Shown piece by piece: positions 1-64,000 of a stretch of DNA of 64,000 bases. Every line of letters begins with the position of its first letter. The stretch's first letter is position 1. Source of the stretch: Lepidodermella squamata. Lineage: Eukaryota > Animalia > Gastrotricha. A program made the position numbers and the translations under genes. Location: assembly GCA_047495785.1 (NCBI GenBank), contig JBLDXI010000009.1, positions 3,968,001 to 4,032,000 on the forward strand. Direction: 5' to 3'. The notes under the pieces are model-generated. The model did not search any database. It was not told where the DNA came from and worked only from the letters and a program-made list of their open reading frames with translations.

Positions 1-321
1 GTTGCTTGGTTGGTCAACTGTAGCTGCCATCGTAGCTGCGTAGTAATAGCAGTTTGCCACGCGCTTCTTTACCAGCGCGCGTTTCCAAATATGCTCATTG
101 AAGAGAAACAAAAAATTGAAATGACTGTTTCCCACTTCGGCACTTATCAATGATTATATGAAAGGACCATCTCGAGCTTTGACTGCTCAAATTTATATAA
201 CAGCTAAAATTTAGAATCTGCGGACATAAATCTGCCAGTTCTCTCTACGAAAAGAAAGGAAAATAGCGTCAGATGAGCTGTTTCATTAGATCAATTAGAA
301 AAAATACCCAATCACTCAACG

Positions 322-1049
322 ATGCCTAGCTACAAGCTGTACTATTTTAATGTAAGCTGCATTTTTTTCAACTTCATGATAAAAGCAGCTATACAACTTT
401 GCTGTACCAGGCCCGAGGGCGAGCTGAGATCTCTCGCATGCTCATGAACTATGGTGGAATTGCCTTCGAAGACATCAGATACGAGGACGATGAGTGGCCA
501 AAAGTTAAGCCGACAAAGCCTTTTCCTGCTGGGCAAATACCAGTGTTGGAAATTGATGGAGTCATGCACGGGCAGAGCTTGGCGATAGCACGATACTTGG
601 CTCGAGAAACAGGTTGGTGCAAGCGATCGATCATATTAAAATGCGGCACTGATTGATTTATTACAGGCCTTGCTGGAAAGTCATCACTAGACCAGTTGAA
701 AGCAGAAATGATCGTTGATTCTATCTACGACCTTCAAAATAAAGTCTGGGACCGGCAGTTCTACGCCAAGACGGAAGAAGCGAAGCAAGCCATTTGGACC
801 GAAATATCAACTGCAACAGCTCCTCGAGTTTTCGATTTCCTCGACAAGTCCGTAGGAGGGACCTATTTCCTTGGAGATCAATTCACATGGGCTGATTTGG
901 CGTTTCTTGACGCTTGCGATGCTTTCGATTCAAACAATGTCACGCAGTTCATGGAACGGTTCCCAAGACTGGTCGAGCACCGCAACCGGCTTAAGAAAGA
1001 GCCGAAAATTGAGGCCTATCTCGCTAAACGGCCTCAAACTGATTGCTAA
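322..1049 (+). CDS. Sigma-class glutathione S-transferase, copy 1 (exons 322-351, 411-612, 667-1049)
   Basis: Spliced product MPSYKLYYFN-ARGRAEISR...GQIPVLEIDG...GQSLAIARYLA...TWADL...AYLAKRP; catalytic Tyr8 present; GT-AG introns of 59 and 54 nt; AATAAA follows at ~1094. Confidence 0.95.
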
Positions 1050-1532
1050 ATAATTGCATCGCCGATCAGATTTTCTGCTTGTAGTTGAAGCAGAATAAAT
1101 TGAGGGACAGCATTTTGCGGATTTCTGTGGCCTACTCTAAAACAATCTTTTTCGTCTTTTTAGTGGTATTCATAATATGAATTTCCTGATATTTAGTTGA
1201 TCGGTTATAAAAACAACCCAGTCGGGTTTTTTTTATAGCCTCCGCTATATATAATGAATCTCCAGGTACGCCGTTCATGGTACAAGCTATAAGGTATAAG
1301 GTAACATGAGCTGCATTACTGATTCTACGTTAGATTCCATGCTTTTTTTATAGCCGTTCAACTGAATGCATTATAAAAAAAACCGGCTCGTGTCGGTGTG
1401 TCTGCATTAGAATTATTATCGCACATACCTTATCGAATAAGCTTCTGGCTCTAGAATTGTGTGCTATGAAAACTTCTTCTAATTCAATATTCCGTATCAC
1501 CGATTACTTTCTAGGTTTTGCTAAAATACTTG

Positions 1533-2250
1533 ATGCCGAATTACAAGCTGCATTATTTGGACGTTAGTTGTTTGCTGAAGTGGATTTATTCTCATTTCCA
1601 TGTGCGCTACAGGGCCGTGGCCGAGCTGAGATCTCACGTTTGATCCTTAGCTACGCTGGGGTACCTTTCGAAGACATCCGCTATAGTGATGCGGAGTGGC
1701 CCAAGGCTAAGGCGTCCAAAGGTTTCCCTGGAAATCAAGTTCCGGCTTTGGAAATTGATGGACAAATTTTCGGGCAAAGCATGTCGATAGCGCGTTATCT
1801 AGCCCACGAGACCGGTGAAATTCATCAAATTCAAATTTTGGCTGATTACCAAACGTTTTTATTTCAGGACTTGATGGCAAAAACGCAATAGAGCAGTTGA
1901 AGGCCTCAGGTATCGTGGACTCGACTTACGATCTGCTGAACAAAATTTGGTCTCGCTATTTCTACTTCAAATCCGATGTTGCCAAGCAAGAGTTGTGGGA
2001 TGATATGACGAAAAACGTTATTCCACGAGTTTTTGGCACCTTGGATAAAGCCTTGAGCGGTGACTACTTCCTCGGTGATCATGTTACCTGGGCTGATTTG
2101 GCTTTCCTGGACGCTTGCGAGACTTTTGAAGCCAACGAAGTGATCCCCTTCATGGAGAAGTACCCACGCCTGGTTGAGCTTCGTAAAAGGCTGCAAAACG
2201 AACCAAAAATCGCAGCCTACTTGGCCAAGCGCCCAAATGCTCCGTGGTGA
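1533..2250 (+). CDS. Sigma-class GST, copy 2 (exons 1533-1562, 1613-1814, 1868-2250)
   Basis: MPNYKLHYLD-GRGRAEISR...QSMSIARYLA...TWADLAFLD...KRPNAPW; same intron positions as copy 1. Confidence 0.95.
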
Positions 2251-2469
2251 AACATGGAGCTCTGATATTTGCAACAACATTTATTTCTTTGTGTTCTTAG
2301 TTATACATAACATTTCGCCTTGTACTATGAATAAATCACTTCGTAAAAATAATGTTAGGACTTGCTGGGAGATCATTTCTCTGTGTACTACACTACTGAA
2401 TAATTTTTCATTGTGAAAACACTATATACGGGTTGAGCCAAACTCTGCAAGTAATTCGTAAATTTAAAA

Positions 2470-2600
2470 TAAAGCTGAGAATAGGTTGATGGTAAAGCGA
2501 AAATGTAGAACATTAGAAAAGCTGAACATATGATATGATAATATGATGCTTTTCTAATGTTCTACATTTTCGCTTTACCATCAACCTATTCTCAGCTTTA
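2470..2600. repeat. Perfect fold-back inverted repeat (53-bp arms, 25-nt spacer)
   Basis: 2470-2522 TAAAGCTGAGAATAGGTTGATGGTAAAGCGAAAATGTAGAACATTAGAAAAGC is the exact reverse complement of 2548-2600. Confidence 0.95.
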
Positions 2601-2673
2601 CTAATCCTCTCGGATTCTTCCGATAGTATTACCATCAACGCTTCTCAGAGCAAGGAACCCAGGAAATCATCGT

Positions 2674-2744
2674 GGCGCGGTGGCATAGTGGTGAAAACGC
2701 ACCCTCCCGGTCAGAGGATCCGCGATCGATCCCTAGCACCGCCA
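2674..2744 (+). other. tRNA-like / tRNA-derived SINE head (Pol III A and B boxes); probably not a functional tRNA
   Basis: GGCGCGG-TGGCATAGTGG (A box) ... GATCGATCC (B-box-like) ... CACCGCCA, 71 nt; the acceptor and anticodon stems pair only partly. Confidence 0.5.
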
Positions 2745-3060
2745 CATGATTTTTCAGTGGTTCCATTAGTATATATTCGCAGAAGCTTTTCTAATGTTTT
2801 AAATGTAAAATGGTGAACATAAAAGTCAATCTTTATTGCTCAAAAAGGTAAGAACCACGGAAGAAAAGGTTCCTTGGATCATATGGAAGAATATTGTTGG
2901 AAGTTCGAAGATTTCCAGATTTGTGATTCCAATTAGATCTATCATCAATTGTTTTTAATTAAATCAAACTGTTAATCGATTCGGATAATTTTTAGGTGCG
3001 ATTTCTTTTTGAAACATTATTTCACCACGAGGCGTACCTGGACGCGCGCCTTGATTTAAA

Positions 3061-3267
3061 CATGTGACGTAGATGTTGACGGACGCAGGACCACCCCGAT
3101 TTTTTGCCTGAAAACATCGCGAAAAAGATAATGAGCCAAGCTCATTATCTCGTTCGATTTATCATTGTTTTGATGCAGAGGCCGGGCCGAATTTCTGAAT
3201 ATTCGTGTTTTGTGGCTCAGGCAAAAAATCGGGGTAGTCCTGCGTCCGTCAACATCTACGTCACATG
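3061..3267. mobile_element. MITE, P-element-like (51-bp TIRs, 8-bp TSD GATTTAAA)
   Basis: TIRs 3061-3111 and 3217-3267 (CATGTGACGTAGATGTTGACGGACGCAGGAC...) differ at one base; GATTTAAA is present at 3053-3060 and 3268-3275. Confidence 0.92.
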
Positions 3268-4230
3268 GATTTAAACGCCTGATTTTTGTCCTATTATGTT
3301 TTAATAAAAGATCCAAAGGTCATTGTGGCTAAAAATAACCTCATTAGCCGTCAAACTTAATGTGTGACCTATAAATTAAGCTTGAAGGCAAAAAATGCAG
3401 TGATAACAGCGTCAACAAGCAAGTCGAAGTAATTACTCATGCCCGCATTTGACTCAGAAAACACGCATAGCTTTAGATGCTAAAAACATCTATTAACCTA
3501 TTAACCTATTTATAGCGACAGATAAATATGATGGCAGCACGGCGCAGTCGCTATTATACCGGTCTAACAGGCGGACGGGGTTCCAGCCCGATCAAAGTTC
3601 AGTGGCCTCTTCGATCAGAAAAAAATCACATGCAAGGAAAAAATAAATAAGTTTGTCAACGGGTCTGTATGCGATTTTCTTTGTCAACACATACGACCCC
3701 GGCAAAAAAATTATTACAAATAACATTTTTCATACGAGTATGTGCGCAGAACTTCCCAATTTTAAATCCGGCAATTTTTCTTCCCTTCTCACCACGCATT
3801 CGTCGCTAATCAAATAATGCAAACGGGTGCCTTGATGGAACATGCAGCCAACGTCATGTTTAACCATCTTATGATGTTTTTGCCCAGACCATAATATGAT
3901 AATTACATATAAGCCTTTTATAAGCTGCCATTTCAGCCAAACATATTAACCTCACAAATTTACTTCATATGTTTTTATAAGCGAATTTCCTGCAGAAATG
4001 CCCAACTACAAGCTATACTACGTCGACGTAAGCTATTCGGCTCTTTTTACTTTTGAAGCATAGATGAAATGATAGGGCAAAGGTCGTGCCGAGATCTCCC
4101 GTATGATACTAAACTATGCGGGCGTTCCTTTCGAGGATGTCCGCTACGAGCCCAATGTTGAATGGCCCAAGGCCAAGGTATCGATCGCCTTTCCTGCTAA
4201 TCAAATTCCTGCTCTTGAAATTGATGGAAC

Positions 4231-7200
4231 CATAGACAATGATGTAACAGATCGGACACTCACGCACTTGCCTGTTTACGTTAAACCATAAATTTGCACA
4301 CTAATTTAAATGCATTGATTTAAAAGGTGAAAATAGTCGTAGGCCTCGGAATTTTTTGAAACTTGGACCTAAAAATTCCTCATCTTTCAAGGATGCTAGT
4401 GATGCAAACTTCGAGGTGCGGTTCCTTCCCTATGATTTTTAAATTAGGAAAAAAGATTGTAGCGATTTTTGTCAGTTGTTAAGTCTATTTTCAAGTTTTT
4501 TTTAGCGCCACTCAAAATTTGATTGTTACGAAAAACGAACATCTGTGGCACACTCCATTTTTATTGCAATTTTTCAGCTTTAATTTAAGTCGATCGAAAA
4601 ATAGTAGATAGATATCAAAATAGAAAAAAATTGAAGCGTTTTTCATTTTTCATTCACATGTTTTGGTTTTGAGCCGCTTTACGGCTTTTCGTCGGTTGCT
4701 TCATAGCCACCTGCCGCATTTTGAGCTCATGGCGAAGGAAAGTTCCAGCCGCAACAGCGACAATCGATTTGAAGAGTTGATGAGAGTGTGGCGCAGCACC
4801 GGCGTCGAATTCTTGGCATAGGCCGTCAAGAAGCACCGGCCTGGCACAAGCCGCGTAAAAAAGCGTTCTTTGCACGGCAACGATGGGTAGTGAAGTCCTT
4901 AGGTAATAGTCCAGATTTTCACGTATGATCGACCGGACGGATTTCACGATTCGATATACCGTCAATGACGGGCGAGTGAGACTGAAATCGTACAACTTTT
5001 AGATAACGAATTCCAAGCAAAATGTTTATTACCATAATTTTCCGTCTTGTTTTCGAAAACTGAAGCCCTTTATCACACGGCATGGAGTCAGAAGGAAATC
5101 GCGTGTCAGGGAATCGATACAGCCGGGGCATTTCAGCTTGTCAGTTAGAAGTTTTTTGACGCAAAATCCACCAATGTTGGCAATAATTTCTTCCCCAATT
5201 AGGGGGAGCGTTGCTTCGTACTCCATTCCTCTTTGCAGTAACTCGTCTTCAGCTTCAATTTCGTCCCATTCAGTTAAATCATGAAGCTCAGCAACCTAGA
5301 ATAAAATAAAGTTGTTAAGAACAAATCTCCATATAATTCAAGTCTCAATTATCGAGGCAAAATCAACCTTGGTCTGAATAAAAAAATATCGAAAAATTCA
5401 AAAAAATTATGGAAAAATCAATTTTTAAATTTTAAATTGAATTAAATCAATTTTCGAATTATTTTCCAATAAATGAGATTTTGTTTCATAGATTTATAAT
5501 AAAACCTACAACAAAATTTCTTTCACAATTTTGCAGCCTATACTAAATATTTTTATCGGTTTCAATATTTTGGAAAAAAATAAAAATGAGCACAATTTAA
5601 GGAGGATCATCACTCACTTTTTGGCTGCTATCGTCGCCATCATACAGCGGTTTTTTGATGTGATCGAAAATCGTCACTTGGTTGAAACGCATGGTTTTTT
5701 CGACGTTTCCCTTTGCCAATACATATCTCTGGATCATATAGCCCCGGATAGCAGCAATCAACTGCTCTGGGGTCGGATTCATCGCAAAACCATTGAATTG
5801 TCGAGCAAACGAGAACAACAACTCTAGGCTGTCCTGTAGAAAATAGTAAGTCGCGACGAATGCAACGTCACAGCTGAATAAGAGGTATTCAACAACAGCA
5901 ACAGTCGTTCTTATCGCTTGGACCATTCCACGCACGCCAGATTTCAATGTGCTTTCAATAGCCTTGTTGCCAACAGTGTCGGTGAAACTCAGTAAAACAT
6001 CGATGCCATCTTCGAGGTGAGATTTCCAGGTCGGGAAGGTTTCCTTGCGAACTGGGCGCCGATTGGGTTCGACATCGGAAAGATTGCGCTGGTTGAGGCA
6101 GTCCCACACTGTGTTAATAATTCGGCACAATTTCTCCGTGCCTTCGCTATTTCCGAAATTCGTCTGATATTGAGGGATGCTACGCAGTACAGCAAGGGCA
6201 TTGGCGACGCTGCCGCTGAAAATTTGTACAGCGAGTGTCACCTTCATCGGCCACTTTGCCCAAGCCAAGTGAGAACTGGTCAATTTGGTGCGAAGGTGGA
6301 GGCCAACTGCATCTTGGAGATGAACCAGTTCAACGACGTGGAGCCAATAGGCTTTGTAAATCTGGCCACGGTAGGTAAAAACTAGAATTCCCCATTTGGC
6401 AAAGAGAGCGCGAATTAGTTTTAAGCAATGAGTTGCGTCTTGGCTCCAGTACCAACTCGACTCATGCGCAGCTGGAAACGGCGAGAAAATTTCGGTCGGA
6501 ATTTCTTCAAAACCTTCCATGGTCTTTACATTCGCCCGGTGGCCATCGGCAGTAGTTACAATAGCGTGCAACCCTCGCGTTACAAACTCCTGTCGAATTT
6601 CCTTCAGAACTGCTGACTGAATTGTTTCGCAAGTCGATTCTAACAACAAGAGGCAAACCGGGTAGCACACGCCACCTGACAGTGAAACAGCTAAAAAAAC
6701 TACTGCTTCGTGCGGAGGTTTGCCGAGCTGACTTTCAACATCGGGCAGGGTGTTGAATGATCCCGCGTCAACCAAACCGTGAACTGTTTCATCACCGAAA
6801 TGGAAGTACTCGCCCCTTTTGATTACCATAGCGTCCATTTGGATCACGTAGTGACGCTTTGATGGCGATTTAAAACGAATCGTTTCAAGGAGAGACAAAG
6901 CCAATTGATTAAGCCCAGGCTTAACAACAACTTGAGCCAGCCATCGACGAACTGTTCGCTCAGACGGCATGCATTTTCCGAAATATACACGAAGTTTCAT
7001 TCGAGCAGAGGGCTGCAAACCTATAAAAATAATTTAAACATTTACCGGAAAAATTAAAAAATTCGAATTAAAAAATGTACAAATTAAAAATAAAAAAATA
7101 AAAAAATGATTTCAAATAACATATTTTTCCGAATTTTCCGAAGTGAAAAAATTCAGATCGGTAAAAAGTATAATAATAAAAATTAATCAACGTATATTTA

Positions 7201-8513
7201 AAAACTATATGAATAATTAGGGAGATTTTTGATCATTTCTATAATTTTATTGAAGCTTCAATTTGTTAAAATATGATTCGTAAATTCGATACATGAAGTA
7301 TAGTTGTTTATTAGTTATAATAAAAAATAGCCAAAAAAATCAAAGATTTCTTTGAACCTGTTGCCATTTCCTTGAATAAATTTGAGTATCGTCGTCCTTT
7401 GAGCGGCTTTGATGCAATTGTTTCCATCTCGTCAACTAGTTGCTTTCCAACCTCGCCCAGGGAATTTCGCTTTTGGTGTATTTTGTTCAATTGATTTTCA
7501 AGCGACTTCATTTTTCGCTTCATTCTGCTGCAATTTGTCTTCGCTATACTGAGTCTTGCTTTCAGTTGTTCTCGGGTGAATTGGGTTCGACCAGGCCGCC
7601 GGGCCGGCAATTCTTTCACGGCGACGGCTGCAGAGGTCGATGCAACGTTTTCCTGGGACTGGAGAGGTAAGCCGTTAGAACCACCGAAACTGTCTTGTCC
7701 GGAAGAATTTTCTGCATCTATTTGTCCACCCGAACCCGGGCCTTTTGATTCGTTAATTTTGTAAATCCCGAATTCGAGTTCATTATTGTTAAATTGGTGA
7801 AGCTTTCCACCTGAAGGCTTGCGCCTTTTCTTGAGTTCCCGAACGCGGCTGGCTCGCGAAACAAGCGCGAGTCGAAGCGAAATTTCATCTTCGTCCTCGG
7901 CCAAATTGAACTCCTTCTTCATCAGCTCTCTTTGGACTTTGTGGGTGGCCTGTCTCCAAGAAATTAACCATGAGAATCGAACTTTAACAACCCGCATATT
8001 AAGAAATGCCGCATGCCCGCATGCTATATTAAGAAATATTAAGAATGTTAAGAAATTAAGAAATCAGCAAAATTAAGAATTAACTGAAAACTAAACATGT
8101 TAGGTTTGCATTTAAAATGAAACTCAATAAAAATGGGTAGGAAATAGATTTCAAGAAATCCTCCTTAAAAATTTCCTCTGAAGTGCTGACTTTAATGACA
8201 CATGCACACAACAACTTTACATTTTTCGAATGCTTATTTTTATCGAGTGAGCATGGCACGCGATGACGCAACACAACAATACAGAGTGTGAGTAATCGAT
8301 TTTTCGATATTGATTTTCTCGGCAACGAAATCGAACCGCACTACGGGACTTGGATCATTATTACCGTAAAAAAATGCCCGATTTTTCGATATTTTTTTCA
8401 AGAATTTAGGAGAACAACGACTTTTCGGCCGGATTTATAATGGCCGATCCACGCATAATTAGTGTTTCAATGCGAAGTGCGTGAGTGTCCGATCTGTACC
8501 ATCATTGTCTATG
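4231..8513 (-). mobile_element. P-element superfamily DNA transposon, 4283 bp, apparently autonomous
   Basis: 39-bp TIRs at 4231-4269 and 8475-8513 (CATAGACAATGATG[TA/GT]ACAGATCGGACACTCACGCACTT, 2 mismatches); 8-bp TSD GATGGAAC at 4223-4230 and 8514-8521; internal P-type transposase gene. Confidence 0.96.
4654..7922 (-). CDS. P-element/THAP9-type transposase, 4 exons (7922-7358, 7020-5618, 5295-5033, 4981-4654), ~852 aa; start codon tentative
   Basis: Motifs RYS…MPSERTVRRW, IQMDAM (D), TADGHRAN (D), DATHCLKLIR, MKVTLAVQIFS (GTP-binding insertion region), QDSLELLFS…NPT (E), and C-terminal IGGFCVKKL…CPGC…PS. Intron phases sum to one continuous frame. Confidence 0.88.
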
Positions 8514-9227
8514 GATGGAACGATGTATGGGCAAAGCTTGTCTATTGCTCGCTATCTAGCCCGGGAAACGGGTTAGTTATATATGGACAGCCAGTTCCCT
8601 TGAATCAATTCGTACACAAATAATTGTAGGACTTGCTGGGCGGTCATCTCTCGATCAATTCAAGGCGGAGGGCATTGTTGATCTGGTTTATGACCTGCTT
8701 ACGAAGGTTTGGAATCGCCAGTTCTTTGTTAAATCTGAGGAATACAAGAAAGAGCTGTGGGAAGATATTACTACTGATTCTGCTACTCGAGTTTTCGCTA
8801 ACTCGGACAAAGCTTTAAGCGGTCCCTACTTCCTCGGTGACTACATTACCTGGGCTGACTTGGCTTTTCTAGATGCTTGTGACTCATTTGACAGTAACAA
8901 CGTGACGCCGTTCATGGAAAAGTTCCCAAGGCTCGTTGAGCTTCGTAAACGACTTCAAAGCGAACCCAAGATTGCTGCCTATTTGGCCAAGCGTCCGAAC
9001 TGTCCTTGGTGAACTCGAATCTATCAGGAATGACGTGCAGCCGCATGGGGAAGAAGAATACTGAATGACGATTATGAACTAAATGAATTCGAATCACCCT
9101 GCAGTTAAAAATTGATATTAATGTTTTGGCCAGTTTTTTCCAATAAAATGTTGACCTATTTTCCTTTCAATTTAGCCACTGCAGACTAGGTAGTAAGCAT
9201 TCATGCCTTTAAAGATGGAATAAGGGA

Positions 9228-9385
9228 CCCTAGTGATAAAATCGGTTCCAACCACCTGAAAAAGTGCAGATTGCATCAAAATGCTGCTGATGAATTGACC
9301 CGTCCATATTGAGCTATTAAGCTAAAACGGGTCAAATTCAGCAGCATTTTTTGTCAGGTGGTTGGTGGGTGGATTTTCACTAGGG
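9228..9385. mobile_element. Degenerate palindromic MITE-like element
   Basis: CCCTAGTGA..AAAATC…CCAACCACCTGA…AAAATGCTGCTGA…TTGACCCGT is mirrored by ACGGGTCAA…TCAGCAGCATTTT…TCAGGTGGTTGG…GATTTTCACTAGGG. Confidence 0.7.
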
Positions 9386-9823
9386 GTTGCTACAACTAAA
9401 TTATAAACGAGTCAGTCCGATATTTAAAATAATCATTACAACCTGTTTGACGCTAAAGTGAAGCTACCCAAATGCATTATCTGCAATAATCTAGCCGCTC
9501 AGTCGGTCAAAAATCTCAGGGACGCCTCAGGCCAGATAACAAACCCACATGCAGTCGTATCTACCGGCAAAACAAGTTGCGGCTAATATGATAAATCTGA
9601 GGTTCTGAGACCGGGTGCCTCGACACACCACCGAGTGGGCTGTAATCATATGCTCTCATGTGAATAAAAACTGGCGTGGCTCATGTTTATGCTAGATTAT
9701 TCCATCCACCGCATGCTACAGCCTATTTAAACGCTATTGTTTCGAAGCATTAAATAACCACATTCATTCTCTGTTAAACACGTTGTAATTTCTAGCAGTT
9801 GATTAGCATTATTGAATAGCATC

Positions 9824-10554
9824 ATGCCAAACTACAAGCTGTACTACTTTGACGTAAGCTTCCAGCTTCCATTTGGTTCTAATCCAATGAAACTTTGCAA
9901 ATTCAAATCATAGGGTCGCGGTCGTGCCGAAATCTCGCGCATGATCTTGAGCTATGCCGGTGTTCCTTTCGAGGATGTCCGTTACGAACATGACGTCGAA
10001 TGGCCCAAGGCTAAGGCTTCCATCGCCTTTCCCGCAGGCCAGATTCCAGCACTTGAAGTCGACGGAAAGATGTACGGGCAAAGTCTATCCATCGCTCGCT
10101 ATCTGGCCAGGGCGAATGGTATGTTCAAAATTGCACCGTTTTTGTTAAGTTAACATTACATTGGAATATAGGTCTTGCTGGAAAGTGCGACCTTGAACAA
10201 CTAAAGGCTGAGGGTATTGTCGACACGATTTATGACCTTCTCAACAAGGTTTGGGCACGTCAATTCTATGCTAAATCGGAGGAGTCGAAGCAGGCCATGT
10301 GGGAGGATATTTCCGCCGTCAGTGGTCCTCGAGTGTTTGCTAGCTTGGACAAATCTTTGTGCGGGAACTACTTTCTTGGCGATCATGTTTCCTGGGCTGA
10401 CTTAGCATTCCTCGACGCATGTGACACTTTCGATGGAAGCAACGTTTCTCCAATGATGGAGAAGTTTCCGCGCCTGGTTGAACTTCGCAACAGGCTGAAA
10501 GGCGATGCCAAAATCGCTGCCTATTTGGCCAAGCGTAAGCAAACACCATGGTAA
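9824..10554 (+). CDS. Sigma-class GST, copy 4 (exons 9824-9853, 9914-10118, 10172-10554)
   Basis: MPNYKLYYFD-GRGRAEISR…GQIPALEVDG…QSLSIARYLA…SWADLAFLD…KRKQTPW. Confidence 0.95.
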
Positions 10555-11004
10555 ATGGGCGAAATATCGGAGGAAAAACTATTGAGGCAACATTTGAAAA
10601 TATTTTGATGCTTCAGATTCTTTCTTGATCGATCGTTGAATAAAAATGTGATTTACATGTGCACCTCATCTTGGCATCTGTTAGTTGGATGCCCTTTCCG
10701 ATCTCCCAAATCACAAGACCAAATTTGTAAGCTGACGGTTCCAGAACAAACAATGGAGAGATCTGTTTAAATTGTTCTTTTCCAAGTCTCGCAAGTTACG
10801 AATAAATAATTCAGCTATTTTTCGCGAGACCGTTTTTTCGTGACAGCCGTAAATTCTATGATAAATAAATGTCTAACCTGTAAACCAGCTGTCCGTTTTA
10901 ACGACGAGATAAAAGCGTAAGGCCACACAAAACTTTTCTGCCCTGGTGTGGTTACCGCAAGCATTCGCAGTATTTGAAATAAGAAAAAGTTTACGGAAAT
11001 TATC

Positions 11005-11672
11005 ATGCCAAATTTCAAGCTGTTTTACTTCAATGTGAGAGTCTCAGTCAGTGAAATTTGTTCGTCTGTTGCTAATAAAACTTTTTCAAGGGTCGCGGCC
11101 GCGCGGAGCTATCCCGCCTGATTTTCAACTATGCCGAAATTCCCTTCGACGACGTTCGTCTGGATTTTGAACAGTGGCGTATCTTAAGAGATTCTGGCAC
11201 TTTCCCAAGCAACCAACTACCATCCCTGGAGGTCGATGGCGAGCGGTTTGGACAAAGTCTTGCGATTGCACGCTACTTGGCGAACGTTAGCGGATTGGCT
11301 GGCAGTTGCATACTAGATCAGTTGAGAATAGACAGTATTGTTCATTCAATATACGACTTACTGGACAAAGTTCTCGATTATCAGTTTCACACTCCGAAGG
11401 AAGAAGGCAAGAAATTGTTGTGGGCCGAAATATCAAACACTATTGCTCCACGGGTGTTTGAGAACTTGGATAATGCGCTGTCTGGGGACTACTTCCTAGG
11501 TGACAATATCACTTGGGCAGATTTGGCGTTTCTAGACGCTTGTGATTACTTCGACACTACGAAGGTTACTCTGTTAATGGTACCATTCCCGCGCCTTGTG
11601 AAGCTACGAGACGACGTGAAGAGCAATCCGAATATTGCTGCCTACCTGGCTAAACGCCCGCAAACGTGGTAG
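11005..11672 (+). CDS. Sigma-class GST, copy 5 (only 2 exons: 11005-11034, 11091-11672)
   Basis: MPNFKLFYFN-GRGRAELSR…ARYLANVSGLAG continues without the second intron…TWADLAFLD…KRPQTW. Confidence 0.93.
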
Positions 11673-11892
11673 GCAGGGAGAAGTTTCGCGATGGCCTAAA
11701 AATATATACCTATTAATCTATTTAGAAACCTTTCTTCAAACCATGATTCGAATAAAATTATGCATTTGATTCAATAGGATCATGCAATTTTTTTCATTTG
11801 TTCTGATCTTCTTGTGGCTCATCGGCTCTGTGTCGCTCTGTGGCGTCATGAAAAGCGAAGTTTCGGGGCAGCAAATGTATATTGTGTCCGGA

Positions 11893-12025
11893 TTCTTTCG
11901 TGACAGCTGGTCCTGTTAACCGACTGTCTGGTTTCAAGGACGAGATAAAAGCGTCAAGCCGCAATTCTGTTGAGCGCTCTAAATTGCTCTGCCCTGGTGT
12001 CGGTACCGCAGATTATATTCAATTT
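11893..12025 (+). repeat. Diverged duplicate of the GST5 upstream region (10833-10980)
   Basis: Shared blocks TTTCGTGACAGC, GACGAGATAAAAGCGT and TCTGCCCTGGTGT..TACCGCA occur in the same order in both places. Confidence 0.75.
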
Positions 12026-12345
12026 GTTCTGATCTTCTCACAGCTCGGCTCTGTGTCGGCTCCATGAACCATAATAAACGATAGGAAAGTTCATAGCATG
12101 AGCCGCTGTTTGCTGAGAATAAGCTGAAATAATGAGATAAAAAGCCATACATGAAATAATTTCGATGTAGTAATTGTGTCCTGATAAAAGCTGATAAGCA
12201 TGCAGTAATCTGACGACGGTGGTTTGAGGTATGAGGAGGTCGAAACTGGCGGGGCTGTACAAATGATAAGCGCTCAATGCTCGGACGAACTTTTCATTCT
12301 TACCACACCACTGTTTTATATCGCATCAACCACTCGGAATAGAGA

Positions 12346-13076
12346 ATGCCCAACTACAAGCTGTACTATTTCAATGTACGTACTAAATGTCCAGATGTTC
12401 TCCAAACATTCAATTTCCCATTTTAGGGCCGTGGTCGCGCTGAGCTAATCCGCATGATCTTCAACTACGCGGGTGTTCCTTTCGAAGATATCCGATACGA
12501 CCACGACAGTGAGTGGCCAGCAGTTAAAGCTTCTGGAAAATTCCCTGCAAACCAGCTGCCAGCTCTTGAGATTGATGACAAGCTTCACGGTCAAAGCTTG
12601 GCGATAGCTCGCTACTTGGCAAATCTTAATGGTAATAACAATTATTGTTTTCCATCGCTCTGAAATGCGATTTTCCGCAATTTGAATTTCTAGGACTGGC
12701 TGGTAATGACTTGTTGGAGAAAATGAAGGCTGACGGTGTGATTTCCTCACTATATGACCTCGTCGAAAAAGTCCTTGATTTGATGTTCCACTGCACGAAC
12801 GAGGATGAAAAGAAAGCTGTCTGGGAAAACATTTCTAAGAAGTTTGCCCCCCGAGTTTTCGAGAACTTGGACAAGTCATTGGGTGGTAACTACTTCCTTG
12901 GTGATCACGTTTCCTGGGCTGACTTGGCGTTCTTGGATGCCTGCGACTACTTTGACATGACCAATGTTACGCCTTTCATGGAGAAATTCCCAAGGCTTGT
13001 TGAGCTGCGCAATAGGCTGAAGAACGACGCCAAGATTTCGGGCTATCTAGCTAAGCGACCCGCTACAGCGTGGTAA
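12346..13076 (+). CDS. Sigma-class GST, copy 6 (exons 12346-12375, 12427-12631, 12694-13076)
   Basis: MPNYKLYYFN-GRGRAELIR…NQLPALEID…QSLAIARYLA…SWADL…KRPATAW. Confidence 0.95.
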
Positions 13077-13527
13077 AGCCGAACTGTTATATGGAACAAA
13101 ACAAGTACCATAGCAGTTTAGGACATGTCATACAAAATTCCAATAATAATCTACGTTAATATATTTGCGGTGATTTAGAACAATGAAATGAATAAAATAA
13201 ATATCTTGGCTCTAGGTGTGATTCAGGATCCGTACATTGCTGTTAAGTAAATATTTGTAAGAACTAAGAACGCGAGAGTCTTATTTGCTTGTTTTGATTA
13301 GATGGGCTGAATTTGACTCTCCGAAGATATTTCAGAAGGATGGCAGAACAATCTCAAAGCAAGCTTCGATTCGCTTTGCCAACAATAATTAATACAAGGC
13401 TTAAATAAATGTCACAGCAGGTGTAGTTGAATTATCAAGCCCCAGAAGTATGAAGTTTAAACTTAGCTGAACTTAGTTATAAGCAATTAAACTTGGCTGG
13501 AGCCAAGAAGCTCAGCTTCAAAAAAAT

Positions 13528-13677
13528 GGGACGTGCCGTATGAAAAGGGCCCATAGGTATTTAAGCTAGATAAGAATTAAAAAAAAATTGATTGTTCTAG
13601 CATTTACAAGTGCGTAGTCACCCCAGTTTGCGTGACAGAGCAAAAACTATAAGGTCCCTTTTCATACGGCACGTCTC
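13528..13677. mobile_element. MITE (~150 bp, ~22-29-bp TIRs)
   Basis: Left GGGACGTGCCGTATGAAAAGGGCCCATAG versus reverse complement of the right end GAGACGTGCCGTATGAAAAGGGACCTTATAG; no clear TSD. Confidence 0.8.
13611..13642. promoter_or_regulatory. Two oppositely oriented ARE-consensus (RTGACnnnGCA) sites inside the MITE
   Basis: TGCGTAGTCAC (13611-13621, = GTGACTACGCA on -) and GTGACAGAGCA (13632-13642, followed by AAAA), ~620 bp upstream of the GST7 ATG. Function is not shown. Confidence 0.4.
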
Positions 13678-14257
13678 GAAAAAATTCCCTGATTTTCATT
13701 ACGGAATGAACACTGATAGCCAGAAGAATGATATGTGAATAGGTCAAGAATGCGGTTTTTTGCGATTACAAACATGTTAGGAGGTCAAAAATTGATCAAT
13801 TTTACACTTTTTTCTGCCATCGTATAGCTAAGTATAGAACGCAAAAAGCTAGTACAAATATTACTATACGCAAAACATAATATAGAGAATATACGATGCA
13901 ATATAATGCTTGTTAGTGCGAGCAAATATACTGATGTCTGGAGGTGTGCAATGTTATATATGGTGAAGCGGTCAAAACAGAACCAGCTGAGACAGCGCTA
14001 TTTTACTACTACGACGCGAAATCCTATATAAGCGCAACGAGAACCCGCCGGCATTTACTGGCGGCAAATACTCAAATAATTTGCAGAAGCTAGGTGCCAA
14101 ATATTGAATCGGCTTCAAAGCTCGTAGTATTCTCAAACCTCCAGCATCCATAAAATATTCATGTCAATAATTCACCTCTGATATCTTGCAAATTATATAC
14201 CTATATTAGAGCTATTTTAAATTTCAATTGCGTAATTTCATTTCAAATCGGATAATC

Positions 14258-14984
14258 ATGCCGAACTACAAGTTTTATTACTTCACCGTGAGTTGAATTG
14301 TCCCGATTAATTATTTAATTCGTTAAATGGAATTATTTGCAGGGGAAAGGCCGCGGCGAATTCATCCGCCTTCTCTTCAACTATGCTGGCGTTAAATTCG
14401 AAGACGTGCGTTTTACCCCCGAGGAATGGCCAGCCAAGAAAGCGTCTGGCGAATTCCCTGCCAACGTGCTGCCAGCTCTGGAAATCGATGGAAAGAAATA
14501 TGGTCAAAGCCTAGCCATCGCTCGTTACGTTGCAAGCGAAAATGGTAATATTCTGAAAAGTGATTCATGATTGAAGTCATTCCTTGTTTTCATATATTAT
14601 TAAGGGCTGATCGGAAAAACCGGTATTGAACAGTTGAAGGCAGACATCGTTGTTCAAACCGTCAACGACTTATTCAGCAGAGCACTCGATATCCTGTTCC
14701 ACTGCACGAGTGACGAACAAAAGAAAACTGTAACGGAAGAAGTATTGACAACTGTTGCACCTAAGATCCTTCCGGTTTTGGATGGTTTGTTAGATGGCAA
14801 TTTCTTTGCTGGCAATCAAATCACGTGGGCTGATCTGGCATTCTTGGATGCCTGCGATTACTTCGACAGTACTGGCATCACCAAAATCATGGAGAAGTAC
14901 CCGCGCCTCATTGCACATCGCCGCAGGCTGGAGGGCGACCCTAAGATTGCGCATTTTTTAGCGACCAGGATTAATCTGTGGTAG
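14258..14984 (+). CDS. Sigma-class GST, copy 7, the most divergent (exons 14258-14287, 14343-14544, 14605-14984)
   Basis: MPNYKFYYFT-GKGRGEFIR…NVLPALEIDG…QSLAIARYVA…TWADL…TRINLW. Confidence 0.94.
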
Positions 14985-16574
14985 AGATCTTTATTTATTG
15001 ATCTCTTCAATTTTCAACAAAGTACTACTAACTGTATGACTAACTCATCACTCGTTATCATATTGCTTCATATTGTGCGCTTCATATTGTATAGTTACAT
15101 CAGCCCGCTTTTTAGGTAAAAGCGGCTGCAATGCAAAAAAGTAGGAAGAAACTGAAACTGAAATATACTTTATACTTGAGTGAATGTGACAGCTTGCTAG
15201 GTTAATAATTAAGCAAAATAAAAGGATGTGATTTGGAGCAAATTCAAGCGGTCTTATTCATATCTTATACGGAGTGTCATCGATCTTTCATTGCCAATGA
15301 ATTTATAAGGTCCCATGCATAAATTATGCATCCGATATAGACATAACTTGATAGCCATTACGACGCAGTATGCACCTTGCTCAGTGTGTGGATCGGAAAT
15401 TGGAAAGTGTGGAACAGAGCCAATTAGCAGTAGTTTGCGCGCAATTATGTAATGCAATGTGCGCTCTATTCTGTCCTTAACAAAATTGCGGGCTGAATCT
15501 GAATCTGAATCTGAACTTAACATGTCGCTATTTGTTTTACAACAGTTTTAGTAATGAGTTATTTCTTTGAGCCTCGTCTCGAAGTAAAATCCATCAGTTC
15601 ACGGTTTAAATTAACGCACTTTTGCAGAGAATAATATTTGGCAGCCGGTTCCAAGCTGCGCGCAACCGCCTTGTATCAGGCTCGGAAGTTCAAATCATTT
15701 CATTACAACTGCCAACAGCATGGGCAGGTAGACGATGATTTGACGAAAATCTTTCGAAGAAAGTCGTGAATTTGGCATAAATAAAACCTTGGGGAATTTT
15801 ATGGAATACGCAAGGTCATGTTGGAAACGTCTCACTCCCGGAGTATACAGTCCCACAATTCTTGCATCTTTCTGACTAAAAACTGAAAAAAACGTGCTCT
15901 CTCCGAGAACAAACAGCAAAAACAATTTTGTTGGGATGAACGGATAACATGTGCCTTACCCTGGGCCTCCAGCCAGTTAAAATTTTTTAACATCGGACTG
16001 AAGTTCGATGGAAATTGCGAAGTCTCGATGAATATCATGATTCAGCTTTGTATCGTCGGCAAAGAATTTTATGATCGATGTTTTGATCAGCATGTTAACT
16101 TCAGTAGTGAAGATCAGGAAAAGCAACGACCAAACAGAGAGCCTCCAAAAGATATGGTCGACCTCGGCGACGCGATTTTTTTACGGTGCTCTGAAATAGC
16201 GGCCGCACACTAAAGCTGTGATTAAAGAAAGCACTTTTCCACAAATATTAATGTCAGAAAGCCGATGCAATTGGAATAACATCGATATAGGCTATAGTAT
16301 CGGTCTCTATTTCAGTTTTTGTCAGGTATGACGAAACCGGCTATCATAAGGAAAAAATCTATCTCAATTATTTCGATAGCTGATAGATGACAAGCAGGAC
16401 GCAGGGCTTGAATCCTCTTAACAAAAATCTCTGCGTCGCGTGTCGGACTATTCATGAGCTGATCGCATTGATTTGATGCACGAGTTCGGCAAAAATGAGG
16501 TTTTTGCTCATTAAAAGATAATACAAAAACCACGCTTTTCTATCAATCTCCGGCGTCCTGGTTCGTCTCATAAT

Positions 16575-18211
16575 AGGCTTTTTCACACTACGGTGAAGTG
16601 AAGAAAATTGAAGCATTTTATTGAGAAAAAAAATTCCCTGTAGTGTGAACACGTGCTCTGGTGATCACAAAAAATTCACCACTACGTTGAAGTTATTATC
16701 TGAGATTGCAAATCGCCATATAAATGAAAAAAATTCATCACCGCAAATCCACGCGATCTGGTTAAAAATCATTTTTTCCTAATAACCAAGTGTGAACATA
16801 TCTAAGTTGAAGTGTTTTTTTTATATTTTTTTTCCGAGCTCGGTAAAGCGCGTGCATCAAATCAATGCAAATTCTTTACCGCACTTATATCCCAGCACGA
16901 GCTGATTGAAGCTGGTGATCTTTTTTCACTTAAACAGCAGTGTGAACGCCAGAAGTTAACTTAGCGACGAGTGGGCAAATGCCTTCTATGCTCTAATAAT
17001 TAAAAGAAAATTAGTATAACCATGGAGCCTGAATATTTGCAAGTAAGAATAAGGCCAGACAACAGTTTTATGCGTGCTTATAGCTGTGCCGAAAACCGAC
17101 AAACCACTAGCTATCGATAGGATTAAATACCTAGGCTCAAAAGAGGTCTGTTTTGCAACGGACATTCTTGAATTTATGATATCAATTATCCATTTATGAG
17201 ACGGGGCTGTACGACACATATGAGCGGAGACTTTTGAGCAATGCGGTCGATTAATCATTCACGAATATGCTGAGACGTTTCAGCGGCGACATTTGCGTAG
17301 TGATTACTTTTCATGTACGATTCAGCAATGGTTCTCTTATATTTAACCCAATCCCAGTCTTTTCGGATTTTTGCTGTTTCATCTCGGTAGCATTTACGCT
17401 GTGACATAAGCATTCACGGCAATTTCACGGCAAGAAAAATTTCCTAGAATTTCAGCCGTACTCGGATAGAGAACAGTGGAATTAACTAAAAGTTTAGTTC
17501 AATTGCATCTACATTTTTACAACTTGAAATTTTCAATAACGTTTGATTGTCCCTTGCTCATTTGCCGCGGCTTAATTCTCACTGATCTTTTGGGCCCGAT
17601 GAATTGTTGCCAAAAATTTGTCAACAATTGTCAAAACTCTAAACAATTCCTGACAGTGTCACTGATAAAATAGGTCACTACTGATTCGACCCTCATTTGC
17701 TAGAACGTCACAGCGCTGGAAAGTCTGACCACCAATATTTATTACTCACTCATGAGTTGATTGCCTTTACTGATCAGCAGTCGAGGGTTATATTAGTTAG
17801 GTATTTGCAATACTAGAAAATTCGGAAAAAAATTATAATAATTAAAAATTGCTTGACCCTGAATAAACCTCACATCTGAAATATAAGGCCCGGTATAACA
17901 GAGACTGGCAAAAAGAACACACTTAGATGAACATTTAGCAATAGATAAATCAATCCCTCCAAGGGCGTGAAATCCCTGGACTGTTTCGATTTACCCCGCC
18001 TATTTACTTGCTTAATATCGATAGAGACAACTAAAACTGGTTCTGGGTTGTATAAATTGCCGTTGCACAGCTTTATGCTATCAAAAAGCCTATTTAGCTT
18101 CAACAGAAGCGTTCACACTACGAAATTTTAACATCACTTCAACGCACTTCAACGAGCACGCGACCGGTTAACGCTTTTTTTACTTCACTTTACCGTAGTG
18201 TGAAAAAGCCT
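16575..18211. mobile_element. Non-autonomous TIR DNA transposon, probably PIF/Harbinger-like (~1.64 kb)
   Basis: ~29-bp TIRs AGGCTTTTTCACACTACGGT(G/A)AAGTGAAG; 3-bp flanking duplication AAT; internal repeats of AGTGTGAAC (16642, 16789, 16939; inverted at 18111); no transposase ORF. Confidence 0.78.
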
Positions 18212-19207
18212 AATGACAAGAGACAAGAGGTCGAGGGAAAAATTTCCCGGTTTTGAGGGTGCAATTTGACGCGGCTGTAGACATGCCAAAATCCTTTATA
18301 AAAATGCTCTGTATTATTTAAACGTACCATTTTATGTCAAAAATTAAATTATTCACTTTGACCTTCAATTGCGCGCTAAATTCGAAATTCCCGCCGTCTT
18401 GAACCTCGGTCGAGAGGGGTCACAGTTTGCTCGATTAATTCTCTCTTCAGCCACTTCTTCGTTCTTCAGAAGCAGAATGAAGCAGTCCATCCTAGTTAGA
18501 GGGAGGGCTTGATATTGTTTTAAAACATGCTAGAGCTGCATTCCTCTATTTCATATCCTAATAGTTGCTAATTCACCTGCTATCAGGTATCAATGTTTCA
18601 GGTACTTGAGTTGAAATTTTAGAAATTCAATTGACATAAACTTCTCATCGAGCTCTGATGTTCATATGGCTCGCTTATTGTGGTCTACATCATAGCTTAG
18701 TATTCAAACTAGAATTGCAGGCGAGATTTTGGTTACAAACGAGTTTCATTGCTCGCTATCTTCTAGTGGAAACTTGAACGGTTAATTATCTCTACCAGAT
18801 AAGGCAAGGCGACACGTTCGTGCTAAGAGAGTGCATGATTCAACGTCTCGGCGCTTGGTTTCTCGCCCGCGGATAACTGAGACCGTATTTAAGGGCTTTC
18901 CCCATGACACTCTCAATCTGTTATTTTTTATTCGCTCGTTAAATTATTATAGATGAACTTTTCGGGTGGTTATAATTATGAAATTAACGCTTCTATTCTC
19001 TGTTTTAGACAAAGTTCAGCTTGGCTGACTTAACTTTTTTTGCTACATTTGCCCTCAAACACTGCCCCCAGTGGATCGGGCTTTCCTTTACTTGTGTTGA
19101 ATGAAATTGAATTGGACACCTAACAGCGCATACGGTAAGGTTTTGAAATTTGCCATAATTAAGATTGGTCTACATGTTTTTTCAGCACGTTGCAATTTGC
19201 ACAAATC

Positions 19208-21107
19208 ATGGAACATTATGGAACATCGTCTGATATTGTTATTATTGGTGCTGGGGCTGCCGGAGTGAGTCGTTACAATTTGTAAAAGAATATTGTTTCA
19301 CTGGGTTATATTTTTAGATCGGGTGCGCTAAAAAGCTCCTTGAAAACGGATTCACCAATGTAAGGATCTTGGAAGCACGAGATCGCATTGGTGGTCGTAT
19401 TTTCTCGGTACCCTGCGGCGACAAGAGCTTGGATTTCGGAGCACAATGGATAGAAGGCCACGTAAATCATCCTTTGTATCAGATTGCGCTGGTAAGTATT
19501 AGCAAGCTTGGCAATGTAAGCTCAGACCTAGCATTGAATCTTTTCCCAGGAAAACGACCTGATTGAAGATGAAGATGTGCCGTTATCAGACGATAGTTCC
19601 GATGATGCTGAAGATCTAAGCACAACCGGAGAACATCTTGTTGATGCCGATTCAAATCTGTATTTCACCCAAGATGGTCAAGAAATCCCCGATAACATCA
19701 TTTTCTCCATGATGGCGTTCATCGACGTAATTCGTTCTTTTGTTCTGCGATAATAATGAAACGTTTTTCAAAATCAGGACATGGTCAGTGACTTTTGCCC
19801 GCAGCGAAAAAGCTTCTGGCACGATCGAATCAACACATCGTTGAGCGTCGACAAGATTTTCGCTGAGCAGTTCGAACGAGCCCCTCTCGAAGATTCCGAG
19901 CATTCTCTGGTCAAGAAAGGCATCATCGAGTTTTTCAAAAAGCTCGAAGCCATCGAAGTTGCCGAGTCGCTTGACAAAGTCTCGATTGGTCAATACCTTG
20001 ACTACCATCGCTTGCTTGGAAGTCAATGGATTCGACTGAAGAAAAGCTTCACTGCCGTCCTCAACGTGCTGTTACGCGATTTCCCCGAGGTATGCGTCAT
20101 ACCGCCTTGTTAGTCCGATCTTAATTCCGGACTTTTACGACAGGGCATTATTCGATTGAATACTGAAGTAGCCCAGATTGTTGTGGATGAATTCTCCCCC
20201 GATAAACCAGTTGAGCTCTTCCTGAAATCCGGCGAGATCATCAAAACTGACTACTGCATCCTGACCGTCCCGCTGGGTGTCCTGAAAGCCGGATCTATAG
20301 CTTTCGAGCCCGCTCTTCCCGACTGGAAGGTATTTTTTTATTTTGGTTGCTTGTTTATTTAATTATTGCCTTGATTAAGGTGGATGCAATCAGTTCTATC
20401 GGTTTTGGCAACGTCAACAAGATTTTTATCGAGTTTCCACGCGCGTTCTGGCCACGACTCTGTGAGGGTGTTCAACTCATATGGCTAGATAAGCCATTCG
20501 TCCTCGCCTCGCAGAACCACGCCGTCTACAAACGCGTAAGTTATCTGTTGTATTCCGGCGTAGGTGCCGAGTTTTTTTGGCGAAGGTGTCCGGGAAAAAA
20601 TGTGGTTTTCTAATGTTTTTTTCCGTGTTGTTTCACGAACAGGAGGAAGATAAGCTGTGGTATCGCTATATGGTCGGTTTTGACGCGGTGTACAACCACC
20701 CGAAAATGCTACAGGGCTGGTTCTACGGCGACTGGGGCAAGGTCATCGAGTACTTGCCCGACGAGGAGATAATAAACGTGTGCTTCGAGTTGCTGCAGCG
20801 TTTTACACAGAAGCGCAAAGTCCGCCGGCCGGTTCGCGTCTACCGAACGTCGTGGTCTAGCGATAAGTACGCATACGGGTCGTACTCATTTAAGCAAATG
20901 GGCTGTTCGCTCGAGCACTTCCGCGCCCTAGCAGCACCGCTGCCTAGCGAGGCGAATCCGAGGCTGCTGTTCGCCGGCGAGGCGACTCACTCGAAAGAAC
21001 ACGCGTCAGTTCACGGTGCGTACAAAACAGGCGTCCGCGAGGCCTGTCGCGTTATCAACATTAACCGTGAAAATAAAGCCAACTACGAGTGGGCTGATAG
21101 TGAGTGA
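19208..21107 (+). CDS. FAD-dependent polyamine oxidase (spermine oxidase/PAOX-like), about 7 coding exons
   Basis: IVIIGAGAAG…LEARDRIGGR…DFGAQWIEG…TVPLGVLK…LPDWKVDAI..IGFG.VNKIF.EF…GSYS…LLFAGEATH…VHGAY. Confidence 0.92.
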
Positions 21108-23779
21108 TTGATTATGATGATGATAATGATGGAAAAAAATAACCCTAACTTCATTTAAACTTCTCTTAAATTATTCGTTTTTACTCATTCTTCGACGCAA
21201 TGTTTCGATTATTTCAGTTATTCATAACTAAATTTATTTCGAATTCTTTCTTCCAAATTTTAATACTTCCAAATGATATTTCTTGACGAAAATTGTCATA
21301 CCCTCCTTGAAAGTCCCCCTCGAATGCATTCCGTTGTTACTGTTCCTTCAAAAAACGAGTCCTCCTAAATTTCCCATTTGAATGCATCCCGTTTTTACTG
21401 CTCAAAAATTCTTTTTCGACATTTTCCAATTTCAAACTCGTGTTCGACCGGCAATTGATATGCCTTGCTTCATGCGACCAACTGATGATTATTCCAAATT
21501 TGAGCGACATTTGCAAATCAATCGTTTTCATTTCTTTTCTTTCTGCATTTCGTCGTTATTTAAAAATTTCTTAAACTTACATCATTCGTTTTTCGTTGAT
21601 GTTTGAGTGCATTTTGTTTGCATTTTTTCTGTTTTTCTTGTGGTTATGAGTTGCTTGATTTATCGCAATATTTCGTTCTTGGGTTATTTGTGTTATCTTC
21701 ATCATTCATGTTATTCAGCAATAAAATAATATTATTCGCTAAATGTTAAAAAAAATCCGCCTTAAAAGCTGGAAAATAGAAAAATGTGAAATTTCGCCTC
21801 GGAAAGCGATGAAAACTCAAAGTGTTAAACTTTTTCAAGCGGCATTCAAACTAGGTGTTTTCTATCCGTTAAATATTCGCATTATATCTCACGAATTGAA
21901 AGAAAGACAAGCAAATCGAGCAGTGGTGGCTTTGATCAAAATCCGCAAGCTCAGTACTAAAACTCGTAATTGGCACGATGGCAGCCCATTTTACGCGAAA
22001 ATTATCATCGGCGATGGTCAGAAATTCGAAGCTTCCTACAGCACTATTGAGTTCAAGGCTAAGAATGAAATTCGACTTCACTGCCGATTTTTCACGAATT
22101 CGATCGATGAATTGAGGCTGAAACTGAAGTTTGATGAAAATATCGGAAATTTTGGTATTACTCAAAAGTTGAAAATATAATGATTATTTCAATATATTTC
22201 TTTAAGCTGGCTGGTTTTATCGGGTGTCCTACTTGACCAGCGAGTTGATAGCGGCGGTTCCAGTCGAAATGGTTAGTGATTCATTCAATAATGCCGATGT
22301 TCGAAATTTCTTGCGCGAGTATAAAACCAGCCAAATGACACGGGCTGTGTTCAAATTCCTCGATTCAGGCCGAGATTTACCCGGCTTGATAGCCTGATAT
22401 TAATAAAAAGCAGCAACATATGGATGTCTGATAATGGCGATCGTTAAACTTTTACGACGGCTTAATTAAATGCTAATTTTCCTCCTCCATTTTTAATTCA
22501 AGTGATGGCTGTAGTAAATCATGAACTTGAGAATTCTCGGTGATCTCGCGTGACATTTTCGTAATGATACATTTACCATGCTGCGTATTATCATAATATT
22601 TGCCTACTTTATTGGCCTGGAACCCACCGCATCACAGCACCGAGTTTATTATCGCCGATGAATTTATTATAACGTTTCGTACTTGAATTTTCAGCTGTAA
22701 AAGTTCCGCCGCCGCCAACACGCGATATTTCGATGCCAGAGAGCCACAAAATCGAACGCGTATATATCATGGAGAAACACACATCATACAACTACATGTA
22801 AGAAGGGCAAAAATCGATGAATAGCGCGAGCGCTCGGTTTTGTGTCTCGCGCCGCTGCGTCGTCGATTTTACATTTTACACACACACACACAGACAGAGC
22901 GCGCGCGGCGAAATCGATCGCGCGAAATTCGCCCGTCCCGCGCTTTTTTGCGTTATTATTATTACTACTATTATTTGATATACACACATAAAAACTCGCC
23001 GAATTTCGCTCGGCTCCCTTTCTCTCTTGATGAACGATAATAATAATAGTAGAAATAATAGAGGAATCGCGAGTTTTTCGCCATCGGGTCGGCTATGTAT
23101 GCGATATTTTTTCGCCGCCGCGGCTTCGATGATGGCGAAAGCTCCTTTTTCCTCTCCCGCTATCGCTTGCTGTCGTCAAACATGGCACAAATTTTTACAT
23201 ACGCATCGCCACGTTCTATTTATATATTATTTCGCTAATACTTTTATATTCGGGAAAAAACTGCGCAGAGAAAAAGCCTCGGCCAATCGAGAATCCCCCT
23301 AATACAAATATCGCCCTTTTATATTCTAACCTTTGCCATATTCTCATTTGACGATGATAAAAAATATGCATCATACGTTTGTCTGGTAAACTTGTCGAAT
23401 ATGCATAATATAGATTAAATTGTGCGAACCGCTCGATTTTTTATTATTACTGGCCTTTATATATTGATCAACTCTGGCCCATCTTCAATTCTTCCAAAAA
23501 AAAACCCGGGGAAAAATAGTAATACAAACACTAATTTGTGCCATGATTGAAGATATTTTTTCTGATTATTATATACATGACGTGTTTGAAACAAAATGTT
23601 ATTATTATATAGGGTTGTTTTGTTTTTAATTTTTTTCCTTCGTGCGCTTTCTTCTGCTTAAATTGATAATTATTTGATAAAATCATCGCCGTGATCATAA
23701 AGGCGACTAAATATTGTAAACCTACCTTCCGAAAAATCACCACATCACCACCACTACTACTACTACTACCACTACTAAA

Positions 23780-26619
23780 ATGACGAGTTTCATCATTAAG
23801 CAAATGGTTGGCAGCAAGTTGGATTCCGTAAAAGGTACCCGTAATTCGTAAAACAAAACAAAACTACGTGAACCCCCTGTTACTGTGTTAATTTTATATT
23901 ATAACATTTAAATATTGTGGATTTTACACTTCATTTAGCTGATTAATTTTAATTTCCAACGCGCAAATTCGATAGACTTTTTTACACATATACATAGTTG
24001 AATTCTCTCATCGTGTCACCCTAGTTCTAGTTCCAAACAGCACCAAGTGAACTCTTCTAAAAACTGTAGAAAACAAAAGCTAAAAAAATTACTAGGTCCT
24101 GTTTAAAAAGTCAAATTTTCATTTTAAGTTCACCTAATACCCATTATTCAACTGTCTAATGTCACCTTAATTTCCTGTAATTAATTTGCACAGACGCTGG
24201 AGCTGGTAAGACTAATATACTATAAGTACCTGTCATGTCCTGAATTGCGTTCTCGAAAAGAATTTGAAAATCAAAATCCCGAAAAACTTTCATGTTTTGA
24301 AGACGATTAATTTTCACTGAAAAAAAATAATTTGCGAAATGACTAGACCCCACCCGTTAGGTGGTTTGATATGCAGTTTAAGTTATGATTATTTATTTCA
24401 ATAATAGCGTGCATTTGTGTGATAATGAATTTTCATTTTTTATATCATTTTCGTAAAATGCGTGCCGTGCTCGACTATATAATAAAGTGTGAAAAATCAA
24501 GATTATAATATAAATCGAAAATTCTGCCTAAATTTTAGGATCGCTATATAGGATAAAAGGCTGTCGGCTTCAAAATTGATTTGCAATTTTATGGCGGCTT
24601 GTTTTGATACATTTTTCTAGGGGCATTTTTTTTCTTCATATATTCATTTTTTCATCTGCCTGAGATGTGGAATTTATCGTAAAAAAACAACTGCATTTTT
24701 TTGCGCGCTGAAATCACGCAATATGCGATAAAAAATTAATCGCACGCACAGGAAAAAAGCGTCGCAAGTGCGCGCGCTCAAAAAATCTAGTATTTCTGTT
24801 ATAATTAGTAATGAATTGCCAGTAATTTATTTCTCCTATGATTTTTCTTATAATTTTGAGAGCTCGATTGCAATTAGTCGTTTTCAGTTCATATTTTTTC
24901 ATTGCTAGGATCAAAAATGATAGAAAAATCATGTTTTTTCCCCCGATCTCTCCCATTCCACTAATCATTTTCAATTAAATATTGGTATTTTTGATTTTTT
25001 GCGTGCTTTTTAATTCGAACCTGTGACCTTGTGTAACTAACTAACCGTCGATGATGTGTTTAACAACTTGAAACAAAAAGACTCGTTTTATATGTGTAGA
25101 GGCATCGGAATTGTACAATTTAAATTTTATCACCACCACGCTAAGTTAATCCCACTCTACTACTACTACTACTACTAATCTTGTTTGGTGTTTGGTGTGT
25201 CCGCAATCACAACCGTGAAATATGATGTTCGCATCACTCACAGGTGCTGTTGGCGGCGACGGCAAGGAAGGCGGCGAGGAGGCGGCCGCCGGCGGTGAGG
25301 ATCCCGAGTTGGCCGAACAGCGCCGGCTCGAGGAAGAGGCGCGCCAGGAGAAGCACCGCAAGGCCGAGGAGGAGCGCGAGAAAATGCGCGCCGGAATCCG
25401 TGAAAAAGTTAGTGAAAACACATTTCTTTGGCAATTTTCACCCTTAACATTTTTACAATTGTTAATTTCTTTTTCCAATTTTTCCCCAACTAACAACAGT
25501 TCAAAATTCAAAAGAAGGAAGAGATCGATTACTCGAATCCTAACAGCTTAGGCCGGAGGAAAAACCCCGGCGAAGAGGGTTAATATTTTATTCAAATTTA
25601 TCACTATCGTTTTGTACCCTTGATTTGTCTTGTCTTTTGTTGTGTTATTGAACCTTTCCATTGTATAATGCTGATATAACTAATTCCTTAGGGTTGAGGC
25701 TGTAGGAACCCCTGAAAAATAGACTCCATATTCCGATAATCGAGGCAAGATTTAGATTTTAAAAGTGGCATAGGACTTGAAAGGAATATGATTCCCATCT
25801 CGCTAATATTCGAAATAGGTATCCAATGCAAAACGAGAAATTAAGGGGAATAGGATTATGTATAGGAATAGGGATAGGGATAGGGATAGGACTAGGGATA
25901 GGAGGGATAGGGATAGGGTTAATTCTAGGGACAGGAACAAGGCTAGGGATAAGAATAGGCAAAGGAATAGGAACGTGAATCAAGGGATACAAGAGCCTTA
26001 ATCCGGTTGGCTATAGTTCTAGGTTCTTTGGGATAATGTAGGTGAGCTGGTTCTAGATTCCACTTTCCCCATGCTTCGTTTTTTTGCATTTTTTTAATCA
26101 TTTTTTACGCCGTTTTTCTGTTCAAGCATGCAATCAATAGCGGTAGTTGCGCTAACGAAAAAACAAGCCTGTTAACAGTGAAGGCTAGTCCAAATTTGGT
26201 TGCCGGTAACCTCAAACTTGGAGAAATCGGTGGGGATAACAATGAGGAAGAGGACGATTATGGCTACGATAACAAAGGACTTCGCGAAAGCCAGCAGCAG
26301 AGTTGCTTCAGCTATATTTGCTGTTGCTGCGGCTTTTGAATCTTTTGAATTTTCTGGTTGAGGGAAATATCGCAACTATCGCTTTTGATGTAATTTTCCT
26401 ATATATAGTCTCGTCCTATCGATGTGCTTTCGTGTAATTGATTGAATAAATCAAATAATTTTGGTAAATTTTTTAGCACCCCCTCAAAGCGCACTATCTG
26501 GGCCTATGCCGACAAATTTGAACGAAGCGACTGATCGGCTGAAAGCGATCGGCGGTGAACTTGGTGGCAAGCTGTCAGGCGTTGCCGGCCAGGCGACCGA
26601 AAAGTGCTCCATCCAGTAA
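23780..26619 (+). CDS. cpx: Complexin with C-terminal CAAX box (exons 23780-23834, 25244-25407, 25500-25578, 26477-26619; 146 aa)
   Basis: MTSFIIKQMVGSKLDSVKG…EEARQEKHRKAEEEREKMRAGIREKFKIQKKEE (central helix)…EKCSIQ*; splice phases are consistent. Confidence 0.93.
25845..25975 (+). repeat. Degenerate (GGGATA/GGAATA)n hexamer repeat in complexin intron 3
   Basis: Runs such as GGAATAGGGATAGGGATAGGGATAGG. Confidence 0.85.
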
Positions 26620-27867
26620 CTGACACACAAACACCTCAACTACGCGGCTTCGTAATAACTGACTCGTAACTTATAAGCTAAAACAATATTACTCTCTGAA
26701 TGTGTTTTCTTTTTTTTTGAAATTAAAAAAAATTATAATAATATCGAAAAAAGGCGGGAAATTTTTCAAAACGGTGAAAAAACTGCCACAACCGTTATAT
26801 ATCATCGAGAGGCGAGAGGATAGCTCGTTACATCATATTAATCGTTTGTTTGTTAACACGCGTCTTTAGAAATGGTTGTTATAGGGGATGATGAAAGTGA
26901 GTTTGCGATTTTATTGATATTTCATTCAAGAAACGATGCGATTGGACGTAATGGAAGCTTATGTTCTTATTCTACTAATAATGAAGAAGCGCATCAGATT
27001 GTTTTCATTTCGACCCTTACCTAGCTTCATAACAGGCCTGCGCTCCCTAATATCATTGATGTTTTTCTCCCGAATTAATTAATTTGATTAATCCATCGTA
27101 ATCCTCTCAACCTGGAAAAAGGCCTTTTTATTGCGATTTTTATTAAGTCAGCTAAAAGAAATCTCGCTCTCGGCTCGATGTTATTTCTCTCTTTTTTATA
27201 ATCTCGACTCATGTTTTCTAAAAATCGGGACATACGCTGTGGTATCAACGATGGCTGTCTTAAAACACGGCCTCGTTGTACAGAAAAAATAATATTGCAT
27301 AAAATACAAGTTGTGGTTAAATTTATACCTACGAATGATAAGACCTTGGAATGATGTATGCATTTTATAGAAGATATCTCAAGGGCGCGGCTAGCTATAA
27401 TTATTCCAGTTTTAACTAATAATTAATATATCAATGTGCGCTTTACGTGTGGAAAAAAACTTGAACCTATATTAATCACGTGATTTCGATCTTCCGTTAC
27501 TAAACATTTCACTTCAAAATACCAGCTTTGAAGATGGAAAGAATGCACCGTTCACTTTATTACTATACTTGTTGCATGTTATTTCGCCCTAGATATTTAT
27601 ACATGAAAAAAAATCTTATAAACTCTGGTGTCTCGATGATGAAAAAATTCGAAAAAAAAATTAACGGATCTTACAATAAAAAGGATGAGACGAAACACGA
27701 TTCTCTGTTTTTTTATTTCCGAAGACATGCAGTTTTCAAGCAACAACGCAAAACTTCGAGTCACAACAGTTTAATAGTAAGAAATTAGGAAAATTTTGAA
27801 AAAAGAGCTATTAACAGCATGCATAAATTTTCATGATGATTGATTTTCGGAAAAATACTGCTACATT

Positions 27868-30800
27868 TTAAAACGGCGTCGGGGCTGTTCTAGGCCACAG
27901 CCTGCGGGGCATGCAACCGTGGAAACAAGCCACAGGCGCTTGGCCGTTACTTGCTGGGCTCGCCGCGTTGCCATTCTGCGCCGTGAACAGCCGCGACCTA
28001 TGCTGTTGTACGCTGTTCGCATTTTCGGGCCAATCATCGACCAGGCTGAGCCAAGTTTCCGCCCCGAACGGGATCGGGTACGCCCGGCTTGAGGTTGTTA
28101 CATCGCTGTCGCCGGAAGACGGCGCGACGCCACGTTTTCGCCTCCGGCCTTTTCGGTGGCTTGAACGGCCGGGCGTGTCCACAGCAGACGGGTCGCTATC
28201 AGCCGAAATCGAACGGTGGTAACTAGCACGGTAGTCAACATCAGCTGAAAATTTTAAAGATTAGCTATTGAAACATCTAAAAATTTCACGCCTTACTTTG
28301 ACTATCTGACGACTCTTGAGAGATGGTTGAAACGTTGAAATCAGCAGTTTTCGACAGCAAAATGTAGACTATTGACTTCAGTTGGTAAAAAATAGGCTGA
28401 GACCGATATTCTCTGACCAGCCAGCTTATTCTTTCTTCATCAGTAATCGAGTCTAGGGTAGTTTTAGCCGCGTTGTTTGCCGACGAGTGAAGCTGTTGTT
28501 CGAATAGCAACTGAACATTTTGAAAATCAGACTCCAATTGGCGAGCGCCGAATGGCGAAAATTTGACGCGGTTATCAACAATGAATTTTAGCCATTGGGT
28601 GAACAGCGAATTGACGCAATCGAAAAGCATGTATGCGGCGAAATTCGAAACAGCGGCAGGATTTTTAGGCGACATTACCATGGTTAATAGAGGTTGAGAA
28701 TATGTGTTCAAGCAACCTCGGAAGAGACCAGTTGAGTACGGGTTAGGTTGGCCGGAAAATGCCACTTCAAAACGAAAATAAATGATAAATTTTCAAAAAA
28801 ATGTAAATTGAACTAACGATAATTGACAGAAGTCTTATCATCCGGAATTTTCGACCGCTGATTTGCGGATTTTTTGCGCCAATTAGCCGTCGACCCTTGC
28901 GGCATGTTTCCAGCGAGATAAGCTGTTACATCATTACCTAATCGATCAAGGAACAAGCGGCGGTGTGTATCTGAGATTTTTTCGACGTTAGTTAACAATG
29001 CAGATAGAATGCTGATTTCGTTTGCGATTTCTGGAGATTGCGAATTAGCCTCCGATATTTCGACTTTTAGTTTGACGAGAGTAGACTTATAATGAGGTAA
29101 TAGTACCTGGAATAAGTTCATTTTTTATCTAATATTTGCCAACTATTTTCAACTTACAGCTGTATCTGATAAGATTGTCATAAAATTTGGATAGTTTTTT
29201 CTGGCTAAAAATAAGCCAGCTCGGGATGTAACGAAGTGTCGATAGAAGTCTATCAAGGAACGAAATGTAGAAAGTTTCAACCGGATAATTTGTTGCAGAG
29301 AAGACAGAGGAATTGCTTTGCTTGAAATAGAAGTTGATTTTGCGATTTCTGACCCAGCGCGGTACAAACGGGCGCCAATAGTTGTCATACACCCTGGGGC
29401 TTGCTTGTCGTCGCCGTCGACGAATGACAAGCGATCTTCTTGCATAGAATTTGAAACTGAATCTACTATTGCATTACATTGCAGTTCACTGGACCGAAGT
29501 AGAGCTGATGATAACACTAAGCCGAGCAGTTCTCGCGGGGGGCCATGTATAGCATCTAAATAATTTCGATTCGATTTACTTAAAAGATATAAAATTGATC
29601 GAACGCTTACCTCCTTCAAGAATATTGACCAATAACATACATGATTTTCTCATTTGACGCCAATTCAACGACCACTGCGCAGAATCCTTAGCTTGATAAT
29701 TCATGGCGAACAAACATCGTCCGAGAATAGCAGATTTTAAACGTCCAAAGAACCATTTTGAATAAGCAGATTCAAGGCGGTTACGAACACCGCTGTCCAC
29801 TGAATCGACCCAAATAACGCTTTTCGATCGGCGGCCATTTCTACTGCCAGTCGCCGTAGGTGGTCGCGAAGAATTAATCTCCCTAGTAGCATCCTCGATT
29901 GTTGATGTCTCGTCATCTTCGTTCATAATTGAGTCCATGCTGATTGACTTTCGCAACGATTTCTTTGAGAGGGCTTGCACAAATCCCGTAGATTGGGAAA
30001 AGCAGTCAATAAGTGATCTCGCAATCTTCACCTCGTTTTCTACCAAATAAAAGCATTCAGACTGAAATTGCTTTGCCAATAGCGTAACCGGCAGTCGTTC
30101 GTTATTCTTCTCATCTCTGAAGCTGATCGTTTCCTCTTCCGAATCGACAGAGGAGTTGTCGATTTCAGATAACCGCGATTTTTGAGTAGACGAGGTAAGG
30201 GATGGATTCAGCAAGTTTTGCAACGTCATTATCATTTTGTTGGCTATCAACTGAGCTCTAACGTCGGCAAAACAATTCAAGGCTTTCGAGAGCGTGAGGG
30301 AAGCTGAAGGTTCTAGTAGAATCGTGTATATTCCTGCCATGGATGTTGCGCATCCGTGGATCGGTAGCGTTTTAGTAAGAAGTGTAGAATCGGGAATGTT
30401 TTCTGACAATGCGGCAGATACGAAGGATTGCTTCAGCGAACCAGATTGTATGAGCTTTTCAACAGTATCAACTGATGAGACAATATTATGCAAATCTTGC
30501 AGCCCGAGGGAAACATCGATGAGGTAAGGGAGTATCCCGACCGTTTCACGGACGTATAGACGAAGCCAATACAACGAGGAAATAAGGAGGCATGCAATTT
30601 GATGTAAAATGTACTGCAGCTCTACCCTGTCCGAGAAAAGACCGCTAAGTCTGACACGCTCCGCTGACAGAGTATGAAATTTTGAACAGCTTTCCTCGAC
30701 ACTCTGCGGCACTTTCGATACGTAAGCTGTGACATTGTCGAGAGCCCTGCGGTATTGCTCGCTTTCAAGCGAATTGCCCAGCGATTGCTTAAGGCTCAAC

Positions 30801-31358
30801 TGCTTGGCGGCAGCAGTTTTCAAAGATTCAAAGAGTTCATTTACTTGTTCATAAAGGTCACTGGCTTCGCAGTGCAGAGAGTAATCATTCGAATCAGGGC
30901 TGGTGTCTGACGCCAATATCATAAATCCTAGTCAGTGAACAAAGGCAATAATAACACCCAAAACAGCCATGAAAGCTAGGCATATACATGCTGAAATATT
31001 AACATATGACATGAGTTTCGTTGATTGGTACTCAGATGTTGCATAACACACGATTCTCGCAATATCGCCAGCGAGTTGGAGATGAAATTCATTTGCTGCT
31101 TGCTTTATACTAAATCTGATCTTCATACCCTAACGAAGCTACACAATTTCTCTATTCTCAGATTCTAAATCCCACCAAATTATTGCATCTTTGTAACACT
31201 TTGCTACCATATACCTAAAGCTTAGATTTCAATATGAGAGCTCAGAAAACAAGTTCACAGTCCAGTAATAGTGAAATCACTGGTTTGCGTTCTATCTTTG
31301 CTGATGACGAGTCATCAACTTCAGCTCGGACCTCGGACACCGAAGGATTGCCAAACAT
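27868..31358 (-). CDS. CCDC142: CCDC142-like protein (multi-exon; 5' exons and start approximate)
   Basis: Chained ORFs 30922-29576, 29619-29149, 29121-28813, 28765-28286 and 28182-27868 are separated by ~50-nt introns; WLKFIVDNRVKFSPFGARQLESDF matches the CCDC142 motif W..I….FS..GA.QL..DF. Confidence 0.72.
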
Positions 31359-32091
31359 GTTTTATAGTAACGCACAATTATTAATCGTGCAGTTTGAATA
31401 TCACCATGTAACTGATTATTTTTACACGAATATTTTTATACGTCAACTCTAAATGGGTTTGGGCGGGCAGAGATATCAACGACTGCGAGAAGCTTGCTGG
31501 TTTTGCGGCCCTTGCCCTCTACGCTGAGTTCGATCTGCGGGATGGATGCTGGATGTTGTTTTTTTCTGCGTTCCTATTCCTAGCACTTCTCAGGCGTAGA
31601 AAATAATTATGCTGGCCTGGCTTCTCGTTTTGATGGATAATTTCCTTTTCCCATATTCATCATTGTTGTGTGGAAGTGCCTCGTGCCTCTTGCTGTAAAT
31701 TCCCTTCATGATCGTTTCATGGAACAAGGAACGGTCATGACTCTTCAATGTGTTTATGCCCTTCTCACTTGCCGTTTGCAGGTGCTCATGTTAATTCCAA
31801 ATGAGCGTGTTGGAGAGGTGCTGATGCGGATGTTCCGTCTGTAAAAATGTTTCCGCGGCGGGCGCGACAAGTGTACGATCATCTACGATCATCCTTCTTT
31901 CTTTATGCTGAGTTGTACTGTTGAAATCTTCGGAGTTAATAACATTTAATACTTCGACTGCCAATTCCTAATGCTAGTACTGACTGTTCTAGTTTTATTT
32001 TCATTTTGTTGACTCCAAATTACCTTTCTATTTTAGGTTGTATAAAAATACATAGGTATTAGCTTTCTCGGTTGTCGTTAGGTCTGCCTAA

Positions 32092-34473
32092 ATGGCAGAT
32101 ATTGCTCAGAAGTGGATCTGCGAAAAGTGCACTTACGAGAATTTTCCTGCAGCGACTAAATGTGTAGTTTGCGGATGCTCCGGGAGATCCGTTAGTGGTG
32201 TTGATATTTACAATCTAGCCTGTCAGCCTTCACGATCCAAATCTTCAACCAGCACTGTTCCTTCCAATGAAGATATCAAGAGATCGTCACCGCCTCCTGT
32301 TGATCAATGGGTTTGCCCAGCATGTACTCTCATGAATGGGATTTGGCTCGAAAAATGCGCGGCTTGCGATTCGGCTCGAGAGTGTCAAAATGATGAAAAT
32401 AAATCTTCCAAAACCCAAAGCGTCAAATCAAACAGTTCCAGCTCATCGCCCTCCCGACTTACTCGCCCCAGCCTCAATACTGGTGGCAACGCAGCACCAC
32501 GGCTTGCTTCTTACTTGCCGAAATGGAGATGTCCGAACTGCACGTACGATAATTTCCCCAAGTCTATGAAGTGAGTTTGCATGATTATTCAGTGAAAAAT
32601 TCAATATTTTTATAACTATAATAGATGTTCAATGTGCCAACGACCCAGATCAGCTTCAAATACTCAAGAAGCAGCTCCAGTGGCGAAAAGCGGATCCATT
32701 ATTGAGCAGGTTTCTTCTGCAGTAGGCGGCAACACCCCTGAGAGCATATCTCCTCACATATCTCCGCAAGGCTCCGTTCTCAATCTGAACGAAGCTTGCA
32801 GTAATTCTACAATAATCAACTCGAAATCACAGCAGAGTGAACTGTTGAAGTCAAGTGCGTCCAGCGCTTCCTACTCTGACGTAAGGCGTCAAATATCACC
32901 ACCTTTGCCCGCAACAGTCTCTTCCTCGTCATTATTCATCAATGCCTGCAAATCAATATGCGATGGTTCGTCTGATGAGGCAGTCAATATCTTCTTGCTT
33001 TACGGCGGCGATCCTCGTCAAAAGCTGACTGCCGTAATTTTGTTCATATTCTACTTTTTACAGCTTTTAAGCTCTCTGTATAAACAGGATGATGTTCATC
33101 AAATATTGGAGGGCGCGATGGACGACGGTTTTGTTGGCCAAACTCTTTTAGAATTAGCAGTGGCCTACAAGCGAGAGACCACAGTTCAGCTGCTTTTAAC
33201 TGCGATAGAAGCACTTCATTCACAACAGTTTGAAAGGCAGAGAAAGTCTTCAAATCAATCTTTAATGCCTCGGCGTCGCTGTGTTTTACCGTGCCAGCTG
33301 TGCCCAGATTTAGCGGGAGATGTGCGGTTTCTATTCGGCGCGGGTCTGAGGCAGGCGAAAGAAGGAGCTTTTCCTTGTTACTACTTCGCTAGGGACCCGG
33401 TCACTTTTTCTCTACCGCAAGAAATTTACTCCTTACCTGTCGCCGTGAGGAAACAGCTGCTGGAAGATATCGTCGACCAACAAGTTCAACACGAACTTGA
33501 GAGTGAGGGCGTCTTAAATTGGTGTGGCGAGGTTGTTTTTAACCTCGGAAGTCGCCTTTACGCGTTGAATAACCGTGCTGCTGGTGACTGTTTGCTCGAT
33601 TCAGTCATGCAAACAATGTGGGGCGTTATGGATCGGTCAAATGCATTGCGCCGCGCTATGGCTTCGTCTTTATACGAAGCTGAAAACGCATTCTCGCAGT
33701 GCTGGCGTAGTTACGAAACTGCGCTAAATGAGCGGCTCGGTTTCACCCTGGACGAATCTCAATGGGACTCGCTTTGGCATAAACTTCTTGATTTAGCGAG
33801 TAGTCAGGGTCAATCTCTTGAAGAACTGCATATTTTCGTCCTGGCACACGTGTTACGACGGCCAATTATCGTCTACAGCCCTAATTTTGTGAGAAGTCGC
33901 GTTTCTGGCGATAAAATTGGCGAATCGAGTTTTCAGGGCGTTTATTTGCCACTACTATGGGACCGCCAATTTTGCCATCGAAATCCGATTGCACTGGCTT
34001 ATACTTTGGGCCATTTTTCAGCCCTAGTTGCCGTCCAGTCTGAAGAGACCACGGTAGATCCGCGCGGATCCGGTGAGCGTGCTGTGTACCTGCCCCTACA
34101 AGACAGCGATGGAAAATTGTTCCCTATTCATTTTTCACCGCGAGGTCTATCGTCATCTCGTCGTTTGCTAACAGACTGGCTTGATTGCTGGAAAACATGT
34201 AGAACCAACATGTTAGTAGCCCAACAACGCCTTGACCCGCCTCCTATCGCCGTGCGCCAAATGTTGACCGATTGGCTGTCGCGATACGCTTCAACTGCTG
34301 TCGTTTCCGATCACAATAATAGCACGATTGAATCTAACGAGTCGTCCTCGCCGCTATCAGCCTCTCCGCAGTCGGTGATCAATCTTGAAAACCTGCGCCT
34401 GTCGCGTTCATCTCCACCGCCGCCGATTCAGATCATGAAAGCCAGCGATAATTTCCCGAAAAAATCCTCCTAG
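32092..34473 (+). CDS. ZRANB1: Deubiquitinase ZRANB1/Trabid (3 NZF zinc fingers, AnkUBD-like region, OTU domain)
   Basis: WICEKCTYEN, WVCPACTLMN and WRCPNCTYDN fingers; OTU catalytic motifs GDCLLDS and GHFSAL; HIFVLAHVLRRPIIVY; introns ~32572-32625 and 33034-33087. Confidence 0.95.
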
Positions 34474-35116
34474 CCTCACGCCATTCCTTGTCATGAATAT
34501 TCAAATCACAACAAATTTGCAAATCTTTGTTCATCATCATTTTTGCACTTCATTTTTTGGCCGCTCTTTTACAATTGTTATACATTTATTTTTCAGAAAC
34601 ATGTGAGTGAGATACGAGTTAGGCCAGTATTGTTAGGAACCTTTTAGAGAGCCGAAAAAAAACGAAAAAATTTCTCTCATATAAAAACAAACGCACTCTT
34701 CACTTGATTGGTCTCCTCTTCTTTCAATCTGTGTTTATCGCTGTTTAGATCAGGCCATAATCATTTCTTTAGCCACTTTGATCCTTCAGTTTTCTCTTTT
34801 CTTATTCCGATCTTTCTTTATGCAAGTCAATTGTTGGTTTTTGATTGATGAATGACTGAAAGACGAAAAGCAACGTCGTGTATCATTATCACCTGATTTG
34901 TCTTATTTTCGTTCAGGCAAATGTGTTTTATTTTTATTACATAAAAGATAATGACTTGAGTTAGAGCGCCCAGATTGAGAGAAAAATAATAACAGATTTA
35001 TTGTTATATATTGAAATTATTACTATTATACCTATGTACTGTGTATACGATAGTAAAATGAATAATGACGATTTTGGTTGTTTTTATTTTAGGAATTTTA
35101 TCTGACATAGTTTTGA

Positions 35117-38100
35117 ATGGCTGGACGTGGTGTTATGTACCAGCGGCCTGAAAACGCCCTGCGCCGCGCTGAGGAGTTTTTGGGCCTGAAAAAGGAGCAG
35201 AAGGCGTTGGTGATTCTGTACGAAATCATCCGAAAGCGCAACCAGACGTGGCAGAAATCGCACGAGGAAATCATCAAGAAGTACCTGGACCTGTGTATCA
35301 AGTTCAAAAACAGCAACTTGGCAAAGGATGGTCTCCACCAATACAAAGGTCTGTGCCAACAGGTGAACGCCAAGTCTTTCCAGGATGTTCTCCGTGGATT
35401 TCTCTCGTCGGCCGAGGAGAAGACCGAAGCTGCCCGTACCGAGTCGCATCAAGCCCTAGTCGATGTCGATGATTTGGAGGCGGTTAACACGGCCGAGAGT
35501 CTGTTGCTTCGTGCGGTTTCTGGCGAGGGCGCTCAGGACCGAACGGACCGTTCGGTTCTCCTGCCGTGGGTCAAGTTCTTGTGGGAATCTTACCGTCAGT
35601 GCCTCGAACTTCTGCGCAACAACAAAAACGTTGAGGAGCTGTACAGCTACATTGCCTTGCAAGGTAAATATTGTGTTTTTTGGTAAATATATCCAATTTC
35701 CAAAATCTGACAAAATTATAATTCACCTTTGGAAATTAGAAATAATGATGAGAGGATGGTATTTTGGAAAATTTTGTGATGGAACTGATCTAAATATCGT
35801 TAAGAATATCTTTTAGCGGAACCAACATTCAAAATTCGGCCAAAATTCTAAGAGTCGTTTTTCGAGTCAAGTTCATCAAAAGACCTTCTCATAGAAATTC
35901 CGCAAATGTTATGATAATCGATTTACCCAGATTTGGATTTTTGGAAAGAAATGAATACCCAAAAATACGGCAAATACAGTTTTGGCCGAATCAATTGTTC
36001 AAAATTCGGTCCCGCTAGAGTATGACCCGCCAGTTTTTATCAAATGTGATCTCAATTTCCTTTTTTCAATAAACCTCAATTTTCAAATCAAATTATCGCA
36101 AGTAGGAGAAAATGTTGGGCGTGGTGGTATTTATTGCGCTGGGATATTGATTCAATCCACCGACCCATTGCTTGAAATTCAAAAACTTGAATTCCCGCGT
36201 TTTATTAAGATGGAATATTTTTTTCATTGATTTTTAAATCCCGAAATTTTCTTGCGTTTTTAGCATTTGATTTACGACCATATGGGCTCATTTCCATAAT
36301 GTGATTATTTAATTTCAGCTCTGAAGTTTTGCCAAAAATACGAGCGACGAGCTGAGTTCAAGAAGCTGTGCGAATTGGTGAGAGAATCAATTTTTTAAGG
36401 TGGCTTGAAATTTTAATTGTAATTATTCCCTCAAGTTCCGCAATCATTTGTCATGGACTATCCGCATGCAACAACACTCGTTCTCGGTGCAACTGAAAGA
36501 ACCTGCGAGTTTCGAACGCCATGTCGAGGTCCGCTTTGCCGTTCTCGACGTCGCGATTGGGATGCAGCTGTGGCAAGAGGCTTTCCGCTCTATTGAAGAC
36601 ATCTTCCAGGTAGCGGCGGCCGCTGAACGCCCGTTGCTGCCATCGCGCCAGGCTCAGTACTACGAGCGTGCCGGCCACATTTTCTGGCAATCGCAGAACT
36701 TCCAATACCACGCGCTGGCCGTTCAACGGTTGTACCAGCTGACGAAAGAGGCCAAAAAGACGCTGACCGCCGACGAGTTGCAAATGCTGGCGTCTCGCGT
36801 GGTTTGCGCCACGTTATCTGTGCCAATTCTAGGCCAAGCCAACCTGCTATTCGACGCGGTAACCGAGCCTGACCAACGCGAGTTGTTGATGGAGGAGAAG
36901 GGCCGGGTTGTTGCGCGTCTCTTGTGGCTGCAAAACATGCCATCCCGCGCGCAAATGGTCAACGATTTGCAGCGTAAACAGATCCTGCAATTCGCCCACC
37001 CGAATCTATTGCCGTTGTTCAGCTGCCTTGAGACGGAATTCGACCCGTATGGTATTGTGCCGAAAATGGAGAAGTGTCTGGAATTTTTGCAGCATAACGA
37101 GCAGTTGAAGCACTACGTCAGGCCGTTGTATGAAGCCGCGGCTGTCCGTTGCATTCAACAACTGAGCCAGGTCTATGACAATTTGAGCCTCGACTCGGTT
37201 GTTTCAATGCTGAGCTTCATCGACAAATTCCGCCTTGAATACATCATTTGCAACGTTGCGAAACTGCAAAATATGAAGGTCTCCATCGACCATCAGCGTT
37301 CTCTGGTCGTTTTCAAGCCGGACAGTGGCGTTGTTGTCCCAGGCAGTGCGTCGATTGGCGGGCCTAATATCCCCAGCCCGGTTGAGACTGTGTCTCAGGG
37401 CGGAGATTTACTCATGAGCTTAGCTCAGGTTGTCAGTGATTCTACGCGTATGTTGACTGGGTCGAAGACGGACGCTGAATGGTTCGAGCGAATGAAGTAT
37501 TTCGTCTCGATCTACCACCAGAACTCGTCGAATGACTCTGCCCGCGAGGAGCTCATCGAACGCCGTCAAATTATGAATGAGCAGCGTTTACAGGTGAGAA
37601 GCAATCATTTACTTCTATTTTTATTTCAATTTACTTCAATTTTTGGAGATCGCATTCATGAGCATTATTTTGCAGCGTTACCAAGGTTTTGTTGATAAAT
37701 ATGAAATCAACCGTAACACTAGCGACGTGGCATAACCTTTTATTTTACGGTCACTTCTTCAAAAGCGCGAAAATGTCTTCTTTTAAACAAAAGAAATTAC
37801 AACTACCACATAAAGGAATATTAAGCTGCACCACTAGCTTTATTAACATTCCTTTGTTAACAGTTATTATTTTTGAAATTTAAGGTTGAAATGAATCCAA
37901 AATGAGGCTTCAATTAAAATAAGTAATGAAGTTTTTGAATTGATGAAGCGAGCTGTGAGTGCAATCAACTAATAAAAATCAGCAGAACTCGGGAAAATGA
38001 TAGATAGGAATGATTGATGGGAAAAGTTGATGTTAAGAATTGAGAATATTTTGGCTAAAGATTTTTCAAATTTCCTAAGGTTTGTAAGATCACAGTGATA

Positions 38101-39388
38101 GATGCAATTTTCCTCGGCTTGGGATTCGCTTTCAACACAATATTTTAAATCAAGAATGAAGAACTTTATTTTCGAATACTTGGTTACTCAATTCCTATAT
38201 TTTTAGGTTGGCGAACACCGCCGTGCTGAGCTGGCTAAGCTGGAAGAGGAAGCCGAGCGTCGTGCGGTTGAAGAAGCCGCCAAGAAGAAGGCTTTGGAGG
38301 AAGACCAGCGCCGCCTTAAAGCTCAACGCGACCTGGAGCGCCAGCTCAAAATCAAGAAATTGGAAGAAATCCAGAAACTGACCGGCCAACAGGGCTCGTT
38401 CAATGAGGAGCAGCTCGAGGAAGTTTCAACCGAAGACTTGATGGCGAAGCAGATCGAGCGCGCCAAGCAGTTGTTGAAGGAACGCACGAAGAAGTTGAAG
38501 CTGTACGAGAAGAAACTCGACCATTTCGTCCGCGCGAAGCGCTTAGAAGAAATCCCGCTGCTCGAAACTTCGTTCAAAGACTTCCAACAGCGCGACCCGA
38601 TCGAGTGGGAAGAGGCCCAGGCTAGGCTGATCGCCGCGAAAGAGGCCGAGGCTGAGTATGCGATCACCACGAAGCGTCGCTTGGCTCGAATTACCGAGGA
38701 CGCTGACGTGTTTTTGAATCAATTGAAGACGCAACGCGCCCCTGAATACCAGCGAGCCTACAAGGCCTGGGAGGCGCTGATGGCTGAGAAGAGGAAGGAG
38801 CGTCTGGAAGAGCGAAAATCTACCCGAAAACAACAACGCCGTCAAGAATGGCAGGCGTATAACGCGGAGATGTTGCAGAAGAAACGCGAGGCTGAGGACC
38901 GGCGTCGCGAGGAGGAGGCTGAGCTGGAGGCTAGGGCGGCTGAGAAGGCTGCCATGACCCGGCCGTCGGGAGGCAGCGGTGGCTATGTCCCGCCTGCGTT
39001 GAGGAGGATGCAAGAACAGCAACAACAGGCGCAAGCTCCCCCGCCTCAGCAGGCTCCGACCCGGGGCCCGGGAGCCGTGGGAGCAGCCGACGCTGCGGGC
39101 TCCTGGCGGTCGAAGGGTGCTCCGGAGCCAGCGGCACCCAGCCCGGTGCCGTCGGGTGGCGCCTATGTCCCTCGCCGTGTTGCTGATCAGAGGCAGCCGC
39201 AGCAAGGCCCACCCCCGCCCCAGGCCGCCGGGATTTCGGACCAGGCCGACTCGTGGCGCCGCGGGCCGCCGGGACCCCAGGTCGGGCGACCCCCGATGGC
39301 GACCAACAGCCCCTCTCAGCCACCCCGCCGTCCTCAAGGCGGCCAACCCGCTCCTCAAGCTGACCAAGTCTCGAGCTGGCGAAAGTGA
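35117..39388 (+). CDS. EIF3A: Eukaryotic translation initiation factor 3 subunit A (exons 35117-35663, 36319-36377, 36436-37593, 38207-39388)
   Basis: [43 protein letters not shown], PCI region, DHFVRAKRLEEIPL, low-complexity tail. Confidence 0.97.
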
Positions 39389-39834
39389 AAACTCACAGCT
39401 TTAAACCTATCAAAACCTTTTGCCTATAAAAAAACGCGTAGAGAATGAGAAAAAAGAAGAAGAGGCGAAGATACTTCGGCGCTAAATTTAGGAGAAAAAT
39501 AAAAATGTCACGTGGTGTTTGCGCGAGAGGCTTAAATGTGCAATCAAATGCCAATAATATCCGTCTTCCTTGATTTCTATTGATCGACGGTGACCAATAA
39601 TAATTGTGTTATTGAAATTGTGGCACATTCTCGGTTCTCGCACTTTCGTTCATTCGTTCGTTCTTTCTCTCATAAACAATATAATGTTGTGACATTCCGT
39701 CATCAGGTGAAATCATTGCTCGTGCTATGTACTATGCTATTCTTGAGTTGGAAAAAGCGCCTAGTTTTGGGGAAAAAATAAACATAATTATAACCTGGTT
39801 TATTTATATATATTTAGAGCTTTAAATCCGAAAA

Positions 39835-40768
39835 ATGCCTGCAACAGGTGCTGCCCATCGAATTTTGGTCTACGGAGGCAAAGGTGCTCTTGGCTCGACG
39901 ATTGTCTCGCATTTCGCTAAGGAAGGTTCATGTTGGATTGCTAGCATCGACTTCACAGCCAATGAAGAGGCCAATGCCAACTGCGTCCCGCCCGCCAATA
40001 CCACCCCAACCGGCACCGAGCTCATGGACCAATCCGATTGGCTGCTGAAGGACATTGCCGAGAAGCTGGGCGCAGAAAACGGCGCTGTTGCCGAGGAGAA
40101 GAAGCTCGATGCGATTTTCTGCGTTGCCGGCGGATGGGCTGGTGGCAATTCGGCGAGCAAGGATTTTATCAAGAATGTTGATTTGACCACTCGTCAATCG
40201 ATTTGGACATCGGTCCTAGCGGCTGAAATTGCGGCTAAATACCTGAAAACTGGCGGTATTTTGGTTCTTACCGGCGCTCAGGCGGCTCTAAACCCGACGC
40301 CGAGTAATTTTTGATTTTTCAAATTTTTTCACGAATTTTTTAAACTTTACATTTTTTTAGACATGATTGGATACGGCATGGCTAAAGCTGCCGTTCATCA
40401 TTTGACGAAATCGCTTGCTGCCGAAAAATCCGGCCTCCCTAGCAATGCGACTGTTGTTTCGATCTTGCCGTGAGTTTGCTTTTGATTCTTCGGTAATAAC
40501 TAATTATTTCGATTTTTCTCATTTTAGGGTTACTTTGGATACACCAATGAACCGTAAATGGATGCCCAAGGCTGACACCTCAACTTGGACGCCTCTTGAA
40601 TTCGTTGCCGAGTAATTTTTATTTTTTTCTCGATTATATTTTGGAATAATTTTTTGAATTTCCAGCTTATTTGCTGGTTGGCTGAAAAATGGTGCTAATC
40701 GCCCGGCGAGCGGCAGCCTGATGCAGCTGTTAACGAAAGACGGCAAAACCGAAGTTACTGCCGCCTAA
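39835..40768 (+). CDS. QDPR: Dihydropteridine reductase (exons 39835-40303, 40361-40469, 40528-40611, 40666-40768)
   Basis: [33 protein letters not shown] (YxxxK), [25 protein letters not shown]. Confidence 0.97.
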
Positions 40769-41472
40769 ATTCTGGCTAGCGAAAATACGAAATTAATTAT
40801 TTACGCACAAGACTATTCCATTCCATTGCCAATATTATTGCCAAAGTGATTCGAAATATTATGCGATTCTTATTATTTTTTTGATTATATGATGCGATAT
40901 ACTATTTAACATGGTGCCGGTGATGGAAGCCCTTTTGGGTCGTTAGCACTTCAAAAGTAGATTCAGTTCTTTCTCGAAGTAGAACGTGGTAGTCTTGAGA
41001 ATAAAAAAGTAGTGATAGTTCTTTCAAATAATTATACACGAGTATTTTCGCATGATTTATTCCTAATTTTTACTCATTTTTCGTCTTTTGATAAACGATC
41101 AATACTTTTATTCACCAGCGGTCTCCATGACGAATGCACTTGCAATTTTGATTTCCGCAATTATTCTTCCATGTTAATATTTTGGACACTGGTTAATAAA
41201 TCAAATTATTTAATGGCTAACTTCACGGAGTTTGACTCGTTTTTATTGGTTGTTGAAGAGACGGTTTTTGTTGTTTATATTATGTCCTTTTATTGCACTG
41301 ACATCGCGCAGAATAATTCTTAAAAATGCAGTGTTGCAGTAAGTATTTTCAGAAACGGGCAGTTTACAGCGCCATTGACGCTTGATTCTCGGCTAGTAAC
41401 GACTGCTACTGGTTTTTATTATACAAGTTACCGAAGTTTTTAAATTGGCTAAATGTCAAGTATGCGGCCGAT

Positions 41473-44400
41473 TTATTGCTCACAGACGAGGATCTCCGCG
41501 CTCCACTTGCCATCAGCGCCACAGGTGGCCTGGGTGGCCATGCCGGCGCGCGGGCGGCGACCAGCGTTGCAGTAGAACTTGACGGTCGAGCCGACAAAGG
41601 TGTTCGGGGCAACAGCGTAGCCTCCATCAATGGACGGGATATCTGTTGCAAAAAATTAAAATTTAAGGAGGGATTTTGAATAAAATTGAATTGTCTTACC
41701 GGGGCAGGTGAGGAGCTTGTTGCACGGGCGAACCTGGCCAGACCATTGACCGTTCGATTGGCAGGTAAGCTTGTACGAGGTGGCGCCGCTCTGGAGAGAC
41801 CAGCCCTTGTTGCAGGTGACGGTAGCTTCAGAACCGAAAGCAGCAGAGCCACCCTTGGCGAAGTTGGTGTTGACGATGGGGTCAGCCTGGCAGCCCTGGA
41901 GGGTGGTGTTATGGCCGAAGTCGATGTGGGCGCAGATGCCGCCGTTGAACGAGATGGGGTGGATGCGGAGCCAGCGGGCGACGATGTTCTGGCCGAAGAG
42001 GGTGCACACCTTGGTGAGGATGGCATCGCTGTTTCCGGTGAACGACTTGAGGGCACCGTTGGTTTCGCGGATCTCCTTCCAGGTGACGCCGTCCGTCGAG
42101 TAGGAGATGCCGAACGAGGTGACCCAGTGGTCGGTTTTGCGGCAGCCAGAGATGGCATAGTAGCCGACGGCGAAGTTGCCTCCGAGGTCAACCTGGAGCC
42201 ATGGGTTGCTGTCGCAGGCAGCTGGGCGCCAGCCGTTGGAGATGCTAGCGGTGTGGTCACCGGCCTGAGCACCCCAGCGGTCGCCGGACTTGGCAGTGAC
42301 GGCGCTGCAGGAACCAGCAGCGGAGCAGGTCTGTTCAGCAGCAGAGCAGGAACCGCCTTGAACGCTGGAGGCCTGGAAGTTAGAACCAGACAGAGCGCCG
42401 TTGGTCTGTTCGCGAGCGTTGAGGCAGACGTACTGGACGTGGGCGTAGAGCGAGCAGGTAGAGCACTTGTTCTTCGGCATATCTAGGCCAAGGGTGATGT
42501 AGTTGACCGGGGCAACGCAGCGTTGCTGGCCGTTGCAAGCAGTACGGGTGGGTCCAGAGATATCTTGGAATCCGCACTCGGCTTCGGCGTTGGAGCAGTC
42601 GTCGAGGATGTTCTCACCGTCGCAAGTCTTCTCACCAGCACGGCCAAGGCGACCGATGTGGGATGAGATGATCTGAATGTTTCCAGCATCGCAGTTCAGG
42701 TTGAGGGTACCGCCATAGCAGGCCTGAGCAACCTTGACATCGGGGCAACGATCACCAGGGATGGGTTTGCGGTCGTAGCAATCCTCGTCGACTTGACCAT
42801 CGAAGTCGTTATCAATACCATCGAAAAGCTCCTCATCGATGACACCGTCGCAGTCGTTGTCCTTACCGTCAGCAATAAACATAGTAGTCTTGACGCACTC
42901 GCCGAGAGCCTTGATGCAGGCACCAGTCGGGTAGGCGATGGATTCACGGTCACCAGAGCCGAAGATGTAGGCCTCGAAGGTGGTTCCCTTGACGCGGTGG
43001 TCAATACGGAACTGCTGCTTGCTCGAGTCAAGAGTGACAACGCCACCAATGAAGTCGGTGGTGCCGGGGATATCCTTCCACTGGACACCGGTGACGGGCT
43101 GTTCGTCGAGGATGAAACCAGCGCGGGCAGCCTTGTTGGTGATGATGGTCAGGTAGTTGGTGTAGGGCGAAGAGACACCGGTCGGGGTGACGAAGGTGTA
43201 GCCGAAACCGAACTGGTCGCTGGGAATGCAGACAGTCATGGAGGGATCGCCGGGGATCGAGTTGTCGACAGCAGAGCTGGCATACTGAACAGCCTGGAAG
43301 GGCTTGCCCTTCTGAGACGAGAAGCGCATCCATTCACTGACGGAGGCAGCGGGGAAACGGACGGATTCGCGGGCGCCAAGGTTGTACTTGAACTGACCAC
43401 GCTCGTTCGAGTCGATAGTGATGACTGTACCATCAGCAGCGGCGGTGACGACCCAGTAGTCGACGAGGCCGGCGACGCGGTTGGGAGTGGGCCAGGCGAT
43501 GCAGTCAGTACCCCAGGTATCGGTGGAGAAAAGCTGTTCGACCTGGTGATCGCGAGATGGCGAGTTACCGACGTTGACACGGGAGTTGCCGGACCAGACG
43601 GCGATGGGCTTGTCGGAGCTGATGACGGCACCAGTGAGATCGCATTCGTCCTGGATCTGGGCGACTTCGAATTCGCGGAGCTTAATGGTCAAAGTATCAC
43701 CATTTGAGAAGGTCTGTCCATTGTAGGGAAGAGCGCACTTCTTGCCGGCCGGAGGAGGAGCAGCCCAGTTGCCGTCATTCTTAGCCGAGGTCTTAGGAAG
43801 AGTGATCTTGATCGTAGTTTCGCCGTCATCAGCTGGGGTGATGGCGAACTCGCAGTTGTAGAATGGGGGCCAGTAGCAGTTGGCGACGTACTCAAGACCA
43901 AGAGCACGGCTGGGAATACCAAGGTAGGCATCAGCAGTGAAGAATTCCTTGTTGACACCATAGAACACGAAGTCATCATCAGAAGAAAGCTTGAGGGCCT
44001 TCTTCTCAACCGAAACACCAAAGTCAAGATCTTGGACCTAAACGAAATTTCTACTGAGATACGTCACAAATTATGCACGGAAACAGACCTTCCATGTGAA
44101 AGGAATGGTGCGGCGAACGGCCTGTTTATACGGAACCTTGAAGACCTGCTTTTCAGCAGTGTTACCATCAGGAGCAGGGTCAGACTCCAGAGTGACAGTT
44201 GAGCCCTGGAGATTGCGATCTTGGGTGACCCAGACCTCAAGAGACATGTTCTTGGGCTGAGCGACACGGTTGGCCATGAAAGCCAGGTAGAACTCGTTGC
44301 CGACAGTTGAGGTCGAGCAAGCGATCTCTCCCTTAAGGTAGAAATTCTTGTTCGGCTCAGTCTTTGCGACGGGGACAGTATCAGCGCATTCCTGACGGAA

Positions 44401-44714
44401 GAGCTGGCACTCGTTTTGATCTGTGACGAAGTTGTAGCCCCTGCAATTGGTGTTATCTGCGCACTTCTGACTGCACGATTTCAAGGTGCCGTCGCGAGCA
44501 CGGTAGGTAGCGCCTTCGATCAGCTGTCCGGTTTGAGTATCGCAGATACCACTGATTGTGGAAAATCCTCGGACGGCTGTTTTGAGAAAAACCAAAACAT
44601 TTACTTCAAATAACGTAGGCAACTCTTTCACTCACATGGACGGGGGATGTTTTCCGGAGTCAGCGCACAAAATGCCGCTGGAACCAGGGCCAAGAGAACG
44701 GCTACGCTATGCAT
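41473..44714 (-). CDS. Secreted PAN-IgGFcBP-acidic motif-SUEL lectin-F5/8C-2xSushi protein, paralogue A (4 exons)
   Basis: Signal peptide MHSVAVLLALVPAAFC; PAN (CSQKC…CRGYNF…CQLF); GNEFYLAF/TADAYLGIP/SDKPIAVWSGN/DHQVEQL/GDPSMT (IgGFc-binding N-term); DGKDNDCDGVIDEE; lectin CYGGTLNLNC..SSHIGR; WLQVDLG..SFGISYS..ARWLRIHP; two CCP repeats. Confidence 0.88.
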
Positions 44715-45051
44715 ACTCCGTTCTTTTAATAAAACTATGCGAAAAAAGGAAACCGGGATATCAATAAAGAATCAGGGTGAAAATCAGGAACCAGGAAATC
44801 GACGGGTGAAAGACATGAAGAGTCGATTATGATTGATTAGATCGTGCAAATAAAAACTCAGGTTATTATAGCCTTGCAATTTTGAAATCCGTGGTTTTGT
44901 GTTGATTGTTATCATTCATTAGATCGTTAGAAATTTTATTCCGTTGTTAGAAATGTCATGCTCAATGCAAAAGTTTGGAAAAGTGTTACAGAGTGAAAAC
45001 AGACTGTTTGTCAAGTGCAAAGTTAGTGGTTAGTGCATGGAAAATGTGAAA

Positions 45052-48000
45052 TCAGAGCAATTCACAAGTAGGAGCAAGATCACTCCACGACCCGTCTTCC
45101 ATGCATGTGATAGAAGTGACGCCACGCAGCCGGCGTCCGTTGAGACAGCCAAACTTGACAATGGACCCAACAAGATTGCCGGGACCAACTGAGAAGCCAC
45201 CTTCGACCGGTGGAATATCTGCAAAGAGATAGCTGGAATAAGAAGCCCGATGAAATTTATGGAGGACTAACCTTTGCAAGAAATGAATTTATCGCATTGG
45301 CTGAAGGAACCTAGCCACATACCATCTTTACCGCACTTGACTTTGTAGGCGACTAGCCCGTTAGCAGTTGACCAGCCTGGGTTGCATTGAACAGTCTCAA
45401 CTTGGTCGTAGGCAGCATCGATTCCACCAGATGCGTTGCTATTACTTATGCCTTGATATGAGCAGCCCAACGGTGACGGGGAATGGCCGAAATCAACGCG
45501 TGCGCACGGTGCTCCAACCCAAGATATCGGATGAATCCTCAAGAATCGAGCGACAATGTTGTGATCGAAGAGCGTACAGAATTGACTTTTCGCAGAGTCT
45601 GAATTACCGCTGAACAGCACCCAAAAGCCACCTGAGTTGCGAATTTCGCTGAATGACCTTCCATCGGAAGAATACGATATTCCGAACAGTGAGATCCAAT
45701 TGCTGCTCCTTCGACAGCCAGAGATCGCGTAGGATCCAACGGTGTAAACCGCTCCAAGATCAACCTGAAGCCAAGGCTTCTTGTCCCAACCACTCGGTCG
45801 CCAACCAAAATCCGAGTTCGCAAAGTTCGACCAGCTAGCAGCGTTACTTCCAAGGTTTGCCGAGCAGACCGATAACGAGCAGATTTGATCGGCAGTCCAC
45901 GATCCTCCGGTTAGCGAACTTGATGACTTGTAGTTTCTACCAGAGAAAATGCCACTTCTGGCCTCGATTTCGCCGAGACAGACGTACTGGACGTTCGCGT
46001 ATAAAGCACACGCGGGACAAGCCGATTTCGGAAGAAGCTCAAGGTCTGAGTATGTGACTGAGGCCACACAACGCTGCTGGCCGTCGCAGTTCCGACGGAT
46101 TGAGGGCGAAACGTCAAAAAATCCGCAATCGACATCAGCCGAACCGCATTCATCCACGGCATTTTCTCCACTGCATGCAGTTTCTCCGTGGCGACCGAGG
46201 CGTCCGAAGTTGGCAGAAATTATTGAGATGGTCGAACCAGAGCCGCAATTCAGCTTCAAAGTCGAGCCGTAGCATCCTTCGACTGCTTTGACGAGAGGGC
46301 AGCGATCGTCAACTTTTGACTTGATGGGTATTGGTGTGTCGACTGGCTTCTCATACCTTGCAAAGCAGTCCTCATCGATTTTTCCGTCGAAGTCATTATC
46401 ATTTCCATCGCCGCATATTTCTTCATCATAGATGCCGTCGCAATCATTATCTTCTCCATCAGCGATGAACATTTTGCCCGGTTCACAATCGCCGAGTGTT
46501 TTCAAGCAAGCGCCAGTTGGGTAGCCGATAGATTCGCGGTCCCCTGCTCCGTAGACGTACGCCTCGAAAGTTGTTCCTTTGGTTTGATGTTCGATCCTGA
46601 ACTGCTGCTTCGATGATTCCAGAATCACGAAACCACCAACCATATTTTCCTTCCCTGGGATGTCGATCCATGCTGGAAATATTGGTTTGTTGTTCAACAG
46701 GAAACCGCTCCGAGCAGATTTTGAGGTGATGATAGTTAGGTAGCTCTTGTAGACGCTAGACACTCCAGTTGGCGCAGCGAATGTATAACCATACCCAAAT
46801 TGATCCGTAGGGATGCAAACAGTCATCGAGGGATCACCAGGAATTTTGCTGTCGACTGCAGAACTGGAGTATTGAATAGCTTGAAATGGCTTGCCTTTCG
46901 TAGAGGAGAAGCGCATCCATTCGTTAACCGATTTCGCAGGGAACCGAACTGACTCTCGAGCATTCAACAAAACTTTGACCTGAGCCCGCTCATTGGAATC
47001 GATGGTAATTTCTGTGCGATCCTTATCAGCCGTAATCGTCCAGTAGTCGACTAGACCTTGAACCTGATTCGGCGTTGGCCAGGCGATGCAATCCGTTCCC
47101 CAGGTTTCAATCGGGAAGAGCTGCTCCACCAAATGGTCCCTGGAAACTGAATTACCGACATTGACGCGAGAATTGCCAGACCACACAGCGACTTGGTTAT
47201 TCGCAGAAATCACGGAGCCAGTCAAGTCACATGGTTCCTGGATTTGAGCAACTTCGAACTTGTTTAAAGTGACCGTGAAAGTTTCGCCATTTGTGTAATT
47301 TCGACCGTTCCAGGTGATGTTACACTTCATTAGCCCGATAGGCGGCCTCGCCCAGTCACCAGTGTTCTTTGTGGGAGATCTGGGTAGGGTGATATTGACT
47401 TCAGTTGTATCTTCAACGGCCGCGACAGCGAATTCGCAATTGTAGTTGGGTGGCCAGAAGCAGTTAGCAACGTAGATTTGGCCCAGGGATCGGCTTGGAA
47501 TTCCCAGAAAAGCGTCGGCCGTGAAGTATTCCTTGTTGACCGCGTAGAACACAAAATCCGAGGTTGAAGACAGCTTCAGCGCCTTCTTCTCAATCGTAAC
47601 ACCAACATCTCGATCGGTTATCTTGTAAATCAGGTGGAATTATTTTTCAAATTTTCAAAATATTGGATTGACTTACTTTCCAAGTAGATGGCACAAGAAG
47701 TTTAACGGCCTCCTTATAGCCAACCTTGAATTCTTGGTACTGCTTTACATTTCCAGTTGGATTCGGGTCAGATTCGAGGATGACGGTTATTGGATCGTTG
47801 CTGGTATCTTGCGTCACCCAAATTTCGAGAGACATGTTCTGGGCTTGCTGAACTCGATTCGACATGAATGCCAGATAGAACTCGGTTCCAACCGTTGAAA
47901 CGCCACAATCAATCTCGCCCTTGACATAGAAGTTTTCCTTCATATTGTTGCGACCTGGTTGAATTGATTCGGAACACTCCTTCTTGAATAGCTGGCATTC

Positions 48001-48297
48001 GTTGAGATCAGCGTTGAAATTGAAGCCAGTACAGAGCGGCTTCGAATCGCAGTTCCTTGCGCATTCCTTTAGCGTGCCATCTCGACCACGATAAACAGCA
48101 CCATCGATGGTTCCTTTTGATGCATCGCAAATGCCGGCGACAGCCGAGTATCCATCAATACCTGAATATACAAAATCTTTAGACTTCAGTTTATAATTCT
48201 TGAAAATAAATGTCTCACCTGGCCTGGGGTCCTTTGTCGCCTTGAGCTGACAGCAAACGATGGGCAGAGCAGCCAGAACAACGACGGCGAAAAGCAT
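45052..48297 (-). CDS. Same family, paralogue B (4 exons)
   Basis: Signal peptide MLFAVVVLAALPIVCC; ORFs 48297-47647, 47552-45267 and 45279-45052 carry the same domain order and intron positions. Confidence 0.88.
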
Positions 48298-48534
48298 TGT
48301 TAGTGATTTGTTATAAAATTGACTAGAACTAAGGGAAGCAAATGTTTGTTAGAAATGTTTTAGGGTTTTTATTACAAGATTTGAGCGACTCTAATTGATT
48401 TAGGGCACAATCCAGCTGCGCTGTTAAGAATTGAGCAACGCGATCCTCATAGGACCTCAAAAGTTTTGCTTCAGGCGAGTAAGCGTTATCGAAAGATAAA
48501 TAAGCATAGCACTCTAGGATGGAAGCTGAAGTTC

Positions 48535-51500
48535 TTAGAGAGATTCGCATGTGGGCACACGACTGCTCCAAGAGCCATCGTTTTGGCAAATTATGGAGTT
48601 AGCGCCATTCAATCGTCTGCCAGTAAGGCAGCCGAATTTGAGAGCGCTTCCGACAAGATTGCCACCCCCAACGAAGTACCCTCCATTTACGGCAGGGATA
48701 TCTAGGGTATTAAACTTGAAAATCTGAAAGTTTCATGGTGGTAAGGCATTACCTGGGCAAGCGAGGAACCTGTTGCACTGACTGAACGGACCCTGCCATT
48801 GACCATCAGTCCCGCATCTGACTCTGTAGCTAATAGAACCAGACCTGGTTGACCAGCCAGAATTGCATTGAACCGTGACTTCTTGATTGTAACCAGCCGC
48901 AACGCTGACTGCAGCGTTACTGTTGACAACAACCGGCGAATTGCAGCCCTGAGCAACTCGATCGTGACCGAAATCGACGTGAGCGCAAGGGGCCCCTGAC
49001 CATTTGATAGGATGGATCCTGACGTACCTCGCGACGATGTTTTGACCAAACAGCGTGCATAGCTTGGTAACAACAGCGTCTGAGTTGCCGGAGAAAGCGG
49101 TCAGCATACCATCTGGGTTACGAATCTCCTTAAAATTCACTCCATCAACAGAGTACGAAATGCCGAAGGAGGTTATCCAATGGTCGCTCTTCCGGCAGCC
49201 AGCAATTGCGTACGAGCCGACGTTGTAGACACCACCGAGATCAACCTGAAGCCATGGATTTCTATCGCAAGAACTAGGGCGCCAACCCAAGGCCGAACTT
49301 TCAGTTAGCGCTGCACTCGGTGCGCCATTGTTATCGATGCTGGTCGCGACGGCAGTTGAGCAACCCGAGGCGGAGCAAGTGTCTGCAGCACAAGAGCCGC
49401 CATTCAGGGAGGTGGATGATTTGTAATCCCGGCCAGAGAAAATTCCATTTGCGAATTCGCGATCGAGCAAACAGGCATACTGAACATGGAGGTACAGGCC
49501 GCAAGCCGAGCAGGCAGACTTGGGTGTTAGTTCAAGGTCTACATACGTAGCTGCGGTCGAACAACGAGTTTGGCCCTGGCAAGCTTTTCTGGTTGAAGCT
49601 GAGAGATCGACGAAGCCGCAATCAGCATCAGACCCTCCACACGCGTCGACATTGTTTTCGGCTCCACAGGTCAGCTCGCTGCCTCGGCCTAGACGCCCGA
49701 AATGAGAGGAAATGATTGAGATCGACGTTCCTCTGTCGCAGCTCAATTCGACAGTCGAGCCGTAGCAACCCTGAGCAATTTTCACCACAGGGCAGCGATC
49801 AAGGACCGGCGGAGGTCTAGTCGTAGTTGTCGTCGTGGTTGTAGTTGTTGTCGTAGTAGTCGTTGTTGTTGGCGGAGCCTCTTCGTAGCAATCTTCGTCG
49901 ACCAGACCGTCGAAATCGTTATCGATGTTGTCACCGCAGTATTCTTCATCGGTCACACCATCACAATCGTTATCTTTCTCGTCGCCAACTACAACTTGTC
50001 TCTCCGGAACGCATCTCGCAAGGTTCTTAATACAGGCTCCAGTTGGGTAGGCGTATGACTCGCGATTTCCGGCGCCGTAGATGTAGGCCTCGAAATTTGT
50101 CCCGCGCACTTGATGCTCGATTCTGAACTGTTGCTTGCCGCTGTCAAGAGTGATGAAGCCGCCGACCATTGACGTAGAGCCAGGGATGTCTTGCCAGCTG
50201 ATTCCCGTAACAGGTAGGTCATTCAAAATGAACCCATTTCGAGCCGCTCGATTAGCAATGATTGTCAAATAGTTAGTGTAGGTACTAGCGACACCAGTCG
50301 GCGTGACAAAGGTGTAACCGAAGCCAAACTGGTCACTAGGAATACAGACAGTCATCGAAGGATCACCAGGGAACTTCTCGTCAATAGCTGAGTGCGTGTA
50401 TTGAATTGCCTGGAACGGCTTGCCACTCGCAGATGAAAAACGCAGCCATTCCTTGATTGAATTCGACGGGAAACGGACTGACTCGTATCTGTTTAGATTG
50501 TAGGTGACAGTCGCAACCTCACTAGACTCGACTGTGACGACAGTTCCATCTTGAGAAGCGGTGATAGCCCAATAGTTGAACAAATTGTCCTGCTGGCGGT
50601 TCGGTGTCGGCCAGGCAATGCAATCAGTACCCCAGTTGGCGACGGTGAAAAGTTGTTCGACCAAATGATCACGAGAATAGGAATTACCGACGTTGACGCG
50701 AGAGTTGCCAGACCAAACTGCAATGTTGTCATCAGCTTCAATCAGCGCGCCAGTCAAATCGCATTTCTCCTGAATCTGAGCGACTTCAAATCGGTTGAGC
50801 GTTAGACGTAACTTATCGCCGTTTCTGTAGGTCCTGCCGTTGTAGTTCAGGTTACAGTCAGCGATACCGGGCAGATGCAGAGGTAGCGGCGCCGGCCATC
50901 TTCCGGCATTCTGCGCGGGTTTAGCGGGCAACGTGATTGTAACATTAACATTGCGGCCGAGGGTACCAATTGCAAACTCGCAGTTGTAGTTCGGAGGCCA
51001 GAAGCAGGAGGCAACATAGGTTTTACCTAAGGATTCCGTTGGAATGCTTGTGAAGGCATCAGTGGTGTAATACTCCTTGTTAACGCCGTACAAAACGAAT
51101 GGCTGGTCGGCAGAGGCGCGAAGCAGTTTCTTCTCAACGGTCACACCAATATCCTTGTCTGACATCTGTTTAAATAACAAGTAATGAGTGAAAGGAAGTA
51201 GTCTATCAAGAAATTGCATACCTTCCACGTGAAAGGGACCTCTCGCATAACAGCCTCTTTCTGAGCAACTGGAAATCTCTGGAAGACCCTGGAATTTCCG
51301 GTTGGATTGTCATCGGATTCGATAGTGACTTGAACTGGTAGCCTGCTGCGCTCCTGCGTTACCCAAATTTCTAACGACTTGTTAACCGGCCGCTCGACTC
51401 GATTCGACATGAAAGCGACCAGGAAGGACTTGCCAACAGTTGACGATTGGCACTCGATTTCGCCTCGCAGGTAGAAATTCTGATCCGGTTGACCTTGAGC

Positions 51501-51845
51501 TACCGTCATCGTGTCGGTACATTCTTGCCGGAAGAGCTGGCATTCCTGACGGATAGTGAAGAAGTTGAAGCCTTTGCACAGAATGTTCTCCGAACACTTC
51601 TTCGCGCAAGCTTTCAGGGTTCCTTCTCGGCCGCGGAAGTACGCGCCTTCGATAATGCCAACAGATGGGTTGCAGTAGCCATCGATTGTTGTAAATTCAG
51701 GTACGTCTAAAAGCAAAACGTTAACTTCTAGCCATAAGAAAATTTAAAGGAATAACTCACAAGGCAATGTATCGTCAGAACTTTCGAGAACCGATAACAC
51801 TGCTGGTAACCATGCCGCAGCTAAGATGTTGGCCCACCAGCGCAT
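48535..51845 (-). CDS. Same family, paralogue C, with a poly-Thr hinge (4 exons)
   Basis: Signal peptide MRWWANILAAAWLPAVLS; ORFs 51716-51141 and 51228-48733; last exon DIPAVNGG…PTCESL*; T17 tract at 49819-49869. Confidence 0.88.
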
Positions 51846-52141
51846 ATTTGCGAGTAAAGCCTATTTAATTAACGAAAGTCACACAAGGTATTAGAGCGTG
51901 GAATTTTCTGAAGAATTCAGAAGTGGCCTTTCTGTGTTGTGAGGTTTTTGCGGGGTCGAAAATTCAACTTCTGGAGTGAAGCGCGTCCGCGTTATAACAT
52001 CCACATTAGCGGCTTTATTGTTGTCGTCGCTCATCGCGCGCGCGCCGTGCACCAGACTCGCCGTTAAAATGGATGGAAAAAAATCTAAACAATAAAGTTA
52101 TTCGGCGAGCCGTCGTGGTTACCTTTCAACATTAAAGGTTT

Positions 52142-52158
52142 TATAAACAGGTGTAATT
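52142..52158. promoter_or_regulatory. Conserved upstream motif TATAAACAGGTGTAATT of paralogue C
   Basis: Identical 17-mer at 56715-56731 upstream of paralogue D; core AGGTGTAAT at 62534-62542 upstream of paralogue E. Confidence 0.55.
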
Positions 52159-53127
52159 GCTGCTCTCTCATCGACGGCCACTCGGTGAATAGCTGCTGCT
52201 GGTGTCTGACGTTGTTAATAAGCTGCTGGCTCCTGGGCGCCGTATCTTTTGTTGCTCGCTGCTACTGCCCTAAACAACAGCGCGCATCATCTGTTTCTGC
52301 CGCCGACGCAGCATCATCGCTGTTACAGTCATAATAAAACTGAAGCCGGCCGGCTGGTGTGTATGCCGCTGCCGGCTGTCACGTTTATTGCATCGCATAA
52401 ATCGCCGCTAACTTCTGTCAACCCTGGGTTTTGGTTATGCGGCCGAGGAACCGTCATCGACGGCTTATAATAATAATATTTACAAAAAAGCCTCGAAAAC
52501 TACATGCACGCGCATCTATACGGCCATCGGCCATATCATCAACTTGAAAATAACAATGTATTCTTTATCAGTTCAACCGAGAATTATGAGAACGAATTTA
52601 ATAGCTTTTTTATGCGCAACGGCTTTGCACTGTGAAAAATTAACAGCGTCTGTAGCGGCAACGAAAAGGCAACGCGTTCCAGGCGTCACCTTAATGAGGC
52701 CAACTTTCAGGCGTCAGGAAACATCTTTTCTCACATCCTTAACATCACATTCTCGCATAAGATTACAAAAAATGCAGCAGCCGGAAACTGAAACTGAAAC
52801 TAATCGGCTTGATCGGAGTTGATTTAACTCATGAGACATACGGCTACCATGTACCAGTCTAGAGCTGAAAGCTGAATTCTGAAAACGGGTGTAGTATTGC
52901 ATATTCTGGGAACTCTAGACACTCCGCGAGTTAGGTTGGCAGTAGTTTTACTTCATTTCCAACAATTTTTTTGTAACAATATTGCGTCTTCAAGGCAGGT
53001 TTCCGGCTAATAAGTAACTGGAGTTTGCGTTGGCTTTTTGAGCCTACGGCATATATTACATAACACGACTCAAGCTATTATCGATCAATGATATCTAGTT
53101 TTCATTTGGCTTATTATCCTCTTTTGC

Positions 53128-56100
53128 TTATTGTTGGGCCTCGCAGGTTGGCGCAGCGTTGCTCCAGGTGCCGTCTTGACGGCAGGTGGCCTGAGCGGAG
53201 CCGCGGAGGGTGCGGCCCTGGTTGCAGCGGAACTGGATGGTAGAACCTGGCAAGGTGCTTGGGCCAACAGCGTAGCCGCCGTCAATGCTTGGCATATCTG
53301 AATAGAAAACAGACTCAAATATAATTTTTCAAAAAATAAAAAATAAAATTCTTACCCGGGCAGTGGAGGAGGGAGCTGCAGTCACGGAAGTTCGAAGCCC
53401 ACTTGCCGTCAGCTCCGCACTTGACAGAGTAGGAAGTCTCGGCTTGAGCGGTGGCCCAGCCCTTGTTGCAGGTGACGGAGGCGGAGTTTCCAGCGCCGAC
53501 GTTAGCACCAGCGGCGAAGTTGGAGTTGGCAACAGTGGTGAGCGGGCAGCCCTGGAAGGTCGAGCTGTGGCCGAAGTCGATGTGGGCGCATGGCCAGTTA
53601 TTGTACTCGAGCGGGTGGATGCGGACCCAGCGAGCGACGATGTTGTATTGGAAGAGGGTGCAGACCTTAGCCGTGACAGCATCGGTGTTGCCGTCGAAAG
53701 CCTTGGGCTCACCAGTGGCCTCCTTGATGATGGTCCAGGTGACACCATCCTGCGAGTAGGAGATGGCGAACTTGGTGGTCCAGAAGTCGTTGCGACGGCA
53801 GCCAGAGATGGCGTACCATCCGACGGCGTATGTTGATCCGAGGTCAGTCTGGATCCAGGACGAGTTCTTGTCGCATGAGGCCGGGCGCCATGCCTCAACA
53901 GCGTTGGTCTGGGTGTGGTCACCCTTCGACGGGTGCCATGTGTCGCCGCTCTCAAGGGAAGAGTCACCGCAGGTGTTAGAGAGGACCTTCGACTCAAGGT
54001 AGCTTGAAGCCTTGCGGTTGTCACCAGTCAGAGCGCCGTTGGTCTGCTCGCGAGCGTTGAGGCAGACGTACTGGACGTGAGCGTACAGCGAGCACGACGG
54101 GCACTTAGACCAGCCGTGGAACTGGTTGACTGGCAGACTGCAGTTCGATGCACCGTCGCACTGAGTGCTAACCGTGGTTGAAATATCGTTGAAGCTGCAG
54201 CCAACATCGGCGCCAGAGCAGGAGTCGAGGACATTGTCTGAACCGCAGGTCTTCTCACCAGCACGGCTGAGACGGCCGTAGTGGGCAGAGATGGTCTTGA
54301 TGGTGCCATCGTTGCACTTGAGGTTCAACTGGCCACCGTAGCAAGACTGAGCTGTCTGAACAGCGGGGCAACGGTCGGTGGGGACAACGCGGCGGTCGTA
54401 GCAATCCTCGTCGATTTGACCATCAAAGTCGTTATCAATACCATCGAAAAGCTCCTCATCGATGACACCATCGCAGTCGTTGTCCTTGCCATCAGCAATA
54501 AACATAGTAGTCTTGACGCACTCACCGAGAGCCTTGATGCAAGCACCAGTCGGGTAGGCGATGGATTCACGGTCACCAGAGCCGAAGATGTAGGCCTCGA
54601 AGGTGGTTCCCTTGACGCGGTGGTCAATACGGAACTGCTGCTTGTTCGAGTCAAGGGTGACAACGCCACCAATGAAGTCGGTGGTGCCGGGGATATCCTT
54701 CCACTGGACACCGGTGACGGGCTGTTCGTCGAGGATGAAACCAGCGCGGGCAGCCTTGTTGGTGATGATGGTCAGGTAGTTGGTGTAGGGTGACGAGACA
54801 CCAGTCGGGGTGACGAAGGTGTAGCCGAAACCGAACTGGTCACTGGGAATGCAGACAGTCATAGAGGGATCGCCGGGGATCGAGTTGTCGACAGCAGAGC
54901 TGGCATACTGAACAGCCTGGAAGGGCTTGCCCTTGGGGGAGGACATACGCATCCATTCGCTGACGGAGGCAGCAGGGAAACGGACAGATTCGAGTGACTG
55001 AAGAGTGTACGTGAACTGGCCACGCTCGTTCGAGTCGATGGTGATAACGGTGTTGTCGAGAGCAGCGGTGACGACCCAGTAGTCGACGAGGCCGGCGACG
55101 CGGTTGGGAGTGGGCCAGGCGATGCAGTCAGTGCCCCAGGTATCGGTGGAGAAGAGCTGTTCGACCTGGTGATCGCGAGATGGCGAGTTGCCGACGTTGA
55201 CACGGGAGTTGCCGGACCAGACGGCGATGGGTTTGTCGGAGTCGATGTAGGCGCCAGTAAGATCGCATTCGTCCTGGATCTGGGCGACTTCGAATTCGCG
55301 AAGAGTGATGGTGAACTTGTCGCCGTTCGTGTAGGTTTTGCCATTGTAGGGAAGAGCGCACTTCTTGCCGGCCGGAGGAGGAGCAGCCCAGTTACCGTCG
55401 TTCCTGGCTGAGGATTTGGGAAGAGTGATCTCAATGGTAGTTACACCGTCTCCAGCTGGGGTGATGGCGAACTCGCAGTTGTAGAATGGGGGCCAGTAGC
55501 AGTTGGCAACGTACTCAAGACCAACAGCACGGCTGGGAATACCAAGGTAGGCATCAGCAGTGAAGAATTCCTTGTTGACACCGTAAAAGACGAAGTCATC
55601 ATCAGAAGAAAGCTTGAGGCCCTTCTTCTCAATCGAAACACCAAAGTCAAGATCTTGGACCTAAAGAAAATTGCTATTGAGAAACGTCGCAAAATATGCG
55701 AGGAAACAGACCTTCCATGTGAAAGGAATGGTGCGGCGAACGGCTTGTTTGAATGGAACCTTGAAGACCTGCTTTTCCGCCGCATTTCCGGTCGGATTGG
55801 GGTCCGACTCGAGGGTGACAGTCGATCCGTTGATGTTACGATCCTGGGTGACCCAGATCTCAAGAGACATGTTCTTGGGCTGAGCGACACGGTTGGCCAT
55901 GAAAGCCAGGTAGAACTCGTCACCAACGGTAGATGTCGAGCAGGCGATTTCTCCCTTAAGGTAGAAATTCTTGTTGGGAGCGGCGCGAGCGACGGGCGTT
56001 GTGTCCGAGCACTCCTGACGGAAAAGCTGGCATTCGTTGCCGTCTGTGACGAAGTTGTAACCCTTGCACAGCGGGTTGTCCGAGCACCTCTGCGCGCACG

Positions 56101-56335
56101 ATTTCAGGGTGCCATCGCGACCCCTGAAGAGAGCACCCTCAATGGCGCCCTGTGAGGCATCGCAGACACCAGAGATGGTCGAAAAGCCACGGATGGCTAA
56201 ATGAAAAGAAATAGTGTTCATCATCGCAGCATTTCTCTATTAGTAAGAAAACTTACTCGGGCGGGGCGTGTTTTCTGGCTGAAGAGCGCAGAAGGCTGCC
56301 GGAACAAGGGCAAGTAGAACGGCTACGCTATGCAT
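53128..56335 (-). CDS. Same family, paralogue D (4 exons)
   Basis: Signal peptide MHSVAVLLALVPAAFC (as in A); exon 3 is open from 55660 through the 54952-53315 ORF (read by eye); ends TCEAQQ*. Confidence 0.88.
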
Positions 56336-56714
56336 ATCCGCTCAGTTACAAAACTAGATGAAGGATAAAATAAATGTTCAATCAAGCTTCAAGGTTTGAG
56401 GGGGAAAATGTGGGGATTTTGCGAGAAGCAAATTTGTAGCAGTGACGGGGATGTTGCAAAAAACCCCGATAAGTAGTCATTCGCGACAAACAAGGTTTAC
56501 GAAGTCGTATGTTGTGATAACGGCTTTGTTGTGTGCTATTATTTTTGCCAATAGGTAAGTATTGTATGGCGTGTTAAAACACCGGCTGCTACAGTTGCGC
56601 TTTTTTATCAGGTTCAAAAACCCCTAAACAAAACAAGTGTTTTCTAAGACGGTGACGATGCTGCGCGCGTGCGCATCACACGGTCGCCATTTTTAAGCAA
56701 GCACACAATAATAA

Positions 56715-56731
56715 TATAAACAGGTGTAATT
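56715..56731. promoter_or_regulatory. Conserved upstream motif TATAAACAGGTGTAATT of paralogue D
   Basis: Exact match to 52142-52158, at a similar distance (300-380 bp) from the ATG. Confidence 0.55.
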
Positions 56732-57443
56732 TGCCGGTCGTCGAATGCGGGCTCATGCGTTGATGAGCCCACCGTGTGGCGACTAATAAATAACAGCGAT
56801 TCGTAACTAAGCCGGAGCCCCACCAGCCAGCGGCGCCACTGCGATTCAGGCTCTTTTGTTTTTCGACTGGTCGCTCGACGCCGGTTTAGCCGAGTCATAA
56901 AAATGACGCGAAATATGAACACACGTTTGTTTCGCCGGCCGGCTTAATGTTCACGCACCCTGGAACTAAACCGTCGGTCGATACTCGACAGCTGCTCGTT
57001 ATTATCATCCAATGCAATAAAACTTCGCGCAAATTTGCAAATCCTTAGTTTGATTGTTATCATATAAATTTATAGCCTTGTCCTCGACGAGACGCCTCCC
57101 ACGCCGCTATTAAGAGTACGCGTTTGAGGAGTTCAACATTTCGTTGAGGTAACTTTACGCGTCAACTCATCGGCAGTCCACACTATTTCGGTCGTTCGTA
57201 GGCTGCATGACGTGTCGTATATCATTGTTTAAGTTGGCTAATGAATCAGGTCGATTATATTTACCCCGATTTACGACACTAAACATAGTTGCAAAAAATC
57301 TGTCAACAACTCGGTCATGAACTTGTTACATCATGTTTTATTTCCACACCAAAAGTAGCAGAGTTTGATCATTTGGTTTCAGAGGTAAAGATGTAAGAAA
57401 ATTCCGCAGAATCCAGCTGCGGAAATTAAAGCACATTTCCGGG

Positions 57444-60400
57444 CTACAATTGTTCGCAAGATGGTGCTGAGTCGCTCCAAGTTCCATCGGTTCTGCATTG
57501 AATCGAACTCTGCCCGTTAAGTCGACGGCCATTGAAACAAGCATAGGTGATCCGATGACCGGGCAGGTTTCCAGGGCCACTGGCATATCCTCCATCAACT
57601 TGAGGAATTTCTGAAAGAAAGAAAATGACGAATAAAAATAAGGAAAAATATGATTCGAAAGTCGCTTACCAGGGCAGTAGTTGACTACATCGCAAGCTTT
57701 AAACGAAGTAGACCAGGTTCCGTCAGCTCCACAAGCAACTTGGTAGCTTTCTACTCCATCTGAAGTCGCACGGCCCTTGTTGCAAACCACCGTTGCAGTT
57801 TGACCGTAGCCAGCAGTACCACCATCGGCCCAATTACTGAACGCAACTGTTTGGGGTGGGCAAGCTCTCGGCACAGCTCCGTGGCCGAAATCGGCGTGAA
57901 CACACGGCCAGTCGTTGTAATCAACCGGATGAACTCGAACCCACCTAGCAACGATTTCATATTGGAACAGAGTGCAAACATTGACTGTATTGGAATCGGT
58001 ATTTCCGTCGAAGAGATTCAGCCCGCCATCTCTGTTTCTAATGATTGTCCAGGTGGAACCATCAAGTGAGTAAGATATGGCGAATTTCCGCGTGAAGAAG
58101 TTGTTCCGGCGGCAACCTGAAATAGCATACCAACCGACAGGGTAGATAGAGCCAAGGTCGATCTGTAGCCATGATGAGTTGCGATCGCATGATGCCGGTC
58201 GCCATGCTTCAACAGATCCGACACCAAAGGCAGACTTCTCGGAATGGAAGGTGTCGGTAAATTTCGCGTATGCATCTCCACATGAAGATCCAATGGAATT
58301 AGTCGCGAGCCAACTAGATGCTACTCGATTCTTCCCAGTCAAAGAGCCGTGCTGTTGCTCCTTATCACTCAAACAAACGTATTGAACGTGAGCGTACAAG
58401 GAGCAGGCCGCACACTTGCTGTTTCCCTGCGAAAGATAGCTAACAGGGACAATGCAACGAGATTGGCCGTTACATTGTAGGGAAACAGTGTCTGACACAT
58501 CGACCCAGCCACAGCCCGATTCGGAACCTGAGCATTTGTTGTAGGCATTCTCAGCGCCGCATGTAGTCTCGCCAGATTTACCAAGACGGCCAAAGTGGGC
58601 TTCAATGACTTTAACGAGAGAACCGTCCTCGCAGCGGATCGAAAGTTGGCCGTTGAAGCAAGCCTGAGCCTGTCTAACCTCAGGGCAGCGATCGCCGGTT
58701 ATGATGGGCTTTGGGGGTTCGGGAGGCGGAGCTTCGTCGTAGCAGTCTTCGTCCACCTTACCATCGAAATCGTTGTCAACATTATCGCCACATAATTCTT
58801 CGTCAACAACACCGTCGCAATCGTTGTCATCAAGATCGCCGATTTCCATATCTGTCTCTTTGCACTCCTCCAAATCACTGATGCAGGCGCCGGTCGGATA
58901 GGCGACAGATTCACGGTCTCCTGATCCGTAGATGTAAGCCTCGAAACGTGTGCCGCGAACAGCGTGTTCGATACGGAATTGCTGCTTATCCGAGCTGAGT
59001 TTATAGATACCGCCAACCATCTGAGTCTCAGCGGCAGGAATGCCTGGAATGTCAACCCAGGTGATACCAGTTAGAAGGTTTCTATCAAGGAGGAATCCGT
59101 TCCTGGCAGATTTTGCCACGATGATGGTTAGATAATTCGTGTAGTTGGTTGCAACTCCTGCTGGTGTGACAAAGGTGTAGCCGAAACCAAACTGAGCAGT
59201 TGGGATGCAGATAGTCATAGCTGGATCGCCAAACATCGACTGAGGAATTCTACATAAGAAAAGCCAAGTTATAGATTATATCCCATGCAATACACCTTCA
59301 GTCTTACCCAGTCATGTTAACTGCAGAGTGAGAGTATTGGATTGCTTGGAATGGTTTGCCCTTCGGCGACGAGAAGCGCATCCATTCAGTTACAGAAGCT
59401 GCCGGGAAGCGGATGGACTCATTTTCTTGCAGTGTAAACGTTTGACGCGGTCTTTCGTTCGAGTCGATAGTGATGACGGTATCATCATCGTTCGCAGTAA
59501 TCACCCAGTAGTCGAAAAGCTTAGGAACGCGGGCAGGTGTTGGCCAGGCGATGCAGTCCGTTCCCCATGTGTAAGTCGGGAATAACTGCTCGACGAGATG
59601 GTCACGTGACAGCGATCCTCCGACATTGACACGCGAATTGCCCGACCATACTGCAACATCTTTATCAGCTGCAATAAGTGTACCAGTCAAGTCGCACTTG
59701 TCCTGAATCTGCATGACGTCCAAGGCCTGAAGTGGGACGTTGAGAATCGTCTCGCCATTAGTGTATGTCCTTCCGTTGTAGGGCACGGCACATTTAGCCG
59801 AGGTAATGAGAGGTTGGTCCCAACGTTCAGTCATAACGTTCTTAGCTGGGGTAGGCGGCAGAGTGATGTTGACCTTGGTTGGCTGAGAAGCGGCAACGGC
59901 GAATTCGCAATTGTAGTTCGGTGGCCAGAAGCAACTGGCGAGGTAAAATCGGCCCAATGTTGGAACAGGCATACCCAGATAAGCATCGGCCGTGTAGTAT
60001 TCCTTGTTAACGCCATAGAAAACGAACTGCTTATCCTTCTCCGTCTTCAAAAGCAGCGCCTTCCTCTCAATGGTTAGAGCAATATCGGAATCTTTGACCT
60101 GAAAAAAACGAAGTTGAAATTATTGATTGAGCTACCTAACGAATGAAGCAGAAAAAAAATAAGAAAAGCGCAAGAAAAACTTTTCACGCAACACGTGTAG
60201 ATGGTTGCTCAACAAATTTCTGCCGAAATTGTTCAACTTTACTTCTGGAATTTTCGATTCCCCTTATAGCTTGATAGTTTATAGTTAAAATTACAAAAAA
60301 ATGGTAAAAAATGCTAATTTTGGTATAACTTAGGAACCGAGGAATCTCGCTAGATATACAAAAATTGTTGGTGGGATCAAGCTAGTGTCTCTACGACAAT

Positions 60401-62172
60401 CTGAATCACTGAATCACTGAAAGCACTTTTAAGGGCAACTCTGGGGTTTTCCGTGTTTTAAGGAGGATGGGAGCATTTTAGAGGTCTGAAATTCGAAAAT
60501 TTAAAATCCTCAAGAAAAACTGACTAAAAGAACATATTGGAATCCTCGAATCGTCCTTGATTCAAGTGAACACACGTTTTGCGATTTACAGAAATTCGCC
60601 AAACCCCACTTTTCACTTGTTACCGGTTCGGAGAATAGTCTAAAATAATGAGAAGTATAATCATTTTCATTTGAACATTACCTTGAAAGTGAATGGGATG
60701 GTGAGAAGTTTGACCTCCTTGTTGCCGAGCGTGACTTGCTGGCGGACTCGAGCGTTGCCAGTCGGGCTAGGATCAGACTCAAGCGTGATTGTTAGGCTAT
60801 CGTACTTGTCCTGCGTGACCCAAATTTCAAGCGACTTATTAACAGGCCGCTCGACACGATTCGCCATAAACGCGACAATGTACTGATCGCCAGCAGTTGA
60901 AACGTCACATTCAATCAACCCGCGCAGGTAGAAATTCTGGCGGGGGACTGACGGTCCGGCGACGACGGGCGATGTCGAATCGCACTCGCGACGGAATAGC
61001 GTGCATTCTTGCCGGTCGATAAGGAAATTGAAGCCTTTGCACAGGTCATTTCTTCGGCACCGATCGGCGCACTGTTTCAGCGTGCCGTCGCGCCCGCGGA
61101 ATGAAGCGCCTGCAATCAAATCATCATTGCCGCAGATACCGTCAACAGCGGTGAAGTCAGCAACGCCTGTTAATAGGTGGAAATTATAAAAAATATGAAA
61201 ATATCATTGACTGATGATCTGTAATCATGTACTCGAAATTAGGGAAATTAGGAAATAATTTCAAAATCACGATCCTTTGAATTGGGATAATTTGGAAAAT
61301 ATCGAAAATCTTCGAAAAAGTTTGTTCTGAAAACCTAATGAAAAATGATGTACTCCTAAACTGAAGAAACTCGGCGTTACAGTCCGTGTTTTTTTGGTCC
61401 GGCGCGATCCTTCAAAATCCGGTAAATGAGGGAGATCAAATTAGCAAATTATGAGTATTAATGGGATTTCTCGACCCTTACGATATATGGATCTGATATA
61501 TGGCGTTGGAAGTTCATGAAAATTAATTAGAAAATAATTTATAACTTATTGGATTCTATAATCAATTTGTACTAGCAATGTAATTAATTAACAAATGCAA
61601 ATTATTTTTCGAGTCAAGGAGGGCTGAGAAGGACGTGAGAAGGCTTTACTTGAGAGTTCTTCGAAGGCGCTAAAAATGATAGACCGCTGTTGTTAGAAAA
61701 TTTTCGCCAGGTAGCATAGCATTTCCAAAGGTAGCAATTAAAATTGCTCTAAAATTTTCTGAAATTTACATGATACCTTGGTTTTATAAAAAAAAATAGC
61801 TGAAGGTATGCGTAAATTTGGTCACCCGGGCGGTAGCGGTTGGATACCTCCCGGCTAACTGGTGATTGTAGCAGAATTTTTCAAGCCTTCCATGATGAGC
61901 GCAAGAATATCACAAATTTTCCACGTCCTAAATTTCAGAAAATTTTGAAAAAGAAACATCTTAACCTAAAATTAAACCACCAAATTTAAAAAATAAAACT
62001 ATTTGTTGAAAGTTAATATCCTTTTTGATTAGCCGAAATCTTATTAGCGCCAGATTTATTGGTCTAGTATTTTTACAAAAAATGACAACTTACTTGGCCG
62101 GGTAGACTCGGTTTTCCTGAGTTGACCGATTACCGCGGGTAAAAATGTCACCAAAATCGCGATTAACCGCAT
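57444..62172 (-). CDS. Same family, paralogue E (5 exons; one extra intron and two enlarged introns)
   Basis: Signal peptide MRLIAILVTFLPAVIG; ORFs 61119-60667, 60050-59304 and 59236-57338; last exon EIPQVDGG…PSCEQL*. Confidence 0.86.
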
Positions 62173-63342
62173 TTTTGGTGAGCGGGATAAATATTCGAGA
62201 GCGAAAAATATTCTTAAAGTCGCTACCTATTATTAGAGCACAAGTTAATCACTACAGCTAACAATAGCGAGTGAACTCGGAGCCGAGACGCGCACGGAGC
62301 CACCGCGCATCATTCATTATTACAGTTATAACGCGCGCGCGCGCAAAAGGTCGACGCAAGTTCAGTGCGCGTCCTCGTTACAACTGCGCGGAAAACATCT
62401 CGCAGTACGTAAAAAACCAGATAGGATCAATTTATACATTGAGTTATACATTGAGTTGCTTAGATAGTATATAAGAACTAAAAAAGAATAACCACCAGGG
62501 TTTGCGCATTGATTGCCCTTTGCGTCTGTTGCAAGGTGTAATAAAACGCCGCTAACGCTGTAACACTATGTTAACCTTTTAAACGCGCGTCGCATGTTTT
62601 GTTATAATACGCGACAATGTTGGCGACTGTGTCATCTGATGCTTTATTGCCGTTAGCTACCTGGTATTGCAATATACACCGAACGCCAGGCAGTGAACGT
62701 AAAGGTATAAGTCGCCATCTGTTTATGCACTGGATATACAAGAGTGAGCAGATGAACAGCGCTAATTTTGACACAAAGACGGCTATTTTGAAAACTTAAC
62801 AGTTGCCTTTCACACCTATGCCGCATCTCTTCCTTGAGTACCAGCCACCAGACTGATATTGAATTCAATGTTAAATTCTATTCCTGAATTTCTTTGAAAT
62901 TGTTTGTAAAATTACCTTAAAATTATCTTTTTGATATTAAAATGGAAATTAAATTAATTATATTAGGAATTGGTGGCATGATCGACAACGTCAAAGTTTG
63001 TAACAAAGCCAAGAGATATTTAATAATTAAAAAATTCAAGCATCGATATTTCTTCCCGATATATGAAGCTATGGATGATACGCGACAACTCACAAAGCTT
63101 AACCTTATTCTCATTCTCACCGGTTTTATTTTTTGAATAAAATGTTAGCCAAATCCCTTGTCTTTGATCATCATGCGGAAATGACTGCAAATTTCAAGGG
63201 CTGTGGAAAAAAATCGATGGAAAATATGAAATTCGAAAATCGGAAAGCGGTTAAGAGCAGCATTCACGTGAAAAAAAATTACAAAAATAATGGCAGCATT
63301 CACAAAATTATTCAAAGTCAACATTTATAGACAGTTTCAGTG

Positions 63343-64000
63343 TTATTCGCAAACTGGGGGCGGAGCACTCCATTGGCCGTCATTTTGGCACGTGATTGCC
63401 TGTGCCCCGCGGAGGCGCCGATTCGCGGAGCATGTGTAAGTCACTCGATGACCTACAAGGTTACCAGGACCACTTGCTATCCCGCCAATAATTTGAGGAA
63501 TTTCTGCATTTAAATTAAAAATCACAAATAGTAATCAATAATACGACATTTTCAAAAATATTTTACCTGGGCAAGAGTTTACTAAACTGCATTGTCGGAT
63601 CTCGGTCGACCACTGGCCCTCTGCACTACAACGCAGGTCGAAAGACTGGGCGCCAGCTGCCGTTGTTCTGCCTTGGTTGCATGTCACAGTTTCCTTTGTT
63701 CCAACAAGAGCCGTGCCACCATCCGACCAATCACTGTTACCAACCGTCGCCGATGGGCATAATTTCGCCTTTTGACCATGTCCGAAATCAACATGAGCAC
63801 AAGGCCATCCTTCGAATTCAACCGGGTAAATACGCATATATCTGGCAACGATTCCGTAAGGCAACAGGCTGCAGACTTTAATCGTGACGGAGTTAACATT
63901 CCCGTCGAAAATTTTCACCCCGCCTGACGCGTCGCTAACATTGGTCCAAGTAAGTCCGTCGATAGAATAAGCAATGCTGAATTTAGTCGTGTAATAATTG
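63343..64000 (-). CDS. Same family, paralogue F (3' end only: F5/8C end + 2 Sushi; truncated by the window edge)
   Basis: FDGNVNS…IVARYMRIYPVEFEGWPCAHVDFGH…TCNQG…; last exon EIPQIIGG…WSAPPPVCE*. Confidence 0.85.

Follow-up and report, generated by a model that had tools for sequence, protein, structure and literature searches.

A tandem array of secreted IgGFc_binding mosaic proteins with similar heads and divergent tails in the gastrotrich Lepidodermella squamata

Organization of the gene array

The window, a stretch of 64,000 nucleotides from the gastrotrich Lepidodermella squamata, carries a minus-strand row of genes arranged head to tail at 41473-64000: five are complete (g1 to g5), and of a sixth (g6) only the 3′ end is included (Table 1). 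Exons were joined in a local script to obtain gene models, and database searches were run with single exons or natural proteins. In the spliced models of g1 to g5, the introns have GT-AG borders and the reading frame stays open up to one stop at the end. These models agree with the original prediction, made from the sequence, of a tandem array with five complete copies and one partial copy. The open frames rule out pseudogenes.

Shared intron positions had also been predicted. Three introns, in phases 1, 0 and 1, are indeed common to g1 to g5, but g5 has an additional phase-2 intron within the IgGFc domain. This gene also has two long introns (927 and 583 nt). The paralogs are 53-58% identical, except for g1 and g4 (76%), and so are old duplicates rather than an echo of the assembly. 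A collapse of g1 and g4 during assembly is likewise ruled out, because 12 synonymous differences remain and introns 1 and 3 differ. Synonymous sites are near saturation. An Rfam search gave no match, and we found no long inverted repeats joining introns across the array.

Table 1. Positions of the genes and of selected features within the window
Feature	Position	Strand	Details
g1	41473..44714	-	1024 aa; exons 44714-44636, 44576-44089, 44037-41700, 41642-41473; class I tail, g4-like head
g2	45052..48297	-	1026 aa; exons 48297-48219, 48161-47677, 47621-45272, 45218-45052; class I tail
g3	48535..51845	-	1049 aa; exons 51845-51761, 51706-51222, 51165-48753, 48701-48535; class I tail
g4	53128..56335	-	1012 aa; exons 56335-56257, 56196-55712, 55660-53356, 53297-53128; class II tail
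g5	57444..62172	-	1033 aa; exons 62172-62094, 61166-60682, 60098-59308, 59249-57670, 57610-57444; class II tail
g6	63343..64000	-	3′ end only: end of F5/8C, two Sushi, shared last intron, stop; continues past window edge
PAN domain of g1	44335..44562	-	aa about 32-107
IgGFc_binding/FCGBP_N region of g1	42904..44334	-	aa about 108-567, interrupted by intron 2
Two acidic motifs of g1	42775..42903	-	DNDCDG..DE and DNDFDG..DEDC
SUEL/RBL-fold domain of g1	42424..42753	-	11 Cys; without canonical sugar site
F5/8 type C (discoidin) domain of g1	41911..42423	-	long variable loop on the face where factor VIII has spikes
Two Sushi/CCP modules of g1	41473..41910	-	shared last intron between the two
Homogenised tract, g1 side	42775..43311	-	last IgGFc subdomain and acidic motifs, aa 432-610; ends at EDCY
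Homogenised tract, g4 side	54398..54934	-	aa 431-609

Domain content

The encoded proteins have the order signal peptide, PAN, IgGFc_binding (FCGBP_N), two acidic motifs, SUEL, F5/8C (discoidin) and two Sushi modules. These assignments are borne out by Pfam profile searches, which were conducted exon by exon. Matches were found to IgGFc_binding (PF17517; E 2e-52 to 5e-32, 112-179 bits versus a curated cut-off of 25.6), F5_F8_type_C (E 1e-20 to 2e-15), Sushi in the last exon (E 1e-10 to 2e-6) and PAN_1 (E 7e-7 to 9e-6). The first Sushi module is weaker (E 2e-5 to 0.09, with no match in g2), and the SUEL matches (E 2e-7 to 1e-3) are mostly at or below the curated cut-off. No exon had a Pfam match to VWD, C8 or TIL. 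There is no long PTS/mucin region, the only similar feature being a short poly-Thr linker in g3 (start 49869) between the acidic motifs and SUEL.

By a hydropathy measure only, the N-termini of g1 to g5 resemble signal peptides, with a hydrophobic segment whose best 11-residue value is 2.25-3.1. No transmembrane segment follows it in these proteins: no later 19-residue window exceeds 1.32, and the C-terminus is not hydrophobic. Frames, hydropathy and Pfam thus uphold the earlier view of intact, secreted proteins with a signal peptide and a common domain order.

The exon-3 part of the g1 IgGFc domain is modeled as an all-beta structure (pLDDT 89), and the IgGFc model resembles IgGFc clusters of the Atlas (TM 0.75-0.86). 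Sequence and fold searches of solved structures found no match to this domain, the best being only a weak beta-sandwich (Z 7.5), and an Atlas feature search returned no usable match. The full-length model, derived from the natural homolog P0002, has a pLDDT of 69, with its PAN and acidic parts poorly modeled and low confidence in the acidic region.

The acidic motifs had been described as DxDNDCDG repeats. This is correct for the first motif, which reads DNDCDG, but the second reads DNDFDG. Cu-binding_MopE (PF11617) matches them in g1 and g4 at E 8e-5 to 2e-4, below the curated cut-off. Overall, matches to this profile reach 22-24 bits (E 4e-5 to 2e-4) against a cut-off of 27, and such matches occur in 24 of 60 related heads. 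The motifs are probably candidate sites for Ca2+ or another metal.

Relatives in other organisms

A second, related animal, represented by marine metagenome contigs, has a family that matches the array in architecture, introns and tandem layout. It also shares eIF3a-QDPR synteny with the array, the syntenic contig having been reached through a QDPR search; a search for eIF3a homologs returned distant matches only. By record name only, these ENA contigs are tied to a polar seawater study (PMC7119284), and the sample identifier was not found in that paper. The same architecture occurs in intronless JGI contigs, including one polyadenylated member (L007). A search of JGI metagenome contigs for related loci with one exon gave no match.

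The marine animal additionally has a variant with three heads and acidic motifs between the heads (L008), and a locus of the family in the order head-head-tail-tail, where "head" means the IgGFc domain plus acidic motifs and one of the tails has a C-type-lectin-like end. Given this locus, heads and tails act as exchangeable units.

The head alone is widespread, being present in molluscs, the brachiopod Lingula, amphioxus and bacteria. Horizontal transfer from Methylomicrobium is not supported, since in a quick tree the bacterial heads are set apart on a long branch of their own. The family can therefore be called lineage-specific, as was proposed, only above the species level: a second animal has it with the same introns, and its IgGFc and acidic unit is shared with the organisms just listed.

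Comparison with known secreted proteins

As was suspected, the full combination of domains does not correspond to a named protein, in that it was found neither in the named proteins retrieved nor in the literature searched. The combination in itself is of modest novelty, however, because invertebrate FCGBP_N proteins are known to swap partners. According to Lang et al. 2016 (PMC4948705), FCGBP_N occurs in many invertebrate architectures and is expanded in amphioxus. As depicted there, these mosaics (PF17517) resemble the array proteins in being secreted, in having FCGBP_N near the N-terminus and in having no VWD, but the array proteins have PAN before this domain, which begins at aa about 108, and a SUEL-F5/8C-2xSushi tail after it.

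Uncharacterised proteins of Tegillarca (KAJ8315039.1), Mizuhopecten (XP_021365252.1), Lingula (XP_023933408.1) and Owenia likewise have an IgGFc domain with the same two acidic motifs immediately after it, with identities of about 30% and 55% in these respective parts. This group includes the top Atlas structure match (TM 0.86). Their tails, however, are TSP1/LDLa or EGF arrays, they do not have PAN, SUEL or discoidin, and they form a clade separate from the array family in a quick tree. A Branchiostoma lanceolatum protein annotated as 'FCGBP' (CAH1244450.1) has IgGFc, acidic motifs, F5/8C and one Sushi module in the same order. It has a C-type lectin where the array proteins have PAN, lacks SUEL and carries additional TSP1, laminin G and fn3. 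As its IgGFc domain is only 25% identical to that of the array family, this resemblance probably reflects independent shuffling.

Vertebrate FCGBP and amphibian PRIT are also secreted, occur in mucus or glue and contain IgGFc domains, and FCGBP dimerizes via spare cysteines (PMC11796319, PMC11237159). By contrast with the array proteins, FCGBP shows GDPH cleavage and consists of a VWD-C8-TIL array, PRIT carries IgGFc domains in tandem, split by disordered repeats, rather than a single one, and SUEL, discoidin, PAN and Sushi are absent from both. Gel-forming mucins differ in having VWD units and a long PTS region. The sea star footprint protein Sfp1, which contains discoidin and galactose-binding domains, is likewise secreted and is cohesive (PMC4275877). 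It can be likened to the array family by shared domain types, but is based on VWD, C8 and EGF and has no IgGFc head.

Similar heads, divergent tails and codon bias

The identity between g1 and g4 climbs stepwise from 73% in PAN to 99% in the last IgGFc subdomain. The tract homogenised between them (98.9% aa identity) has 12 synonymous differences in 179 codons and ends at EDCY. In the marine relative, polD and polG match at 166 of 169 nt and diverge at the same EDCY junction; these 169 nt are all that is available of the polG head, as its contig, from a short-read assembly, starts inside the near-identical stretch. The tails are 44-58% identical directly beside the 92-99% tract. The heads of polA and polD are 81-87% identical. 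The genes located between g1 and g4, namely g2 and g3, show no conversion.

Phylogenies of the two parts conflict. The head tree joins g1 and g4 (support 100/99) and rejects a grouping of g1, g2 and g3 (p-AU 4e-5). The tail tree separates g1, g2, g3, polF and polG (class I) from g4, g5, polA, polD, jgi5 and jgi7 (class II) with support of 98/99, and rejects g1+g4 (p 0.0009), polD+polG (p 0.0007) and a clade of only this genome's genes (p 0.007). The two tail classes predate the split from the related marine animal.

The effective number of codons (ENC) is 36.5 in g1 and g4, indicating strong bias, versus 55 in g3 and g5 and 56 in g2; the exons of eIF3a have 46-51. The marine polD (36.1) and polG (39.5) are similarly biased in comparison to their paralogs (49-54), with the same preferred codons. 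The unconverted tails show the bias throughout as well, and GGG is avoided, so GC-biased conversion alone does not account for it. In both species, then, the codon-biased genes pair one tail of each class with a near-identical head end.

Gene conversion is common among tandem paralogs. It is thus possible, if on the unlikely side, that these are matrix or binding proteins whose shared head does not reflect co-adaptation, g1 being a chimera or conversion product of highly transcribed tandem neighbors and the corresponding match in the marine animal being a coincidence or assembly effect. The stepwise identity of g1 and g4 is as expected for tracts of differing age, the start of the polG contig would suit an assembly effect, and the similarity of the polA and polD heads also fits. 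On the other hand, the break coincides with one and the same domain boundary in the two animals, the nearer neighbors g2 and g3 were passed over, the tails differ sharply right beside the tract, and the synonymous differences between g1 and g4 are not those of a collapsed repeat.

Possible role of the family

We estimate a probability of roughly one half that the family comprises soluble, secreted, acidic proteins of about 110 kDa that serve as bulk constituents of a gel or coat outside the cells, be it mucus, a body coat, glue or an egg coat. Here, g1 and g4 would be the heavily expressed forms, and g2, g3 and g5 minor ones. The IgGFc and acidic head would be the assembly part, acting through head-head contact, probably with Ca2+ or another metal at the acidic motifs, and gene conversion would keep the heads compatible so that the two forms co-assemble. 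The SUEL-F5/8C-Sushi tail would bind a partner via the variable discoidin loop rather than the canonical SUEL sugar site.

The number of cysteines after the signal peptide is odd in g1 (43), g4, polA and polD (41 each), and even in g2 (42), g3 (44) and g5 (42). In g1, the first cysteine of the second acidic motif is lost (EELF), which makes its count odd. The spare cysteine of g1 and g4 could form an inter-chain disulfide. Between the mucus or adhesive role and the pattern-recognition role that were originally suggested, codon bias and cysteine parity would tilt the balance toward bulk matrix. Some points go against this reading: the proteins do not have the long PTS/mucin region or VWD of gel-forming mucins or FCGBP, polA shares the partly homogenised head yet has no codon bias, and homogenisation of heads could be a neutral by-product of the tandem layout.

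We consider it unlikely that the proteins instead serve in soluble pattern recognition or agglutination in the gut or on the body surface, with a head that recruits an effector or cross-links and tails that bind microbes or food bacteria. A constant head with variable tails of old classes, a variable discoidin loop, PAN and Sushi modules and the C-type-lectin-like end at the marine head-head-tail-tail locus would all suit such proteins, and FCGBP itself is a mucus barrier protein. However, the canonical sugar sites are missing (see below), the diversity is low and old, with two classes kept across species rather than fast turnover, and bulk structural use would better explain the spare cysteine and a codon bias that is both very strong and conserved.

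A more specific version of the matrix role is decidedly speculative: FCGBP_N and the acidic motifs could be a polymerization module in two subunits that assemble together into a secreted material, possibly the glue of the adhesive tubes. Conversion in this array would keep the heads of these subunits alike, their tails would be exchangeable, and head-tail pairs would be mixed by splicing at a second locus. If so, the family would offer the first direct handle on the function of FCGBP_N, which has no known role even in humans and no solved structure, although its occurrences range as widely as gliding bacteria, the mucus of the human gut and frog glue. In line with a matrix role in general, IgGFc domains are known from gut mucus, from candidates for oyster larval secretion and from the main frog glue protein (PMC11796319, PMC6337334, PMC11237159). 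A head that is an assembly module would have consequences for FCGBP and PRIT too. The family, whose members are compact, soluble and single-headed, amounts to a natural experiment, in which two species keep the head end alike and two old tails apart. The array proteins are candidates for gastrotrich mucus, coat or glue; our literature search found no molecular description of these materials and no paper on gastrotrich adhesive proteins.

SUEL and discoidin domains

The SUEL domains have the RBL fold of CSL3 and latrophilin, with eight core cysteines and a YGR-like motif, and their best solved match is a rhamnose-binding lectin (E 6e-9). However, the residues that bind sugar in CSL3, Glu7, Asp79 and Lys86 (PMC3269628), are replaced in 11/11 SUEL domains examined. 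The DPC and KYL motifs are also absent from all 11, and the domains further differ from CSL3 and latrophilin in having three extra cysteines and in being fused directly to discoidin.

The solved structures closest to the discoidin domains are factor VIII/V, neuropilin and lactadherin, none of which is a lectin. F-type (fucose) lectins have the motif H-x26-R-x-D-x4-R/K, and a regular expression for it was negative in 11/11 discoidin domains. The 'multi-lectin' label originally given to the proteins is therefore not borne out. That they are cross-linkers in which SUEL binds galactose or rhamnose and discoidin another glycan, thus stitching glycoproteins together, is very improbable in view of these missing features, despite the real SUEL fold, the retained YGR-like motif and the lectin cross-linkers known from glues. 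The family might still have a new, non-canonical sugar site.

In discoidins of the factor V/VIII C2 type, Met-Phe and Leu-Leu pairs form hydrophobic spikes that bind membranes. In an alignment of the g4 discoidin alone to factor VIII, the Met-Phe pair is replaced by polar or small residues, and the Leu-Leu pair falls in a gap. Among family members, the discoidin loop is 19% identical, versus 58% for the core.

Gene models and domains of the array

The window consists of animal DNA, with a GC content of about 43% and most introns 50-60 nt long. In self-comparison and ORF scans, the minus strand shows six units related to one another between position 41473 and the end of the window. For five of these (g1-g5) we predicted the splicing by reading the splice sites and joining the exons with a local script. 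The resulting frames are complete (1024, 1026, 1049, 1012 and 1033 aa), with GT-AG introns throughout and one terminal stop each; the sixth gene (g6) has its 3′ end within the window. Three introns are common to g1-g5, and g5 has one more. The genes are separated by 237-1282 nt. Paralogs are 53-58% identical, and g1 and g4 76%. The original prediction of a tandem array of at least six minus-strand copies with shared introns is thus borne out by five intact frames and one partial one.

As was also predicted, hydropathy indicates a signal-like start in g1-g5 and no membrane segment, nor is there a hydrophobic tail. The proposed domains fared less uniformly: exon-by-exon Pfam searches confirmed PAN, IgGFc_binding, F5/8C and Sushi, and gave SUEL and the acidic motif scores near or below the cut-offs. 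Directly behind the signal peptide, the mature sequence opens with L-x-P-E-N-x-P-R-P-S, which is conserved across species (first exons of g1, g4 and the homologous proteins P0002 and P0089); such conservation is unusual for a linker in this position. The long first intron of g5 (61751-61946) contains a perfect 18-nt inverted repeat with arms 160 nt apart, possibly a small non-autonomous element.

Relatives and distribution

The best homologs, 52-61% identical over the whole of exon 3, are unnamed proteins in ENA metagenome assemblies and JGI sets. In three ENA contigs (L001, L002, L006) the genes are repeated in tandem and keep the full order of domains, and some copies have introns at the same three positions as g1-g5. 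The same assembly holds the best match to QDPR, adjoining eIF3a on contig L011 in the order, orientation and strand seen in the window (eIF3a then QDPR, 35117-40760), which makes the second organism a related animal, called the marine animal below; the eIF3a core is 69-86% identical between the two. After QDPR comes the IgGFc array in the window but a P450 in L011; the array is therefore not syntenic on that side. Further family members lie on four short JGI contigs. The three of these contigs that span intron positions lack introns there, and one contig ends in poly(A).

We searched 1.84 billion proteins with a profile and scanned the matches locally for domains. Among these matches, only the unnamed ENA and JGI sets combine an IgGFc head with a SUEL-F5/8C tail. 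The head unit of IgGFc and acidic motifs is present in 79 retrieved proteins, and is found with other tails in bivalves, abalone, Lingula, Owenia, amphioxus and Methylomicrobium. A quick tree places the array-family heads in a clade of their own (SH-aLRT 100). Invertebrate FCGBP_N domains are part of many architectures (Lang et al., PMC4948705), and our literature search found no description of the PAN-IgGFc-acidic-SUEL-F5/8C-Sushi combination. The architecture is real, intact and undescribed, within a known, promiscuous domain family. Identification of the array proteins as FCGBP, mucin or a canonical SUEL lectin was rejected.

The bacterial Methylomicrobium proteins (P0016, P0017, P0019) are PKD proteins whose IgGFc-acidic unit is as in the animal proteins, at about 31% identity. 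In the marine animal, L008:84-5686 has three IgGFc-acidic units in a row, then one SUEL-F5/8C-2xSushi tail.

Different histories of heads and tails

Over the IgGFc region and acidic motifs, identity between g1 and g4 is 89-99%; thereafter it is 44-58%. The longest stretch without a mismatch measures 134 nt, and 2000 shuffles gave at most 70. Intron 2 is alike in the two genes, and introns 1 and 3 are unlike. The head tree unites g1 and g4 (100/99) and g1+g2+g3 is rejected, whereas in the tail tree g1 groups with g2 and g3. When the two long-branch paralogs are left out, two tail classes separate (98/99), and both contain genes from each species. Topology tests on the tails reject the pairs g1+g4 and polD+polG, and also a clade confined to genes of the window genome.

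The marine animal repeats this pattern. Of the 169 nt of head end available on the polG contig, 166 are the same in polG (tail class I) and its paralog polD (class II), and the two genes diverge at the same EDCY position as g1 and g4. A short-read contig break at that point is the expected effect of a near-identical repeat. At a second locus of this animal (L014:657-7884, L015:516-7746), a pair of IgGFc heads precedes a pair of acidic-SUEL-F5/8C-Sushi tails; no tail stands behind the first head, and no head in front of the second tail. This layout supports head and tail as separable units. By eye, the first of these tails runs on into C-type-lectin-like sequence. The head/tail pattern, repeated in two species, raises the array above a plain domain shuffle.

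Codon bias and cysteine parity

ENC is 36.5 in g1 and g4, 55-56 in g2, g3 and g5, and 46-51 in the eIF3a exons. In the marine animal, polD (36.1) and polG (39.5) contrast with 49-54 for their paralogs. The short fragment polE, which may be the start of polG, also looks codon-biased, and the JGI members share the preferred codons. Because the g1/g4-type bias also extends through the unconverted tails, with GGG avoided, it fits translational selection better than GC-biased conversion. Judging from codon usage, the biased members are probably very abundant products.

In the second acidic motif of the g1/g4/polA/polD subfamily, EELF replaces EE-x-C. This loss of one cysteine makes the mature cysteine counts odd in all four, against even counts in g2, g3 and g5, and suggests one free thiol in each subfamily member.

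Possible function

The most likely reading, at a probability of about one half, is that a secreted gel or coat has g1 and g4 as major subunits. In it, the head would be the assembly part, and conversion, whose pattern is seen in both species, might keep the g1 and g4 heads compatible. The spare cysteine could lock chains together, and the two old tail types would bind different, putative partners. Precedents by analogy, rather than tests, are FCGBP in mucus (PMC11796319), PRIT in frog glue (PMC11237159), oyster larval IgGFc proteins (PMC6337334) and sea star Sfp1 (PMC4275877).

As a separate matter, head homogenization might have been non-adaptive, which we consider somewhat unlikely; the matrix role would then stand, and the argument for co-assembly would be removed. 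A rival to the matrix role, that the array encodes soluble recognition proteins, is rather unlikely.

The SUEL domain can be aligned with the solved structures of rhamnose-binding lectins and latrophilin. In CSL3 the sugar is contacted by Glu7, Tyr27, Asn74, Asp79, Gly83 and Lys86, and the family has a DPC motif (PMC3269628). Among the 11 members examined, the Glu is replaced by Tyr, Phe or Gln in every case, and neither the DPC nor the KYL motif is present. The nearest solved relatives of the discoidin domain are factor VIII, factor V, neuropilins and lactadherin; we found no F-type lectin motif in the members examined, and the g4 domain lacks the factor VIII hydrophobic pairs. On the face of those pairs lies a loop of 35-43 residues, 19% identical among members versus 58% for the core. 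With these lectin motifs missing, the term "multi-lectin" in the original prediction overstates the case, and true multi-lectins are improbable; by sequence, the array proteins are multi-module, putative binding proteins.

The IgGFc region was modeled as an all-beta chain (pLDDT 89) that matches other predicted IgGFc domains and has no match among solved folds. The human FCGBP_N domain has no established role, and its IgG binding has been contradicted (PMC11796319).

Other features of the window

Further features outside the array
Feature	Position	Strand	Remarks
Glutathione S-transferase genes, several in a tandem cluster	about 400-15000	+	
P-element/THAP-type DNA transposon	4231-8513		about 40-nt terminal inverted repeats (95% match), 8-bp target duplication GATGGAAC
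Transposase-like ORF of this transposon	5600-7033	-	ORF
Flavin amine oxidase exons	20251-21104		
Exon resembling complexin (acidic/basic helix)	25219-25410		by eye only
Long ORFs (451 aa and others)	28289-30931	-	no Pfam match
RanBP zinc fingers then OTU protease domain	32092-34470		

The transposon sits within a glutathione S-transferase gene. The RanBP zinc finger-OTU gene is presumably TRABID/ZRANB1-like.
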